Assembly: GCA_000002435.2 (NCBI GenBank)
Contig: CM018793.1
DNA from: Giardia intestinalis
Lineage: Eukaryota
Direction: 5' to 3' (one strand)
Length of the DNA stretch: 64,000 bases
Shown here: positions 1-64,000 of the stretch, in pieces
Numbering within the stretch: the first letter of the stretch is position 1
How the letters are laid out: each line of letters starts with the position of its first letter
Position numbers and translations under genes: made by a program
Notes under the pieces: model-generated
Told to the model about the DNA's origin: nothing
The model's input: only the letters and a program-made list of their open reading frames with translations
The model's database searches: none

Positions 1-7
1 AATTCAC

Positions 8-607
8 TCAGGTAAAGCGTATCTGGCAGGTTTCCATCGCCCTGGCCCTGCAGTAGGGGCATTTGGCGTCTACACGCATTAGCAGCTCCGCGCAGGAGCT
101 GCAGACGCACAGATGCCCGCAGGGGACGAAGGCGTGCGTGCTCTGCTTATCTAAGCAGACGCAGCACTCCCCGTCGGGCAGCTGCACCCTCTTGACGGCT
201 TTGGGGCGGCGGCGGCGTAGGGCGGCTTGCTGTCTCCTGATTATCGTTTGAGCCTTGGCTAAATCGAAACCAAGGCTTCTCGCTGCCCCTTCCGCCCTAT
301 CAAGCTGCTCGTAGAGCTCAGATAGGGCGGTCCCCGCCGTTGTGTATTTGGCCAGGCGCTGCTCTAAAGAGCACTTCTCTTTCCTGGCCTGCGCGCGCTC
401 TGCCCAAAGCTTTTCGCGGAGCCTCTTCACTTTGAGGCCCCGACGCTTCGCCTGGCTGCTCGCCATTGCGAGCAGCTCTTCGGCCGATCGGAGGAGGTCC
501 AGCTCGTCCACCGTAGTGGAATCGAGCTGGAAATCCTCGTCCGGCGTTTGTGGGAAGCCCACAAAGCCGGGGAAGCCGATCATGCAGTCAAAAGGCGGAG
601 TAGTCAT
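8..607 (-). CDS. C-terminal C3HC4 RING-finger protein (E3 ligase-like) with a coiled-coil middle region
   Basis: 199-aa ORF. The C-terminus reads CCVCLDKQSTHAFVPCGHLCVCSSCAELLMRVDAKCPYCRA, which has C-x2-C...C-x-H-x2-C-x2-C...C-x2-C spacing. The region upstream of the ATG is A-rich. The stop lies inside AGTGAAT (reverse complement of nt 1-12). Confidence 0.7.
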   Translation of the reverse strand: MTTPPFDCMIGFPGFVGFPQTPDEDFQLDSTTVDELDLLRSAEELLAMASSQAKRRGLKVKRLREKLWAERAQARKEKCSLEQRLAKYTTAGTALSELYEQLDRAEGAARSLGFDLAKAQTIIRRQQAALRRRRPKAVKRVQLPDGECCVCLDKQSTHAFVPCGHLCVCSSCAELLMRVDAKCPYCRARAMETCQIRFT

Positions 608-702
608 CTGAACGGGACTTTTTCTCTATTTGCAATTTCAATTTAAAATGCTTCTCCGACGTTTATTATCCCTATACTCGTCAATATAGTGTAAATAAGA
701 AA

Positions 703-1191
703 ATGGGCAAGGTCATAAGAGCAGTAAACAGGACAAAGAAGGGCTATGTAGGCGCCCCGCGCAGCGCCCGCTCGACGGAGGTGGTAATTACGCTGCCTCC
801 GCGCGAGTACAGGCGCCTCAGACGCAGCCTCGGGATGACCCGCCCCCCGCCCGAGTTCGCCGAGAAGGGGCGCATTATAAGACACAATAAGCCCTCCCCG
901 GCGCGCAAACGGGCCAGGATAGCCGCCCTAGAGGCCCTGAGGGCGGCCAGGGAGGAGGAGCTCGCCCGCAAGCGCTTCCCGGAGGACAAGGAGTACATAC
1001 TGAGGATCCTCCGCAAGTGGCTGGGCGAGGCGGCGGCGCACGAGAACGCCCAGATCGTGGACTCCCGCGCCGTCTGCGGGCCGAGGGCCGTCCGCCGCAA
1101 GACCGCCGTCCGCCTCCTCCCTCTGGTGCGCCAGTGGCTGCTGGAGCCCCTCAAGGACCTCGTGGCGAGGCTTGAGGCGGCCGAGAAGTAA
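703..1191 (+). CDS. hypothetical basic protein (162 aa, Arg/Lys-rich)
   Basis: The ATG is preceded by gtaaataagaaa. The stop TAA is embedded in AGTAAAT. The competing overlapping ORFs look like GC-rich frame noise. Confidence 0.5.
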   Translation: MGKVIRAVNRTKKGYVGAPRSARSTEVVITLPPREYRRLRRSLGMTRPPPEFAEKGRIIRHNKPSPARKRARIAALEALRAAREEELARKRFPEDKEYILRILRKWLGEAAAHENAQIVDSRAVCGPRAVRRKTAVRLLPLVRQWLLEPLKDLVARLEAAEK

Positions 1192-1206
1192 ATTGCACCG
1201 TTTACT
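1187..1206. terminator. two-armed stop/poly(A) palindrome AGTAAA-N8-TTTACT shared by convergent genes
   Basis: Stops at 1189-1191 (+) and 1202-1204 (-). Each arm reads AGTAAAY on its own strand. Confidence 0.55.
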
Positions 1207-1675
1207 CGTCGTAGCCCTCCTCGAAGAGGTCCCAGGCATGGTAGAAGCTCTCCAGGGCCGCGCACTTGTCGACGTGCTCGAGCTTGAGCGCCCGCCGCTT
1301 CTCCGGGTCGGGCTCGCGCCAGAAGGCCATCGAGCTGATCTTCTGGAAGGCCCGGAGCGCCCGGATCTGGAGGCGACCGTCCCGGGGCGAGAGGACGGCG
1401 GGGAGCAGCTTCTGGCCGAGGAGCCCCTTCCGCGCCATGTACAGCTCGATCATCTCCGCCCGCCAGCGGGTGAGGCAGCGGATCTGGCCCGCGCGGCGCG
1501 CGCTCCGCCTTCTGAACGCGCGGAGGGGGAGCCTCCCGCGCGGGCACTTATCGCAGCGCAGCCAGAACAGGTGGTCCGAGTAGAACGTGATCAGCTCCCA
1601 GAGCTTCCCCTGGGAGACGGAGGCCGGCTGGGCCAGGATCTCGGGCACGAAGCCGAAGGGAGGGAGGTAGGGCAT
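1202..1675 (-). CDS. hypothetical protein (157 aa)
   Basis: The 308-aa ORF was trimmed to Met152 (MPYLPPFGF...) because that ATG follows gaaagaaaaagggcg and the longer form overlaps the next gene. The stop lies in AGTAAAC. Confidence 0.45.
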   Translation of the reverse strand: MPYLPPFGFVPEILAQPASVSQGKLWELITFYSDHLFWLRCDKCPRGRLPLRAFRRRSARRAGQIRCLTRWRAEMIELYMARKGLLGQKLLPAVLSPRDGRLQIRALRAFQKISSMAFWREPDPEKRRALKLEHVDKCAALESFYHAWDLFEEGYDE

Positions 1676-1775
1676 CGCCCTTTTTCTTTCCCGTCCGCAG
1701 AAGCCGATTTGAAGTGGTTTGCAACACATATGTTGCTTGGCCGTTCTGCAACACATATGCTGCCGCGAATAAATA
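1676..1775. promoter_or_regulatory. divergent promoter region with a duplicated GCAACACATATG(T/C)TGC inverted-repeat motif
   Basis: 100-bp spacer between divergent ATGs. The sequence is ttgcaacacatatgttgc...ctgcaacacatatgctgc. The first copy is GCAACA-cata-TGTTGC (6-bp arms). aataaataATG lies at the right end. Confidence 0.4.
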
Positions 1776-4205
1776 ATGACGCGGCGCATCCAGTGCGGAG
1801 GCTCCAGCCTCGAGATCGACCCGCTGACCGGCGAGCTCTCCTTCGAGGACTTCCTGAACACGGCAGAGCCGCCCGAGCAGGACCCGATGCCCGTCCCGAA
1901 GATCGACGTCGGAGGATCGCTGGAGATACTTAACAGCCCGATTGTCGAGGCTATCTTCGGCGACGTCCTTGATAAGCTAGATCTTTTCAAGAAAGATGTC
2001 GACGCGTTCATTGCGATGCTCAAGCAGAAGACGAAGAACGCGATCAATTGGGGGTTAGCGTTAGTCGGCGTGACGACTGTCTCGGGCCTCATGGTCGTCA
2101 TGGTGAGAGAGATCACCATGGCCATCAAGCGCTGGCAGCGAACGAGAGAGTATCAGGACAGTCAGCAGCCAGAAGCCCAGCCGAAGATGATCTCCAAGGA
2201 GAACATGGAGAAGAAGGACGAGATCAGCGAGATTAGCGGCGAAGATGTGGAACCGCCGAGTCTCGGGGAGTACGAGGAGCAGGTGTATGACGAGAACGGC
2301 AACGCCATGTTGAATCCTGACGGCTCGCCGTTGACAAAGACAGTCGTTATCCCCCTCGATCGGGACATCTCCGACCAGTACGACCCAATTCCCGAACCCG
2401 ATGACATCTCAGAAGAGGAAGAGGAGATAGAAGAGGACGAAGTGGAAGAGGAGCCGCCCATCAAGATAACTGATGAGCTGATCAGCGATATCTTCTGGGA
2501 GTTCGACAAGCAGCCCATCCTCAACGAAGAGAACTTCGAGTTCCTCTACGACAGCGGCGTTTACATCATTCACATCCCCCACGTATATATGAAGCGTACA
2601 TGCAAGTTGGGCGGCGACTATGCGGCCTATCCCTGCAAGATGATCGAAAGCATCATCGGACCTGCCTTATGGGACAGATACGGCCATACATTCAAACTGC
2701 GCTTTCCAAACTGCTCACATCAAGTATCTGGTCCCATGGGCACTGAAATCTGTTGTAAGTGTCATATGAATGATTCAGTTCATTGGAGGATACGCGTAAT
2801 ACCGGACGATCAGCCTATATGGTATAACAACGACTGCACGTGCGGCGCTAATTGCAGTTGTCGTTGCCATACCAAGACTCCAGAGAGCGTCTTCACCGTA
2901 ACATACAATTGCGTTTTTTGGTGTGTTCCCTGTGCCACAAGATGTATCTATACCCAGTACGAATCTGACTGTTGGACTCATTACAATTTTTCCACGGATC
3001 GGGGCTTTAGATCAGAAAGTGTCGCCGATAGTAACGGTTTTAGTTCTGCATATATAATACCCGCAGGTAAAAAAATCATACGTTATGAGAGCGAAAACAA
3101 GAACTACCCATATAACTCGCGCGAGTGCTGTGACTTCTGCAAGGTGATGAAGAATTACTTTTACGAAACCGAGGGCTACAAGCTGCACCGCACCAACACA
3201 GAGGTCTACATCTTCTTCTCCCGCGGCGAGAACTCGACAATCTTCGAGAAATGCAACGACCTCTTCAATGGCTATGTGTCCCAGAAGATCCACGACCTTC
3301 TTTCAGACTGGGACGCTGGCAACAATAAGATCATGAATCGACTCAGCATCGACTGTAAGTGCGATGTGAAGCGGCCGCGCTGCACGGACGTCTTCCGAGG
3401 CCTGGGAGAGGTCCATGCTGATACCGTTGGTTTCCTAAAAGGCCATGCCCAGAAGGTCAAATGGATATACCTCCCCGACTACGATTCAAATCTCGGCTTG
3501 CCTTGGTGGTATGACGACCCGCACGACTACCAATCGATCTCGAAGGTCTGCGCATTCGAGGGCTTCCTCGAGCGCAACATCCCCGAGCACGTCATCCGCT
3601 TCTACTCTTACCGCAGACTCACAGACAAGAAGTGGTTCGGGAACCTCTACAAGCAGATCTGCGATGCGATACTCTTGGATTACCCAGACATGCCTGCGGG
3701 CATTGGGGCTGCTGCGCAGAAGTGGAAGGACTTCAACGCATGGAAAGGCATTGATAAGATGCTCAGCGACGTCGTTCCGGTTAAACAGATATATCCCGAA
3801 CAGGTTTATCCTGAGACGCGGCTCTTCACTAGCAAGCCGGCCAACTGGAACCAGCTGAAGCAGCGCGGCGCGAGTTGGACCGGCGAAGTAGAGCCAGAGC
3901 TCGCGTCCTTCAAGCGCTACCTCGACCTCCTCAACAAGTACTACCCGGGCTGGTGGGAGTTCCGGGAGACGCAGGAGCTCGGCTGGTGGGACAATTTCTG
4001 GACCCAGATACCCGACCTCAGGGACCTTGAGCGGACCTCCATCTTCTACTACGAGGACCTCACCATTGACGAGACCCACTATGAGATATACGGCGAACCT
4101 CCTTGGTGGCGCAGTTTCTGGGGGCCGACGATACGAGACAAGGCGCCCGACCCGGAGAGGCCGCGCACATACGAGGAAACAGTTGAAGTGGCAAGTCGAT
4201 ATTAG
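1776..4205 (+). CDS. membrane-anchored protein with an acidic linker, a Cys-rich central domain and a Trp-rich C-terminus (809 aa)
   Basis: A single hydrophobic span, WGLALVGVTTVSGLMVVMV, lies near aa 92-115. An EEEEEIEEDEVEEE tract follows. CxC/CxxC clusters are dense (CTCGANCSCRCH, CVFWCVPCATRC). The C-terminus has PGWWEF..GWWDNFW..PPWWRSFW. The stop lies in TAGTGAAT. Confidence 0.7.
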   Translation: MTRRIQCGGSSLEIDPLTGELSFEDFLNTAEPPEQDPMPVPKIDVGGSLEILNSPIVEAIFGDVLDKLDLFKKDVDAFIAMLKQKTKNAINWGLALVGVTTVSGLMVVMVREITMAIKRWQRTREYQDSQQPEAQPKMISKENMEKKDEISEISGEDVEPPSLGEYEEQVYDENGNAMLNPDGSPLTKTVVIPLDRDISDQYDPIPEPDDISEEEEEIEEDEVEEEPPIKITDELISDIFWEFDKQPILNEENFEFLYDSGVYIIHIPHVYMKRTCKLGGDYAAYPCKMIESIIGPALWDRYGHTFKLRFPNCSHQVSGPMGTEICCKCHMNDSVHWRIRVIPDDQPIWYNNDCTCGANCSCRCHTKTPESVFTVTYNCVFWCVPCATRCIYTQYESDCWTHYNFSTDRGFRSESVADSNGFSSAYIIPAGKKIIRYESENKNYPYNSRECCDFCKVMKNYFYETEGYKLHRTNTEVYIFFSRGENSTIFEKCNDLFNGYVSQKIHDLLSDWDAGNNKIMNRLSIDCKCDVKRPRCTDVFRGLGEVHADTVGFLKGHAQKVKWIYLPDYDSNLGLPWWYDDPHDYQSISKVCAFEGFLERNIPEHVIRFYSYRRLTDKKWFGNLYKQICDAILLDYPDMPAGIGAAAQKWKDFNAWKGIDKMLSDVVPVKQIYPEQVYPETRLFTSKPANWNQLKQRGASWTGEVEPELASFKRYLDLLNKYYPGWWEFRETQELGWWDNFWTQIPDLRDLERTSIFYYEDLTIDETHYEIYGEPPWWRSFWGPTIRDKAPDPERPRTYEETVEVASRY

Positions 4206-4215
4206 TGAATTTACT
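4204..4215. terminator. stop/poly(A) palindrome AGTGAATTTACT shared by convergent genes
   Basis: Stops at 4203-4205 (+) and 4214-4216 (-). Arms are AGTGAAT (+) and AGTAAAT (-). Confidence 0.55.
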
Positions 4216-7090
4216 AATAACTGATGTTTATAGCCGGGTTCTTTGCCCAGTACCAGATCTTCACCCGGTTACCTGAGCCAAGGGATCTCGAATTCGACCA
4301 TGTTAATCGTAGGTTAATGTACGAATCGCTAGTATAGTCCGACCACGAGACTATGATTGTGTCATATGTACTAACGCGACAATCATACGCCTGGATCGAG
4401 ACAATGTCGTCATTGGATCTGCTCTGCATGTCGCTCGGAAAGTCCGCGAGATTCAGTCGCATGAACCCGTTGCCGTCGGTCGTCTGACTCGGCACAAAGC
4501 TCTTCAGCAGACACGGCGTCTTGAGGGCGTTGCATATCCGCTCTGAGTAGCTGCACAGCGTCTCACAGTCAGTAATCCGGCTCAGCTGATTAGAGAGCTG
4601 AGAGGTGTTCTGAGCGATAGAAGCCAGAGCACCCGTGATCTTACCAGCTTGCTGACTGACGTTGTTCGAGATGACCTGCACCTGGTTGTAGAGCTGGTTA
4701 TAACAACTAATGTGCGAGTTCAGAGACGATTGGACACCGCTAATGCGATTCGTGTTCCCTAAGACAGAGTCCCAAATGCCGCGCTCATTCGACTCAAGCG
4801 CATTGATGCGAGTCTCCAGAGCAGGCACATTTCCAACATTGCCATCAAGACGAGTAAGGCTCTCTCGAATCTCGCTGATGCTCTGGTCGACTGCTGTCAT
4901 GTGGCGGTCATGTGCATCTAAGGCGTCCTGCGTAGAGTCTCTCAAGCTCTCTAGTCGACCGTTTATCTCTCTCGCTGAATTGTTAACTGCATCGATAGTA
5001 GTCGCGAACTCTGTCGTTGTCCTCTCTAACGAACCTATCTTCACCTCAGATGCTTCCACTGTCCTGCTCATCCGAGACAGCGATGAAGAGAAGGCTGCAT
5101 TGTCTGTCTCAAAGACGCCTACCTTTTCAGCGAGCCTTCGGATGATCTCGTCCTGTGCAGCAAGGCGTTCTTCAAAAGCGCTTGCCTTTGCGCGCTCCTC
5201 TTCTAACTGTCTCTCAAGAGAGTCGATACGCGCTGCCGTTAATTGAGCGCCCACCTTTGCCTCGACCTTCTGCTGGTCGATGAGCTCTCTGAGATAGTTG
5301 TACGCGCCCTCGAGGTCTCTCTTGATCGTCATAGCATCGATCAGACCTCCCTCGAAGTCGGGAACTGAGATGTCGTTCCGCTCAAAGAACTGTGCGACAA
5401 TGGTCATCAGAATCTCCATGCGGTTCCGGAACTCCATGAGACTGTCCTGGTTACCCTCGAGCACGCTCACGCGGTCCTTCGTTTCATCTAACTGAACGCG
5501 GTCATCGTCAGTGTGACTCGTCAAGTCCCGAATACGCTCTTCAGCTCGCTTTACTTCCAAATGGGTCAAGGTCATATCATCGTTTATGTGTGAGAACTCA
5601 TCCCAAATGAACTGGAAGCGTTTATAAAGATCATCAGTCAGAAACTTGTATATCTTGCCGAACTTATAGTCATGCTGGTCGAGGCGGTACTTCGCTTCCA
5701 CTGCATATGTAAGGGCTACCGCAGCGACGACGCCAAGACACGCGTCTATCACATATCCGGTAATCAAGTTAATCAGATTCAGCTTCCGGAAAAGACCGCC
5801 CCCTGCGGCGATAATAGTATCAAACTCGCCGAGCTTATCCTTCATCAGATCTTCCTTCGTGAACGTCTTCTTCTTGATGAGATCGATCTGGCCCTCGGCG
5901 CGCTTGATGCGAGCCTCTAGAGTCTTCCGCTGCTTCTCGAGACGGTTGATCTTTGAATCGGCTTTCATTGCGTGCTTAGCAAGATAACGCGTTTGATGTG
6001 AGATGCGTCCCTTGCTAAGCTTCTTGAGACTCTTAATGGCTGTAACGTTACCGCCGATCTTGTAGTACTTTCCGAGGTGCTTGCGAAGACCATTGTCCTC
6101 GTCGCCGTCCTCATCGAAGCCCTGAAGCTGTCGATAGAGCCACATTGTCTGCTGGTTGAGCGAGGCGGCCATGAAGTCTGCACGAGACACGCGACCATCG
6201 GGAGAGAGCTTCTGATTGCTGCGACCAGCAAGCGACCCGCCGACCATCTGATAGATATACTGGATCTGCTCGATGACCGGTTGGCTCTTCAAATCGTCTT
6301 CGCTAATAGCGCCCGTCACGCCCTTGATGGAGATATCAGCATCTCTTGCAGCTCGCAGCCCAAACGTCTCAGGCTTCTTTATCTTACGTGGCTTCTTCGG
6401 CTCCTTTGGCTTCCTCTCCTTCTTGAGCTTCTTCTTCTTATCTGTAAGCGGCAGAAGGTCCTCCCGAAAAGCATAGTTGCCCCTTACCATCCACGTGACA
6501 GCAAGGATCTTCTGAACAATCGTCAGGTCGCGCAAATAGTCGAGCTTGTTCGGCGCATTCATATAGTCCTCCGGCTGGAAGTTGTTGTTGAAGCCGACCA
6601 TTGGGACCGACTTGACCTTCGGCTTCGAGAGAGTCTGCCCGGTTAGAGACATCGTATAGAGATCCGCAGGCACAGTCTTGAAGCCCAGTATCTCCTCCAT
6701 GAACTTCACTAGAAACGCTAGACACGGACCCTTCACCGGAGACTCTCCGTCGAAGGCATTGCCGTTCCAGTTCTTGATTTCATAGTTCTCATGATTACAA
6801 TAGTACTTGATGCACTTCTTTCGCTGAGCGGGGTCAAGAAGCTGCACGGCGCAGTGTATTGTCTTCCCGCCAAAGTACCCCGATATGCAGTGAGTCTTGC
6901 TGAGATTCAGGTTAGACCCAAACAGAGCTTTGCGTTCGTCAGGCACTAAGGCACACTGCATCACGTAGTCTTTGATGAGGTTATAATGATACGATGAGAG
7001 TGCGCTGACCTTATCTGCGAACGACTGCATCGACTCTGTCGTCATGAAGACGCCGTCGAGCTGCTCCCTGCGGATGATGAGGTTGTTCAT
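4214..7090 (-). CDS. large protein (958 aa): N-terminal domain, basic KKKKLKKERKPKEPKKPRKIKKPE tract, one central hydrophobic span, long coiled coil and a beta-rich C-terminal head (fibre/spike-like architecture)
   Basis: Uninterrupted 958-aa ORF. The hydrophobic segment is LINLITGYVIDACLGVVAAVALTYAV. About 350 aa of heptad-like sequence follow (RIDSLERQLEEERAK, KIGSLERTTTEF, ETRINALESNERG). The terminal ~100 aa are rich in S/T/Y/W (VSWSDYTSDSYINLRLTWSNS...KIWYWAKNPAINISY). Confidence 0.75.
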   Translation of the reverse strand: MNNLIIRREQLDGVFMTTESMQSFADKVSALSSYHYNLIKDYVMQCALVPDERKALFGSNLNLSKTHCISGYFGGKTIHCAVQLLDPAQRKKCIKYYCNHENYEIKNWNGNAFDGESPVKGPCLAFLVKFMEEILGFKTVPADLYTMSLTGQTLSKPKVKSVPMVGFNNNFQPEDYMNAPNKLDYLRDLTIVQKILAVTWMVRGNYAFREDLLPLTDKKKKLKKERKPKEPKKPRKIKKPETFGLRAARDADISIKGVTGAISEDDLKSQPVIEQIQYIYQMVGGSLAGRSNQKLSPDGRVSRADFMAASLNQQTMWLYRQLQGFDEDGDEDNGLRKHLGKYYKIGGNVTAIKSLKKLSKGRISHQTRYLAKHAMKADSKINRLEKQRKTLEARIKRAEGQIDLIKKKTFTKEDLMKDKLGEFDTIIAAGGGLFRKLNLINLITGYVIDACLGVVAAVALTYAVEAKYRLDQHDYKFGKIYKFLTDDLYKRFQFIWDEFSHINDDMTLTHLEVKRAEERIRDLTSHTDDDRVQLDETKDRVSVLEGNQDSLMEFRNRMEILMTIVAQFFERNDISVPDFEGGLIDAMTIKRDLEGAYNYLRELIDQQKVEAKVGAQLTAARIDSLERQLEEERAKASAFEERLAAQDEIIRRLAEKVGVFETDNAAFSSSLSRMSRTVEASEVKIGSLERTTTEFATTIDAVNNSAREINGRLESLRDSTQDALDAHDRHMTAVDQSISEIRESLTRLDGNVGNVPALETRINALESNERGIWDSVLGNTNRISGVQSSLNSHISCYNQLYNQVQVISNNVSQQAGKITGALASIAQNTSQLSNQLSRITDCETLCSYSERICNALKTPCLLKSFVPSQTTDGNGFMRLNLADFPSDMQSRSNDDIVSIQAYDCRVSTYDTIIVSWSDYTSDSYINLRLTWSNSRSLGSGNRVKIWYWAKNPAINISY

Positions 7091-7159
7091 TATTTATTTT
7101 CCCCACTCACACCAACCATTTGAAAGTGGAATCTGTTCTGAGAAAATAAAATGACGTAA
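7091..7159. promoter_or_regulatory. conserved bidirectional intergenic cassette (copy C1) with a 2-codon uORF ATG-ACG-TAA abutting the polB ATG
   Basis: The sequence is tatttattttcc...CCAACCATTTGAAAGTGGAATCT...GAGAAAATAAAATGACGTAAATG. Related cassettes lie at 11795-11867, 18294-18365 and 19231-19343, with an orphan at 20700-20747. Confidence 0.5.
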
Positions 7160-10100
7160 ATGGCAACCACTAGGGAACTCCTGACCATGCATCCCCAGCA
7201 GATGTCCGAGGACCAGCTCGCCCAGCTCAAGACGTCGCTCGAGACGCTCAACTACACCCAGCTCCGACAATACGTGCTCGGCCGCGTCAAGCCCCTCATC
7301 GAGAACGTCCGCAAGCACATCCAGGAGGACCCCGTCGGCTCGGTAGATCAAGTCCTCGACTTCCAGGACGGCTTCTGGTCCAAGGACCTGATCCAGCGCG
7401 TCCGCTGGAACCTCGCCCAGTTCAGGGTAAACGAGAAGAACCCCCGCAGAGTGCCGACCAGCAGAGCGAAGGAGGCGCTGGAGCTGAACTACATGACCGA
7501 CTACTCCTTCCGGCGCATCGTCTACCCGATCGTCGCAGACCTCGCCAAGGCTCTTTATCTCCGCGCAGAGGAAGCTAACCGCCGCAACACCGACGCTTCG
7601 GTGCGCTATGTCCCGCTTCTTGTCATGTTCAACCAGCAGAACACGTTCGGCTATCCGCCCCGCGTCGCCTTCCTCGTGACGCCTGCCGTCATCACGTTCC
7701 TCCGCGGATGGAAGGTCTTCGCCGACGGAGACGACGCCCACCAGCACTACCTCAACGCGGTCACGAGGGACGCGGCGCAGATCCACGGCGTCCAGTCCGC
7801 AGAGCCTGGCGAGATGCTCTACTGCTTCAACTGGGACCCCATTTTCGCCGGCACAGAGAGCGACCCCGAGAACCCCCGCAACGCCATGTTCTCCTTCGGG
7901 ACGATGTACGAGCCCGTCTTCATCTTCCAGATCCAGATCATCCGCACCAGAGAGGGCCAGCGGAAGCTCATCCACCGCAGGGGAGGTATGGCGCCCTTCA
8001 CGAACGACTCGTTCTTCGACCTCACGCGCTACCAGATCGAGAAGACAGGCGAGGGCTTCAAGAACAGCAAGGACACGTGTTTCCTCTACGCCCTCAAGCA
8101 GAGCGGCGTGCTGAGCGACGACGAGATACGGGCCGCCGCCTTCCACATCAACCAGGCCTCTGTCACCTTCGCGATGATCGACGCCATCGGCAAGCAGCTC
8201 TTCGTCTGCTTCCACATGCACATGGCAGACAGGGTCGTCCTCAAGGGCGCGCAGAAGAACCGCAAGGTTCCGCCGGGCGTCGCGATCCGGAACATCCACC
8301 TGGGCTTCGACTTCAACCACTACTACATCTTCGACGAGAAGCTCCCCTACAGCAAGACGTACGTGAACAACGCAGCCGTCATGATGGAGCACCACACATA
8401 CCCCGCGAACACGAACCTGCGCGAGGTCAACGTCAGAGACACCTTCCACCCGCAGACCAGGGAGCCGACGAAGAAGGTCGTCTTCGGCTACCACCGCGAC
8501 GACGACCCCCATACATGCTCGAGTCGGGACCTCATCCTCTCGCTCCACAAGCAGGGCCTCCTCAAGCCCATCCGCTCCGACAGCCTGCTGGCCATCAAGG
8601 AGTCCTTCATCCGCGAAGAGCACTACGAGGAGGACGCGCTCAACTACTGCGAGGACCAGCTGAAGGAGATCACGCCGAAGAAGAAGACCCAGTCGCCCAA
8701 GGACGTCTGGTTCGCAGACTTCGAGACGACGACCGACGGGGACCAGCACCACCCGTTCCTCCTCTGCTTCCACGGGATCAACAACGTCACGGGGACGTAC
8801 TGGGCGAAGGACTACAACAGCATCGGGGACATGGTCCGAGCGGCCTTCAACCGCCTCGCGATGCTCAACCGGCCCCAGCTGGTGTACTTCCACAACCTCA
8901 ACTACGACGGGGCCTTCGTCCTCCCGTACTTCGACGTCAAGAAGGACAGCATCGTCACCCTCGGGGCGAGCAAGATCATCGCGTTCACGATCCATGTCCG
9001 GCTGAGCGACGACCGGAAGAACAAGCCGATCCCGATCCACTTCCGGGACTCCTACGCCCTGATCACGGCTCCCCTCAGCAAGTTCGGCAAGATGTTCAAC
9101 CTCAACGTGCACAAGGAGGTCCTCCCGTACTCGTTCTACACCCAGGACAACGTCAAGAAGCTGTGCCAGGGCTTCAAGCCGACGCTCGAGGAGTACCTCT
9201 CGTACGAGATCGAGAGCAGGAGGGAGGAGCTCGAGCAGCTGCTCCGTACGCTGCCGGAGATGCTGGTAATAGACAGGGTCGACGCCTTCAAGTACGCCCA
9301 CTACTACTGCGCAAGAGACTGCCACGTGCTCAAGGACGGGGTGATGGGCTTCAGACGCCAGCTCCTCGAGGTCACGGGCATCGACGCCTTCACATCCATG
9401 ACGCTCCCGAGCATTGCCTACAACTTCCTCATCAACGAGAAGTGCTTCGAGGGCTGCTTCAACCTCAACACGGCGCCGCTCCTCTTCGTACGCCAGTGCG
9501 TGACGGGCGGGCGCTGCATGCTCCGGTGCAACGAGAAGCAGTACGTCGAGGGCGAGGTCATGGACTTCGACGCCGTCTCGCTGTATCCGTCTGCCATGGC
9601 GCGCCTCCACACCCTCATGGGCCACCCGAAGATCGTCGACCCCGAGAAGCACGACCTCGGCTGGCTCCTCCGGCAGGACGGCTGCTTCCTCGAGATCGAC
9701 ATCGAGGTCGTCCCGAAGCAGCTCGACTTCCCCCTCATCAACAGGCAGACGGAGAAGGGGAGGCACTTCTCGAACGAGCCGGGCCCGATGTTCGCCGACA
9801 ACATCACGATCGAGGACATCATCGAGTACCACAAGGTCCCGATGAACCGGATCAGGGTCCTCCGGGGCTACTACTACGACGAGGGCAAGAACACGAACAT
9901 CCAGGCCGTCATCCGGAAGATCTTCGAAGCGCGGCTCAAGTTCAAGGCGGAGGGCAACCCGCTCGAGAGCATCTACAAGCTCATCATGAACAGCTGCTAC
10001 GGGAAGAGCATCCTCAAGCCCGTCTACAAGCGGATGAACACGGTCGACCACGCGGGCCTTGAGAGAGAGCTCCTCGACAACTCGGCCGATGTCCTCTGCT

Positions 10101-10756
10101 GGGAGCCGCTCTACGACGGCGGCCGCTTCCTCCTCAAGCAGAGCAAGCCCCTTCTGGAGGCGAACAGCTTCCCGACGTTCGGGGTCCAGGTGCTCTCGAT
10201 GAGCAAGCGCATCATGACGGAGGTGATGGCGACGGCCCAGGACCACGGGCTCCCGATCTACTACACAGACACGGACAGCATCCACATCGACAAGGCGTCC
10301 ATCGAGCCCCTCCGGAACTACTTCCACGCGCGCTTCCAGCGGGAGCTCATCGGGAAGAACCTCGGCCAGTTCCACTCAGACTTCCCCGACAGCCCCTCCG
10401 GGGAGATGTTCGTCAGCCGCTACTTCATCGGCGTCGGCAAGAAGGCATACCTCGACATCCTCCAGGACAGCCAGAACAACATGAGCTACCACGCGCGCCT
10501 CAAGGGCATCCCCGAGCAGGCGATCCTCAACGAGGCCCGGCAGCGCTGCTCCCACAACTTCCTCGGCGGGCTCTACAACCTCTACGCGGACCTCTACAAC
10601 GGCGTGCCCCAGACCTTCAACCTCATCTACGACGGCGCGGTGCGCTTCGTGCGAGACGCCAGCCTCGCCTACCGCTGCAGGGACGACTTCAAGCGGAGAG
10701 TCATCTTCGAGAGGGAGCCCGATGAGCCCCTGAACATATCAAAGCTGATGCAGTAA
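7160..10756 (+). CDS. family-B DNA polymerase of the protein-primed type (pPolB), 1198 aa, with a ~500-aa N-terminal extension
   Basis: Exo I is VWFADFETTTDG (aa ~517-527). Exo II is FHNLNYDGAF (aa ~577-586). Exo III is YYCARDCHVL (aa ~715-724). Motif A is DFDAVSLYPSAM (aa 802-813). Motif B is KLIMNSCYGKS (aa 940-950). Motif C is YYTDTDSIH (aa 1034-1042). A KKAY motif lies at aa ~1094-1097. The stop lies in AGTAAAT. Confidence 0.92.
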   Translation: MATTRELLTMHPQQMSEDQLAQLKTSLETLNYTQLRQYVLGRVKPLIENVRKHIQEDPVGSVDQVLDFQDGFWSKDLIQRVRWNLAQFRVNEKNPRRVPTSRAKEALELNYMTDYSFRRIVYPIVADLAKALYLRAEEANRRNTDASVRYVPLLVMFNQQNTFGYPPRVAFLVTPAVITFLRGWKVFADGDDAHQHYLNAVTRDAAQIHGVQSAEPGEMLYCFNWDPIFAGTESDPENPRNAMFSFGTMYEPVFIFQIQIIRTREGQRKLIHRRGGMAPFTNDSFFDLTRYQIEKTGEGFKNSKDTCFLYALKQSGVLSDDEIRAAAFHINQASVTFAMIDAIGKQLFVCFHMHMADRVVLKGAQKNRKVPPGVAIRNIHLGFDFNHYYIFDEKLPYSKTYVNNAAVMMEHHTYPANTNLREVNVRDTFHPQTREPTKKVVFGYHRDDDPHTCSSRDLILSLHKQGLLKPIRSDSLLAIKESFIREEHYEEDALNYCEDQLKEITPKKKTQSPKDVWFADFETTTDGDQHHPFLLCFHGINNVTGTYWAKDYNSIGDMVRAAFNRLAMLNRPQLVYFHNLNYDGAFVLPYFDVKKDSIVTLGASKIIAFTIHVRLSDDRKNKPIPIHFRDSYALITAPLSKFGKMFNLNVHKEVLPYSFYTQDNVKKLCQGFKPTLEEYLSYEIESRREELEQLLRTLPEMLVIDRVDAFKYAHYYCARDCHVLKDGVMGFRRQLLEVTGIDAFTSMTLPSIAYNFLINEKCFEGCFNLNTAPLLFVRQCVTGGRCMLRCNEKQYVEGEVMDFDAVSLYPSAMARLHTLMGHPKIVDPEKHDLGWLLRQDGCFLEIDIEVVPKQLDFPLINRQTEKGRHFSNEPGPMFADNITIEDIIEYHKVPMNRIRVLRGYYYDEGKNTNIQAVIRKIFEARLKFKAEGNPLESIYKLIMNSCYGKSILKPVYKRMNTVDHAGLERELLDNSADVLCWEPLYDGGRFLLKQSKPLLEANSFPTFGVQVLSMSKRIMTEVMATAQDHGLPIYYTDTDSIHIDKASIEPLRNYFHARFQRELIGKNLGQFHSDFPDSPSGEMFVSRYFIGVGKKAYLDILQDSQNNMSYHARLKGIPEQAILNEARQRCSHNFLGGLYNLYADLYNGVPQTFNLIYDGAVRFVRDASLAYRCRDDFKRRVIFEREPDEPLNISKLMQ

Positions 10757-10763
10757 ATTTACT
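10752..10763. terminator. perfect 12-bp stop/poly(A) palindrome AGTAAATTTACT
   Basis: Stops at 10754-10756 (+) and 10763-10765 (-). Confidence 0.6.
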
Positions 10764-11794
10764 TAGCGCTCCATAATCTCCTTGAACCTCCCAAAGGTTA
10801 GAGGCTCAGCATTGAAGAACTTCTTCTTCCTTGCCCACGCAGAGAGACGATCGAAGAAAGCCTCAGACGATATCTGCTTGTCCCCAATGGTAAAGCTGTA
10901 ACGACGATCATGATACTCATCAATATCGAACCAGGCGTCTGTGATCGCAAACTGACGCGTAACAGCAGCTGCCTTTATCAAACAGTACTGGCCACCGCTC
11001 CATATGGTTCCCACATGACCCGGCTCTATCGCGACAACTGGGTTGTAAATGCCCTTATGCTCGAGGAGGAACTCGTTCGTCTGCCTGATCGTGTCAAGCG
11101 CATCGACCTCGCACAGACGATGAGGATCATCCGAGGCCCTGTCCTTGATGTGGTCCTCACAGACAGCCGGGTCGATAGCGAAGCGCACATGGAAGGCCGG
11201 AAGGATGCCTGCGCGGAGCATGTAGTGGTCGATCAGGTAGTGGAGGTACTGGCCTTGCTCCTTCGTGATGTAGCCGTCACTCATCTTGAAGAGGATGAAC
11301 GCGCTAGTAGACGGCAGCCAGCGGTCGAAGATGATGAAGTCGTACTGCTGATACTCTTCGGCAAAACGGCAATGAAGAAGCTGCTTCCCCAGTGCATGGA
11401 CCACCTGCTCCTGGAACTGGAAAGCAAGCTCCCTGGGGTTCTTGTAGTACTCCTCGAGGGTGATGCCTCCGTTCTGTCCAAAGTGGTTGTCTGCCACGGC
11501 CTCCTCGATGATGGTAGCTTCGAAGCCTTGGTCGATCAGGTACTTCTTGAGATGCTTGCAGAAGGTGGACTTGCCTGCGCCGATGGGACCGTCAACAACG
11601 ATGATGCGAGGATCAATGACAACAGGCGGCACAACTCTCGAACTGAAATCGCTGAGCTTCCATACGAGGTTATCGTCCATGTTGATCCCGATGTCAACTG
11701 ACTCCAGAAAGTCTTCGACTGGCCAGTGTGATGATTTACTATCGATGAGGCCTGGCTCAGCTGGCTGGTTCTGGGGCTCGTAGTACTGGCTCAT
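10763..11794 (-). CDS. deoxynucleoside kinase family protein (dNK/dCK-like P-loop kinase) with N- and C-terminal extensions
   Basis: The start was trimmed to MSQYYEPQNQ, which follows ggaaaataaa. The P-loop is VVDGPIGAGKST. Other dNK-like motifs are IIEEAV, LEEYYKNPRELAFQFQ and IIFDRWLPSTSAF (ERS-like), plus the lid-like HIKDRASDD. Order and spacing resemble Drosophila dNK and dCK/dGK. Confidence 0.75.
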   Translation of the reverse strand: MSQYYEPQNQPAEPGLIDSKSSHWPVEDFLESVDIGINMDDNLVWKLSDFSSRVVPPVVIDPRIIVVDGPIGAGKSTFCKHLKKYLIDQGFEATIIEEAVADNHFGQNGGITLEEYYKNPRELAFQFQEQVVHALGKQLLHCRFAEEYQQYDFIIFDRWLPSTSAFILFKMSDGYITKEQGQYLHYLIDHYMLRAGILPAFHVRFAIDPAVCEDHIKDRASDDPHRLCEVDALDTIRQTNEFLLEHKGIYNPVVAIEPGHVGTIWSGGQYCLIKAAAVTRQFAITDAWFDIDEYHDRRYSFTIGDKQISSEAFFDRLSAWARKKKFFNAEPLTFGRFKEIMER

Positions 11795-11867
11795 TTTATT
11801 TTCCCAGTAGTGCACGTCTCAAGAGCCAAACCATTTTAAAGTGAATTCTCCCCACGGAAATAAAAGT
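11795..11867. promoter_or_regulatory. conserved bidirectional intergenic cassette (copy C2)
   Basis: The sequence is tttattttcc...GCCAAACCATTTTAAAGTGAATTCTCCCC..GGAAATAAAAGTATG. Confidence 0.5.
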
Positions 11868-12122
11868 ATGGCTGGCCACCTTCTCAACAGCAACGGGACC
11901 GCGAAGAACGAGAACAAGCTCTACACCCAGAAGCCGACGCCCTTCTACGACGCGGGCACGGTGCCGGTCCGTCTGTCCTCGGTACCCTTCGAGAGCCGCA
12001 ACGAGCCGATCCGCGTCCAGATCGACGAGCCGCCCAAGCAGCGCCCGCGAGCTGGTCTAGTGCGCACCCGCAAGAGGATGATCCCGAGGAACCGCTGGAA
12101 GAGGAACGGGAACAAGCAGTAA
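11868..12122 (+). CDS. small basic protein (84 aa), island-specific
   Basis: The start was trimmed to MAGHLL, which follows GGAAATAAAAGT. The C-terminus is basic (RAGLVRTRKRMIPRNRWKRNGNKQ). A paralog lies at 18366-18617. The stop lies in AGTAAAC. Confidence 0.55.
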   Translation: MAGHLLNSNGTAKNENKLYTQKPTPFYDAGTVPVRLSSVPFESRNEPIRVQIDEPPKQRPRAGLVRTRKRMIPRNRWKRNGNKQ

Positions 12123-12131
12123 ACGTTTACT
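12118..12131. terminator. perfect 14-bp stop/poly(A) palindrome AGTAAACGTTTACT
   Basis: Stops at 12120-12122 (+) and 12127-12129 (-). Confidence 0.6.
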
Positions 12132-12723
12132 TCGAGATCTCCTCGAGGAAGCGGTTGAAGGTGTTCGTCTCGGTGGAGGCGTTGAGGAAGCGCTGGATGC
12201 CGTCAGCCCACGCCTGGGCGCTCTCGTCGCTGATGCTGAGACAGGTGGCTGTGTACGTGCGCTTGTTCTTGGGAAGCCTCGAGAGCCTCACGAACTCGTC
12301 TCCGGTCTCCTCGTAGAGATAGAAGGCAGAGCGTGCTCCATCAGAAGCGCGTCTGCAGAAAGCGGTGTAGTGAGGGGCTTGCACGAACTCGTCCTCGGGT
12401 CGCTTGACGAAGCGGAAGACGACGCCCTGCTGGTTGAGCCACTTGCAGAACCAGGAGGTGACTCGCTGATAGTCCTCAGTACCCTCAGCGCACTCTGCGG
12501 TGACTCGACCGAGCAGTCTTCCGACCTGGCCGCAAAAGGACTTAAACGCGGGACTGGACGGGGCGGGAGGATTTGCCACTGGCAGAACGGGCTCGGCGTC
12601 GGCGGTCTGTCGCTGTCGGGTTCTAGAGGCAGACTTCCTATGAGTGGGCTCTCTGGAGGAAGGAATGACATCTTGAAGGAAGGGGTCCTCGGCGAAGTGC
12701 TCTGGTATGAATCCATCTGCCAT
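12127..12723 (-). CDS. hypothetical protein (198 aa), island-specific
   Basis: The protein begins MADGFIPEHF and the ATG follows aggaaaataaaataagc. A paralog lies at 18622-19230, with the C-terminal ~130 aa well conserved. Confidence 0.6.
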   Translation of the reverse strand: MADGFIPEHFAEDPFLQDVIPSSREPTHRKSASRTRQRQTADAEPVLPVANPPAPSSPAFKSFCGQVGRLLGRVTAECAEGTEDYQRVTSWFCKWLNQQGVVFRFVKRPEDEFVQAPHYTAFCRRASDGARSAFYLYEETGDEFVRLSRLPKNKRTYTATCLSISDESAQAWADGIQRFLNASTETNTFNRFLEEISK

Positions 12724-12754
12724 GCTTATTTTATTTTCCTGGGAGCCCTGTAAC

Positions 12755-12826
12755 CAGATCAGATCAGAATTGATTCCTGATCAATTCGGACGAAGCGACG
12801 ACTCCAGAAAAAAAAATAACGCTGAC
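12755..12826. repeat. partial copy of the 5' part of repeat module R (GATCA/GAATTGAT iteron-like array plus A9-TAACGCTGAC)
   Basis: Patchy match to 13702-13792 and 19809-19905. It includes the 8-bp inverted repeat GAATTGAT-tcctg-ATCAATTC. Confidence 0.6.
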
Positions 12827-12839
12827 GTGAATTCGATGT

Positions 12840-13679
12840 TTACTTTGCAAACAGCTTTACGATGTCTTCCTTGTCTCCGGCAATGGCCAACGCAAAAACC
12901 CTACCATTATTGATGTCCTTCTCCTTATCTGCCAACAAAGCAGCACAAGCAGCATGGCCATTTCTCACAGCCCACTCGAAAGCAGTACCACGGGCGTTAT
13001 TGCATAACCTGGCCTCCTTATCTAACAACAGCTTGACGATGTCTGCGTAACCACAGGATGCTGCTAGCATGAGAGCGGTCCAGCCGTCGTTATCCTTCAT
13101 GCCTGCCTCCTTCTCCGCTAATAGGTTAGCGCACTTAGTGTGACCCTTACACGCAGCCCACATGAGAGCAGTCCTACCATCTTTATTCTTCATGCCGGCC
13201 TCCTTCTCTAACAACAGCTTAACGCTGTATGCGGAATCCTTGGATGCTGCTATTATGAGAGCCGACCCGCAGCATCTCGCACATATACCGGCCTCCTTCT
13301 TCACTAGCAGGTCAACGCACTTAAAATTAAACTTACTCACAGCCCACATGAGGGCGGTCCTACCGATGACATCCTTCATACCAGCCTCCTTCTCTAACAG
13401 CAGCTTAACGCAGTCTGTATAGCCTTCGGATGCTGCTATCATGAGAGCCGTCAAGCCGTGTCCATCACTCATACCAGCCTCCTTCTCCACTAGCAGGTTA
13501 GCGCAGTTAGTATGACCCTCCCTCGCAGCCCACATGAGGGCAGTCCAGCTGTTGAAATCCCTCAGGCCAGCCTCCTTGTCTACTAGTTCCCTGACGACAT
13601 CGATGTTACCTTGCGCTGCTGCTTCTATGAGATCCCTAAAACCATATCCTGGCGACTTGTATTCTCGATAAGCCTTCAT
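12840..13679 (-). CDS. ankyrin-repeat protein (279 aa, ~8 repeats of the TALMWAA..GH..CV.LL..KEAG type)
   Basis: A regular ~33-aa ANK periodicity runs through the whole ORF. The start is ggaaaataaaatATG. The stop lies in AAGTAAAC. Confidence 0.88.
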   Translation of the reverse strand: MKAYREYKSPGYGFRDLIEAAAQGNIDVVRELVDKEAGLRDFNSWTALMWAAREGHTNCANLLVEKEAGMSDGHGLTALMIAASEGYTDCVKLLLEKEAGMKDVIGRTALMWAVSKFNFKCVDLLVKKEAGICARCCGSALIIAASKDSAYSVKLLLEKEAGMKNKDGRTALMWAACKGHTKCANLLAEKEAGMKDNDGWTALMLAASCGYADIVKLLLDKEARLCNNARGTAFEWAVRNGHAACAALLADKEKDINNGRVFALAIAGDKEDIVKLFAK

Positions 13680-13701
13680 ATTTTATTTTCCTCCCCGCCC
13701 T

Positions 13702-14161
13702 GAATCAATTAATCAGATCAGAATCAATTCGTCAGAATGGTTTGCACTTCCTGACTGCCGCCTCCCAGAAAAAAAAAATAACGCTGGCCTGCTTTCTGCT
13801 TTCGGGCTGTCTGTATGTCGCACTTCGGTGTCGTGCGGGCCCGGGGGCAGGGAGCAGACCAGGCTGGCCGGCAGCTGAACCGGGCGCGAACGCATCACAC
13901 ACATCCAAGGACAACGCGGTCTCCTCCCGGCGTGCACGGCACCACGCTGGGCGGTTCCGGGGGGAGGCCGCGATTTTTTTTGAAAATTTACAGGTTTTTT
14001 ATTCTGTTGAAAAGTAGGTAAACGAGCGCCAGCGTGTGGGAGCCTAGTGGGCGGACCGGCACACGCAGACGCACTTGTGGGGGACGCTTTCGTTTTTTTG
14101 GGCCCAGCCCCGTGCAGGCCCAAAAAAACGAAAGTGGGCACCACAAGGATATATACTACTG
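13702..14161. repeat. repeat module R, copy A (~460 bp)
   Basis: Colinear with 19809-20231. The order is a GAATCA array, A10-TAACGCT, a conserved core GTATGTCGCAC..GGTGTCGTGCGGGC, ~190 bp of GC-rich sequence, T8 and an AT-rich tract, an 18-bp-stem hairpin (14087-14134), then GGATATATACTACTG. Homology stops abruptly after this last motif. Confidence 0.85.
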
Positions 14162-17100
14162 ACGCCCGCCGTCATCACGTTCCTCCGCGGCTGGAAGGTC
14201 TTCGCAGACGGCGACGACGCGCACCGGCACTACCTCAACGCGGTTACGAAGGACGCGGCGCAGATCCACGGCGTCCAGTCTGCAGAGCCCGGCGAGATGC
14301 TCTACTGCTTCAACTGGGACCCGGTCTTCGGGGGCACTGAGAGCGACCCCGAGAACCCCCACAACGCGCTCTTCTCGTTCGGGACGATGTACGAACCCGT
14401 CTTCTTCTTCCAGATCCAGATCGTGCGCATGAAGGATGGCCAGCGGAAGTTCATCCACCGGCGCGGCGGCCTGGCCCCCTTCACGAACGACTCGTTCTTC
14501 GACCTCAACCGCTACCAGATCGAGCGGACAGGCGAAGGCTTTCGGAACAGCAAGGACACGTGCTTCCTCTACGCTCTCAAGCAGAGCGGGCAGCTGAACG
14601 ACGAGGAGATCAAGGCCGCGGCGCTCCACATCAACCAGGCGGCGGTCACGTTCGCGATGGTCGACGCGATCGGCAAGCAGCTCTTCATCTGCTTCCACAT
14701 GCACATGCCGGACAGGGTCGTCCTCCGGGGCGCACAGAAGGGCCGCAAGCTCCCGCCCGGCGTCGCACTCCGGAACATCCAGATAGGCTTCGACTTCAAC
14801 CACTACTACATCTTCGACGAGAAGCTCCCCTACAGCAAGGCGTACGTGAACCACGCGTCCGTGATGATGGAGCACAACGCGTACCCGGAGAACGCGAACG
14901 TCCGCGAGGTCAGCGTCCGGAACACCTTCCACCCGGAGACCCGGGAGCCGATGCAGAAGGTCGTCTTCGGCTACCACCGCGACGACGACCCCCACACGTG
15001 CACGAGCCGCGACCTCCTCCTCTCGCTCCACAAGCAGGGCCTCCTCCGCCCGATCCGCTCAGACGACCTCCTCGCCGTCAAGGAGTCCTTCATCCGCGAG
15101 GAACACTACGCGGAGGACAACCTCGAGTTCTGCGAGAACCAACTCAAGAAGATCGAGCCCAAGAAGAAGCAGGCCCCGCCGAAGGACGTCTGGTTCGCGG
15201 ACTTCGAGACGACGACCGACGGGGACCAGCACCACCCGTTCCTCCTCTGCTTCCACGGGGCGAACAATGTGACGGGGACTACTGGGCGAAGGACTACACA
15301 GCATCGGGGACATGGTCCAGCGGCCTTCCCGCCTCGCGACCTCAACCGGCCCCAGCTGGTTACTTCACAACCTCAACTACGACGGGGCCTTCGTCCTCCC
15401 GTACTTCGACGTCAAAAGGACAGCATCGTCACCCTCGGGGCGAGCAAGATCATCGCGTTCACATCCACATCCGACTGAGCGACGACCGGAAGAACAAGCC
15501 GATCCCGATCCACTTCCGGGACTCCTACGCCCTGATCACGGCGCCCCTCAGCAAGTTCGGGAAGATGTTCAACCTCGACGTCCACAAGGAGGTCCTCCCG
15601 TACTCGTTCTACACGCAGGAGAACGTCCGCAAGCTCGCAGAGGGCTACCGGCCGACCCTCGAGGAGTACCTCTCGTACGAGATGGAGAGCAGACGGACCG
15701 AGCTCGAGCAGCTGGTCCGCATGCTGCCGGGGATGCTCGTCGAGGACCGCGTCGATGCGCTCCGCTACGCCCACTACTACTGCGCGCGGGACTGTCACGT
15801 GCTCAAGGAGGGCGTCCTCCGCTTCCGGCAGCAGCTCCTCGAGGTCACCGGGATCGACGCGTTCACGTCCATGACTCTCCCGAGCGTCGCGTACAACTAC
15901 CTCATCAACGAGAAGTGCTTCGAGGGCTGCTTCAACCTCAACACGGCTCCGCTTCTCTTCGTGCGCCAGTGCGTGACGGGCGGGCGCTGCATGCTCCGGA
16001 ACAACGAGAAGCAGTACGTCGAGGGCGAGATCATGGACTTCGACGCGGTCTCCCTGTACCCGTCCGCAATGGCGCGCATCTACACCCTCAAGGGCCACCC
16101 GAAGGTCGTCGACCCCGAGAAGCACGACCTCGGCTGGCTCCTCCGCCAGGACGGCTGCTTCCTCGAGATAGACATTCAGATCGTCCCGAAGACCCTCGAC
16201 TTCCCCCTCATCAACCGCCAGACGGAGAAGGGCCGCCACTTCTCAAACGAGCCAGGCCCGATGTTCGCGGACAACATCACGATCGAGGACATCATCGAGT
16301 ACCACAAGGTCCCGATGAACCGAATCCGCGTCCTCCGGGGCTACTACTACGACGAGGGGAAGAACTTCGCCATCCAGACCGTTATCCGGAAGCTCTTCGA
16401 TACGCGCCTCAAGTTCAAGGCGGAGGGCAACCCCCTTGAGAGCATCTACAAGCTCATCATGAACAGCTGCTACGGGAAAAGCATCCTCAAGCCCGTCTTC
16501 AAGCGGATGAACACCGTCGACCGGGCCGGGCTCGAGCGGGAGCTCCTCGACAACTCCGCCGACATCCTCTGCTGGGAGCCGCTCTACGACGGCGGCCGCT
16601 TCCTCCTCAAGCAGAGCCGCCCGCTCCTCATGGCGAACAGCTTCCCGACGTTCGGCGTCCAGGTCCTCTCGATGAGCAAGCGCATCATGACGGAGGTGAT
16701 GGCAACGGCCCAGGACCACGCGCTCCCGATCTACTACACGGACACCGACAGCATCCACATCGACAAGCGGTCAATAGAGCCGCTCCGGAACTACTTCCAC
16801 GCGCGCTTCCACCGCGAGCTCATCGGCAAGAACCTCGGCCAGTTCCACTCGGACTTCCCCGACAGCCCCTCCGGCGAGATGTTCGTCAGCCGCTTCTTCG
16901 TCGGCGTCGGCAAGAAGGCGTACCTCGACATCCTCCAGGACAGCCAGGGCCACATGAGCTACCACGCGCGCCTCAAGGGCATCCCCGAGCAGGCGATCCT
17001 CAACGAGGCCCGCCAGCGCTGCGCCCAGAACTTCCTCGGCGGGCTCTACAACCTCTACGCCGACCTCTACAACGGCGTCCCCCAGACCTTCAACCTCATC

Positions 17101-17229
17101 TACGACGGCGCCGTCCGCTTCGTCCGCGACGCGCACCTCGCCTACCGCTGCCGCGACGACTTCAAGCGCCGCGTCATCTTCGAGAAGGAGCCCGACGCGC
17201 CCCTGAACGTCGTCAAGCTCATGCAGTGA
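14162..17229 (+). pseudogene. second pPolB copy, 5'-truncated (starts at the equivalent of aa ~173) and frame-broken around Exo II
   Basis: The 14075-15478 frame and the 14560-17229 frame together are colinear with polB aa ~173-1198. Motifs A, B, C and KKAY are intact (DFDAVSLYPSAM, KLIMNSCYGKS, YYTDTDS). A net 10 nt are missing between 15274 and 15474. There is no ATG or promoter at the 5' junction with module R. Confidence 0.85.
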
Positions 17230-17236
17230 ATTTACT
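17225..17236. terminator. stop/poly(A) palindrome AGTGAATTTACT
   Basis: Stops at 17227-17229 (+) and 17232-17234 (-). Confidence 0.55.
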
Positions 17237-18293
17237 CCATGCTGCTCTCCTCGTCGCGCGCAAGGACCTCCTGGAACTCATCAAACGACAAGGCCATCAT
17301 CTGCATGCGGCGCTTGAACGGATTGACGAACCTCCCATATGCGGTCCAATCGCAGAGCTCGTTGAAGAAGACAAACGCGTTGATCCTGCGCATCCCGATC
17401 TGGACGAAGTAGCGGCGGTCCTCGCCGAGGAAGAGAGTATTCTCGACAACGTACTGGCGCGTCACCCTCGCGGCCGCGACGAGCGAGAACTGGTTCCCCG
17501 CCGAGAAGGCCTTGCTCCACTCGGTGTCCGCTGGATGGTTCAGGTTGAAGACCGGCGTGTAGACGCCCTTGTGCTTGAGGAGGAACTCGTTCGTCTTACT
17601 CACGACCCCGAGCGCGTCCTCCTCGCACTGGCGGTGTTCCTCCTCAGCAGCGCGCTGGACGATACGCTGCGCACAGATCAGCGGGTCCGTCGCAAAGCGG
17701 ACGTGTGTCGCCGGAAGGATCCCCGCGTACGACATGTAGACGTCGATCAGGTAGTGGAGGTACATCGCCTGGCGGCCCGTAATATGGCCCTCCTGCACCT
17801 GGAAAAGGACGAACGCACTCGTCGAGGGCAGCCAGCGGTCGAAGATGACGAGGTCGTAGTCCTTGTACTTGTCCGTGAAGCGGTACTCGAGGAGCTGGTC
17901 TGCGAGAGCATGTGTGACGGCGAGCTGGAAGCGGTACGCGTTGGCGTGCGGGTCCCTGTAATACTCGTCGAGCGTGATCCCGTACGCGCTGAAGCACTCG
18001 AGCCCCACAACCTCCTCGATGACCACTGCCTTCAGCCCGCTGTCCTGGGCGTGCTCGACAAGGCGGCGGCAGAAGAGGGACTTGCCGGCCCCGATGGGTC
18101 CGTCGACGACAATCATGCGCGGATCGACGCACGCCGGCGGGATGACGGATGCGTGCCGCGCCAGGCTCAACCCGCGAAGAGTGGACAGCTTCGAGTTCAC
18201 CTCGAGCAGCTCCTCGGACACGTCGTAGTAGAGGCTCGAGTGGCGGACAAGCTCGGTCCCGGGCTGGTTCTGGGGCTCGTAGTACAGGCTCAT
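17232..18293 (-). CDS. deoxynucleoside kinase family protein, divergent paralog of 10763-11794
   Basis: The start was trimmed to MSLYYEPQNQ, which follows ggaaataaa. The P-loop is VVDGPIGAGKSL. Also present are LDEYYRDPHANAYRFQ, VIFDRWLPSTSAF and HYLIDVYM. The ORF is intact. Roughly half its residues are shared with copy 1. Confidence 0.72.
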   Translation of the reverse strand: MSLYYEPQNQPGTELVRHSSLYYDVSEELLEVNSKLSTLRGLSLARHASVIPPACVDPRMIVVDGPIGAGKSLFCRRLVEHAQDSGLKAVVIEEVVGLECFSAYGITLDEYYRDPHANAYRFQLAVTHALADQLLEYRFTDKYKDYDLVIFDRWLPSTSAFVLFQVQEGHITGRQAMYLHYLIDVYMSYAGILPATHVRFATDPLICAQRIVQRAAEEEHRQCEEDALGVVSKTNEFLLKHKGVYTPVFNLNHPADTEWSKAFSAGNQFSLVAAARVTRQYVVENTLFLGEDRRYFVQIGMRRINAFVFFNELCDWTAYGRFVNPFKRRMQMMALSFDEFQEVLARDEESSME

Positions 18294-18365
18294 TTTATTT
18301 CCTGGCGGCCTCCCCAATAAATGCCAAAGCATTTGAAAGTGAATTCTCCCGCCAAAAATAAAAGT
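18294..18365. promoter_or_regulatory. conserved bidirectional intergenic cassette (copy C3)
   Basis: The sequence is tttatttcc...GCCAAAGCATTTGAAAGTGAATTCTCCCGCCAAAAATAAAAGTATG. Confidence 0.5.
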
Positions 18366-18617
18366 ATGGCAGGCCACCTCCTCAGCAGCAAGGGGACCAC
18401 GAAAAACGAGAACAAGCTCTTCACCCAGAAGCCGACGCCCTTCTACGACGCAGGCACCGTCCCGGTCCGCCTCGCGTCCGTGCCCTTCGAGAACCGCAAC
18501 GAGCCGATTCGCGTCCAGATCGACGAGCCGCCCAAGCCCCGCCCTCGCGCAGGCCTCGTCCGCACCCGCAAGAGGCTGATCCCGAGGAACCGCTGGAAGA
18601 AGAACACGTACCAGTAA
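18366..18617 (+). CDS. small basic protein (83 aa), paralog of 11868-12122
   Basis: The protein reads MAGHLLSSKGTTKNENKLFTQKPTPFYDAGTVPVRL... About 70 of its first 79 residues are identical to copy 1. Confidence 0.55.
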   Translation: MAGHLLSSKGTTKNENKLFTQKPTPFYDAGTVPVRLASVPFENRNEPIRVQIDEPPKPRPRAGLVRTRKRLIPRNRWKKNTYQ

Positions 18618-18626
18618 ATGTTTACT
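18613..18626. terminator. stop/poly(A) palindrome AGTAAA-tg-TTTACT
   Basis: Stops at 18615-18617 (+) and 18622-18624 (-). Confidence 0.55.
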
Positions 18627-19230
18627 TCGAGATCTCCTCGAGGAAGCGAGCGAACGTGCCCGGCTCGGTCGAGGCGTTGAGGAAGCACTGGATGCCCTCT
18701 GCCCACTGCAGCGCCTGCTCGTCGGTGAGGCACGGACTTGTCGCCGTGTACGAGCGCTTGAACTTCGGGAGCCGCGACAGCCTCACTAACTCCTCCCCGG
18801 TCTCCTCTAAGAGGTAGAAGGCAGAGCGCACTCCATCTGATGCTCGCCTGCAGAAGGCGGTGTAGTGGGGCGCGCGCACGAACTCGTCCTCGGGCCTCTT
18901 GACGAAGCGGAAGATGACCCCGAGCTGGTTGAGCCACTGGCAGAACCAGGCCGTGACTCGCTCGTAGTCCTCCGTGCCCTCGGCGCAGTCGGCAGTAATG
19001 CGGCCCAGTAGTCTTCCCACCTGGCCACAGAAGCTCTTGAAGGGCGGGCCGGCGCGGGCGGATGTCTGCTGTGCGGGCTCGGGGTGCGAAGTCTGCTGAA
19101 CGGGGTCGGGGTCGGCGTGCGCTCGAGCCTTGAGGGGGCTTCGCTTGCGAGAGGATCCTCGAGGAGGGAGGGCGATGTCTTGCGTGAAGAGGTCCTCGGT
19201 GTAATGCTCAGGAATGATGCCATCTGCCAT
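18622..19230 (-). CDS. hypothetical protein (202 aa), paralog of 12127-12723
   Basis: The start was trimmed to MADGIIPEHY, matching copy 1. The core FKSFCGQVGRLLGR.TA.CAEGTEDY.RVT.WFC.WLNQ.GV.FRFVKRPEDEFV.APHYTAFCRRASDG is shared. Confidence 0.6.
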   Translation of the reverse strand: MADGIIPEHYTEDLFTQDIALPPRGSSRKRSPLKARAHADPDPVQQTSHPEPAQQTSARAGPPFKSFCGQVGRLLGRITADCAEGTEDYERVTAWFCQWLNQLGVIFRFVKRPEDEFVRAPHYTAFCRRASDGVRSAFYLLEETGEELVRLSRLPKFKRSYTATSPCLTDEQALQWAEGIQCFLNASTEPGTFARFLEEISK

Positions 19231-19343
19231 GCGTCCTTTTATTTTCTTGACGCTCCTATCATAAAGACGCAAACCATTTCAAATCCACTTCTACCAAACA
19301 ATATTAAATTCACTTCCTTCCGGCGTCTGCAGAAAAAAAAAAA

Positions 19344-19787
19344 ATGCTGGACCTCCGCAAGCTTAACAAGGAGGACTTCGAGCAGGCCATAGCCACCTTC
19401 ATCGAGCGTGCTCTTGACCTCGAACGGCCGGAAGATCTGAACAAAGACGAGCCGATTTATAACAGAAGCTATCTCCAGATCGACCCCGTCACGCACGGAG
19501 AGTATAACCTCACCCCGGCCGTTCTCTGGTCGCTGATAGTTATGACACTGACCTCCTATGGCCTTACAATGTTTACTGAGGACGACTGTCTTTGCGTGCA
19601 ATATGGCAAAATATACAAGTTTCCCATCGAGCCGGCAGACGAAGACGTTCTCAGAGAGATACACTATGCCATACACGTTGAAGCGACAGAAGACTTGGAA
19701 CTCTTCCCCCAGACCGAAGAGGAGATCGTGGCAGCGTTCAAACAGATACTTGGCGGACAGATAGAATTCCACATCCGACCCAAGTAA
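19344..19787 (+). CDS. hypothetical acidic protein (147 aa), found only in unit 2
   Basis: The ATG directly follows an ~11-nt A-run. The stop lies in AAGTAAAC. No paralog is present in unit 1. It occupies the slot held by the ankyrin gene in unit 1. Confidence 0.5.
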   Translation: MLDLRKLNKEDFEQAIATFIERALDLERPEDLNKDEPIYNRSYLQIDPVTHGEYNLTPAVLWSLIVMTLTSYGLTMFTEDDCLCVQYGKIYKFPIEPADEDVLREIHYAIHVEATEDLELFPQTEEEIVAAFKQILGGQIEFHIRPK

Positions 19788-19808
19788 ACCTGCGCTCCTC
19801 GGTCATGC

Positions 19809-20231
19809 GAATCAATTCCCGAATCAGAATCAAATCAAAATCAATTCGTCACAATTAATTGCACGAGGGGTCTCACAGGGCTCAGAAAAAAAAAATTACG
19901 CTGACCTGCCGGGCTGTCTGTATGTCGCACCTCGGTGTCGTGCGGGCCCGACAGGCTGGCTGGCTGGCCGGCAGCTGAACTGAGCCTCGAACGTACCACA
20001 CCCACAACGCGTCTCCTCCCGGCGTGCACAGTTCACGCTGGGCGGTTCCGGGGGGAGGCGCGTTTTTTTTAGAAAAATTACAGGTTTTTTATTCTATCAA
20101 AAATCATAATGTTTGGACGGGAGATTGCAGCAGGGAGAACAAAATCGCGGCGGTCGTTTTCGTTTTTTTGGGTAAGGCCCCCGGCCGGCCCAAAAAAACG
20201 AAAGCGGGCGCCTCGAGGATATATACTACTG
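19809..20231. repeat. repeat module R, copy B (~423 bp)
   Basis: Same element order as copy A: GAATCA array, A10-TTACGCT, GTATGTCGCACCTCGGTGTCGTGCGGGC, GC-rich core, T8, hairpin at 20158-20203, GGATATATACTACTG. Confidence 0.85.
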
Positions 20232-20359
20232 GCGTGCTCCCTGTAGAGGTGATCGCGCTCTCTACGTTGATCGAGCACGATATTGTACAACTTCTTCACT
20301 TTGAGGTTGCGGCGCCTTATTTGGGTTCTAGCTCGTTCAAAGAGCTCCCCGTCGGTTCT

Positions 20360-20445
20360 AACAGGCCCCAGCTCGTCCACTTCCACAGCCTCAACTACGA
20401 CGGGGCTTTCATCCTTCGACATCAAGGAGGACTCCATCGTCACCG
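20360..20445 (+). pseudogene. third, isolated pPolB fragment covering only the Exo II region
   Basis: It translates to RPQLVHFHSLNYDGAFI....DSIVT, compared with polB NRPQLVYFHNLNYDGAFVLPYFDVKKDSIVT. The flanks are unrelated to polB. Confidence 0.65.
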
Positions 20446-20699
20446 CACGAGGCACCCCGCAGGTCCGGGAGGGCCCGAGCATCGGCCAATCCACGACAGC
20501 ACCAACGATGGCGAAGCAGACCCACAACCATCCCACACTCTGGGCCGGACTCCCGCCCCGCGGGCCCTACTCTGCCCCGCCGCCGCTGGCCCTGCGCCCT
20601 GGGTCGGAGCGGCGGCCCGCGCCCCCGCAAGCCTCTCGGCCGCCGGAGATGCCGCGGCGCCACGCGCTGGGCCGCCCCGGGACCCGGCGCCGTCTTCCA

Positions 20700-20800
20700 A
20701 AAAACCCAAACCATTGCAAATCGGAATCTCTCCCGGAAAATAAAATGACGCCGGCGCTGCCGGTATGTCGCACCGAGGTGTCGTGCGGGCGCCTGGAAGG
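20700..20800. repeat. orphan copy of the polB-type promoter cassette fused to the R-module core
   Basis: The sequence is ACCCAAACCATTGCAAATCGGAATCTCTCCCGGAAAATAAAATGACG (compare 7112-7156), followed by GGTATGTCGCACCGAGGTGTCGTGCGGGC (compare 13812-13840). Confidence 0.6.
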
Positions 20801-20864
20801 CCTTTCCTCAAGCCCCTCTGCGGAGGGCAGGGCAAGAGCCTGCGCGGCCTGCCCTGGGCGCTGT

Positions 20865-21098
20865 TTACTTCGGCTGGCTCCCGTGGGAGAGCACAACCGA
20901 GACCTTGCGGCAAGCCCTCCCCTGGCCGAGCGTGAACCTGACAGTGAGCTGGTCCAGGCGCATCACAGCGCGGAACGCGGCTCGAACGGTGCGGGGGAGG
21001 GCTCGAACGGCTCGAGCGATGCAGAGGAGCCTCGAGAAGATCCCGGGCGGCCTCGGGGGGTGCTCCAGAGGCGGCGTCGGAATGGTGGCATCAGACAT
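20865..21098 (-). CDS. possible small ORF (77 aa). It is the only ORF in the GC-rich block with both a host-type initiator and a poly(A) motif.
   Basis: The ATG follows ggaaataaaaagcagcgacc. The stop TAA lies inside AAGTAAAC. It sits in very GC-rich sequence where random ORFs abound. Confidence 0.3.
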   Translation of the reverse strand: MSDATIPTPPLEHPPRPPGIFSRLLCIARAVRALPRTVRAAFRAVMRLDQLTVRFTLGQGRACRKVSVVLSHGSQPK

Positions 21099-24000
21099 GG
21101 TCGCTGCTTTTTATTTCCGGACACCAGGTCAACCCGAGGCCGAATCAAAATCAATTCGGAATCTGTCCGCCAAATAGTTTAGACGAGAAGTCAGACAGGC
21201 CCGAAAAGACGCGACCCGCCGCCGGTGTGCTTCGCCGCGGCGCCGCGCGAGTGGATGCACCAGTCGACCCGAGCGGCGAGAACCAGGCGGGGCAGACGGC
21301 TGGCGTGGGGTAGGAGGGCCCAGGCGCAGATGTGGGTGGCCGCCTCCCCCTAACGCTCTGCACTGTGGCTCCACCGCGCCCGAGGCAAGCAGATGGGCAG
21401 GTGGGCGCACCGACGCGCGGCGCCTGGGCCAAGACCAGGAGGTGAGGCACTAATCCTGCTAGAATAGCTATACGCCGAACCCAACGGAACGCTCGACTCC
21501 ACCTCCTTGGAAAGCACCCGACCACCCAAAAGTGGAAGAGGCCGCCGCTAAGATAGGCACTATGTTGCCCGCAGGCAGCGGCCTCAGCTACAGCACACAG
21601 AACCAAACACAACGCACGCCTTAGCCGCTGGCTCCCCCACCGGGCCATACCTGACGGCGCCCTGGCTAGCTTTGAGGTGCAAGGAAACAACTAGCTTCAC
21701 TCCTGTACACCCTCCCCAGACCAGCCGCCTATCAATCCGCTCGGCTCGCCACAGACGCTCAGTCTGTGTCGGCGCAGCCGTTGAGCTCCGCATTCACAAG
21801 AGTGGATACCAAGCACCACGCAGGCACTAAGGAGGATGGCTCCGTGCAACTGGACCTTGAGCGCAGGACGGCACAGCGTCATCCAGACGGGCTCATAGAG
21901 GTCGACGTCGTCCTGATGACCCGTTTTTGCGGGAGGAAGCCCGGCTACGTGAGATAGACATAGGCCATCCTCACACACGGACACAGTGCTTACCCTCTCA
22001 CCTTGTGGTGCTCCATGTGGCTTCCCATCTATTCATGAAGCCCGCCATGATAACACCTAGTGCACCAACGTCGGTCTTGTGCGCCCACCTGCGGCGCCCT
22101 CTATGGATCCGAGACGCTCTGGTCCCTCGCATTGTGTCGCTCAAACTGCTGGCTCCTCGAGTCTGTGTGCCCCCAGGGGCTCGGTCGAACCAAGAACAAC
22201 GAATCTCAGGCTTGCCCATGAGCTGGAACACGTCCAGGAGCCAGGCACCGTGCAAGCGGCTACCGCTCCCCAGGCGTCAGCTCCAGACTGTGGGGAGGTT
22301 CGCCCGGACACCCGCTGGCCCAGGGGTGGCGGCCCGCCAGGCTCCCAGCCCCCGGATCAATGTCCAAGGGCGGCCGCACAGCAGAAGACCGCCCCGGTGC
22401 CACGGCCGGCGACAGACAACTATTTACAGTGACGCTGCGGCTGCAGAGGCGGGGCCTCGGAGCGCCGGCCTGCCGACACGCTCCGCCGGCTCAGAGAGAG
22501 AGCCCTGGACCCGGCGCGGCTCCGCGAATAGGAGATGCAGCCGTCCTGCTTGGCGCTCTGCAGCAGGGCTATGTTCTCCTCGAAGGACATGGGCGGCGCA
22601 ACGGCCCCGGCCCTTATCACGACCGGCGGGGCATCCCTTAGCCTTGGGCCAACCGGGCGCCGCCCATGAGCCTCGCTGTCAGGTGATGTAGCGTCTTCAG
22701 GCCCCAACGACGCTCGTCACTGTCTCATCGTGCTTTGTGACTTAACTCGTGTGGCCCTTGGCTTGTCCTTGCCACAGAATGCACTCTTGAAGTCGGATGA
22801 GCGGAAACTGATGGTCGACTGTAGCTCGCTGCAACGTTTGTGTGTCGACCACCTACCCAGCCACGCTCAGAGATCAATGACCCGGCCAACTCTTCTTGGA
22901 CAACAAAAAGGCCACCGGCAGACTCGAAATCCTTGTGGACGACACAGGGAAGGGATCCTCGCTGGCATCGATCTTGTCGGGGTCGTGGAGGTAGGTAAGG
23001 ATGATGACGATCTGCTCCATGATGGAGAGCACTGTATCGGTAGGGTTACCGGTTCTTGCACAATCGGCAACCACATCTTGAGGCACCGATCCCAGCGGTC
23101 CATAACGATGACATGGAGTGGGCGTCTCTGAGCACCCGGTAGTGCCTAATGGCATCTAGGTGTCAGCGTCTGGAAATGGTGGCCAGCGCGACCCAGTGGC
23201 CTCCGTGAGCTTCCCACTCTGAGCCTTGGGTAGCTACCTATCACATGGACAGTACCAAAGCTGCCCACATCAAGCACCCCTCCTCGCATCGATGCAGCTC
23301 GTCAAGAGCGAACACGGAATATCGGGTGCGCCGTCCCCAGCCATGACGGTGTCAACGGCGCTGTGCAGAGCACGCTCGGGGGCAGGGGAGTGGCCACCCC
23401 TTTTCCCGGTTGCTGGCTGGCTGGCGAAGTATACGAGGCGCACCCGCTTGTCAGGCAGCTGTCTGAGATGAGGGCATTCCCGGCCCGGAGAGGCCCCTGC
23501 TTAGAACAGGTCACCAATTGTGTAGTAGAAGGAGCACGATCCTTGACATCCTTCCGTGCCAGACTGAAGGAACAAGCTCTGATGCGCTCCTTGCATTTTC
23601 TATTATCATAAACAGTGCTCGATAAGGTAGACGGTATCCCTAAGGAGACACACCGATGCGCTGTGCGAGTCGTCAACCACTTTCCGATCAATCTTATATG
23701 GGTGCGTCTCAGTATGGCCCATATGTTCGCAACATCACAACCGCCGCAGTTGCTATTTACAAAAAGTGGGCCATCAGTGAATGAAGCCAACAAACCCTGG
23801 ACTGTGAGGGAGACGCCTTTTCACGCCTGTCTCATGCCAGTACTTTGGGCCCTCGAATACTTATTGCCGCAAACCAAGCCAATCTATCGGCGTGTCAGGC
23901 GTATCGTTGCGACCATAAGGCTCAGTTTCTTTCATAATTAGCCCTGCTACCATCCACATCGCTGCGAGTGTCCCGCAATAGACTTGAGTAGGAAGCGCTT

Positions 24001-24297
24001 TAAACCCTTGACAAAAGCCCGCAGGCGGCACTAAACGCGCAGTTGATAAGCAAAATGGCCTTAGCCCCAGTAGTCTGTACAGCGCTGGTTGCGCCACGTA
24101 GCAGGCTTTCGGAGCACCCGTCTTCCCCTTCTTCCACAAGGGGTCCCGCTGTTGGTCATGGTGTTCTGAAATTGGACTGTTTTAGGCACATCCAGAATAC
24201 TCACACCCACCCTACTAGCGCACCTAATGCCTGTGCCGGATGAAATAGTGAGCGCGATCCATTTAACCTCAGTTTTCTGCGTTCAAAGTAAAAATTA

Positions 24298-25077
24298 ATG
24301 TGGAGCTGGGAGAGATCGCACTTTCACCACCATCATCACTACTGTCACCACCATAGTGTCCCTGAGTATGGGGTGCTTGGGGGTTTTGGCGGGCTCATCG
24401 GAGGACTCATAGGGGGCGCCATCGGGGCTAATCTGGGTCGCAAAAAAGAGAGAAAAGAGAAAGAAGTTATAGTCCAGCAGCAGCAGATCTCGCCCCCGCA
24501 GCAGAGTAAAGACAAGGAGGTTCACATCCACATTAACCAGTACACCCCGCCAAATAACGCTGCTCCCTCTCCAGCGGCAAACAATGCTAGCAAGCAAGCT
24601 GGGAGCAGTGCAGAGCCGTCTACACAACACATAGAGGCAGGGCTAGCGTCACTGGAGAAGCTTATGTATCTCGGCAACATAGAGGCGGCTAGGCTGCAAA
24701 TGCCGGCATTCAAGAAGTGGTACTTCTCCGAGCGCGAGAAGTTCACCGACCTCAATCTGCTGGGGGTGTACGACACGCGGCTACTGACTGTAGACATGTG
24801 GCTGGTTAACGATGCCGCAAGGGTTGTTAAGGCGCCACAAGGCCCCTTTACGGAGAACGATGCCAAGAAGGTTATGGAGCGCCTGGTAACCAAGGATGGC
24901 CAGCAACAGTTTGTGCAACTGTTCCAACCCGCCCCCATAATGGAGGGTGATAAGCACGAAGACAAAAGCTCAGAGGAACCACTCTTCCTGCGAAGCCTGA
25001 GGAACGCCAATCTCGCCCCCCGCAGCTCTGTTTCAGCCGACCCCATGCAGGCCTACCCGGGCCTAAGAATGAAGTGA
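24298..25077 (+). CDS. hypothetical protein (259 aa) with a His-rich N-terminus and a Gly-zipper-like segment
   Basis: The start is aaaaattaATG. The protein contains HFHHHHHYCHHH and GGFGGLIGGLIGGAIGANLG. Confidence 0.5.
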   Translation: MWSWERSHFHHHHHYCHHHSVPEYGVLGGFGGLIGGLIGGAIGANLGRKKERKEKEVIVQQQQISPPQQSKDKEVHIHINQYTPPNNAAPSPAANNASKQAGSSAEPSTQHIEAGLASLEKLMYLGNIEAARLQMPAFKKWYFSEREKFTDLNLLGVYDTRLLTVDMWLVNDAARVVKAPQGPFTENDAKKVMERLVTKDGQQQFVQLFQPAPIMEGDKHEDKSSEEPLFLRSLRNANLAPRSSVSADPMQAYPGLRMK

Positions 25078-25106
25078 CCCTGTACGCGATCGTGCAAGGA
25101 CTCTCT

Positions 25107-26000
25107 TTACTGTTCAACCAGGGCGGTGACCGTGTTTCCAAACAAGTTTTCTGGTTCTAGGGAGGCTACGTCCCGGCGCACTTTATAGTGCGGGTTGTCC
25201 CCCGCCTTTAGCCATGAAAAGTCGCGAACGGTGAAGCACTGGGTCTCGTCTAGCACTGGGTCCAAACCCGACTGCAGTAAACGCTTGTTGAACTCAGGAT
25301 CTAACTTGCCGAGGAGGGCCGTGTGTGCCTCAATGGTGGCACGTGTGAGCGGCGCAAACTGCAGATCAAGGCTGTGCTCAATGATAGGGGAACTTCCGAC
25401 AGCCACGACAAACGTCGAGGACGCTGTGTGGTGGATCCGCAGCTGATGGCAGGAAGCGATGACCACCAGCCCGCGACAGCGCTCCATGTGTAATGCTCCA
25501 GACACGCTGCTGCAAAAGATCATGCAGCCATCACAATCATCGACGTACAATGTAGATAATTGGGTTGGGAGGACTATTCGCGCGTTGACGCACTTGCGCA
25601 GAGTATAGTCCGTGCCTTCTTTGTCCGGCTCGAGTCGAAAGCTAGCGTCAACAATGTCGCAGGTAACGTTTTCATCGATGTACTGAATCACGGGAGCGCT
25701 CGGGGTTTCTACCGCGCTGTCCTTCTTGATATATTTCCTGCTAGAAAAGGCGAAAGCCTTGCGGGGGACCTTGAGCTGCCTCGCTGCAGCCAAATTGTAA
25801 GCCAGCTTAGTCAGCTGGATATTTGTGACGCGCCTGTCATAAGCGCTCAGAGAAGACGTTATTTGTGCCCGGCGCTCATATGCGCGTAGCTGGGCTGCCA
25901 GACCCCGGAGCACCGCCTCTGCCTCGTCCCTGTCTGTGATGGCTCTAAGCTCTCCCAAGGCAGCGTTAAACGCGTCCACCTCTGCGTTCGCTAGGGTCAT
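25107..26000 (-). CDS. tubulin-folding cofactor C (TBCC / C-CAP-like beta-helix domain) protein
   Basis: CHQLRIHHTASSTFVVAVGSSPIIEHSLDLQFAPL and VRDFSWL align with human TBCC CQQLRIHSTKDTRIFLQVTSRAIVEDCSGIQFAPY and VDDFNWL. The start was trimmed from a GTG to the first ATG (MTLANAE). Confidence 0.75.
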   Translation of the reverse strand: MTLANAEVDAFNAALGELRAITDRDEAEAVLRGLAAQLRAYERRAQITSSLSAYDRRVTNIQLTKLAYNLAAARQLKVPRKAFAFSSRKYIKKDSAVETPSAPVIQYIDENVTCDIVDASFRLEPDKEGTDYTLRKCVNARIVLPTQLSTLYVDDCDGCMIFCSSVSGALHMERCRGLVVIASCHQLRIHHTASSTFVVAVGSSPIIEHSLDLQFAPLTRATIEAHTALLGKLDPEFNKRLLQSGLDPVLDETQCFTVRDFSWLKAGDNPHYKVRRDVASLEPENLFGNTVTALVEQ

Positions 26001-26070
26001 CGGGGTCGACGAGCGCAAGGAAAATAAAACGGGTAAAGGCACAATTCACTGAGCCTGACAAAAGCCTGTC

Positions 26071-26877
26071 TTAGAAGACAAACTTCTCCTCCTGGTCGTC
26101 CTCTGGACGAATGAAGGTCGAGATCTTCTTCATGTTGTTCTGGAGACCGTCGAGGACAGAGCCCATGGTCCTCACAATCTCGTCGTAGCTGGTCTTGCGG
26201 GTCGCAATCAGCTCAGCAACGACGCCGGCGAGAACCTTGCACTCTGCAGACAGCGAGACGACACCGTCGCGTGCGATGGACTCATAGTGCCTGCTCAGGA
26301 TCTCGGAGTCGCGGAGGTACTCGTCGATGCTCTGCTCACGGTCTGCACGCGCACGGTCATTCATGTCGGTGGCATGCTTGAGGTCGCGGTCCACCTTGCT
26401 GTAGATCTCTGTCGCCAGCGCCATCCTGGTATTGCGCTCGTTGGTGAGATTGCCAATAAAGGCGCCAAAGGACTCCTCGGCACTGGTCTTGAAGTAGCGG
26501 ATAGACTCCAGCAGATCGTCGTGCTCCTGGGCGATCTTCGCCATGGCGTGTCTGCACTTGTGGGCGAGGTCGGAGAAGTTGTCATTGTTCTCCTTCGTGT
26601 GGAGGCTCACAGAGGCCCCGAGCGCATCTCTTGTGTCCATTATGCGGGTGGTGAACTTCTTGCGGATGTCATCGAGGCGCTTGGTCGCTCGCTCGGTCTC
26701 CAACTGGAGGATCTTGTCAAGGTGCTCAATCCCGTTCTGGATGAGCTCGAACCTCTCGAGGTCAACCTGCTTGGTCTCGTCAACCTGCCTCTTGAAGTCC
26801 TCGTGAAAGTCGGTCACACGGCTGTTGATCTTTGCGAGGCGGTCCTTGAGAGAAAACGACGTGGAGACGGTGGTCAT
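26071..26877 (-). CDS. SF-assemblin / giardin-family coiled-coil cytoskeletal protein
   Basis: NSRVTDFHEDFKRQVDETKQVDLERFELIQNGIEHLDKILQLETERATKR parallels the beta-giardin N-terminus NQRVSRFHDKMENEIEVRRVDDDTRVKMIKDAIAHLDRLIQTESRKR. The start was trimmed to MTTVSTSF, which follows an A7 run. Confidence 0.7.
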   Translation of the reverse strand: MTTVSTSFSLKDRLAKINSRVTDFHEDFKRQVDETKQVDLERFELIQNGIEHLDKILQLETERATKRLDDIRKKFTTRIMDTRDALGASVSLHTKENNDNFSDLAHKCRHAMAKIAQEHDDLLESIRYFKTSAEESFGAFIGNLTNERNTRMALATEIYSKVDRDLKHATDMNDRARADREQSIDEYLRDSEILSRHYESIARDGVVSLSAECKVLAGVVAELIATRKTSYDEIVRTMGSVLDGLQNNMKKISTFIRPEDDQEEKFVF

Positions 26878-27214
26878 TTTTTTCTGGCGCAAAAGCGGAC
26901 TATTAATAATTATGAAACAGAGGGCAGAAGGCGCGCATTTGGCCCTGACCATGCACCTGCAGCGTGGCCGGTAGTGCTAGGCGTCTCCTTGCCGTCGAAG
27001 GGTCTGGCTTAGGAATCCGCATCGGCACTCTGCCCGCGGCCAGCCTTTCAGAGCACCAAAATTAGTTTAAGGAACAATCGTCAGCGGAAATCCGTCCATC
27101 GAACAAGGAAAGATCAAGGGTGCATAGCCACTAGCACTACGGTGCAGGATGTTGTGGTAAATTTCCGATTTCACGTGTCTGGACAGGCAGCAGCTTCTGG
27201 GCTCCATCTAAAAA

Positions 27215-30181
27215 ATGCTCCTCTCTCTTCCTGTCCAACCTCTCAGACTACGGCACCTCAAGAGTCACCAGTTGCTCGTGCAGGTCCAGAAGTACTGGGA
27301 GGCAAAGAAAAAGTCGCGTGCAGATGAAGAGTGCCGGTTCTGCGATGCAGCGCGAGACTCCGCTGAAATTTTAGAACAGGAGCATCTTGAGTCAGATACT
27401 GCACTCCGAGAGTATCAGCGGTATTGCGCCATGACAAGCTCTGTCCACTCTTTAACGACCTGGAACAACAATACCCTCTTGCAGCTTACAACCAAGAATC
27501 ACCCAAATGTGTGGCAGTTTTGTGCTACAGATAGCGCTTCCTATCAAAGCACATGTCTCTACAATGATATATTCAGCTCCTTTTACAGTTCTTTCGCCAT
27601 TTTATTCAATGCTTGCTGTGCACAGGCCTCTGCTGGCACTGGTCCCTTAAACGCCGTTCTTCCTCACAAGAGATTCCTGTTCAAAACTATTCTTGAGCTT
27701 TCTAGCATTATCCGTGACTCCTTTGCATGCTACCTCCCCGATGAGCTTTTGAGCACCGAACTCGCCCGCTGCCTCCACAGCGACGCATTTGATGCTCTGT
27801 TTTCTCTTGTTGACCTTTCGATGATAGAGCTACTACTTGCAATTGACATTGATAGGATTGAACAAGGCGGTCCTTCAGATATGCAAAGCTTTTTGTCCGT
27901 TACTTTTCTCTACACAGATATATCTACCTCTTTGCAACAGCAGCTCTTGAGCATCCACGACAAAGATCCTATCTTCCTTGCTATTCAGCAGGATCTTGCT
28001 GTTCGAACACCACTTTTTCTTGCATATACCTACTGTTCCTTTGCGAAAGCAATGATGACATCAGACAGTCTGCCGTTGGCAGGTACATATGCACAAAAAG
28101 CGTACAGCTTCCTGGAGCGGTTCCCCTCCAAGAACAGTGCACCCACCGCTACGATAGATCCAAATCTGGTATCGCCGCCAGAAGATATCAGATTGTTTGT
28201 CCAGCGCTTGCGGAGTGAGATTAACGAAATCGTAGAAAGGTGTGGCACAACAGAATTAGCGGACGTGCCATCTCCCCCGCCTCTGTCTATAGAGCGTGTT
28301 CGTGAGATGCTGCTGGCAGACGATGCAGACTATGAAGTACTCGAGCACTATCGACTTCTTCTAAGCTGGGATCACGAGAAGAAACGACTTGTATTCACAC
28401 CGCCTATGAAGGACTCCACTGGATCGTTCGACATGGAAGGTGATGACATTGATTTTGAGAGCATGCAAGGAGGCTCTCGGTCTATCCAAAAGGGGCTTGA
28501 CTTAGATAACGAGGACCTTCCAGACTTTAAATCAAACCCCTCCGAGCCCACTGATAAGCAGGAGTCTGCTGGTTTGGATGCAGAAGAGAAAGCTGTGGAG
28601 GACCCATCTTCGGATGCTCATCATTCGGACCGGGCTTCGTCCAAAAGCTCTCAACCATCTATGGTGTACATCGAACATACGCCGACCATGAATGGGCTCT
28701 CAGTGAAAGGAGAGCACTCTCTGGATGTGATGGAGACCCCGTCAATAGAGCTACCCACCCTTGCTATTGAAAAGCCAAGCAAAATACCAACTCCCACCTT
28801 TACGAGCAGTTATGTTGACCGCATGGCCACAGAGGATATTCCTTCGGATCCTACATACAAAACAAAGCTACCTGCACTGGAAGGCATGCCGCTCCCCAGG
28901 TCTATGCCTGCTGTTATCAAGCCAGAGTGCTGCGATAAGCGAGATAACCTCGATCCCTCGCTACCCCTTGATCTCTTGTCAGATAGCTCCAGTTCCTTAC
29001 CATTTAATTACGAATCCAAGCCAACGGAGAGTGATGTCCTAGATGTACCTCCTGCACCAGCTCAGCCTTCAGTAATGTCGACATTTGATCATGGAGATCT
29101 CCATACTCCAGAAGACCAGGAGAAGGTGAGCGCGAAAGAGAGCTCGCAGCATCCTGCTGAAGCGCTACAGTCACACGATTTGCAGGATACACACAAGCCT
29201 TCGGGCGACCCAGAGGAGGCCTCTCACGAGCTCTATCTTGGAGCGCCTTCAGATGTCGTGGCCATTGATCGGGATGCGGTCTTTCCAAACGACTCTCCTT
29301 CTGTTGAGAATTGTCCGCCATCGACAGACAAGCTCTCTGGAGACGATGACCTTGACAGTATGACCACTAAAGACTTGATATGCAGTAACGGTGTACATGA
29401 TTCGTTTGAGCACGATTCTATGGAAGAAAAGGAGCCAGAAGATGATGGCAACAGACCGACAGCTTTACTCGATGAGATTGCAATTGGCATGCAACAATCG
29501 ACGCAGAGCGGATGTTTCATGGATAACTCCTCCAGGATAACTGAACCGGTGCGAGAGACAGAGCTAGAACTAGACATGATCGTCAATGAAATGAATATCG
29601 CGCAGAGTGACGACTCTCTGAAGATAAGCTCACATACCAGCATTCATAGTAGTGGGAATGAGCCTGCAATTTCACGGGTGTCTCCCAGCTTGGTTAAGCC
29701 TGGCTCAGCGGTTACATTATCTGCGCCGCCTAACGTTAATTCATCAACAGTTGCAGTCGATGTCAATGCAGTGTTAGCAGAAAAGATAAACCCAGAGGAG
29801 GCCATGAATGTAGCCGCGCCGGTGTTTATGGCAAACATGCGCTCCACTTCATTAGGGCCCACGTCAACCTTGATAGAGAACGCGCTGTCGTACTGCGAAG
29901 AGGTTTCCCTTCACCACTCTGTCACTTCGAGCAACGTTAACAATATAGTTCTTTCCATTGGTTCTGGTGCCAGTTTCTCCACGTCTGCTGATTCTATTAA
30001 GAAGTTTCTGTCTGATTCTCAGACAAGCCTGGGGATGAATCAATCCGTCTCTCTTGGTCACAGTTACATTGACAAAGCACGCATACGCACAAGACTTCGT
30101 CTTCTACAATCGCGTGCCGAGCGAGCAATTCTCATTGCCCTGCTAATTACCTTTGTAATAGCAATAGTATGCACACTATAA
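27215..30181 (+). CDS. hypothetical tail-anchored protein (988 aa) with a Ser/Asp/Pro-rich disordered middle
   Basis: The start is ctaaaaaATG. The C-terminal hydrophobic segment is AILIALLITFVIAIVCTL. Confidence 0.6.
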   Translation: MLLSLPVQPLRLRHLKSHQLLVQVQKYWEAKKKSRADEECRFCDAARDSAEILEQEHLESDTALREYQRYCAMTSSVHSLTTWNNNTLLQLTTKNHPNVWQFCATDSASYQSTCLYNDIFSSFYSSFAILFNACCAQASAGTGPLNAVLPHKRFLFKTILELSSIIRDSFACYLPDELLSTELARCLHSDAFDALFSLVDLSMIELLLAIDIDRIEQGGPSDMQSFLSVTFLYTDISTSLQQQLLSIHDKDPIFLAIQQDLAVRTPLFLAYTYCSFAKAMMTSDSLPLAGTYAQKAYSFLERFPSKNSAPTATIDPNLVSPPEDIRLFVQRLRSEINEIVERCGTTELADVPSPPPLSIERVREMLLADDADYEVLEHYRLLLSWDHEKKRLVFTPPMKDSTGSFDMEGDDIDFESMQGGSRSIQKGLDLDNEDLPDFKSNPSEPTDKQESAGLDAEEKAVEDPSSDAHHSDRASSKSSQPSMVYIEHTPTMNGLSVKGEHSLDVMETPSIELPTLAIEKPSKIPTPTFTSSYVDRMATEDIPSDPTYKTKLPALEGMPLPRSMPAVIKPECCDKRDNLDPSLPLDLLSDSSSSLPFNYESKPTESDVLDVPPAPAQPSVMSTFDHGDLHTPEDQEKVSAKESSQHPAEALQSHDLQDTHKPSGDPEEASHELYLGAPSDVVAIDRDAVFPNDSPSVENCPPSTDKLSGDDDLDSMTTKDLICSNGVHDSFEHDSMEEKEPEDDGNRPTALLDEIAIGMQQSTQSGCFMDNSSRITEPVRETELELDMIVNEMNIAQSDDSLKISSHTSIHSSGNEPAISRVSPSLVKPGSAVTLSAPPNVNSSTVAVDVNAVLAEKINPEEAMNVAAPVFMANMRSTSLGPTSTLIENALSYCEEVSLHHSVTSSNVNNIVLSIGSGASFSTSADSIKKFLSDSQTSLGMNQSVSLGHSYIDKARIRTRLRLLQSRAERAILIALLITFVIAIVCTL

Positions 30182-30223
30182 TCGTGATTGTAAATCGCCC
30201 CGTTCACACTAAAAGCTGGCTCC

Positions 30224-32332
30224 CTACTCGCCAGAAAAGGTGAAGGCCCCCACTTGCACATGGCCTCGACCTTCGGGAACGTAATGGAGAATGGGAATCC
30301 CATTCTCAAGCCTGTCAAAGTAGTAGAAGCCCCACCTTTCCAGCTGCAGAGTCTCCTTCGGCTTGACGTATTGTAGTATATTCCCCTGGACGTATGCATC
30401 GAACGTCTTGAAGGAACTCTTGTTAACGAAGTCTCTGAAGTCGTCATCAGGCCCAAGAATGTCCTTGGTTATTAGGTGACCGAAGTAGCACGTCCGCACA
30501 CGCTTCACTGTCCTTGACTTCCCGACCCACGTGATCTTCAAGGTGCCTGAGTAGTCTGTATCCTCAGGAACATGCCTTAGGGCCAGTGTCTGGGCGCCGT
30601 AGTCAACGGCCTCGATCTGCATGTTACCCCACGTCATAAGAGTGAGTTTATCGCCGACCTTCAAGCCCTGGTCCTCCATCTGCTTAAAGTCCGAAGAGTC
30701 GATGAGAACCTCGGGACGATAGAGGACCTGCTTTGTGCCCAAGTCTGCATTCTTTGCATGCAGTGGGACATCCCGCAGCGCGTAGAACGCATGCTTCGGC
30801 GTGAAGTTCACGATTCGGGCAGTGACAGCGTCATCTGAGTGGACGGCGTGGAACCTCTTAGCAATGGGCTCTATGAATTGCTTATTCACGGCCCAGATCT
30901 TCGACCACTCCTGATAGTTGTTGCGGCGCGACGGGCCCTGATCCAATATGAACTTCCGCAAGGCATCGGGGCGCAGTCCTCTGCGCATGAGACCCTGGAC
31001 GGTGGGAAAACGCGGATCGAACCAGCCTTCCACGAGTCCTTCCTCCACAAACCACTGCAGATGACGCTTGCTCATGATACTGTATTGCATACGAAGACGC
31101 GAGAAATCGTATAGCTCAGGCTTGCGTAGGCCTAGCTTATCGCAGAACCACCAGTACTGGTTGTTTCTATCTAGAAACTCCGTGGTGCGAAGGGCGTGCG
31201 TGATTCCTTCCACAGAGTCGACAATCGGACACGCAAAGTCATAGGTTGGATAGACCTTGTATTTTGTCCCGGTCCTGTGGTGCTCGTCCTTGACGTTCAC
31301 CCTGTAGATCACTGGGTCGCGCATGCACTTGTTAGGATCGTCGATGGATATCTTTGCCCGCAAGCACGTCAACTGGCCTTCCTCGCTGCCCTTTTTCATC
31401 TCCTCCCACAGACGGAGAGACTCTCCAACAGCTGTATCACGAAAGTCGGATGCAACTCCATCAAATCGCCTCTTCTGCATCTCTTCTGACGGGGTTTTGT
31501 CGCAGTACGCCAGCCCGTCGAGAATGAGCTTCTCCGCCAACTGGAGCATCAAGTCAAAGTGGTCAGAAGTATAGGAAAAGGAATCGAAGTCGAGCTGCAG
31601 AGACTTCATATCACGCTTCAAATTTTCGACAAACTCCGGGTTTTCGCGCCCGGGATTAGTGTCGTCCATGCGAAAGTGCAGGCGACCCTTATATGCGCGA
31701 GCAAAGTAATGATTGAGCATGGCCGCCTTTGCGTGACCAATGTGCAGGTACCCGGACGGCTCGGGCGGGAAGCGAGTGCAGACCTTTCCGAGCTCCGCGT
31801 TGTTAAGCACAGGCCCGTCTTTCGGCAGAAGAGACCGGGTGTAGTTCTTCACAGCCATGCTTGTCTGCCCGCGGGCAACCTTAAGGGCAACATCTGAAGC
31901 GTATGCCTCAAGCAGAGAAGCTGTCCTAGGGTGTCCGGCGAGGACATCAGCGTGAGGAGCGCCGACGATGATATAGTCAAGCTCCTTGTGTCCTGTTGAG
32001 ACAGGCGTATCCTGCGCTATTGCAGAGACTATCGTCTCTAGCATATCGGGCTGCGCTGGCTGGTCGATTAAATAGAGAAGAGGAAGAACGGCGGTAGAAA
32101 TAAGCATCTCGACCTCAACAGGCATAGACGGCCAAAGGATCCTAAAAAGCTCCAGATAGCCCGTCGTGAGGACGCCGTCGGGCGCCTTGTACGTTGGTTC
32201 GGTCAAATCGGCCTCAGCAACGTAGTTTGCGTGGACGCCCCCCACGTAGGCCAGGAGAGCTAGTGACACGGGGGCCCGATCGGCGCGAAACGTGATGGTT
32301 GCGGCTGGTGTCTTGTCCTTCTTCGCGCACAT
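30224..32332 (-). CDS. glutamyl-tRNA synthetase (class I Glu/Gln-RS, closer to the eukaryotic GluRS pattern) with an N-terminal extension
   Basis: RFPPEPSGYLHIGHAKAAMLNHYFA...RMDDTNP carries the HIGH motif. IMSKR is the KMSKS-like motif. Confidence 0.85.
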   Translation of the reverse strand: MCAKKDKTPAATITFRADRAPVSLALLAYVGGVHANYVAEADLTEPTYKAPDGVLTTGYLELFRILWPSMPVEVEMLISTAVLPLLYLIDQPAQPDMLETIVSAIAQDTPVSTGHKELDYIIVGAPHADVLAGHPRTASLLEAYASDVALKVARGQTSMAVKNYTRSLLPKDGPVLNNAELGKVCTRFPPEPSGYLHIGHAKAAMLNHYFARAYKGRLHFRMDDTNPGRENPEFVENLKRDMKSLQLDFDSFSYTSDHFDLMLQLAEKLILDGLAYCDKTPSEEMQKRRFDGVASDFRDTAVGESLRLWEEMKKGSEEGQLTCLRAKISIDDPNKCMRDPVIYRVNVKDEHHRTGTKYKVYPTYDFACPIVDSVEGITHALRTTEFLDRNNQYWWFCDKLGLRKPELYDFSRLRMQYSIMSKRHLQWFVEEGLVEGWFDPRFPTVQGLMRRGLRPDALRKFILDQGPSRRNNYQEWSKIWAVNKQFIEPIAKRFHAVHSDDAVTARIVNFTPKHAFYALRDVPLHAKNADLGTKQVLYRPEVLIDSSDFKQMEDQGLKVGDKLTLMTWGNMQIEAVDYGAQTLALRHVPEDTDYSGTLKITWVGKSRTVKRVRTCYFGHLITKDILGPDDDFRDFVNKSSFKTFDAYVQGNILQYVKPKETLQLERWGFYYFDRLENGIPILHYVPEGRGHVQVGAFTFSGE

Positions 32333-32365
32333 TTTTATTTACTAGGGAACAGCAGTGCGGGTGCA

Positions 32366-33898
32366 TCAGAGCTTGTTTGCTACAAGGTACTTGGCTGTGG
32401 AGACGAGCCGTCGATAGTCTTTGACCACCTTGTTGATGGCCTTCAGGAAGTCGGCCTCGGAGATCAGACGTCTTTTATCACGCAAACAGTACATGCCTGC
32501 CTCTGTACATATTGAGCGTATCTCGGCTCCGCTGGCGTTGGGGCTGAGGCGCGCAAGAAGCTTGACGCGGATGTTCTTTTCTACGCTCATCTTCCGGAGG
32601 TAGATCTCGTATATTTCTTCACGGCCCTTCTGGTCCGGCAAGCCAAACTCTATCTTCTTATCAATTCTCCCTGGACGCGTCAGTGCAGCATCCAGGATGT
32701 CTGGCCTGTTGCTCGCCATGATCACCTTCACATTTCCCCTCTGCTTGAACCCGTCCAGCTGCGTGATTAGCTCAAGCATCGTCCTCTGTACCCCAGTGTC
32801 TCCTGTCTCACTTGCATTAACTGATCTCTTCAGCCCCCACGAATCTACTTCGTCAAAGAAGAGGATCGCTGACTTCTTTGTCCTCGCCAAGCTGAAGATC
32901 TCACGAACTAGTCGTGCTCCCTCGCTGGAGTATTTCGAGATGAGCTCCGAGCCCAGAATACGAATGAAAGTGGACTCTGTACGGTTGGCCACTGCACGGG
33001 CTGTGAGGGTCTTGCCGCTGCCCGGAGAGCCGTAGAACAAGAGGCCCTTGCAAGGCTCTATGCCCAGGTTTGTGAATCTCTGAGGATGGAGCAGCGGAAG
33101 CTCTAGAGACTCGCGTATCAGCTTCAGCTGCTTAGCGCAACCGCCAATGTCTCTGTACGTTAGGTTAGGTCTATCATCAACCTGCATAAGGGAAACAAGA
33201 GGGTCAATCAAAGGCGGCAGAGGAAAACGGATGGCATACTTGGAGCGGTCGCAGGCCACGCGCATGCCCTCCTCAAGGTCTGCTGGCGCTATGTTTTCAT
33301 CTTTGCTGACAACGTAGTTGAGGTGCCCAAAAAGATCGATGCATGCACGCCACACAGGCTGTGTGCCCCCAAACCGCCTTGACTGGTCGGAAAAGAGCTG
33401 AGGAACCCCCAGGTCGCCTCCGTCAAGCGTGTGCAGATCAGCGGAGGCGGATGTGTCAGAGTCAGGGGGTCTGGGGATCTTGCTCGCCGCTTCCTGAAGT
33501 GCAGCCCCTGGGTCATGCGAAGAGGCAGGTCCGCCTTGCTGTGGAGCGACTCCGGTAGGTGTTATAACTGTGTTGTCATAGCCCAGTATGTTGGTAATTG
33601 TTGCTATTTGCAATGCCATGAAGTTGCGTACAATCGCTGCATCTCCCTCAATGTCCCATTGGCTTGGAGGCGCTAGGCCACAGTCAAGATCCTCGAGGCC
33701 GGAGTTTGTCTTAATGGTGTTGGCTAGGCGCGTTATGGACGTCTCTAGCTTTTCCAGCTCAGATGAATAGGGCCCCTTCCCGATCTGTTTGAGAAGGTCC
33801 AACTCGCTCTGATCGAGAGTTGGCATATTGGCTACAAACTCATCCATATCCGATTCTGTGTCGTCTCTGTATCGCCTCTTCTGGGCCTGTGGGGGCAT
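32366..33898 (-). CDS. RPT1: 26S proteasome regulatory AAA-ATPase subunit Rpt1 (PSMC2/S7-like)
   Basis: LGIEPCKGLLFYGSPGSGKTLTARAVANRTESTFIRILGSELISKY, MSVEKNIRVKLLARLSPNASGAEIRSICTEAGM and NKVVKDY closely parallel human PSMC2. Confidence 0.9.
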   Translation of the reverse strand: MPPQAQKRRYRDDTESDMDEFVANMPTLDQSELDLLKQIGKGPYSSELEKLETSITRLANTIKTNSGLEDLDCGLAPPSQWDIEGDAAIVRNFMALQIATITNILGYDNTVITPTGVAPQQGGPASSHDPGAALQEAASKIPRPPDSDTSASADLHTLDGGDLGVPQLFSDQSRRFGGTQPVWRACIDLFGHLNYVVSKDENIAPADLEEGMRVACDRSKYAIRFPLPPLIDPLVSLMQVDDRPNLTYRDIGGCAKQLKLIRESLELPLLHPQRFTNLGIEPCKGLLFYGSPGSGKTLTARAVANRTESTFIRILGSELISKYSSEGARLVREIFSLARTKKSAILFFDEVDSWGLKRSVNASETGDTGVQRTMLELITQLDGFKQRGNVKVIMASNRPDILDAALTRPGRIDKKIEFGLPDQKGREEIYEIYLRKMSVEKNIRVKLLARLSPNASGAEIRSICTEAGMYCLRDKRRLISEADFLKAINKVVKDYRRLVSTAKYLVANKL

Positions 33899-34031
33899 GA
33901 TATTTTTTTATTGTTGGTTCCATCGGGATCTACAGTTCTTGACATGGAACTTTTGCACCATGCACAAAGCGTGCCAGTGTGTTAGGACCCGAAAAATAAA
34001 TTCCATCTGCGTTGAAAATTCAGAACCCCTT

Positions 34032-36605
34032 ATGTCTCTAACGGCCGTAAGCGATCTTCTTAAGGAAAGCGATGCCATGCTGGATGAGGTCCTGCGGATC
34101 AGAACCATTATTCAGCAGTCCAAAGACGCGTCTGCAGCAGAGCTTCTACGCCGCGTTCGCTATGAGGCGGCAGCCGCCCAGTTCATTCCCTCAGATACCA
34201 TAACCACGCAGCAACTGGAGGAAAATGCTAGGCTCTTGAAGGAGCAAGCGGAGGTCTCCAGTGACGCCTTTGATGATCTTAGGCTCACAGATGAGGAGGT
34301 GCACCAATTTGAGCTTGAGCTTCAGGAGAGAGCAGCAGAGGGCATCGATAAAGTTCCGAAGAGCAATCCTACCGGTGGACCGCCTAAACCCGGCTCTCGG
34401 CGTGGCCAACGAAATGTGAAGGGGTCTTCGGGTAAGCCACATCTCCAGGGTAAGTCCCGGGGTAGTGATCGCCTCCAGAAAGGGACTAGCCAGCCTCAGG
34501 GACCGTCCCGTGTACTAAGCGCTGATAGCTCCATGTCAGCAGAGCAAAGCGATTCGTCGCACAACTGTGGAGACTCAGCAGTTCTTCTCTCTGTCATTCT
34601 GCAAGAAGGCACCTCTTATGCACCAGAGAACCCTGACGGGGACCGCTGTGATGCAAACAGCGGAGTGCTCTCAGAGACGCAGGATCTTGATGAGATGCTT
34701 GACGGCCTTCTGGAGTACCACGAGAAACTGGAAAACGACCGTGTGGACGGGTGTCGGGGTCGGGTTTTCCAGACAGAATTGCCAACCATCCTGGAGTCTC
34801 AGACATCGTCCCCAGGCGCTTCCCAGTACACTGCATCTGAGGCATCCCTTCTTCCAGATCCAACATACAACCCCAATAACATCTACAATCCGAACTTTAC
34901 AGTACTATTAACTGAAAAAGAAAACGACAAAGTTGAGAAACTTTTGGCAGAGGATCTCCCCACTGAAAATGCGTTTCGGCTTTCAAACGAAGACATCCGC
35001 CGCGATGCCGAGATATGCGCACAGCTGTCCATGCTTGTTCCGCTGGACCGTAGCGACATGATCTATGCCCCAACCTTCACAACAGAAGCCTCTGCCGACG
35101 AAACCGTAGAGACGGCCTCTAAGCGGCCATCACGTCCTTACACGCACAACTCGTCCTCAACGCTCGTGACTTTGTCAGAGCCTTCCCATATGACGGAGCG
35201 AGGGCGGGAACTTTGGGCCAAGCATACCAGAGGCCTGTCACTGGGCGAGCCACTGGACATCTTTGTTCCTCGCCTCAAGTCTGGAGTCCCTGACTATTTG
35301 AAGGAGCAGCGGCGAGACAACATCTTGGTCCAATATTACTCTGCGATTTCACAGTGCTTGAACGAGCTTAAAAAAGACAGAAGCCTCATCCACATGACAG
35401 GAGAGAGAGTGAAAGAACTCCTCACGGACTTCTATATGACCCCAACAAACTTTGAACTAGTAGGAGACCTCCACAAAGCCATGGATAGTGTTGCGTCGAG
35501 CTCTCTTCCCTTGCGCAGTATAGGAGACGATGAGACCCCCCTAACACCTCAACTCATCCAGAAACCTGAAGACCTTGTACGGAACATCCTTCCTCCAGAA
35601 GATCGTGAAAAGCTAGACGACATTCTCTCAAGGGTGCGTAGCGATGCGTTGGAAGTTATTGAAACAGATGAGTATTACAAAGATCTGGATCTGACGGAGT
35701 ATATTAAGACGGCCACGGCTTTGCAGGACTTGAATGCCGATCCTGAATCCTCTCCTAAAAGCTACACAGCATATTCACGTGCACTAGATGTTGATGATAA
35801 TCCAGGGATACAGGATCCACTTCTTCTTAAGATCTACCGTGAGAGGCAGGCCGCTGCTCAAAACGCCGATAATATCGAGAACAGCAGCTGCGACTACAGC
35901 AGCATCAGTGATGATTATGATTTCGAAGATTATAAATCTAACCAACTTCTAACAGACCAAGAAATTAAGCGCGAGACCAAGAAGTTATTAGATGGAAAAG
36001 ATCAGGAGGGAGGGAAGTTGTATACGATATTGCAAGACGGAACAGGCCTAAACACCGAAGTAATGTCAGGGGCTGCAGGCCCTACCATAGCCCACTTCTC
36101 TCTGCACCAGGGCACTGACGTCAGCACTGCAGGGCTGGGAGGCACAACGGCAACATCTGAGGCAACTGATAGGACTGCCAACAAGACCAAGATCAAAACC
36201 AAAAAGCAGCTCACGAACACTGAACTGTTGGCCAAAAAGAGCAAAAATCTTAGCAACAAGTTCCAAGAGATAATAAACCGTTCTAAGCCATCAGAGATGA
36301 CTGCAGAGCTTAACCGCGTCTACGAGGATCTCCAGCCAGATGACGTAGACAAGATCCTTTCGGGTCCACAGGCCAATCAGCATATCCAGACACTCAAAAG
36401 GCAAGGGATAGCTTTACTGGATCTAGAGCCGGTCGGCACGGAGTGTTCAGGTCAGTCGATGACGACCCAGAACACGTCTGCATCGTCAACTGTGCTTGGA
36501 GCCTCATCTGGAAGAAGCTCTGCCAAGCCTGTCCTGGCAAAGTCGGGCACAAAGGCGTCGTCTTCAAAAGTTCATAGCAGAATTCCGCAAATACAAGATC
36601 ACTAG
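34032..36605 (+). CDS. hypothetical protein (857 aa), largely disordered and acidic
   Basis: The 925-aa ORF was trimmed to Met69 (MSLTAVSDLL) because the longer form overlaps the Rpt1 start on the other strand. gaaaaataaa lies upstream. Confidence 0.5.
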   Translation: MSLTAVSDLLKESDAMLDEVLRIRTIIQQSKDASAAELLRRVRYEAAAAQFIPSDTITTQQLEENARLLKEQAEVSSDAFDDLRLTDEEVHQFELELQERAAEGIDKVPKSNPTGGPPKPGSRRGQRNVKGSSGKPHLQGKSRGSDRLQKGTSQPQGPSRVLSADSSMSAEQSDSSHNCGDSAVLLSVILQEGTSYAPENPDGDRCDANSGVLSETQDLDEMLDGLLEYHEKLENDRVDGCRGRVFQTELPTILESQTSSPGASQYTASEASLLPDPTYNPNNIYNPNFTVLLTEKENDKVEKLLAEDLPTENAFRLSNEDIRRDAEICAQLSMLVPLDRSDMIYAPTFTTEASADETVETASKRPSRPYTHNSSSTLVTLSEPSHMTERGRELWAKHTRGLSLGEPLDIFVPRLKSGVPDYLKEQRRDNILVQYYSAISQCLNELKKDRSLIHMTGERVKELLTDFYMTPTNFELVGDLHKAMDSVASSSLPLRSIGDDETPLTPQLIQKPEDLVRNILPPEDREKLDDILSRVRSDALEVIETDEYYKDLDLTEYIKTATALQDLNADPESSPKSYTAYSRALDVDDNPGIQDPLLLKIYRERQAAAQNADNIENSSCDYSSISDDYDFEDYKSNQLLTDQEIKRETKKLLDGKDQEGGKLYTILQDGTGLNTEVMSGAAGPTIAHFSLHQGTDVSTAGLGGTTATSEATDRTANKTKIKTKKQLTNTELLAKKSKNLSNKFQEIINRSKPSEMTAELNRVYEDLQPDDVDKILSGPQANQHIQTLKRQGIALLDLEPVGTECSGQSMTTQNTSASSTVLGASSGRSSAKPVLAKSGTKASSSKVHSRIPQIQDH

Positions 36606-36625
36606 AGGCTAGCGCGTGTCTACTA

Positions 36626-37753
36626 CTACTTCTTCATGCCAAGAACTCGGAGTATCGCGTCATCTCCCCCCACAACCGTGACCTTGGCCTCCTCATTGAT
36701 TCCTATCTTATTAATCCCACCTCTGCACACAGGAACCCTAAGGACTACCTCTTCTAGTTCATTGTTCCAGATCGTGAGTGTTCCGTCAGAGTGCCCGCAA
36801 TATATCAAGAAGGTTTTCTCCACGAATCGATGCGCAATAGACATGATTGGAACCTTATCAGTAATGGTTACATGGTTGAGTTTAGAGATATCTCCTTCAT
36901 AGTTTTCATAAATAGCGAGAGTTCCATCTGAGTGGCCTACGAAGAGAAGATCATCGTCGGCAGTGAATGCAGTGACTCGCCCGCAATTGTTACTTGGAAA
37001 TGCTAAGTAGTCGGAGCAAGAAGAGGCAACCGCTGCTGCATCAGTCGACCCCCCTGGATTGACAAAGATAGTCTGACCATCGGCGCCACCGAAAACACAC
37101 ATGCTACCGAATGGATAGCACGCAATGACAGATTGTGTAAAGGCCTTCTTCTTCCAGAGGATGTCTCCGTTGCTCTTGTCGAGGACGAAGATACCTCCGT
37201 CTCGGGCGCCTATGCCCACATACTTTCCCCCAAAAATGCAGCAGGTCATTAGATTGGGCGCCGCCTTCATCTTTGGCAGGACAGACGTTTGCCAAACGAG
37301 CCTTGTTTGGTGCATGAGGCAGACCGTTGCATGGGACCCTCCGAAGACACTCTCTTGGGTTTCCCTGTCGAAGAACCCGTTGGCGATCGATCCCATCTGA
37401 ACCTGTTCCGTCCCCTTTGCGCCACCCTTCGCCCACGAGATGACACGCCCGTCCAGGCCTGCGCTGAGAATGTCGCCCGACCGGAGAATCGCAACAAAGG
37501 TGACCCACTCCACGTGACCGCCCTGCTTAAACAGTGTCCTGACGTGCTTCCCGTTGGGCAGGGTAAATACACGGATACTGTGATCTCCAGAAGCGCTGGC
37601 AACAAGCCATGGATCGGTACCATAGTTGTGCTGCTCCCAGTGAAAGTCGAAGAGGGCCCCATGACCCTCGTCGTGACCCCTGCATTCCAAAACGTGGGTG
37701 AAGAAGGGGTTCTGCGGCATGTCAACGCGGACAGTCTCAAAGCCCCCACTCAT
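36626..37753 (-). CDS. WD40-like beta-propeller protein (375 aa)
   Basis: Repeated GH/GD...D-G-x-I/V-x-W/V units, for example ASGDHSIRVF, GLDGRVISW, GHSDGTLAIY, GHSDGTLTIW and GGDDAILRV. Confidence 0.65.
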   Translation of the reverse strand: MSGGFETVRVDMPQNPFFTHVLECRGHDEGHGALFDFHWEQHNYGTDPWLVASASGDHSIRVFTLPNGKHVRTLFKQGGHVEWVTFVAILRSGDILSAGLDGRVISWAKGGAKGTEQVQMGSIANGFFDRETQESVFGGSHATVCLMHQTRLVWQTSVLPKMKAAPNLMTCCIFGGKYVGIGARDGGIFVLDKSNGDILWKKKAFTQSVIACYPFGSMCVFGGADGQTIFVNPGGSTDAAAVASSCSDYLAFPSNNCGRVTAFTADDDLLFVGHSDGTLAIYENYEGDISKLNHVTITDKVPIMSIAHRFVEKTFLIYCGHSDGTLTIWNNELEEVVLRVPVCRGGINKIGINEEAKVTVVGGDDAILRVLGMKK

Positions 37754-37792
37754 TTTTTACTTTTGTCCATCACTCTGCTCTACGCCTCTGAC

Positions 37793-38452
37793 TTACTCCT
37801 CCCGTCCAGAAATGGCCATGAGGATAATCATTCCGAAAAGCAGAACCTTCGCCCATTTGTGCTCTTGTAAAAGAATCGTCATGTATCCCAGGCCCGGAAG
37901 ATTGATTAGCATTTTCCCGACCAACTCATACGGCTCAAGGTACACTCTCCCCGTAGTATAAAGGAACGTGTCCTTGACTTTGTTTGCGTCTCCCTTTGTG
38001 ATGAATGCCAGTCTGCGACAGGGACTGGGCAGTGCTGGAGGGTTTGCAGCTTTTGCAATACTGGAAGGACCGTGATGCAACACGACTCCAGTAGCGTCTA
38101 CTACAGTGCTATTCACGTCACAAGGAAAGTCGTTGTCGATAATGACACGTCTCTCGGTAACTCTGTGGGATATCGGGATAGCCCTATGCATCAGCGAATA
38201 CCCCACGATGTCTCCGACTTCTATTCCCAGATTGTGGTTGGTGCTCTTAATTGCTGAGATGTCTCCTCGCATGAACCCGGGCACCATGGACCCCGTCAGA
38301 ACTACTATGCCCGGCATATCGTTGTTTAGAAAAAGCTTGAGGAGGTTCCAGTGCATGTAAGCTGTGCATATGGAAAGGACGAACTTCAGTATGTAGTAAA
38401 GAACGTCGAAAACAGAGAGCGAGCGCACGCGCTGGAGGGTCTTGGAGAGCAT
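37793..38452 (-). CDS. SEC11: signal peptidase complex catalytic subunit SEC11
   Basis: VVLTGSMVPGFMRGD (compare VVLSGSMEPAFQRGD), GDIVGY...IPISHRV, ITKGDANKVKD and LPGLGYMTIL. It carries a ~45-aa insertion relative to yeast Sec11. Confidence 0.88.
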   Translation of the reverse strand: MLSKTLQRVRSLSVFDVLYYILKFVLSICTAYMHWNLLKLFLNNDMPGIVVLTGSMVPGFMRGDISAIKSTNHNLGIEVGDIVGYSLMHRAIPISHRVTERRVIIDNDFPCDVNSTVVDATGVVLHHGPSSIAKAANPPALPSPCRRLAFITKGDANKVKDTFLYTTGRVYLEPYELVGKMLINLPGLGYMTILLQEHKWAKVLLFGMIILMAISGREE

Positions 38453-38478
38453 AGTTTTTAAATTGGAAGCCTTACCAA

Positions 38479-40056
38479 CTAGGTCTTTGTAGCGGATTCC
38501 TCGTACTTTGCCGCATGTGGTCCGCGAAGGAATAGTTCACAGAGGTTCTGAATAGTGAACTCTGCTCCTCTAGTATCATCACTGTCCAAATTGAGGATAA
38601 TGCTACAGTCGCTAATCATATCCGTAGAGGTCAGACAATGAGACACGCAGAAGATCTGGTCAATTTCGTGACTGAGTCGATTGTAGACACTACTATTTAG
38701 AGTTAGTCGCACCCATACAGTGTATCGGTTGGCCGTCAAAGCTAGTGACCAGTCCAGATACTTAAGGATTGCCTCTTGGATGTCTGTCAGACACGTCTGA
38801 GGCGGCAGAGTTAAGAGCTCGTTTGCGTTGGCAAACAATGTGGTTTCTATCTCTGGCAGGAAGAACGTTTGGGGAAGAGATGGCCTATCTCCAGAGTGGG
38901 TAGTGGAGTAAAATGTATTAGCCGATGCCTTAAGCAACGATTCGCGGGAAGGCAAAAGAGTTTGGCTAAGAGAGCTATTTAGAGTGATGGCTTGAAGGTC
39001 GCCAACGTAAGGTAGGGTAATCGAGGACGTCACCTCATCGCATGCCTGGTTCAATGCTTTCCCCACATCTTGGCAACGAGAGAGAAGGCCCGCATATTCC
39101 TTCAGCGTGTATATAGGTATATTTGTGAGAAGAGCAAAGATCACAATAGGGCTTATCCAGAGCTCCACGGCATCCACCAAACACAACATCGCGTCTCTGT
39201 TGGCCATCACTAGACTCCAGTTATATGCAAGCTGTGCAAACAAATCGAAGAGCCGCCGGATCAGAACGTACTTACCCTTTAGGGAGTCTCCATACCAGCC
39301 AGTCGACCCCGCAGTTGATGCATTTGTGCCTCCAAGCAGTCGCGGAAGTATCTCATCCAATTCTGAGGTGTCCTGGCACGTGGTAAGAATGTAGAGGGTG
39401 TCGCACTTGGGCTGCAAAACAGTCAGTGACAAGCTAGACTCATCGAGAACAGATGAAAAGGAGTTCTCCTGTGCTGTTGGTGTGAAGGGGTTCTGTCTTA
39501 GAATGAAGCTAGGGTGCATCCGAAACCGAGCAGAGGCCAGGACTTTGCTAACGGAGGGCTGCTCCAGGACTGTCTTGGATAAATCGGAGAGACACATGCT
39601 TGCCTGATTGGCGTCCTTGATGCTAATGATTGCGGAAGATACGGTAGCAAACTCTTCGTGCCGGACGCCAACAGGATCCGCGTCCGCTGTAGAAAAACGT
39701 GCAGAGGGCTGCCAATTATTACCAGATACTGACAGGTGAGTGTGCTGCGATACGTCTCGCTCGTGCTTATCTAAATAAAACGCTACAGTGTATGTGCCAC
39801 GCTGGCTTGCCGAGATGCTAAATGGAGGTTTAAATGCAAAGCTGTCCGTGGATATACGGCTCCACGTGCCATTGACGGGCTTAAAATACATGGACTTTGG
39901 ATAGCTTTCGAGGTAGACCTTCCCATCGTTCATGCGAAACGTCACCTGTAGAAGAGCATTTGGAGGAAACCAGCGAGGAGCTATGTCATGCAGAAACCCG
40001 GTCTTCAAGCTGCCGGTCTCCCACTTCTTGTTTTTGTGCCGAAAGATAATACGCAT
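38479..40056 (-). CDS. hypothetical protein (525 aa)
   Basis: Long uninterrupted ORF of host-like composition. No recognisable motif. Confidence 0.55.
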   Translation of the reverse strand: MRIIFRHKNKKWETGSLKTGFLHDIAPRWFPPNALLQVTFRMNDGKVYLESYPKSMYFKPVNGTWSRISTDSFAFKPPFSISASQRGTYTVAFYLDKHERDVSQHTHLSVSGNNWQPSARFSTADADPVGVRHEEFATVSSAIISIKDANQASMCLSDLSKTVLEQPSVSKVLASARFRMHPSFILRQNPFTPTAQENSFSSVLDESSLSLTVLQPKCDTLYILTTCQDTSELDEILPRLLGGTNASTAGSTGWYGDSLKGKYVLIRRLFDLFAQLAYNWSLVMANRDAMLCLVDAVELWISPIVIFALLTNIPIYTLKEYAGLLSRCQDVGKALNQACDEVTSSITLPYVGDLQAITLNSSLSQTLLPSRESLLKASANTFYSTTHSGDRPSLPQTFFLPEIETTLFANANELLTLPPQTCLTDIQEAILKYLDWSLALTANRYTVWVRLTLNSSVYNRLSHEIDQIFCVSHCLTSTDMISDCSIILNLDSDDTRGAEFTIQNLCELFLRGPHAAKYEESATKT

Positions 40057-40063
40057 ACCCTCT

Positions 40064-42358
40064 TTAATTTACCACCGTTGGGGTTACAACGATGCGGTCA
40101 GCCAATAGCCGAAGACTCGCCATTAGCCGTCTGCTGTGACCAAGGTTTTCCCGAGAGACCCGTGCCTTCTTTCTGTACATCACAAGAGAAGAGTAGAGCA
40201 CCTTCAACGACTCCGCAACAATCTCGTTGGCTACAAAGAACAAGGAGGTATTTTCGATTAGAGATAAATAGTCTTGCAATGTATCACATGCAATGCTAGC
40301 GATCTCCGCGTCTGCATCAAAGGACGCTTGTTGCCTTTGCACAGCACGTATTGTACGAAATACGTACTTTAGCCGCAGAAGAGAAAAGCCCTTGCCGCCT
40401 CCCTTGTTTCTCTCATTAGTTAGCGAACCGAGAGAGTCGAAAAATAAAGACCACAATCTACGAAGAAGAGCGCCCAGTGTGTAGCTATCAATCACTTCAG
40501 GATGCTTGATAATCTCCTCTATGGAAAGCTTTCCAATCAGAATGGCCATTAGGACCGCAAATTTGTGGTGTCGAATGCCAGATGCTTTCGGTTCTGCGGC
40601 ACTGTAGTGTTCGAACTGAGCCGTCTGTCGCTGACCCACATTGAGGGCAGGGTGTGTTGAGTGTTGGATGTCTCCTAGAGCCCCATCATTGAGCATCATG
40701 AAATCTATCCCGGCGTCGTCCAGGATCAACCCCGTGGTGTTGTCGCGACCTATCAAGAAGTCAAGCCCAATCATGTCGTCGATCAACTCGTCATTATTGG
40801 CCATGTCTTCTCTAAAGCGGTCTCCCGGACCGGCAGCATTAGCATATGTAGTTCCTAGATCGACGAAAAACTTGTGCATGTCCGTTATCGGCTCGGAGGC
40901 CGTGATGTTATAGAGCTTACGTTGAACGTTAATGATTGCAGTACTGAGACGCTTCACATCCCTAGCCTCCTTGTCCCCGAGGACGTATCCATACCACCCC
41001 CCGTAGAACCGTATGTCCCCTACGCCCATGCGGGCAGCGGTGGCCAAGAGGGAGTGGATCAGGAAGTCAAATAGATAGAGCAGGCATCCTGGACAAGAGT
41101 TGTTGTAAGAGTAGATGTGCAGAGGCAGCAGGTCTTTCAGATACGCTGGAGGAACACCGTAGTGGCAACATCCCTGGGTCACCTCCAAGGATAGCACCTG
41201 TGCCTCCTGCGCAAGGCTGTTGGCACGATTGAATGTTGCACTGAAACCGTTCCAATCCACTATGTAAAGGGACCGTGAGATGGACGAAAGGATGGTGTGC
41301 ATAAGTCTCACATCCTCAACGTAAAAGCAAGGAATTTGATCTCTGTAACGGTCTGGTACGTAGGAGCGCTTGTGGAAGAACCTTTTCCTGGCCATTTCTG
41401 CGGAACTCTGGCCTGGCTTGGCTTCTCCTAATCGACTGAAGAGCTCTGTACGTCTCCTGGCTTCGGCTCCGCTTTCTCCAAACTGAACTGCAATTGCATT
41501 GATATTGGTTGCATCCATAACATCGCTCTCTGCAGCTAAAATCTCAGCTACGCGTCTTGCTAATAAGTCATAGGTTTGCGCCCCAAAGCCAATGGAGAGC
41601 GATGCAGACACGGGCAGAAGCATGTCTGGTCGCTCCAAGATGTCTATTGGTCGTGAGACAAGTGCGCCGTGAAAGACTGCCACAAATCTTATCATTGCGA
41701 TGGACGGAAGGACCAGGTAGTAAATCATATGATAGTTCACGGCGATGGTGGACGGCGCATTCCGTACGAGAAGGTTGAGTAGCCATGCGACGCACGAGAA
41801 GAGGATTGTCCAGCGTATGGCAGCACTGAGAATAAAGATCAGGGTGACCTTGATCGAGTGGCGCAGACCCGCATAGATGCCGATGTAATATGGAGACGTG
41901 AGTCGCAGGGTACCCTTTGCGTGTACTATAGAGCGAAGAAAGAGAGTGAAGAGAACCGTGACAAGTGCATATACAAGAGCGTCTGTGCTTTCGAGCCAAG
42001 TCAAGTCCACAGGTGAGAAGCGCGAGGCCAGCGTAAAGACATCACTATTGGGGCTTGTGTAGGCAACTCTCGGCTCCAGATGCAAAAGCTCGAGTGTGAA
42101 TAGAAACCCGAAAACCAGAACGAGTGGGGTGCCCAGGGAATTGTTCCGAGAGTAGTAAAGGCATGATGTGAGGAAGGGTGACAGGAAGAGGAACAAGGTG
42201 GTAACAGGCGTCCGGTCGTAGACCTGGGGCATGCAGGCGTAAAAGACCATCGAGAGAAACGTATTACAGAGGATCGTCACAAACGCGCATCGGAATGTCC
42301 ACGTCCGCATGAACGAGCGAATGCTGTCGTTGGTGCTACATATAAACGATGGCAGCAT
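40064..42358 (-). CDS. multi-pass membrane protein (764 aa): N-terminal TM bundle plus a large soluble C-terminal domain
   Basis: At least six hydrophobic spans lie in the first ~250 aa. No family assignment is possible by eye. Confidence 0.6.
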   Translation of the reverse strand: MLPSFICSTNDSIRSFMRTWTFRCAFVTILCNTFLSMVFYACMPQVYDRTPVTTLFLFLSPFLTSCLYYSRNNSLGTPLVLVFGFLFTLELLHLEPRVAYTSPNSDVFTLASRFSPVDLTWLESTDALVYALVTVLFTLFLRSIVHAKGTLRLTSPYYIGIYAGLRHSIKVTLIFILSAAIRWTILFSCVAWLLNLLVRNAPSTIAVNYHMIYYLVLPSIAMIRFVAVFHGALVSRPIDILERPDMLLPVSASLSIGFGAQTYDLLARRVAEILAAESDVMDATNINAIAVQFGESGAEARRRTELFSRLGEAKPGQSSAEMARKRFFHKRSYVPDRYRDQIPCFYVEDVRLMHTILSSISRSLYIVDWNGFSATFNRANSLAQEAQVLSLEVTQGCCHYGVPPAYLKDLLPLHIYSYNNSCPGCLLYLFDFLIHSLLATAARMGVGDIRFYGGWYGYVLGDKEARDVKRLSTAIINVQRKLYNITASEPITDMHKFFVDLGTTYANAAGPGDRFREDMANNDELIDDMIGLDFLIGRDNTTGLILDDAGIDFMMLNDGALGDIQHSTHPALNVGQRQTAQFEHYSAAEPKASGIRHHKFAVLMAILIGKLSIEEIIKHPEVIDSYTLGALLRRLWSLFFDSLGSLTNERNKGGGKGFSLLRLKYVFRTIRAVQRQQASFDADAEIASIACDTLQDYLSLIENTSLFFVANEIVAESLKVLYSSLVMYRKKARVSRENLGHSRRLMASLRLLADRIVVTPTVVN

Positions 42359-42612
42359 TAGGGGCCCAACGACGCCGACTCAGCAAAATTTACTGACTGA
42401 AATCAAAACTGATAAACCAAGCCCCGCACCAACCAAGAAGGGGGACACCGGGCTATCCAGAAGCATTGCCAGGCGCACAGAAAAGGATATGCACAAAGGA
42501 ATTTTCTTTGCTCAATAGGAAGAGACGCGTTGCTTCGTGCTGACAGGCTTATAAAGCAGCTGACGCGTTCCTCGTGTCTTACACAGAAACCTCTGTCTCT
42601 CTGCCGGATCAC

Positions 42613-43476
42613 TCATTGAATACTGCTCCCTTTCAATGAAGCCCCTGGGATCTGAGCAAACTCAGGCCAATACCCCCGATCCAAAGCGCAGAGAACGCAG
42701 ATTGGAAGATCGGCTGGTCCAAGAGAAGAGGGGATTCTAGATGGAGGTTGGTTCACAGGACCAAGCGGACTCAGGGATCGCAGAGTCTTTTGTATAGTTG
42801 TGGAGGTAATTGTCGGTATCCTGCTCACCGTGCGCCTTTCTTTTTCCAGAGGTGGAAGTGCTTGCCACCTGTGAGAGGATAAAGCGTGAAACTCAGCTGT
42901 TAGATTCGGAAATAAAACGGGTGCTGCAGGAGTAATGGATGGCCTACGGGAGGCATTGAAACTTTGCTGTGTACTCCTGTTCGTCATCGTGCAAGGCTGA
43001 GAAGAACGACAGAGTAGGGTAGGGTACGTTGTAATCAGCTCTGCCTCCATCGAGCCGGTGCGCTCATGATGGATAAAGTCTCTTTGTAAACACTGCCCAG
43101 AGGTATCCTCATGTGGTGCTTGTGGTCCTGCATTCATGGTAACTAACTTCGAGGATGTGCTCCGGCCAAATGTTTTGAAATTGCTGGGATCAACTCTAGA
43201 ATAGCCTAAGACTTCTTCTATGCAGGCGATGGACTTTCCAAAGAGCTCCTCAGAGGCAGGATCCTCAAGAGAAAGGATCCGTTCAGAAAGGTCTGGCCGG
43301 GCAAGAAGCTCGGATGCCGCTTCCGTGAGCATGAGCTTTTTTCTCTGCTTGGATGCGATTTTGGGATCGACATGGCGGAATACAAGTCTCGCGTCGTCAT
43401 GGCTCTTAGAGATATCGGAGATCAAGTCTGTAGAGAAGGATACCTTCGTATCTGGTTTGCTATTCAACGGGCCCAC
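42613..43476 (-). CDS. hypothetical protein. The annotated start is GTG. The gene either starts at Met49 (43332) or continues the upstream ORF.
   Basis: The first in-frame ATG follows cagagaaaaaagctc. See the finding on the 43476/43482 junction. Confidence 0.4.
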   Translation of the reverse strand: MGPLNSKPDTKVSFSTDLISDISKSHDDARLVFRHVDPKIASKQRKKLMLTEAASELLARPDLSERILSLEDPASEELFGKSIACIEEVLGYSRVDPSNFKTFGRSTSSKLVTMNAGPQAPHEDTSGQCLQRDFIHHERTGSMEAELITTYPTLLCRSSQPCTMTNRSTQQSFNASRRPSITPAAPVLFPNLTAEFHALSSHRWQALPPLEKERRTVSRIPTITSTTIQKTLRSLSPLGPVNQPPSRIPSSLGPADLPICVLCALDRGYWPEFAQIPGASLKGSSIQ

Positions 43477-43481
43477 TGCTT

Positions 43482-44150
43482 TTATATTTGTGGCAAATCA
43501 TCTGATGTATCTGTGTATGTAGCGAGGGTGGCACTGAGAACGGTAGAAAGTTTACGAAGACTATACAATTTGCTGACCGTCCTTCCCCTCAAGCACTGAT
43601 GTGAAAGCTCTGCCGATCTAACGGGCCGTCCGTGAAGCAGCGGTCCTAGAATGATGGCCCTGTTGATCCCCTGGACAGCAGCAGCGCGGGCCAACGGGGA
43701 CTCTTCTACTTGGCTTATGCTGGGCACCTCTGCTGGGCACAGGCTGCCATTGAGTGGCATGGGTGAGACGGCCAGCCCGATACTGACAGCCTGCTCACTG
43801 GGTTGCATATCGTGATCAAGTATGCGTATGACAGCAGACTCATTGGAGTCAGCAGACCCCCTCTCTACGGGAGTACATCCTATGTCGATAGTCTCACCGG
43901 CGGAACTACCTCTCAAGTGTATATTCTCAGCGGCTTTGGCAGCAATTTCAATAGTAGGAGCTGTGGCAGAACGCGATGTGTGCCTCTTGTCTTCAATCGC
44001 TTTGGAAGTCATAGCAGGTACTGGTTCCCATAATGCTGTGTCGAGGGGAGTGAGCTGGATGCAGCTTTCTTCCTCAATAGTAACTAGGCGTGGCTCCTGT
44101 GCTTGTGGAATGCCTACGAGAGGGGATAGCAAGGGTCTTTTAGTCCTCAT
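43482..44150 (-). CDS. hypothetical protein (222 aa)
   Basis: The ATG is separated by the 7-nt spacer AAAATAA from the divergent gene at 44158. No AGTRAAY follows its stop. Confidence 0.45.
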   Translation of the reverse strand: MRTKRPLLSPLVGIPQAQEPRLVTIEEESCIQLTPLDTALWEPVPAMTSKAIEDKRHTSRSATAPTIEIAAKAAENIHLRGSSAGETIDIGCTPVERGSADSNESAVIRILDHDMQPSEQAVSIGLAVSPMPLNGSLCPAEVPSISQVEESPLARAAAVQGINRAIILGPLLHGRPVRSAELSHQCLRGRTVSKLYSLRKLSTVLSATLATYTDTSDDLPQI

Positions 44151-44157
44151 AAAATAA

Positions 44158-45312
44158 ATGGGCGAAACGGATATTTTGCCATCACGGCAGGCTTCCCCAA
44201 GGGCGAGTGCAGAAGCCTCTGCGCAGCTCTATAAGCCGTGGGAGTACTTGAAACGCGCACAGGCCCTCCAGCCGAACCTACAAGAGACCAGCCCGTGTCA
44301 GCGAGGGCCTTACAATCTAGCCTCCGAGGATCCCGGAGACAGAATACCCCTGTCTAAACATGATCGGCTAGTGACAAGCCCGCAGAAAATCGATGATGCA
44401 GACGGGGTCGCGCTTCCGGTTCTCCGTCAACCGCCTTCCGTCAAGGAAGGTGTGGCTGGGCGGTCTAAGAAGCGATCTTCCAGCTTGGCTACAGTACGGG
44501 CTACAGCCGGAACTGCCGACTACTCCTCAGCAGAGCCTCGCAGCGGTAAGCGTGCGCCTTACCAGAACCTAAACCCCATTCGGTATCGACTTTTCCTTGA
44601 CCAACTATCGTTCCGCAAGAAGACGAACAGTGTTCCAGAGCCCAGCCTGCTCTTGTCTCCACTCGAAACCAGCCTTCTCTCCAACGACAAGCAAAGACTC
44701 CCCGCCGCAAAGCCATGGATTGGATTCCGCTACAACCTGAAACGATCGGATCCGGTAGTCTTCTCCCCTGTTCTCGTCACTAACAGTGATTTATTGGATT
44801 ATGACGGCGCCCCTAGCCTGGCAGACTCACATCGATATAAGATGTTCACTCAGAGCGGGAGCAAATCCATGACAGTCAGCGCTCCGGTCCTGCAGACGAC
44901 TCCCTTAAACTCCTCAACTATCCTTTCTAAGGCTGATGAGTCTCTTCTCTGTGGCTATAACACCATTAGTGCATGCAAGAAAATGCTTGCGCGGTCATTT
45001 TCCAAGCGATCCTCCAGTACAGTCACCCACCGAAGCCTGTCTACCGGTCTAGCAGACGCAGAACAGACCAAGAGTACGACCAACAGCCCGTACGACTCAA
45101 TTTTGCTGGAATTTGCAGACGATGTTGTTCCATTTGCTGAATCATCCAATCACACTCCTCACCAACGGGCCCTAATCAAGGCTCAAGAGCAGCGAATACA
45201 ACACCTAGTAGATACGCAGCCCGATGTGCTAGCAGAGGCCGAGCCCCCCTCCTTTGCCAGCTACTACGTGCGATCAAGAAGGGGGTCCACGGGGATCAAC
45301 AGCGTAAGTTAG
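44158..45312 (+). CDS. hypothetical Ser/Pro-rich protein (384 aa)
   Basis: The start is aaaataaATG. The ORF is long with host-like composition. Confidence 0.5.
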   Translation: MGETDILPSRQASPRASAEASAQLYKPWEYLKRAQALQPNLQETSPCQRGPYNLASEDPGDRIPLSKHDRLVTSPQKIDDADGVALPVLRQPPSVKEGVAGRSKKRSSSLATVRATAGTADYSSAEPRSGKRAPYQNLNPIRYRLFLDQLSFRKKTNSVPEPSLLLSPLETSLLSNDKQRLPAAKPWIGFRYNLKRSDPVVFSPVLVTNSDLLDYDGAPSLADSHRYKMFTQSGSKSMTVSAPVLQTTPLNSSTILSKADESLLCGYNTISACKKMLARSFSKRSSSTVTHRSLSTGLADAEQTKSTTNSPYDSILLEFADDVVPFAESSNHTPHQRALIKAQEQRIQHLVDTQPDVLAEAEPPSFASYYVRSRRGSTGINSVS

Positions 45313-45449
45313 CGCAATTGCCGGCCCATGGAGTCAGCAGCCCTCTCGGTAAATTATTTTCCTCGTGTTTAGGCTTTACTACTAATCATCACATTTGACC
45401 TACACCTTTGATAGGGTTTAAAACATATTCTTTTGTTTGACAATCATAA

Positions 45450-48400
45450 ATGTCGGGCACTCGTCTTCGGACCGCACCGTCGTACACCCCTGAAGATTTG
45501 GCGAGCGTGATTGCCGGGACCGCCAGTGACGCTGTGATCAAGGCGGTCCTGAACACGGCCGTTGCCAAGCGAGAGCTAGATGTCCTCGAGAGGCTCCGCG
45601 CTGAGGGCCCATTCAGCATCCAGCGCTGCGCAGAGCGCCGTCTGAAGGTTCCGGCCATTGCCAAGCTGATCAGGAACTCGGGCGCGGCTCCTCCTCCCTC
45701 TCTGCCATCGTTCGATTCCTTCACCGGTAACTTTAATCCTTCTATCTTCAAGAGAGCCGTCAAGTCGTTTTACAGGCAGACCCGCCAGCTTCCGTGTGAG
45801 GCGCTTTACAGCGTGTACTTCATCCAGGGCAGCTTTGCCGTTTTCCCCCGTTGCTTTGAGGCGGGCTTCCAGGCCTTTATGCTCAATAAGCTGAGCCTTG
45901 CTTTAGATGACTACAGGGCGAAGTTCACCCTTGACGAGACCCAGACAGCCGAGTCGTCAGATGCGTTGGTGAGGCTCAGAAACATCTGTGCCTACTACGA
46001 GAAGCTGTACTCTCTGGAAGGTATTCGCATCTACTGCTCAGCCCCATCTCAAGGCGTTCCCCTGTCAAGGGAGCAGAGGAAGGCTTGTTCTAGACAGGAA
46101 TTCGCCAACTTCAAAGACCCCCTGGCGGTCAGACAATGCAAGTATCCCCACGAGCTTATCCTGGAGAAGCTTCCCACCAAGGCATTTCTGACGATTCTTT
46201 CGGGATCCTCTTATCCGTCGATTCCCTTCGTTAAGCAGGCAGCCTCGATGAACCCCGTGAAGACTCTTCTGCTGCTCGGCGTCTTGAGCGAGCCCAACGG
46301 CACCGAGGCCCCACGGGTCAACTTCTCCATCTTCGACATGCGCCTCCGCGATGACCTTGTTGTCTATGCGGCCAACGATAGAGGCTTCAAGCTGGCCTAT
46401 TCGTATCACAACCTGACACACTGGTGGATAAACACTTATCTGATTGAGCTTCTGGACACGGGGTTGATGAAGAATCTCGTCAACTCGGGCTACTTCGACC
46501 TCGAAACTGTCTTTGTGCTTACCTTTATGAAGCATCGGGACCCCACTGAAATAGGGCCATCTCTCGACCTCCTTACCTCGTACTTTGCGAAAGTATCACA
46601 GGGGCTCATTCCATTCTTTTCTGGTGACATGATCGAGGTGGATCGGACTCTCCGGGGAGGGGAAAAGGCGGACCCCCATCACGTGCTCGATAAGATGGTC
46701 TCCTCAACCGCGAAGCTGCTTCTCATTTTCCTGGAGTATATGGTCTGCTGGACGCTCGGGATCGGCCGGAAACAGCTTCTTTCGGAGCAAGACCTTGCAG
46801 CTCTGAAGCCGGAGGAGGTTTACACGTGTGTCTCGACCAGTACCATTCTGTCGGCCTTCATGGCGAAGACAAAGAGCTTAGCAAGCGCGCAGTCTGCGTT
46901 CACACTCTACATCCTTGCCCACCAAGTAGCGGTGCTTCACAAGGCCCAGGGAATGGACTGCCCGAAGATCATTTCTAATCTGTCTCTCCAGCAGTACATA
47001 GAGAAGTCGCACCTCCTGACAAACAAGGATGCGCATATCCGCTCTTCTGTTCTTGTCTCTCTCTGCAGACACTGTGAAGCCTTTGCGTCCATGGCCCGCA
47101 TCACGGCTTCGTGCAAGCAGCTACACAAGGTCTTCCTGGACGAGGCTCACGAGACAGCCACATACATCAGGTCCATTGTCGACAAGTTCCTAAAGGACAA
47201 GGAAGCCTTGAGCAACGCTTCCAACTATCTTAACTCGAGATTTGATTCTGATGAGGCCGTTTATAACCTTTTCTATGTTGCGCGGCTCCACGACGTGCTG
47301 TTCCGACTCTGCCCTGAGAAGGCGTCGACTGAGTTTTTCACGAGAGCCTTGAGGGTCTACTTGCGGTTCTCAGGGGATGGTTCGATCAGCATCTCTGATA
47401 GTTACTCTGTCCTCTGTAAAATCTCTACCAGATGGCAGGAAAAGCTTCAGGGAACAATGGATCCCAGCTACAAGTATACTCCGACGCACTACCCGAGCGG
47501 CTGTCTTGTGTCAGTAGAGTATCCGCACCACGTTGACCAGCTGACCTACGACACCTTGTCCAGTGAGATACGGAGTGCCTTGTCGTGTGAAGATCTTTCC
47601 TTGCTCTCCCCTGTGGACATGTCTCGCTACATTGCCCCACGGATTGAGCCGTCCGCCTTCTACGTCGGTCCTGGGTACATGTACAGACGGCACCATCCTG
47701 TCGTTGCAGTCCCACTCCTGTCAGCCTCTTCGGCAGACTCAGTCCTGCTTTCGGTTCCTCTTCGCGTGGCGCCTCGTGACCCGACAAAGAAGGCCGCTAC
47801 GCCATCCCTCAGCGAGAAGACAGAAAAGATTCTCCAGGGCTTGTCCTATTTGCTATTCCGGGACAGGTTTGCCGGCCTGAAGAAGAGCCTGCAACATCTC
47901 GTTCTCCACAAAGACGTCTTGGCTCCTGCCGTGAACGGAGGGGCGCCAGTTGCCGAGAGACTCTTCCAGTATGTGCAGTCTCTTCACAGTTATGTCACGC
48001 GCCTTCTGGGAACTCTGGCTAGAGTTCCAATCTACGACAAGAGCATGCTTATTTGTCACAACAAGGATTTGACAGAGGAACAGGCGCTTTCCCTCGCTAC
48101 AAGAGCCTCCGCGATTGTCCTGAATTATTCCAACAGAAACCTCAAGGACCTGCAGAGTGTTCTTGAAAAGTACATCTCAGTCTTCTTTGAGACTACCCTC
48201 TCCATTAAGAGCGTCAGCGAGCACATCGTGAAGCCAATTTCACTTTTGATTCCGTCGAATGACATGAAGGTATCGCTGCAGCGTAAGCACAATCAACTTC
48301 TTAGGGCGCAGGACCCGTACTTCGCCTCTCCTCCGACAAATGTCCAGATCAGGTTCGACTTCAAGGGCACAGAGGAGTACTACAAAACTCTGATGAGCCT

Positions 48401-51164
48401 CCCCATCATTTCTAAGAACTTGAGGTCTCAGATGAGCACAGACACGGTCACTGCCGTCATCCAGTTTTCCTTGGTTCAGCTTCTTACGGACGACCTCCTC
48501 CCGGTCACCAAGGGAGTCTTCGCTAATTCCTTCAGAGAGAATTTGCTTTTGTACCTGAACTACACAACCCTCTACACAACCCAGAAGAGGCTTGCTGACG
48601 TCATATCTCGCGGGTACGGCACGTTCTTCAGCAACGTCCATGCACACAAGCAGTATGAGAAGGCCTGGAGCTCCCTCGTCAAGAACGTGAGTATAAAGCT
48701 TGACGACTTTGTGAAGGTCCGCGAAGCTATGATTAGCCACAACCACAGGGACTACGTAGAGAACATCTGCAAAGTGCGTACATCCAAGACTTTCATGGGC
48801 GATTGTGAGCATATCTTCTACAAAGCGCTCTGCTTGATGATCGACGACAGAAATCTGAAAGTGGTTGACCAGCTGTCCGACGAGGCTAGGAAATACTTGC
48901 ATCCGTTCGACCCCGACCAGCCCCAGGCACAGCGCGCCTTCGACACAGAAGGATTCAATAGGCTATTTGGGTGGATGATCCTCCTGTGTGAGTGCATCAT
49001 CAGCTATAGCGTTCTCGAGGAGGACGTCCTGGACTCCCCTGACCTTGGCTTCCTTTGTACAAAGCTGGACGACATAGAGAAGATCTTGGGTGCAGCCGGG
49101 CTGCTTTGCAAGGAAAAGGCTTGCACTTTGAACATCGGGGCGTTCATGACTTCTCTCAGGAGCATCTCTACAGGCAGTGGCCTCGCGGTTGCGCACCGGT
49201 CCCTCCTGATCATGCTGTCTACCTCGGTTGTGGTGACTGCCCACCTGGCGCCTGTCCCAGCCGAAAGGTCCAACGTCGATCTTAAGCCTCTGCAGCCCAG
49301 CTTCGTCAAATATGTGAAGGAGCACATCAGGGTGTACATGAGACACGCTTGCCCTGCCCCGGTTCCAATGAAGATGGCGCGGACGGGCATGGCGGCCAGA
49401 GCCTGTGCAGTAGATTCAGCCCAGCCTATGATGCTCTGCGCTGCATCGAATCGTGTTGTCCCAGAACGAGAGACGAAGCGCAAGAAGCTCGTTCGTGGCG
49501 GACGAGGAAATCAGCGTGTCTTTAAGCATGTGGACTATCTGGTTTCGATCATGGCTCGCTTTTATCGTGCCGCCAGCATGAAGCTAGCGATCACTGCGGG
49601 TGTTCTGCTCATTTCCAGCAACACAAATGCCTTTGTCTCCCCGCTGATCTCGATTTTACAGGCATCCGTTTTGAATGAGTCGGATGTCACCTCCGTGATC
49701 GAGTCGTTGGAGGCCATCACGGCCAAGTCCTTCTCCGTGGCATCTATGTCTATGATCGTCAAGATCATCACGCTCCCCGTTCTCCTGCAGCACCCGCGGG
49801 CTCCGGAGTTCTTGTTCAAGAAGGTCGTCTTCTCCCACTTCGACGTCGACCTTCTGCTTATCCGGTGCTGCATCATGCAGTTTAATACCGACCGCGCCAT
49901 GGAGGTCATCGAGCACTACATAGATAGGATCTCCAAGGGCTACCATAATGCGTGTGCAAATCCTGGCAAAGATGATGGAATTGTGGAGTCGCTCAAGATT
50001 GGAGCAACGGACAATATCACAGAGATCCCGCAGGATGATGACCTCGTTGCGTTGCCGAAGAACGTCGAGACCGCCCTGCGCTATATGGCCATTATTCCTA
50101 CCATGCTGAACCCGGAGATCCGTCCCCGTGGCTTCAGCGGGGACATCCTTCCCAAGAGCGACCAGGAGAAGTATCCCCTCATCGTCACCAAGGAGTCGAA
50201 GCGTGACGCCTTCATTGAGCCCGAGCGGATCCTCCGCCTCGTTCAGCTCACTGAGTTCTTGATAGATCTGCCCAATCCATTTAAGACGGGCCAAGTCGCC
50301 GAAATCAAGATGGCGTGGTTCGTCAACGCTGTTACACACGGCTACTTTAAGAAGTCTGTCATGGACACGGCGTTCACGTTTCTGGACAATTGCAACGGTA
50401 AGAGCCTGAAGTACCTGATACCAGGAGCATCCGAGGCGGAGCTCCGCTACCTCCATGAGAACATATCGGCGATCTCTGAAGCGAGTGTCCTCTGCGTCGC
50501 AAGCCTTGTTAGGGCTGGCGAGAAAGAAAAGGAGGACTTCGCCGCCGACAGGTTCATCAACAACATGAAGTTCATCGTCAGCACGGCCACCTCAGAACCG
50601 GATTACCGCGTAGACTCGTGCATCTTCACCTACTTCGATCTTGCTCGGGAACTGGTTCAGCGCCAGCAGGATGCCCACGGGTATTGCTGCGACGCGTGCG
50701 GCGGCGATCGCGTGCCGCATACAGAGTGCACGCTCTACAAGGACATGTGCTTTATGGTCCGACTGATTGAGTGGGCTGCTGAATACAGGACCTCGTTGCC
50801 GGACTTTGTTAAGTTCCGGACTCTCTACAAGAGTCTTCCCATAGACGAGATTGACGCGATGGGCTCGTTCGCCCTCGCGATCGTCAAGAACCACGAGGCC
50901 CCGGGTGAGTCTTCCTGCCTTAATGCCGTAAGCGCTGAATTGGCCAAGTTCGCGACCGCGGCCATCGCCATGGGCGTAAACATTCGTGTGGATAGGTCGT
51001 ACGTGAGTGTCTACACGCCTGTCGTCTATTCCGATGCACCTCTATTCACTCGCGGGATCTTTGCCAAAACCTTCAACCTGCATGACGCTATGAGTGACAT
51101 CTTAGCTCAAATGACTCTTGAGGAGAGGAGCAAGCTGTTTGCATACCTCTGTTACTGTTTGTAG
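45450..51164 (+). CDS. very large hypothetical protein (1904 aa), probably helical-repeat
   Basis: Uninterrupted 5.7-kb ORF. The start is caatcataaATG. The stop lies in TAGTGAAT. Confidence 0.7.
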   Translation: MSGTRLRTAPSYTPEDLASVIAGTASDAVIKAVLNTAVAKRELDVLERLRAEGPFSIQRCAERRLKVPAIAKLIRNSGAAPPPSLPSFDSFTGNFNPSIFKRAVKSFYRQTRQLPCEALYSVYFIQGSFAVFPRCFEAGFQAFMLNKLSLALDDYRAKFTLDETQTAESSDALVRLRNICAYYEKLYSLEGIRIYCSAPSQGVPLSREQRKACSRQEFANFKDPLAVRQCKYPHELILEKLPTKAFLTILSGSSYPSIPFVKQAASMNPVKTLLLLGVLSEPNGTEAPRVNFSIFDMRLRDDLVVYAANDRGFKLAYSYHNLTHWWINTYLIELLDTGLMKNLVNSGYFDLETVFVLTFMKHRDPTEIGPSLDLLTSYFAKVSQGLIPFFSGDMIEVDRTLRGGEKADPHHVLDKMVSSTAKLLLIFLEYMVCWTLGIGRKQLLSEQDLAALKPEEVYTCVSTSTILSAFMAKTKSLASAQSAFTLYILAHQVAVLHKAQGMDCPKIISNLSLQQYIEKSHLLTNKDAHIRSSVLVSLCRHCEAFASMARITASCKQLHKVFLDEAHETATYIRSIVDKFLKDKEALSNASNYLNSRFDSDEAVYNLFYVARLHDVLFRLCPEKASTEFFTRALRVYLRFSGDGSISISDSYSVLCKISTRWQEKLQGTMDPSYKYTPTHYPSGCLVSVEYPHHVDQLTYDTLSSEIRSALSCEDLSLLSPVDMSRYIAPRIEPSAFYVGPGYMYRRHHPVVAVPLLSASSADSVLLSVPLRVAPRDPTKKAATPSLSEKTEKILQGLSYLLFRDRFAGLKKSLQHLVLHKDVLAPAVNGGAPVAERLFQYVQSLHSYVTRLLGTLARVPIYDKSMLICHNKDLTEEQALSLATRASAIVLNYSNRNLKDLQSVLEKYISVFFETTLSIKSVSEHIVKPISLLIPSNDMKVSLQRKHNQLLRAQDPYFASPPTNVQIRFDFKGTEEYYKTLMSLPIISKNLRSQMSTDTVTAVIQFSLVQLLTDDLLPVTKGVFANSFRENLLLYLNYTTLYTTQKRLADVISRGYGTFFSNVHAHKQYEKAWSSLVKNVSIKLDDFVKVREAMISHNHRDYVENICKVRTSKTFMGDCEHIFYKALCLMIDDRNLKVVDQLSDEARKYLHPFDPDQPQAQRAFDTEGFNRLFGWMILLCECIISYSVLEEDVLDSPDLGFLCTKLDDIEKILGAAGLLCKEKACTLNIGAFMTSLRSISTGSGLAVAHRSLLIMLSTSVVVTAHLAPVPAERSNVDLKPLQPSFVKYVKEHIRVYMRHACPAPVPMKMARTGMAARACAVDSAQPMMLCAASNRVVPERETKRKKLVRGGRGNQRVFKHVDYLVSIMARFYRAASMKLAITAGVLLISSNTNAFVSPLISILQASVLNESDVTSVIESLEAITAKSFSVASMSMIVKIITLPVLLQHPRAPEFLFKKVVFSHFDVDLLLIRCCIMQFNTDRAMEVIEHYIDRISKGYHNACANPGKDDGIVESLKIGATDNITEIPQDDDLVALPKNVETALRYMAIIPTMLNPEIRPRGFSGDILPKSDQEKYPLIVTKESKRDAFIEPERILRLVQLTEFLIDLPNPFKTGQVAEIKMAWFVNAVTHGYFKKSVMDTAFTFLDNCNGKSLKYLIPGASEAELRYLHENISAISEASVLCVASLVRAGEKEKEDFAADRFINNMKFIVSTATSEPDYRVDSCIFTYFDLARELVQRQQDAHGYCCDACGGDRVPHTECTLYKDMCFMVRLIEWAAEYRTSLPDFVKFRTLYKSLPIDEIDAMGSFALAIVKNHEAPGESSCLNAVSAELAKFATAAIAMGVNIRVDRSYVSVYTPVVYSDAPLFTRGIFAKTFNLHDAMSDILAQMTLEERSKLFAYLCYCL

Positions 51165-51170
51165 TGAATC

Positions 51171-53501
51171 CTATGGTTCGTCGCTGGAGTAGTAGTCCGA
51201 GCTTTCTTCCTCGGAGCTCGAGACCCAGCCCCTGTAGCGCCACACAGCTGGGTTCTTCTTCCTTCTGCCGCCTGTCTTGCGTCGTGCTGCCTTGGATGTT
51301 TTGGCTATGTCGACCAGCTGGATGGCGAGCTGTGCATAATCTTTGTCGTAGATAGGCAGCCTGTGCCCTTGTTCGTCTGTGGCCGGTTTGCTGTGCGCCA
51401 TCTGATCTAGTAGCGCTCCTCTATCCACGTGGCCGTGTGGCTGTTCTCCTCCTGGAGCTGAAACAGCAGCAGGCGACAGTAGTGGAGGTGGCGAGGTGTC
51501 TCTGAGCCTTTTCCGCGATCTGGTATGCCGCGGCGCCTCAGGAGTGTTCAATTGCTGCTGAATCTCTGTGTCTGCACCCAGCTCTGCCTTCAGCAACTCC
51601 AGGTCTAAGTCTGCTTCTGTAAAAAAGAGAGGAGAGGGCGGTACAAAGTGATAGTCGTAGAGCCGCCTACTAAGCACGAAGCACGGCACCATAGCAAGCT
51701 TTCTACCGCTGCCATTCACTTCTTCGCTGGCTGCAGAGGCACCCAAGAAGAGCTGCATGACATCTTTATAGCTGGAGTGCTTGACAACAGGCTTCTTCGG
51801 GGCAGCAAAGTAGCGATGATTAACGCCCGACTCTGCCGTGGAGCTATTAAGCCGCGTCTTGTAAACATAGTAAAGGCGCTTGTACTGCTCCTTTGCTAGC
51901 TGCTGCTCCCTTTGGAGAGAGGCCAGGGACAGCTTTACAATATCCTGTATGTACTTACGCTCGGACTCGCCTATGTATGTCTTGCAGCATGTTGGCGGCA
52001 GGGTCAAAAAGAGATACTGATAGAACGCTCCGAATGCACAAAGCATGTCCCCATGGGGAGACCACGACACACAAGTTAGAAAAGCTGTTTGGTAGCTCTC
52101 TCCCTTGAACACGGCTATGCAAGAAAAGTCCTGGGTAGTATAAAAGTGAACGTCACAGCCTGCGACGATGGCAAAGATCATGCTGTAAGGAAGCCCAGAG
52201 TAGTTTGGAATTCCCGGACACAGCTCATAAAGATGTGGTGAGAAGGCAACGTCTACAGACGGAAAGCGGTGTCCGGGCAAGACAATGTCAGGAGCCATGG
52301 ACTTGTCTCTGTCCAGGAGAAGAGACTGACGAGACAGGACATACGAGCAGAAGGTGTACCCCAGTATATCGTCTTCCCGGTTGTCTGGTACAACTGGGAG
52401 GAATCCGCAGGTAGCAACAAGGAACGACCCGTCTGGAGAGTATGCACAGCCGCGTCGGTAGAGAGATATGGCGTACATGGTCCGCAAAGAGCGCCGTTCC
52501 TGATTCATGGCCTTTTCAGGTCCACGTTCCAGAAAAAGACTGACAGTGGAGGGAGAGGTGGCGTGTTCAGAAAGACTCTTGGATCCTTGGGTAAGCAAAG
52601 CCATCTGAGCCCTGGCAAGTTCTTCAGGCTGTTGAGGTGGATTTATTATTCCCCCACTATCATCTCGCAAGAAGCAATCTCTGAGATATCTTTCATATTC
52701 ACCGGGAGTAGTCATGCGCCCGAAGGCTAGGAACTCTCCCAGAAGCTTTATATCCACTGAAGACACTTTGGATCTGAGAGAGTAGGACGCGTGTCCGTTC
52801 TTAGTGCGTGTTCGAAGAATGAGAAATAGGGACGACAGAGATTGAGCAGCTAGGATGGATCCACAAGGGGACCACGATATGCTCAGGAGTTGTGACGAGC
52901 TAACTTTGACTGTTTGTGGATTTGAGTCCCGCGGACGCTCGTCGCTGACTGAGTTGTAAAAGAGGTTGTCTGTACAAACTGGGATAATAGTGATCGTTCC
53001 GTTTCCTCCAGCGAGTGCAATCGACGTTCCATCCGGAGACCACACGATGCTCGTGGGCCAAGTATCTATCAAGAAGCGTCGGAAGTGCGTCAGCATATTG
53101 CCCTCGGAGTCAGACAGCACAGAAAAATCACTGGGGAGGATGGCAGCAGAAGTAGGCACTAGGTTAGGAAGAGTTTCAAGGCCCTGGATCTCGGCCGTGC
53201 TCGGCCGGAAGTGGTAGACCAAGAGCTTGTATGATTCAGAGTCACAGCCCGCCACAGCCAAAAATCTGCCGCTGGGAGAGAAGCGCAAGGCCTCGACAGA
53301 GTTCAGAGGGAGTACCTCTTCGAGGGAGACCTCAAACATGTTCTCGTCTGGGCCGCACTGAGAGCGTCTGCACACAAACTTGACCGCTCCAGACTCCTTG
53401 TATATTCCACCGGCAGCTAGGACGCAGAGCTGCGGGTGAAAATCTATGTGCTTTGCAATGATGTTGTCCTTGGGATCCAGCCCAAGGTTGTAGGCGTCCA
53501 T
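51171..53501 (-). CDS. WD40-repeat protein (776 aa) with a basic/acidic C-terminal tail. A HIRA/CAF-1 p60-like layout is possible.
   Basis: Contains FSPSGRFLAVAG, VWSPDGTSIALAGGNGTITI, SWSPCGSILAA, YSPDGSFLVA and SWSPHGDMLCA. Confidence 0.6.
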   Translation of the reverse strand: MDAYNLGLDPKDNIIAKHIDFHPQLCVLAAGGIYKESGAVKFVCRRSQCGPDENMFEVSLEEVLPLNSVEALRFSPSGRFLAVAGCDSESYKLLVYHFRPSTAEIQGLETLPNLVPTSAAILPSDFSVLSDSEGNMLTHFRRFLIDTWPTSIVWSPDGTSIALAGGNGTITIIPVCTDNLFYNSVSDERPRDSNPQTVKVSSSQLLSISWSPCGSILAAQSLSSLFLILRTRTKNGHASYSLRSKVSSVDIKLLGEFLAFGRMTTPGEYERYLRDCFLRDDSGGIINPPQQPEELARAQMALLTQGSKSLSEHATSPSTVSLFLERGPEKAMNQERRSLRTMYAISLYRRGCAYSPDGSFLVATCGFLPVVPDNREDDILGYTFCSYVLSRQSLLLDRDKSMAPDIVLPGHRFPSVDVAFSPHLYELCPGIPNYSGLPYSMIFAIVAGCDVHFYTTQDFSCIAVFKGESYQTAFLTCVSWSPHGDMLCAFGAFYQYLFLTLPPTCCKTYIGESERKYIQDIVKLSLASLQREQQLAKEQYKRLYYVYKTRLNSSTAESGVNHRYFAAPKKPVVKHSSYKDVMQLFLGASAASEEVNGSGRKLAMVPCFVLSRRLYDYHFVPPSPLFFTEADLDLELLKAELGADTEIQQQLNTPEAPRHTRSRKRLRDTSPPPLLSPAAVSAPGGEQPHGHVDRGALLDQMAHSKPATDEQGHRLPIYDKDYAQLAIQLVDIAKTSKAARRKTGGRRKKNPAVWRYRGWVSSSEEESSDYYSSDEP

Positions 53502-54007
53502 CGAAATTTTTAAAATGGCACCCCAATGAGGTCATCGAGGCACAACGGCTTCACTGGCTGTCATCGCTCTATGTGGGGACGTGTCCCGCCACAGCTGCCA
53601 AAACTCTAGCTCTCCGTGCCAACCAGCTTTTGAGGTAAAGAGTGACTTGACAGGAGCTAAGAACTGGGACAAAAGATGGTCTACGTTGGTCAATAACTAA
53701 TCCGTATAAGAATATAATCAAGGTAGGCAGAGTGTTGAGCCTCCAAGAAAGCTGTCGGAATGGAGCACTACTGTAGATCTAATGACGCGTGTTCCTATAC
53801 CCGGCGCACGACGCCTGGTGGCAACAGTTGACCGCGTCTAACTGTGTTGCAAAATTTATAAGGAAAAGATGTTGATACATATTCAGTTTAAGTTGGTACG
53901 CTGTTGTGGCTGTAGTCCCATGCAGTTATTAATTAGATGGCTGAGATAATCATAATTGACCCAAAACCTTTTAACTGAAATTCCCATTCCAAATAATTAA
54001 ACTGGCC

Positions 54008-57000
54008 ATGCTTTTTGCGGCGTTGGCGGTCCTGTTTAGCTCTGCGTCCTCTCCGGGATGCATAGATCCTACACAGAACCCAGACGGCGAGTACGAGTGC
54101 CAGCACGGAGGCGTCTGCACGAGGTTCGAGACGCTTCTCAGCTCCGGCTTTATCTGCGACTGTCCTCGCGGGTCCTTCGGCCGCGCATGTAACTTCTGCG
54201 ACCGGTCATTCATGCTCATCAATGATCGGTGTGTCAGCCCCGCTTGCGTCCTTGATGGTGTGAGCGTTTGCGGGGGCAGCGGCGAGTGCCTCTACACCGA
54301 GGACACAGACTCATGGTCGTGTTCGTGCAGAGATGGATTCGTTAACATCGCAGGGACGTGCGTCTCCTCCTCATGCATTAATCCAGAGAGTCCGGATCTC
54401 ATTTGCAGCGGCAACGGCAGCTGTAGGTCTCTTCCAGGTGGGGAAACAGGCGATGACTATCTCTGCGACTGTAACGATCTCCACTTGGGCGACCATTGTG
54501 AGGCATGTAATCGCAGAACGTCTAAGCCCGTGACTACAAACGGGGTGACAGAGTGTGTTTCCCTGGAATGCTTTACTGAAGATGAGGAGCTACCCTGCGG
54601 CGGTCACGGACACTGTGGCAGCTACCCTGTCGATGGGAAACTCTCCTATACTTGCATGTGCGGGTTTGGATACTCTCTCGTGAACAAGACATGTGTAGCA
54701 TCATCGTGTATTTTTGAATACAGTAACGGACATCATGTCTGCGGCTACGACGACTCCTTCAAGACGGCGTGCGTAGAAAGTGCCCAAGGTGAGTGGTCCT
54801 GTAGATGCCCGTCCGACACTACATTCATGGACGGCTATGGCTGTGTTTCTAGCCAGTGCATCGAGAATAGTGGCGAGCCTCCATGCGGTGGCGTTGGTGG
54901 ATGTTATGTATTCCAGATTAGCGGTGAGACGAAGACGTACAAGTGTCAATGCCCGCATTACACTGTTGGAAACTTTTGCAAGACTTGTTCTCCTAACGAG
55001 GCAACGAACATAGACGGTGTTTGCGTTCCTAATGATTGTATTTATGGCAACACATCGTGTAATGACCACGGGGTGTGTCATAGTCTTTTAGTTCATAGCT
55101 TCTGCGAATGTGAGTCGGAATTTGACACTGTTGATGAGATGAAGCACTACTGCGGGATACCGGAGTGCCATGACCCCAACACAAAGATGCTTTGCTCCGG
55201 GGCTGGTGCGTGTAACGAGCAAACGCGGGTCTGCGTGTGCATCAACGGTTTTCAGTATCAATCATATGGCGGCTGTGTTCCTGATAAACTAATTAACGAG
55301 AATGGTGTTTGCAATGGGCGCGGAACGGCCTCCCTGAAGGACCCGTGGGACCTTCCTGCCAACGAAAAGCTTAATGCCACAAACCCCGAGCATTGGATCT
55401 GCGTGTGTGGTACTCTATACACTGGCGAAACTTGTGACCAATGCAACCCATCAACATCCTTCACGCCAACAGCTTCCCCACCAGAATCACAACCTACGGG
55501 TGCTCCTCCTCAACTACCAACTTGCACGCCTCGTGATTGTTATAATGATGGGTATGAGTTGAAGGATCCTGATCCTCCTGTCGATCCTAATCAGCCGTCT
55601 GATCCTACTTATATCGATCAGCCTACTAAGCTATGCACGAATCCTTTACAGGAGAATAACAGTCCCTTGGGTACGTGTGAGAGCTACAAGATAGAGGACG
55701 AAGACATGTTCATATGCACCTCGAACGATCCGAATCAGTACCAGCAGGCCTATAATTCTTCCTCCATCTATCCCGTCGCCTGTACGACACCGGGACAGCA
55801 TTACGTTCGCCAAAATTTCATGTGCGGGCTTCTACAGGGCAAAACAGCTCCTCTTGAGATCAGGATGGTTAGCTGTAGCACTACCGAAACCAACGGTTAC
55901 AACTGTACGTGCAATGGAGAGTACAACTGGGTTAGCAGGACGATCAATGGCGTGATACACTACAGCTGTATGCACGACGAGTGTCTTAACGATGGGGCTA
56001 CTTCCGGGTCTTCAGACATTAACGACTATTGCTCCGGGCTGGGCGATTGCATACTGGATCTTACTGGAACAACTCACACTTGCGCCTGCAGCGCCAACGC
56101 CGTGTTCTACAAGAATAAGTGCATTCCAAGAGCGTGTGTTTCTGGGTGGAAAGATGAGCAGACGCCAATCATATGCGGCGGCCGTGGAACCTGCACACAC
56201 TGGGGAGACGGCGACTGGGGCTGCAAGTGCATGGATGTCGATCACTATACTTACGTGAGCGGGGGCTGCTATCCGAATTCTTGTGTCTATCTCTGGCAAA
56301 ATCCTACCGATGGCGCCTCATACATCCAACTCTGCGGTGGTGATAGCGTGGTTGCAGGGGGCACGTGCATCGTTGACGAGGCTGATCCTTCGAAGTCCTA
56401 TTGTGAGTGCAATGCCGACTTCGTGAGATATGGGCAGACGTGTGTGCATAAGAAGTGCACATCTGTGGATTATCACAACGACTTTCAGGTAACCCCCGAC
56501 TCCATCTGTTCTGGAAACGGCTACTGTCTGTTCAACTCCCGTACCAATATGTCCACCTGCTTCTGCACGAAGGGGACTGCCTACGGTCCATTTTGCTCCG
56601 TCGAACCATGCATTACGAATATTGAGTATGAGTTTGGAGATACTTGGGGTGAGATAACTCTGAATTGCGGAAGGCCTGGGGCCGGCGTTTGTAACATCAC
56701 TGGGGAGTCCACCGGCGAATGCTCATGCAATCCCGATTATGAGCTTTTGCCACCAACTTCTGAGCATCCAGAACTGGCCAAAATTTGCGTCAATACAGGG
56801 TGCATCGACAATGGAGTATACTGTGGCGGAGACCTGGCCGCAGTTTGTGGTATATCCAGAGCCGTGGCTACGTGCCTATGCAGCCAGGCATTCGAGGCCG
56901 TGAACAACACATGTGTGCCGAAGATGTGCTATGCGCCGAATCCAGACGGGATGATGGCCGTCTGTGGCGGCGTGGGAACGTGCGAAAAGGAATCAGGCTC

Positions 57001-60000
57001 TAATGTGTACTCTTGCAAGTGCCCCACGAGCGGCTACACAGCTGCTCAGATGAAATATAACGGTAACACAGTCTGGACTTGCGCCCCGCAGAGCTGCGTC
57101 AATGGCACAGACAGTAGCGCCACAGTGTGTGGAGGAACTACTGGGGGGTCTTGCGTAGGCTCCGGCGGGCAGTATCGCTGTTCATGTAGTGACGGATTCT
57201 TCCTTATCACCCCCACCCAGTGCGTCAGCAACAATTGCCTCTCGCAGAATATGAATGGTCAGATTTCCGTTTGCAGCGGGGTAGGAACGTGTTCTGAGAG
57301 TACAATGGGCATGTTCACTGAGTACTACTGTACTGGCTGTACTACTGGTTTCAAAGCTATAGATGGAAAATGCGTCAGCGAGAGCTGCTACTTCCAAATC
57401 GATTCCCTGAGCAAGTACTACGTTTGTGGAAAGCTGGGCAACTTCGGCGAGTGCGTGGGGACGGGTTCGGGATTCACCTGCTCTTGCTCCTACGGCTTTT
57501 TCCTAGCCGAGAAATACTGCGTCCCTAATCAGTGCACAGATAACCGCAGACACCCGGCAGAGTGTGGGGGCCATGGCGAATGCAAGCTTAAGAGCCTGGC
57601 CGAGTTCACCTGCGTTTGTAATGCCAACTATGAAACTGTCGACACCGATGAGCTTGGACTTCACTATTGTGTCGCCCAAGCTTGCATGGTGAAGGATAAC
57701 GGAGTTGTTACATCCATATGTAATGGTCATGGCTTGTGCAGGAAAGATAGGTGTTCCTGTTATGAAGGATATGCAGACGATCCATCTGCATCAACTAATG
57801 ATCCAACAGGAAACTGTACGGTTTGTGCTACTGGTTATAAAGAGTATCCTGCTCCTAACACTCTCACCGCCATCGCAGCCAACGCAAACTGCGTCAAAAA
57901 TAACTGCGGCCGGTCGACTCAAGACGATGACTGCGGCGGGTCCACTGTTGCCAATAATCCCTCCTGTGTGTACTCGTCTAAGACTTCGACCTATGAGTGC
58001 TCTTGCAAGACAGGCCACTACTCTAACAATGGAATTTGTAAGGTCTCCAGCTGTACGGACGGCGACTCCACTGTAGAGTGCGGTGGCTCTCAATTTGGCA
58101 CGTGTGATAACACAAACAATATATGCACGTGCGTCTCTGGGATGGTTTTGGTCAAGCCGTACCTTTGTGTCTCCCCGCGCTGCATCTCCAACAGTGCAAC
58201 GAACGAGGTCTGCAATGGGCACGGAACCTGCGCAATAAATCCTCGCACGCAGATAGCCGCCTGTAGGTGTACTGACGACTACGTTACAGCCAGGGACGGT
58301 CTGTGCTACCTCAGCACTTGCTTCAACGATCCCGAGCATTCTCAGCCAGTGGTTTGTGACGGTGCTGACAACAGCTGCAATACAGGAGGTGAATGCTCTT
58401 GCACACCGCCGTTCGTTAAATTCGCTGGCCAGAACGGGTGCGTGCATAGCAATTGTATCCAGAACGGGGTCGTTTGTGGAGGTCGCGGCGTGTGCCGTGC
58501 AAACCTTCTTTACACGCAGTACTCGTGTTTCTGCAATGATGAGTACATCCTAGCGTCAGACGGAACATGCCAGCCTAGGTCCTGCTCCCGAGACGGGGTG
58601 ACCGTCTGCGACAACAACGGCACCTGCGAGGCGGATGCAAGTGGCTCGACATATAGCTGTAAGTGCAATGGTACAACTATACTCTACATGAATGGCTGCG
58701 TTCCACGCGCCTGTTTCCCGCAATACAATCCTCGAGCATCTCTTTGCGGAGGAAATGGTCTATGTGATATGTCATCTGGGATGTGCCAATGCAATAGCGA
58801 CGCGTCGCTTACGGACGAACTTCTCTGCCAGCCAACCGACTGCGTTAATCCTCAGTACTCGGCAACAGTGTGCACGAATAACGGAGTGTGCAATTCTGTC
58901 AGCAACGTTTGTTTGTGTGTCGAGGGAAGCTCTGGGAAGTACTGTGAGTCGTGTGCCTCCGGATATAAGAAGTACACTAGTAACGACGAGTACAACGGCA
59001 GGTGCGTCAAGGACTCCTGCGGAAGCAAGAATTGTGGGACCCCAGGAAAATGCATCTTCGACTCCGACATCATCGAATATCGCTGCCTATGCAATGACGG
59101 GTTCTACTACAGCACATCCGAGCAGGAGTGCCGCCGATGCCTCATGGATAACTGCGTTACCTGCAACGGGGAGTCTTCATGCGCCGTTTGCGAGGATGGC
59201 TATTATTCCAACGGAGGGCGCTGCAGGGAGTGCGACGATGATTGTCGGACCTGCTCAGGACCAGAGGAGAGCCATTGCTTGAGTTGCATGCCGGGGAAGG
59301 TCCATAGCACAGGGGTCGGTCCCGCAAATTGCATTGACGAGTGCAAGGAGAATGAGGACGGATGCGCGACGTGTGGCTCGGTGATTGCGGGAAGCAGGTA
59401 TTGCTCCGTCTGTCGTGGACAGACCAGCTTCCCTCTCGAGGGTACCTGCCATGCGAAGACCTCCCGGGCCGGCGACGCCTGCGAGAGCGTCGTGGCAGGC
59501 AGGTGCACCAGGTGCTTGGGAAACTACTTCCTTTACGAAGGCGGATGTTATAGTAGCAGTCGTCTTCCTGGGAGCCAAGTGTGTTCCGTGGTTCTCGGGG
59601 GCAACTGCCTGAAGTGTGCCGACGGGTACTATAAGGCCGGGAGCGACGTCGAGCACGCATGCGTGTCATGCGATGGTCTGATGGAAGGATGCACTAAGTG
59701 CATGGCAAGCGGTTGCACAGAGTGCAAGGCTGGGTACTATCCAGACACTTCCAATGGACGGTGCATGGAGTGCGCCAGCCCATGCAAGACGTGTAACGGC
59801 GCTGGCGGTCGGTGCACATCCTGCGCGAAAGGATATTTCGCTCAGTTCATGGCCGATGATCTGAACAACTACGGTGAGTGCCGGAATTGTAGCAACACCA
59901 CCGCAGACAACGGGCTGGTTGGTGTGAGGAATTGCAAGGAGTGCGTCGTTTTTGCAGTCGGATCCCTTTCGCAACCGGAGATGGTCCACTGTAGCGAATT

Positions 60001-60238
60001 CTCCTCCGTCAAGTCGTCGGCCGGCGTCATAGCGGGCTCTGTCATAGCAGTGCTTCTTGTGCTAGGCGGAGTCATCGGGTTCTGTGTCTGGTGGTTCCTG
60101 GTCCGCGGCAAGAAGGGTCAGGCAGCTCAGAAAGGACGACGTGGAAAGTCCTATTCTGGCCGAAAGTATGTGCGGACTGTTTCCGATCCTGACAGCACGT
60201 CGTTGCTATCCACAGACATGACTAACTCGCTTCTTTAG
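54008..60238 (+). CDS. high-cysteine membrane protein (2076 aa) of the EGF-like/CXXC-repeat, VSP-related family
   Basis: The signal-like N-terminus is MLFAALAVLFSSASS. Dozens of C-x-C/CxxC/GxC units run throughout, and the distal part has furin-like CxxCxxGYY repeats. A single C-terminal TM, AGVIAGSVIAVLLVLGGVIGFCVWWFLV, is followed by a basic tail that does not match the VSP CRGKA ending. Confidence 0.85.
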   Translation: MLFAALAVLFSSASSPGCIDPTQNPDGEYECQHGGVCTRFETLLSSGFICDCPRGSFGRACNFCDRSFMLINDRCVSPACVLDGVSVCGGSGECLYTEDTDSWSCSCRDGFVNIAGTCVSSSCINPESPDLICSGNGSCRSLPGGETGDDYLCDCNDLHLGDHCEACNRRTSKPVTTNGVTECVSLECFTEDEELPCGGHGHCGSYPVDGKLSYTCMCGFGYSLVNKTCVASSCIFEYSNGHHVCGYDDSFKTACVESAQGEWSCRCPSDTTFMDGYGCVSSQCIENSGEPPCGGVGGCYVFQISGETKTYKCQCPHYTVGNFCKTCSPNEATNIDGVCVPNDCIYGNTSCNDHGVCHSLLVHSFCECESEFDTVDEMKHYCGIPECHDPNTKMLCSGAGACNEQTRVCVCINGFQYQSYGGCVPDKLINENGVCNGRGTASLKDPWDLPANEKLNATNPEHWICVCGTLYTGETCDQCNPSTSFTPTASPPESQPTGAPPQLPTCTPRDCYNDGYELKDPDPPVDPNQPSDPTYIDQPTKLCTNPLQENNSPLGTCESYKIEDEDMFICTSNDPNQYQQAYNSSSIYPVACTTPGQHYVRQNFMCGLLQGKTAPLEIRMVSCSTTETNGYNCTCNGEYNWVSRTINGVIHYSCMHDECLNDGATSGSSDINDYCSGLGDCILDLTGTTHTCACSANAVFYKNKCIPRACVSGWKDEQTPIICGGRGTCTHWGDGDWGCKCMDVDHYTYVSGGCYPNSCVYLWQNPTDGASYIQLCGGDSVVAGGTCIVDEADPSKSYCECNADFVRYGQTCVHKKCTSVDYHNDFQVTPDSICSGNGYCLFNSRTNMSTCFCTKGTAYGPFCSVEPCITNIEYEFGDTWGEITLNCGRPGAGVCNITGESTGECSCNPDYELLPPTSEHPELAKICVNTGCIDNGVYCGGDLAAVCGISRAVATCLCSQAFEAVNNTCVPKMCYAPNPDGMMAVCGGVGTCEKESGSNVYSCKCPTSGYTAAQMKYNGNTVWTCAPQSCVNGTDSSATVCGGTTGGSCVGSGGQYRCSCSDGFFLITPTQCVSNNCLSQNMNGQISVCSGVGTCSESTMGMFTEYYCTGCTTGFKAIDGKCVSESCYFQIDSLSKYYVCGKLGNFGECVGTGSGFTCSCSYGFFLAEKYCVPNQCTDNRRHPAECGGHGECKLKSLAEFTCVCNANYETVDTDELGLHYCVAQACMVKDNGVVTSICNGHGLCRKDRCSCYEGYADDPSASTNDPTGNCTVCATGYKEYPAPNTLTAIAANANCVKNNCGRSTQDDDCGGSTVANNPSCVYSSKTSTYECSCKTGHYSNNGICKVSSCTDGDSTVECGGSQFGTCDNTNNICTCVSGMVLVKPYLCVSPRCISNSATNEVCNGHGTCAINPRTQIAACRCTDDYVTARDGLCYLSTCFNDPEHSQPVVCDGADNSCNTGGECSCTPPFVKFAGQNGCVHSNCIQNGVVCGGRGVCRANLLYTQYSCFCNDEYILASDGTCQPRSCSRDGVTVCDNNGTCEADASGSTYSCKCNGTTILYMNGCVPRACFPQYNPRASLCGGNGLCDMSSGMCQCNSDASLTDELLCQPTDCVNPQYSATVCTNNGVCNSVSNVCLCVEGSSGKYCESCASGYKKYTSNDEYNGRCVKDSCGSKNCGTPGKCIFDSDIIEYRCLCNDGFYYSTSEQECRRCLMDNCVTCNGESSCAVCEDGYYSNGGRCRECDDDCRTCSGPEESHCLSCMPGKVHSTGVGPANCIDECKENEDGCATCGSVIAGSRYCSVCRGQTSFPLEGTCHAKTSRAGDACESVVAGRCTRCLGNYFLYEGGCYSSSRLPGSQVCSVVLGGNCLKCADGYYKAGSDVEHACVSCDGLMEGCTKCMASGCTECKAGYYPDTSNGRCMECASPCKTCNGAGGRCTSCAKGYFAQFMADDLNNYGECRNCSNTTADNGLVGVRNCKECVVFAVGSLSQPEMVHCSEFSSVKSSAGVIAGSVIAVLLVLGGVIGFCVWWFLVRGKKGQAAQKGRRGKSYSGRKYVRTVSDPDSTSLLSTDMTNSLL

Positions 60239-60278
60239 AGTGAATTCCTATCTACCGCTGTTTACTATCCGAACAAAA

Positions 60279-60710
60279 ATGGTCAACGACGAGGGGACGG
60301 CTCTCCTCTATGCTAAAGAGGCATCCGAGTCGACGAGAAGAACGCAAATCTATAGTATGGAGCCGTACGCGTCTCCAGGCGAGATACCGTTCCAGGAGCA
60401 GGCGTCTCCATGGCCAAACACCGGTTCTCTTATCCACCTGAGCCCAAGTGTTGAGCCTGTGAAGAAGAATGAGTATGCCCTTCAGCCTGGCATGCCGCTC
60501 TGCACGATACTGTTTGTCATGGGCTGTCTACTCCCTCCAGTGCTCTGGCTAGTCGGCCCTATATTAAGTGCTAGCCCTACTGTGCACCCGGATGTGCGCA
60601 CCAGGTTCTTCTACGCGACAGTGGCTTCCCTGGCATTCACAAGCATGCTTGCACTGGCAGCCCTAGTGACAAGTTTCATTCTCTACAACCAGACGGTCTC
60701 ATCTGAGTAA
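60279..60710 (+). CDS. small membrane protein (143 aa, two hydrophobic spans)
   Basis: The start was trimmed to MVNDEG, which follows gaacaaaa. Its 3' end overlaps the convergent gene by 12 nt. Confidence 0.45.
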   Translation: MVNDEGTALLYAKEASESTRRTQIYSMEPYASPGEIPFQEQASPWPNTGSLIHLSPSVEPVKKNEYALQPGMPLCTILFVMGCLLPPVLWLVGPILSASPTVHPDVRTRFFYATVASLAFTSMLALAALVTSFILYNQTVSSE

Positions 60711-63700
60711 AGCGGCATTTTTGTTGAACCATTCAATGAAATCTGCCCATTCATGACACTCAGTGTAGTAGTAACTTCTACGGTAGCGAATGACGACTCC
60801 ATCGACAACAATATAAAGGCGGAGCTCTCGGACAGGGCCAGTTGGGAGGAGCTTGAAGAGGACGGTATAGGAATGGTTGCTCAGTTTCTCAATAAAGACG
60901 CGGTAGCCAGGTTTTGATGATTGAAGAAGCGTCTGTTTGGCTTGCTCCTTTGCAGGCTCGCCCTCCTCGTCTTTTCCGCTCACAAAGTAGCTGCTTCGCG
61001 CGATGGAGCGCAGAAAGTTATTAATCGGTCGGACAAAGTCTCGTATGATGCTCTCCAAAGAGTCAAAAACACGCTCGTTGGGAAAGGAAAGGGCCTCGTC
61101 GGGTAAGACCAGCTGCCTGATCACCAGTTTCTTGCTCACTGCCAGAGAGTTGCGTTGCCCGTTTGGAAGGAGAGGTTTGTAGCGCTCATCCTCCTGAATA
61201 GTGAAGTACATTAGCGACCTTGTGGTCTGCTGAGCCTCGGGGACACACATCACTAAGCGCAGCTTGTTGGGCCCGTTTCTGTGCGGTACAAAAATGAATG
61301 GTCGCTCGTCCACCTCTCGTTGAGCGTTCAGATACTCATATATCTTGCTCCCAAAGATATTCCTGAAATAAGGGTCGCTGATCTCTCTGCGAACGATGCT
61401 TGGGCGGAGGTCCTGCTGCTGTCGGTGAAGATGGTCTGCGTATCGCTGGGAGCCAATAAAAAGAAGGACAGGAATGTAAGTGAAGTAGTTCCAGTGGGCC
61501 TCCCTGCAGAGAAAGACAAGAGGCATGTGTGTCTCCACCGTTAGCCTGTCTAAGAACACTTGGTCAGCCCTTTCTAGTGGGTCAGAAATGTCACTGTACT
61601 CTGCCAAAATAGATGCCAGCTCAGTCCGGAGCTGCGGATGTCGGTCCTCGATAGTGCCGATATTGTTCAAGAAGTAACTCAGATAGTTAGCGAATAGCTC
61701 ATCAATCCTAAACGCGTTACTGAAAAAGCCTCTGTCGCCAAATAGCTCATTCAGCTGCGTCTGCAGGGCCTTGTTCAAAAGGTCCCGATACAAGCTCCCA
61801 ATAATGGTCCCGGACGACCCGGATAGAAGAGTGTACAGAGCAAGCCTAGTGAACGTTCTACACTGGGTTTGCCTCGTTTCGCCAGGATCAGATATGCCTA
61901 CGTCTGACAGTGCTCTGAGGAGATGCATTAGTGCCTCGCTGATGGAGACGGGTTTCTCCAAAAATGAGGCGAATTTCTTTGGCATCTTGTCGATTCTATT
62001 AAAGTACGTATTGGTTATAGAGGTGCTTAGCTTGCTGTACCTATAGCATTGTTCTGTACTCAAAATTGCATCCAGAAGACGAAGCTGTAGCTTATTCATG
62101 TGAAGCTGAGGAAGACAGTCCACTACCTTGACCTGCCTGTCAAACGCTGCGTCTTCGTCACGGGAGAGCGTGACCACAAGGGAAAGGACATTTTGATGAA
62201 GATCTATGCCAAAAAGGTAAGCATCAAACTCTGTTTCGATGGCACCCTCAGTTTCCAGTGTGGAAAGATCAGACAGCAAGGAAACCTGGCCTGTAAGACC
62301 TTCGTAACGGCTCACGCGCACCCGCTTCATCACAGAGTTGGTAATCCACTGAGCTGCAGGACAGAACACCTTGAATGCCCTATACCGCGAAAAAACTGCA
62401 GGGTTGGATTCCCCAGATAAAGATATGAAGATTATCTCCTTGCTGTACTCAATGAACGGCCGTCCCGCATCGATAAGCTCCATTGTGGGATAACGGAGCT
62501 GGTGATAGCGCGTTGCTTGGGTAATGACATCCAGTACTTGGGAGAGAACGGGCCGAATATTCTCGGCAGAGCACAGAAGATCCCGCAAAAGAGGATCTAT
62601 TGTCATAAGTTGGGAGCATAGGAAAATGAACCCCTCTGTGAAGTCCTTCTTCCCGCTACCAAGCTCATCACCGGAACTGCTTCTTGCAGTTCGATTGAGC
62701 CGCCCAACCAAGTACTTTACCAGCTCCTGCTGAAGAACGGATGCCGACCCTCCTGCGACAGAGGAGTGCTCCACGTAGTCGTCGCCAATGCTAGACACAT
62801 ACGTCTCTTTAAATCCCTTGTAAAAAGCCAGCAATAGGTTTTCAACAGGCTCTTCGTCACCAAGTTTGTCTAGTTCTCGGTCCATTCCTTTGTAGAGAGT
62901 ACAGATCTTTTTATAGTCATCGAGCTCCTCAAGATACAGTTGCAGCGCTTTGTTGTCCCCACTCTGCTTTATAGATAAATACCTGTAAAGCTCTTTGGCA
63001 AATAGAAGCCTAGACGGTTGAGGATTTAGATCCTTTAGTGGCACGCCCTCTGCTATGCTTGGCTGTATTCTTCCTAGCCAGTTTGGAGCCTCTTCCAAGG
63101 CAAGCTGATTGATCGAGCTGAAAAATTGGCGATGATTTTCTTCAGCCTTATTATGCAACTCGTTACGAAGACCGTCCAGCGCAGATCTTAAATCAGTGCC
63201 TCTGTTAAATAAAGGGTCAGCAATCAAACTACTACATGATGCCTTAAACAGCAGGCTTGTTAATATTAGTGCAAGGTTCCTAGCGGCACAATAGTCTGTC
63301 TGATACAAACCCATCTTGAGGGTCAAGTTGTGTAGAAAATCATCAAGCTTTTTGGAACCTTTAAACAAGCAAAACTTGAGGAAAAGACTAGCAACTAGTT
63401 GGGTCTCTTTACCAGATAGAGACACCATGTCATGATAGGTGAGCCCCATAAATTCCTTCAGCTCCAAACTGCTCAGGTAGTTAGTAAGGTTTTCAGGCCA
63501 GAAGATGGCATCTGAGTACAGAGTCTGCGGCTGGGTCCTTTCCGTCAAGCTTTCATTTGTGTAGCCATCCTCCTCATCCTGCACACTATTAGAAAATGCA
63601 TTGATGGAGACACTATGATAAAGCTGGGTGTAGTACAACTCCAACGAATTTTGTATCAGCATAGTACGATCGATAGCGTGTCGGTACCTGTTAAATGAAA

Positions 63701-63938
63701 AATCTTTAATTCGTGGCCCAATCCAACGTAGAAGCAGTGTAGTTACAATATTAGGATTCTCAGCAGTGTAGGCAGCAGAGTATGCTCCACCCGGGTAGCT
63801 CAATATCACGTCATGTGTGATCGAACACCCGTGGGCCAACGCGACGTTAACCAACTCGATGTATTTGCAGACTCTTTTCATGACATTCGTGGGGGTGTAC
63901 TTTGGATTGGTAAAGAAATCTATTAAGCTCTTCTTCAT
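60699..63938 (-). CDS. large hypothetical protein (1079 aa)
   Basis: Uninterrupted 3.2-kb ORF with no recognisable motif. The window ends 62 nt upstream of its ATG. Confidence 0.65.
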   Translation of the reverse strand: MKKSLIDFFTNPKYTPTNVMKRVCKYIELVNVALAHGCSITHDVILSYPGGAYSAAYTAENPNIVTTLLLRWIGPRIKDFSFNRYRHAIDRTMLIQNSLELYYTQLYHSVSINAFSNSVQDEEDGYTNESLTERTQPQTLYSDAIFWPENLTNYLSSLELKEFMGLTYHDMVSLSGKETQLVASLFLKFCLFKGSKKLDDFLHNLTLKMGLYQTDYCAARNLALILTSLLFKASCSSLIADPLFNRGTDLRSALDGLRNELHNKAEENHRQFFSSINQLALEEAPNWLGRIQPSIAEGVPLKDLNPQPSRLLFAKELYRYLSIKQSGDNKALQLYLEELDDYKKICTLYKGMDRELDKLGDEEPVENLLLAFYKGFKETYVSSIGDDYVEHSSVAGGSASVLQQELVKYLVGRLNRTARSSSGDELGSGKKDFTEGFIFLCSQLMTIDPLLRDLLCSAENIRPVLSQVLDVITQATRYHQLRYPTMELIDAGRPFIEYSKEIIFISLSGESNPAVFSRYRAFKVFCPAAQWITNSVMKRVRVSRYEGLTGQVSLLSDLSTLETEGAIETEFDAYLFGIDLHQNVLSLVVTLSRDEDAAFDRQVKVVDCLPQLHMNKLQLRLLDAILSTEQCYRYSKLSTSITNTYFNRIDKMPKKFASFLEKPVSISEALMHLLRALSDVGISDPGETRQTQCRTFTRLALYTLLSGSSGTIIGSLYRDLLNKALQTQLNELFGDRGFFSNAFRIDELFANYLSYFLNNIGTIEDRHPQLRTELASILAEYSDISDPLERADQVFLDRLTVETHMPLVFLCREAHWNYFTYIPVLLFIGSQRYADHLHRQQQDLRPSIVRREISDPYFRNIFGSKIYEYLNAQREVDERPFIFVPHRNGPNKLRLVMCVPEAQQTTRSLMYFTIQEDERYKPLLPNGQRNSLAVSKKLVIRQLVLPDEALSFPNERVFDSLESIIRDFVRPINNFLRSIARSSYFVSGKDEEGEPAKEQAKQTLLQSSKPGYRVFIEKLSNHSYTVLFKLLPTGPVRELRLYIVVDGVVIRYRRSYYYTECHEWADFIEWFNKNAALLR

Positions 63939-64000
63939 GTAAATCCGTGTCAGCTTAGTGAAGTAGACATTTGCTATAAGATACCGAGTAGCGTCTGCAG

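What the first reader, a model, noticed from the sequence alone, without database searches (positions are those of the whole stretch)
15274..15474. Ten single-base deletions, no insertions, packed into 200 bp of otherwise near-identical sequence across Exo II of the second polB
Seen: the interval from GGGGAC to (G/A)CTGAGCGAC is 210 nt in copy 1 (8791-9001) and 200 nt in copy 2 (15274-15474). The alignment needs about ten scattered 1-nt gaps, for example gacGtac, acaAcag, tccGagc, ttcAAccg, ggtGtac, ttcCac and caaGaag. Apart from the gaps only a handful of substitutions occur, so this tract is more similar to copy 1 than its flanks are. Everything upstream (~370 codons) and downstream (~580 codons) stays open. 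The net effect is a -1 frame change and loss of the NLNYDGAF exonuclease motif. Inference: one option is a recent gene-conversion tract followed by unusual deletion-biased damage. The other is a consensus or polishing artefact where reads from the two paralogs were mixed. If it is an artefact, copy 2 is an intact, N-terminally truncated polymerase ORF.
Basis: seen in the sequence. Interest (0 to 1): 0.55.

Follow-up and report, generated by a model that had tools for sequence, protein, structure and literature searches.

The report
Assembly artefact in Giardia polymerase paralog
The ten missing bases that break the second DNA-polymerase gene are most likely errors of the long-read Giardia reference assembly, made where the gene's alleles differ. 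The gene itself is probably intact.

Summary
Copy 2 of a tandemly duplicated protein-primed family-B polymerase gene lacks ten single bases within 184 nt (15280-15463). There are no other net indels over about 2,900 aligned nt.

The window is Giardia intestinalis WB, from the PacBio/Quiver chromosome assembly. The 2007 Sanger assembly of the same clone encoded an intact 980-aa copy 2 (XP_001707491.1). That protein equals the window's translation at 913 of 980 residues and differs only across the tract, where it is identical to copy 1.

The tract is a real ectopic gene-conversion patch from copy 1 into copy 2: 17 consecutive donor-type sites, against 38% donor-type elsewhere. It is co-extensive with the deletions. 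Seven of the ten deletions fall on sites where copy 1 differs from copy 2's closest relative (p≈7e-4). The other three fall on third codon positions.

This is the published signature of spurious deletions at heterozygous sites in PacBio consensus, which Illumina polishing cannot repair.

Best reading: copy 2 is heterozygous for the conversion patch and the consensus dropped the disputed bases. Copy 2 is an intact, N-terminally truncated gene (dN/dS 0.22). No reads were inspected, so this remains an inference.

The parts
7160..10756 (+). polB copy 1: an intact 1198-aa protein-primed family-B DNA polymerase. It is the exact sequence of XP_001707488.1 / KAE8305704.1 of Giardia intestinalis WB.
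   Evidence: ORF list. Pfam PF03175, E=5e-37. Exact-sequence look-up.
8791..9001 (+). Donor-type tract in copy 1 (codons about 545-614, spanning Exo II NLNYDGAF). This is the counterpart of the damaged tract in copy 2.
   Evidence: Alignments.
14297..17229 (+). polB copy 2. Homology to copy 1 starts at 14160, which is codon 174 of copy 1. The first ATG is at 14297. Once the ten bases are restored it reads as the 980-aa protein XP_001707491.1 of the 2007 assembly.
   Evidence: The window translation equals P0015 at residues 1-328 and 396-980 with no differences. P0015 hits PF03175 at E=1e-37. dN/dS is 0.22 against copy 1 and 0.18 against L005.
15274..15474 (+). The tract of the finding: ten 1-nt gaps relative to copy 1, plus 4 substitutions.
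15281..15439 (+). Minimal ectopic gene-conversion patch from copy 1 into copy 2. The outer limits are 15272-15465. All 17 unambiguous informative sites are copy-1-type, whereas the flanks are L005-type.
   Evidence: The protein of the old assembly is 67/67 identical to copy 1 across this stretch.
7677..14159 (.). Tandem unit 1: the polB 3' part, dNK, an 84-aa ORF, a 198-aa ORF, an ankyrin-repeat gene and a spacer.
   Evidence: Repeat families D2-D7. Alignment. Pfam.
14160..20234 (.). Tandem unit 2: truncated polB, dNK2, an 83/98-aa ORF, a 202-aa ORF, a 147-aa ORF and a spacer. The unit is real: its 3' part is present in Illumina-only Logan assemblies from 20 or more samples.

Best explanation
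The ten deletions are not in the organism's DNA. They are consensus errors of the PacBio RS II / HGAP3 / Quiver assembly of Giardia intestinalis WB (AACB03), from which this window comes.

What is really there is a 6.5-kb tandem duplication. Its second polymerase gene is N-terminally truncated but otherwise intact (980 aa).

A patch of about 160-190 nt of copy 2, across Exo II, has been overwritten by copy 1 through ectopic gene conversion. I infer that this conversion is present in only some of the four genome copies of this tetraploid cell. Reads at the copy-2 locus would then be a mixture of a copy-1-type allele and an unconverted allele that differ at roughly 20-30 clustered sites.

A haploid long-read consensus caller treats extra read bases as cheap and mismatches as dear. 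It therefore tends to drop the disputed base and leave a 1-nt deletion.

The later Illumina correction required a single alternative with at least 50% support. It could not restore these bases, because the two alleles propose two different inserted bases.

Shown: the deletions, the conversion patch, the intact Sanger-era protein, and the assembly method.

Inferred: the heterozygosity, and the exact step at which the bases were lost.

Artefact of any cause: about 0.88. This specific mechanism: about 0.6.
For: 1. Source. Copy 1 and its neighbours are exact matches to Giardia WB proteins KAE8305702-710, on a 4,018,654-bp contig. That assembly was built with PacBio RS II, HGAP3, Quiver and PBJelly. 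Its authors saw frameshift errors from PacBio reads. [quoted passage not shown]

2. Independent sequence. XP_001707491.1 (P0015, 980 aa, from the 2007 Sanger assembly of the same clone) carries copy-2-specific flanks. It is identical to the window's copy-2 translation at residues 1-328 and 396-980. It differs only across the tract, where it reads through in frame and is 67/67 identical to copy 1.

3. Annotation. In the new annotation no protein accession exists for copy 2. The numbering runs 704 (polB1), 705, 706, [707], 708 (dNK2). XP_001707491.1 now survives only in EukProt.

4. Conversion patch. The tract is a run of 17 copy-1-type informative sites, against 38% copy-1-type elsewhere in the gene. 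It is bounded by L005-type sites at 15271 and 15466. The first and last deletions (15280 and 15463) lie at its two ends.

5. Position of the deletions. Seven of ten fall exactly on sites where copy 1 differs from L005, the closest relative of copy 2 (random placement gives p≈7e-4). The other three (8890, 8941, 8989) are all third codon positions. One substitution in the tract (G8863C) is the L005 state.

6. Precedent. McKenzie & Kronauer 2018 (PMC6211649) report 'spurious deletions at heterozygous loci' after PacBio/Quiver polishing. Illumina polishing could not fix them because the two alleles appear as two different insertions.

7. Selection. Outside the tract, copy 2 has no stop codon or frameshift in about 950 codons, and dN/dS is 0.18-0.22.

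8. Toy simulation. A greedy consensus was run from the copy-1-type draft, with extra read bases scored at the insertion rate. A 50:50 allele mix gave 16 deletions, all at or next to variant sites, with 0 insertions and 1 substitution. A 75:25 mix gave 1 deletion. A 100:0 mix gave none.
Against: No raw reads were seen. The unconverted allele is inferred only from where the deletions fall. It was not found in any database.

L005 is only a 91%-identical proxy for the unconverted allele.

The test of deletion positions against variant sites was designed after looking at the alignment.

With a fully generative error model (insertion emission 0.25), the simulation gave substitutions and insertions, not deletions. 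The mechanism therefore depends on how the real consensus caller scores, which I could not run.

WB is reported as nearly homozygous (0.01-0.03%), so a tract with 20 or more heterozygous sites would be unusual.

The old 11x Sanger assembly could in principle have picked one allele or misplaced reads.

I did not see the GenBank record itself. That the deletions are present in AACB03 is inferred from the missing protein.
Confidence: 0.6

Rival explanations
1. The deletions are an assembly artefact with a different cause. Copy 2 is homozygous for the copy-1-type patch. The ten bases were lost in a locally poor consensus, for example at an HGAP contig end, a stitched contig overlap or a PBJelly-filled patch inside the tandem repeat. 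Illumina correction then failed because 75-nt reads from the patch align perfectly to copy 1 and leave copy 2 uncovered.
For: The assembly involved stitching overlapping contigs and PBJelly gap filling. The patch and its near flanks are 93-98% identical to copy 1 over about 400 nt, so short reads would prefer the error-free copy 1. An intact Sanger-era protein exists.
Against: This does not explain why 7 of 10 deletions sit on copy-1-versus-L005 variant sites and the other 3 on third codon positions. It does not explain why the deletion zone ends exactly at the limits of the conversion patch. Two later rounds of Quiver at about 200x should have repaired a merely low-coverage patch. Raw PacBio errors are mostly insertions, not deletions (general knowledge).
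Confidence: 0.27
2. The deletions are real and recent. After the 2007 sequencing, or in one of the four genome copies, copy 2 acquired ten 1-nt deletions during error-prone repair synthesis, or during faulty processing of heteroduplex mismatches, in the gene-conversion event. Copy 2, or one allele of it, would then be a new pseudogene.
For: The deletions are co-extensive with a real conversion patch and lie at the sites that would have been mismatched in the heteroduplex. Synthesis associated with double-strand-break repair is known to be mutagenic, with -1 frameshifts (established knowledge from yeast mitotic gene conversion). The new annotation treats the gene as non-coding.
Against: The same clone sequenced by Sanger has the converted patch without any deletion. 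So conversion and deletion would have to be separate events. Ten deletions per about 190 nt (5% per base) with no insertions exceeds any known polymerase or repair error rate by orders of magnitude. There is no other sign of decay in about 950 codons. The pattern matches a documented sequencing artefact.
Confidence: 0.08
3. The gaps are meaningful at the RNA or protein level, through programmed frameshifting or insertional RNA editing that restores the frame.
For: None beyond the fact that the flanking frames are open.
Against: There are ten separate sites with no shared slippery motif or sequence context. The missing bases are G, A, T and C. Copy 1 and all orthologues encode the same peptide directly. 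The Sanger genomic sequence of the same locus was already in frame. No such editing is known in Giardia (general knowledge).
Confidence: 0.01

Closest known systems
Spurious deletions at heterozygous sites in PacBio CLR / Quiver-polished assemblies (described for the clonal raider ant genome, PMC6211649)
   Same: The technology and polishing steps are the same (PacBio, PBJelly, Quiver, then Illumina). The errors are single-base deletions at sites where two haplotypes differ. They survive short-read polishing because each allele proposes a different insertion.
   Different: In the ant genome the sites are scattered SNPs of a diploid. Here about ten are packed into 184 nt, because the heterozygosity itself would come from one ectopic conversion patch in a tetraploid that is otherwise almost homozygous. 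Heterozygosity here is inferred, not observed.
PacBio homopolymer frameshift errors acknowledged for this assembly (Xu, Jex & Svard 2020, PMC7000408)
   Same: It is the same assembly. The consequence is the same: full-length genes are truncated by frameshifts relative to the 2007 version.
   Different: At most three of the ten missing bases lie in a run, and none of those runs is longer than 2 nt. The errors are clustered, and they escaped the authors' Illumina correction.
Ectopic (interlocus) gene conversion between tandem paralogs
   Same: A short donor-type patch (160-190 nt) sits inside a paralog that is otherwise about 11% diverged. The patch has sharp boundaries and the donor lies 6.5 kb upstream in cis. 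Gene conversion in GC-rich genes of Giardia assemblage AI is documented (PMC12669663).
   Different: The published Giardia cases concern tracts between sub-assemblages with a median length of 3.3 kb. This one is a very short tract between paralogs within one genome.
Protein-primed family-B2 DNA polymerases of Polinton/Maverick type, such as those of Entamoeba histolytica (PMC3511435)
   Same: Both hit the PF03175 domain. Exo I (FADFETT), Exo II (NLNYDGAF), motif A (DAVSLYPS), motif B (KLIMNSCYGK) and motif C (YTDTDS) are all present. Both have a long N-terminal region without known homology.
   Different: No integrase, ATPase, protease or capsid gene lies beside it. The neighbours are a deoxynucleoside kinase, an ankyrin-repeat protein and hypothetical genes. 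The synteny is conserved across Giardia lineages. It therefore behaves as a resident gene and not as a mobile element.

Membership tests
Long-read consensus artefact at heterozygous sites | The sequence comes from a noisy long-read assembly polished with a haploid consensus caller. | tested here: met
   The window's proteins equal KAE83057xx of the 4.02-Mb contig. The assembly used PacBio RS II, HGAP3, Quiver and PBJelly.
Long-read consensus artefact at heterozygous sites | An independent, accurate sequence of the same strain lacks the indels. | tested here: met
   XP_001707491.1 (2007 Sanger assembly) is in frame across the tract and identical to the window elsewhere, at 913/913 residues. This was tested at the protein level only.
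Long-read consensus artefact at heterozygous sites | The errors sit at positions where two haplotypes differ. | tested here: inconclusive
   Seven of ten fall on sites that differ between copy 1 and L005, the proxy for the second allele (p≈7e-4). The other three fall on third codon positions. The second allele itself was not observed.
Long-read consensus artefact at heterozygous sites | Read pile-ups show the missing base present in the reads, as two alternative bases. | not testable with these tools
Genuine pseudogene | The frame disruptions are reproducible in independent sequence of the same organism. | tested here: not met
   The old-assembly protein is intact.
Genuine pseudogene | Relaxed constraint (dN/dS near 1) and disruptions spread along the gene. 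| tested here: not met
   dN/dS is 0.22 against copy 1 and 0.18 against L005. There are no stops or net indels in about 950 codons outside the tract. A very recent inactivation would also look like this.
Ectopic gene-conversion tract | A run of donor-type states at informative sites, flanked by non-donor states, longer than chance allows. | tested here: met
   There are 17 consecutive copy-1-type sites, against a background frequency of 0.38 (0.38^17 ≈ 7e-8 per start position). The run is bounded by L005-type sites at 15271 and 15466.
Ectopic gene-conversion tract | The tract is seen in an independent data set, so it is not a chimeric consensus. | tested here: met
   The Sanger-era protein is 67/67 identical to copy 1 in the tract while carrying copy-2 flanks.
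Protein-primed family-B DNA polymerase (Pfam PF03175) | A Pfam hit above the gathering score, plus the Exo I-II and Pol A-C motifs. | tested here: met
   Copy 1 scores 128 bits and copy 2 (P0015) 130 bits, against a cut-off of 25.8. The motifs were located in both. Protein priming itself was not tested.
Polinton/Maverick element | An adjacent retroviral-type integrase, packaging ATPase, protease and capsid genes, plus terminal inverted repeats. | tested here: not met
   The neighbouring ORFs that were scanned, at 1776-13679 and 17226-22691, gave only dNK, ankyrin and coiled-coil hits or no hit. No inverted repeat of 60 nt or more exists in the window.

The most novel reading that the evidence does not exclude
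The deletions are real in at least one allele. They would have been made at the mismatched positions of the heteroduplex during ectopic gene conversion between the two polymerase paralogs. That would point to a deletion-prone way of processing mismatches, or an extremely error-prone repair synthesis, in Giardia.
Probability: 0.05. Interest if true: 0.7.

Novelty: not a real feature. Interest (0 to 1): 0.18.

Why it matters
The matter is mainly practical. The current reference genome of a major human parasite appears to have lost one protein-coding gene, the second protein-primed polymerase (formerly XP_001707491.1), to a local consensus error.

The error pattern is deletion-only, sits outside homopolymers, and clusters on a gene-conversion patch. 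That pattern is a recognisable flag for hidden allelic differences in long-read assemblies of polyploid organisms.

If the inferred heterozygous patch is confirmed, it is also a small, datable example of ectopic gene conversion acting on only some genome copies of an asexual tetraploid.

Tried and rejected
1. Phage or giant-virus origin. This was suggested by ankyrin, aaRS and dNK genes, the protein-primed polymerase and hairpins. There was no match in the phage collection, and exact protein look-ups place the window in Giardia WB.

2. Illumina-based confirmation from Logan contigs. Contigs carrying dNK2 stop 148 nt into the 3' end of copy 2, because k-mers are shared with copy 1. The unitigs that would span the first or last deletion are about 70 nt, too short for the protein-based look-up. 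P0015 and both frameshifted fragments are not on record.

3. Search for the unconverted allele or other copy-2 fragments. A homology search with P0015 returned no short WB-type fragments. Two exact DNA scans of JGI metagenomes with copy-2-specific flanks found nothing.

4. Copy 2 in other isolates. The P15 contig and the assemblage-E-type contigs carry only copy 1.

5. A well-specified pair-HMM maximum-likelihood consensus on a 50:50 allele mix did not give deletion-only errors. Only the variant that scores extra read bases at the insertion rate did. The simulation is therefore an illustration and not proof.

6. Mixing of reads from the two paralogous loci as the cause. This was rejected as the main cause because the two genes differ at about 11% of sites along 3 kb, yet only the conversion patch is damaged.

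7. Programmed frameshift or RNA editing. This was rejected on the anatomy: ten sites, no shared motif, and a mix of missing bases.
Full report
**1. The observation**

GGGGAC to (G/A)CTGAGCGAC spans 210 nt in copy 1 (8791-9001) and 200 nt in copy 2 (15274-15474).

A pairwise alignment of the two genes needs ten unpaired single-base gaps in copy 2. They lie before positions 15280, 15298, 15319, 15329 (two bases), 15340, 15361, 15366, 15416 and 15463. There are no unpaired insertions.

Outside this stretch the genes align without any net indel:
- 1,120 nt upstream at a constant offset of 6483, with 86.8% identity.
- 1,767 nt downstream at a constant offset of 6473, with 89.5% identity.

Ten indels placed at random over 3,070 nt would all fall in one 184-nt span with probability of about 1e-10.

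Within the tract only four substitutions separate the copies. The frames on both sides are open. The net shift is -1. The Exo II peptide NLNYDGAF is left in a third frame.

**2. Where the window comes from**

That guess was wrong.

The copy-1 protein is the exact sequence of XP_001707488.1 / KAE8305704.1 of Giardia intestinalis WB clone C6, on a 4,018,654-bp contig. The neighbouring genes are KAE8305702, 703, 705, 706, 708, 709 and 710.

This is the chromosome-scale assembly AACB03 of Xu, Jex & Svard 2020. Its construction was as follows:
- PacBio RS II reads at about 200x, assembled with HGAP3 and polished with Quiver.
- Contigs stitched on optical maps, gaps filled with PBJelly, and Quiver run again.
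- The authors then noticed genes truncated by frameshifts from PacBio reads.

**3. Anatomy of the locus**

The polymerase lies in a tandem duplication of about 6.5 kb. Unit 1 is 7677-14159 and unit 2 is 14160-20234. Each unit carries, in order:
- the polymerase (+);
- a deoxynucleoside kinase (-);
- a small ORF (+);
- a roughly 200-aa ORF (-);
- a spacer.

The duplication junction at 14160 falls at codon 174 of the polymerase, so copy 2 lacks the N-terminus.

The duplication is real. The 3' part of unit 2 is found in Illumina-only Logan assemblies from 20 or more samples.

Copy 1 and copy 2 are old paralogs (dS 0.34). Both have been under purifying selection: dN/dS is 0.22 between them and 0.18 between copy 2 and its closest relative. 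Both score above the Pfam threshold for PF03175 and keep all exonuclease and polymerase motifs.

**4. The decisive comparison**

The protein cluster that holds copy 1 also holds XP_001707491.1 (P0015). This is a 980-aa 'DNA polymerase, putative' from the 2007 Sanger assembly of the same clone.

P0015 has the copy-2-specific residues on both sides of the tract. It is identical to the window's copy-2 translation at residues 1-328 and 396-980, with no differences. It differs only over the 67 residues of the tract. There it runs straight through in frame and is 67/67 identical to copy 1.

In the new annotation there is no protein for copy 2. The accession series leaves no slot for it, both frameshifted fragments are absent from the collection, and XP_001707491.1 survives only in EukProt.

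So the same clone sequenced with an accurate chemistry had an intact gene. The window differs from that gene only in one 200-nt patch.

**5. What is special about the patch**

I compared copy 1, copy 2 and single-copy orthologues from other Giardia lineages recovered from public assemblies (L005, L002 and the P15-type contigs).

Over the gene as a whole, copy 2 is closer to L005 (91%) than to copy 1 (89%). At sites where copy 1 and L005 differ, copy 2 sides with L005 at 213 sites and with copy 1 at 144.

Between 15281 and 15439, however, all 17 unambiguous informative sites are copy-1-type. The run is bounded by L005-type sites at 15271 and 15466.

This is a short ectopic gene-conversion patch from copy 1 into copy 2. 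Because the Sanger-era protein shows it too, it is not a chimera made by one assembler.

**6. Link between the patch and the deletions**

Seven of the ten deleted bases are exactly the bases at which copy 1 differs from L005. Random placement within the tract reaches seven in only 0.07% of trials. This test was devised after seeing the alignment.

The remaining three (copy-1 positions 8890, 8941 and 8989) are all third codon positions, where a silent difference in the true unconverted allele would be expected.

One of the four substitutions in the tract (G8863C) is the L005 state. Another (G8996A) makes the window differ from the Sanger protein (Ile for Val), and L002 also carries an A at that position.

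Together these points say that two sequence versions met at this locus when the consensus was called: a copy-1-type version and an ancestral copy-2-type version. Bases were dropped where the two disagreed.

**7. Mechanism**

This signature is documented. For the clonal raider ant genome (PacBio, PBJelly, Quiver, then Pilon), McKenzie & Kronauer report 'spurious deletions at heterozygous loci'. Illumina polishing could not fix them, because each allele appears as a different insertion.

The Giardia correction rule has the same blind spot: it needed one alternative with at least 50% support.

The mixture must be local. The two paralogous loci differ at about 11% of sites over 3 kb, and only the patch is damaged. 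This argues against reads of copy 1 being recruited to copy 2. It argues for two alleles of copy 2 that differ only in the patch.

Giardia trophozoites have two diploid nuclei, so a conversion present in some of the four copies would produce such a mixture.

I tested plausibility with a toy greedy consensus on simulated reads from the two presumed alleles:
- When extra read bases are charged only the insertion rate, a 50:50 mix starting from the copy-1-type draft gave 16 deletions. All were at or next to variant sites, with no insertions and one substitution.
- A 75:25 mix gave one deletion, and a pure population gave none.
- With a fully generative model (insertion emission of one quarter), the same mix gave substitutions and insertions.

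The simulation therefore shows the signature is attainable. It does not show that Quiver produced it.

**8. Alternatives**

- **A locally poor consensus at a contig end or a PBJelly patch.** Short reads would then be diverted to the perfect copy 1. This is compatible with the method description. It does not explain the position of the deletions or their exact fit to the patch. I give it about 0.27.
- **Real deletions.** These could be recent or in one allele, perhaps made at heteroduplex mismatches. This would fit the positions. It requires the conversion (already present in 2007 without deletions) and the deletions to be separate events, and a per-base deletion rate of 5% with no insertions. 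I give it about 0.08 in total, of which the heteroduplex version is about 0.05.
- **Recoding or RNA editing.** This is excluded by the anatomy.

**9. Limits**

I saw no raw reads and not the old DNA, only its protein. The unconverted allele is inferred. Searches for it, or for any Illumina-derived copy-2 fragment across the tract, found nothing usable. That the deletions are present in the GenBank record is inferred from the missing protein.

**10. Verdict**

The locus carries a real, short gene-conversion patch. The ten deletions are most likely consensus drop-outs at sites where alleles differ. Copy 2 is most likely an intact, N-terminally truncated polymerase gene that the current reference has wrongly lost.

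Biological novelty is low. The value lies in correcting the reference and in recognising the error signature.

Noticed in passing
window 20360-20444: A third, short remnant of the polymerase gene lies in a degraded third unit just after unit 2. It covers only the Exo II region (NRPQLV.FH.LNYDGAF...DSIVT, copy-1 residues 570-600). It carries a 6-nt deletion and several substitutions. It matches the same segment as the damaged tract.
   Followed up: partly
window 14079-14164 and 20149-20234: An 86-nt direct repeat (83% identical) contains a perfect 20-bp hairpin, CTTTCGTTTTTTTGGGCC...GGCCCAAAAAAACGAAAG (DNA fold -29 kcal/mol, z = -7.1). It is followed by GGATATATACTACTG. The first copy ends at the duplication junction (14160). 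It could be a terminator-like element or a site that favoured the rearrangement.
   Followed up: partly
window 14160-19250 versus L005:10491-15606 and L002:10514-14992: Unit 2 is more similar to the single-copy loci of other Giardia lineages than unit 1 is (87.5% against 72-81%). This is clearest for the deoxynucleoside kinase. Those single-copy loci nevertheless have a full-length polymerase and the upstream synteny of unit 1. This suggests that unit 1's 3' genes evolved fast, or that there were old unequal exchanges between the units.
   Followed up: partly
L018 (Giardia P15, ACVC01000219.1) 12710 versus window 14160: The assemblage E contig follows the window through unit 1 and the spacer. 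It departs exactly at the duplication junction into an unrelated 730-aa gene. Assemblage-E-type Logan contigs run through polB1 without a break. The duplication may therefore be absent from assemblage E.
   Followed up: partly
window 18622-19230 (-) and 12127-12723 (-): The 202-aa ORF of unit 2 (old XP_001707496.1, GL50803_15893) has no accession in the new annotation. Its 198-aa paralog in unit 1 was added as a new gene (KAE8305706.1, GL50803_0060433). The two paralogs are treated inconsistently.
   Followed up: no
window 12840-13679 (-): This is an ankyrin-repeat gene of 279 aa with five 93-nt repeat units (repeat family D1). Its exact product from the first ATG is not in the protein collection, although all its neighbours are. 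The cause may be a different annotated start or a sequence difference between assemblies.
   Followed up: no
window 8001-10000 and 14001-18000: The polymerase-bearing stretches are 61-63% G+C, against roughly 50-54% for most of the window. This agrees with the published remark that Giardia genes involved in gene conversion are GC-enriched (PMC12669663).
   Followed up: no
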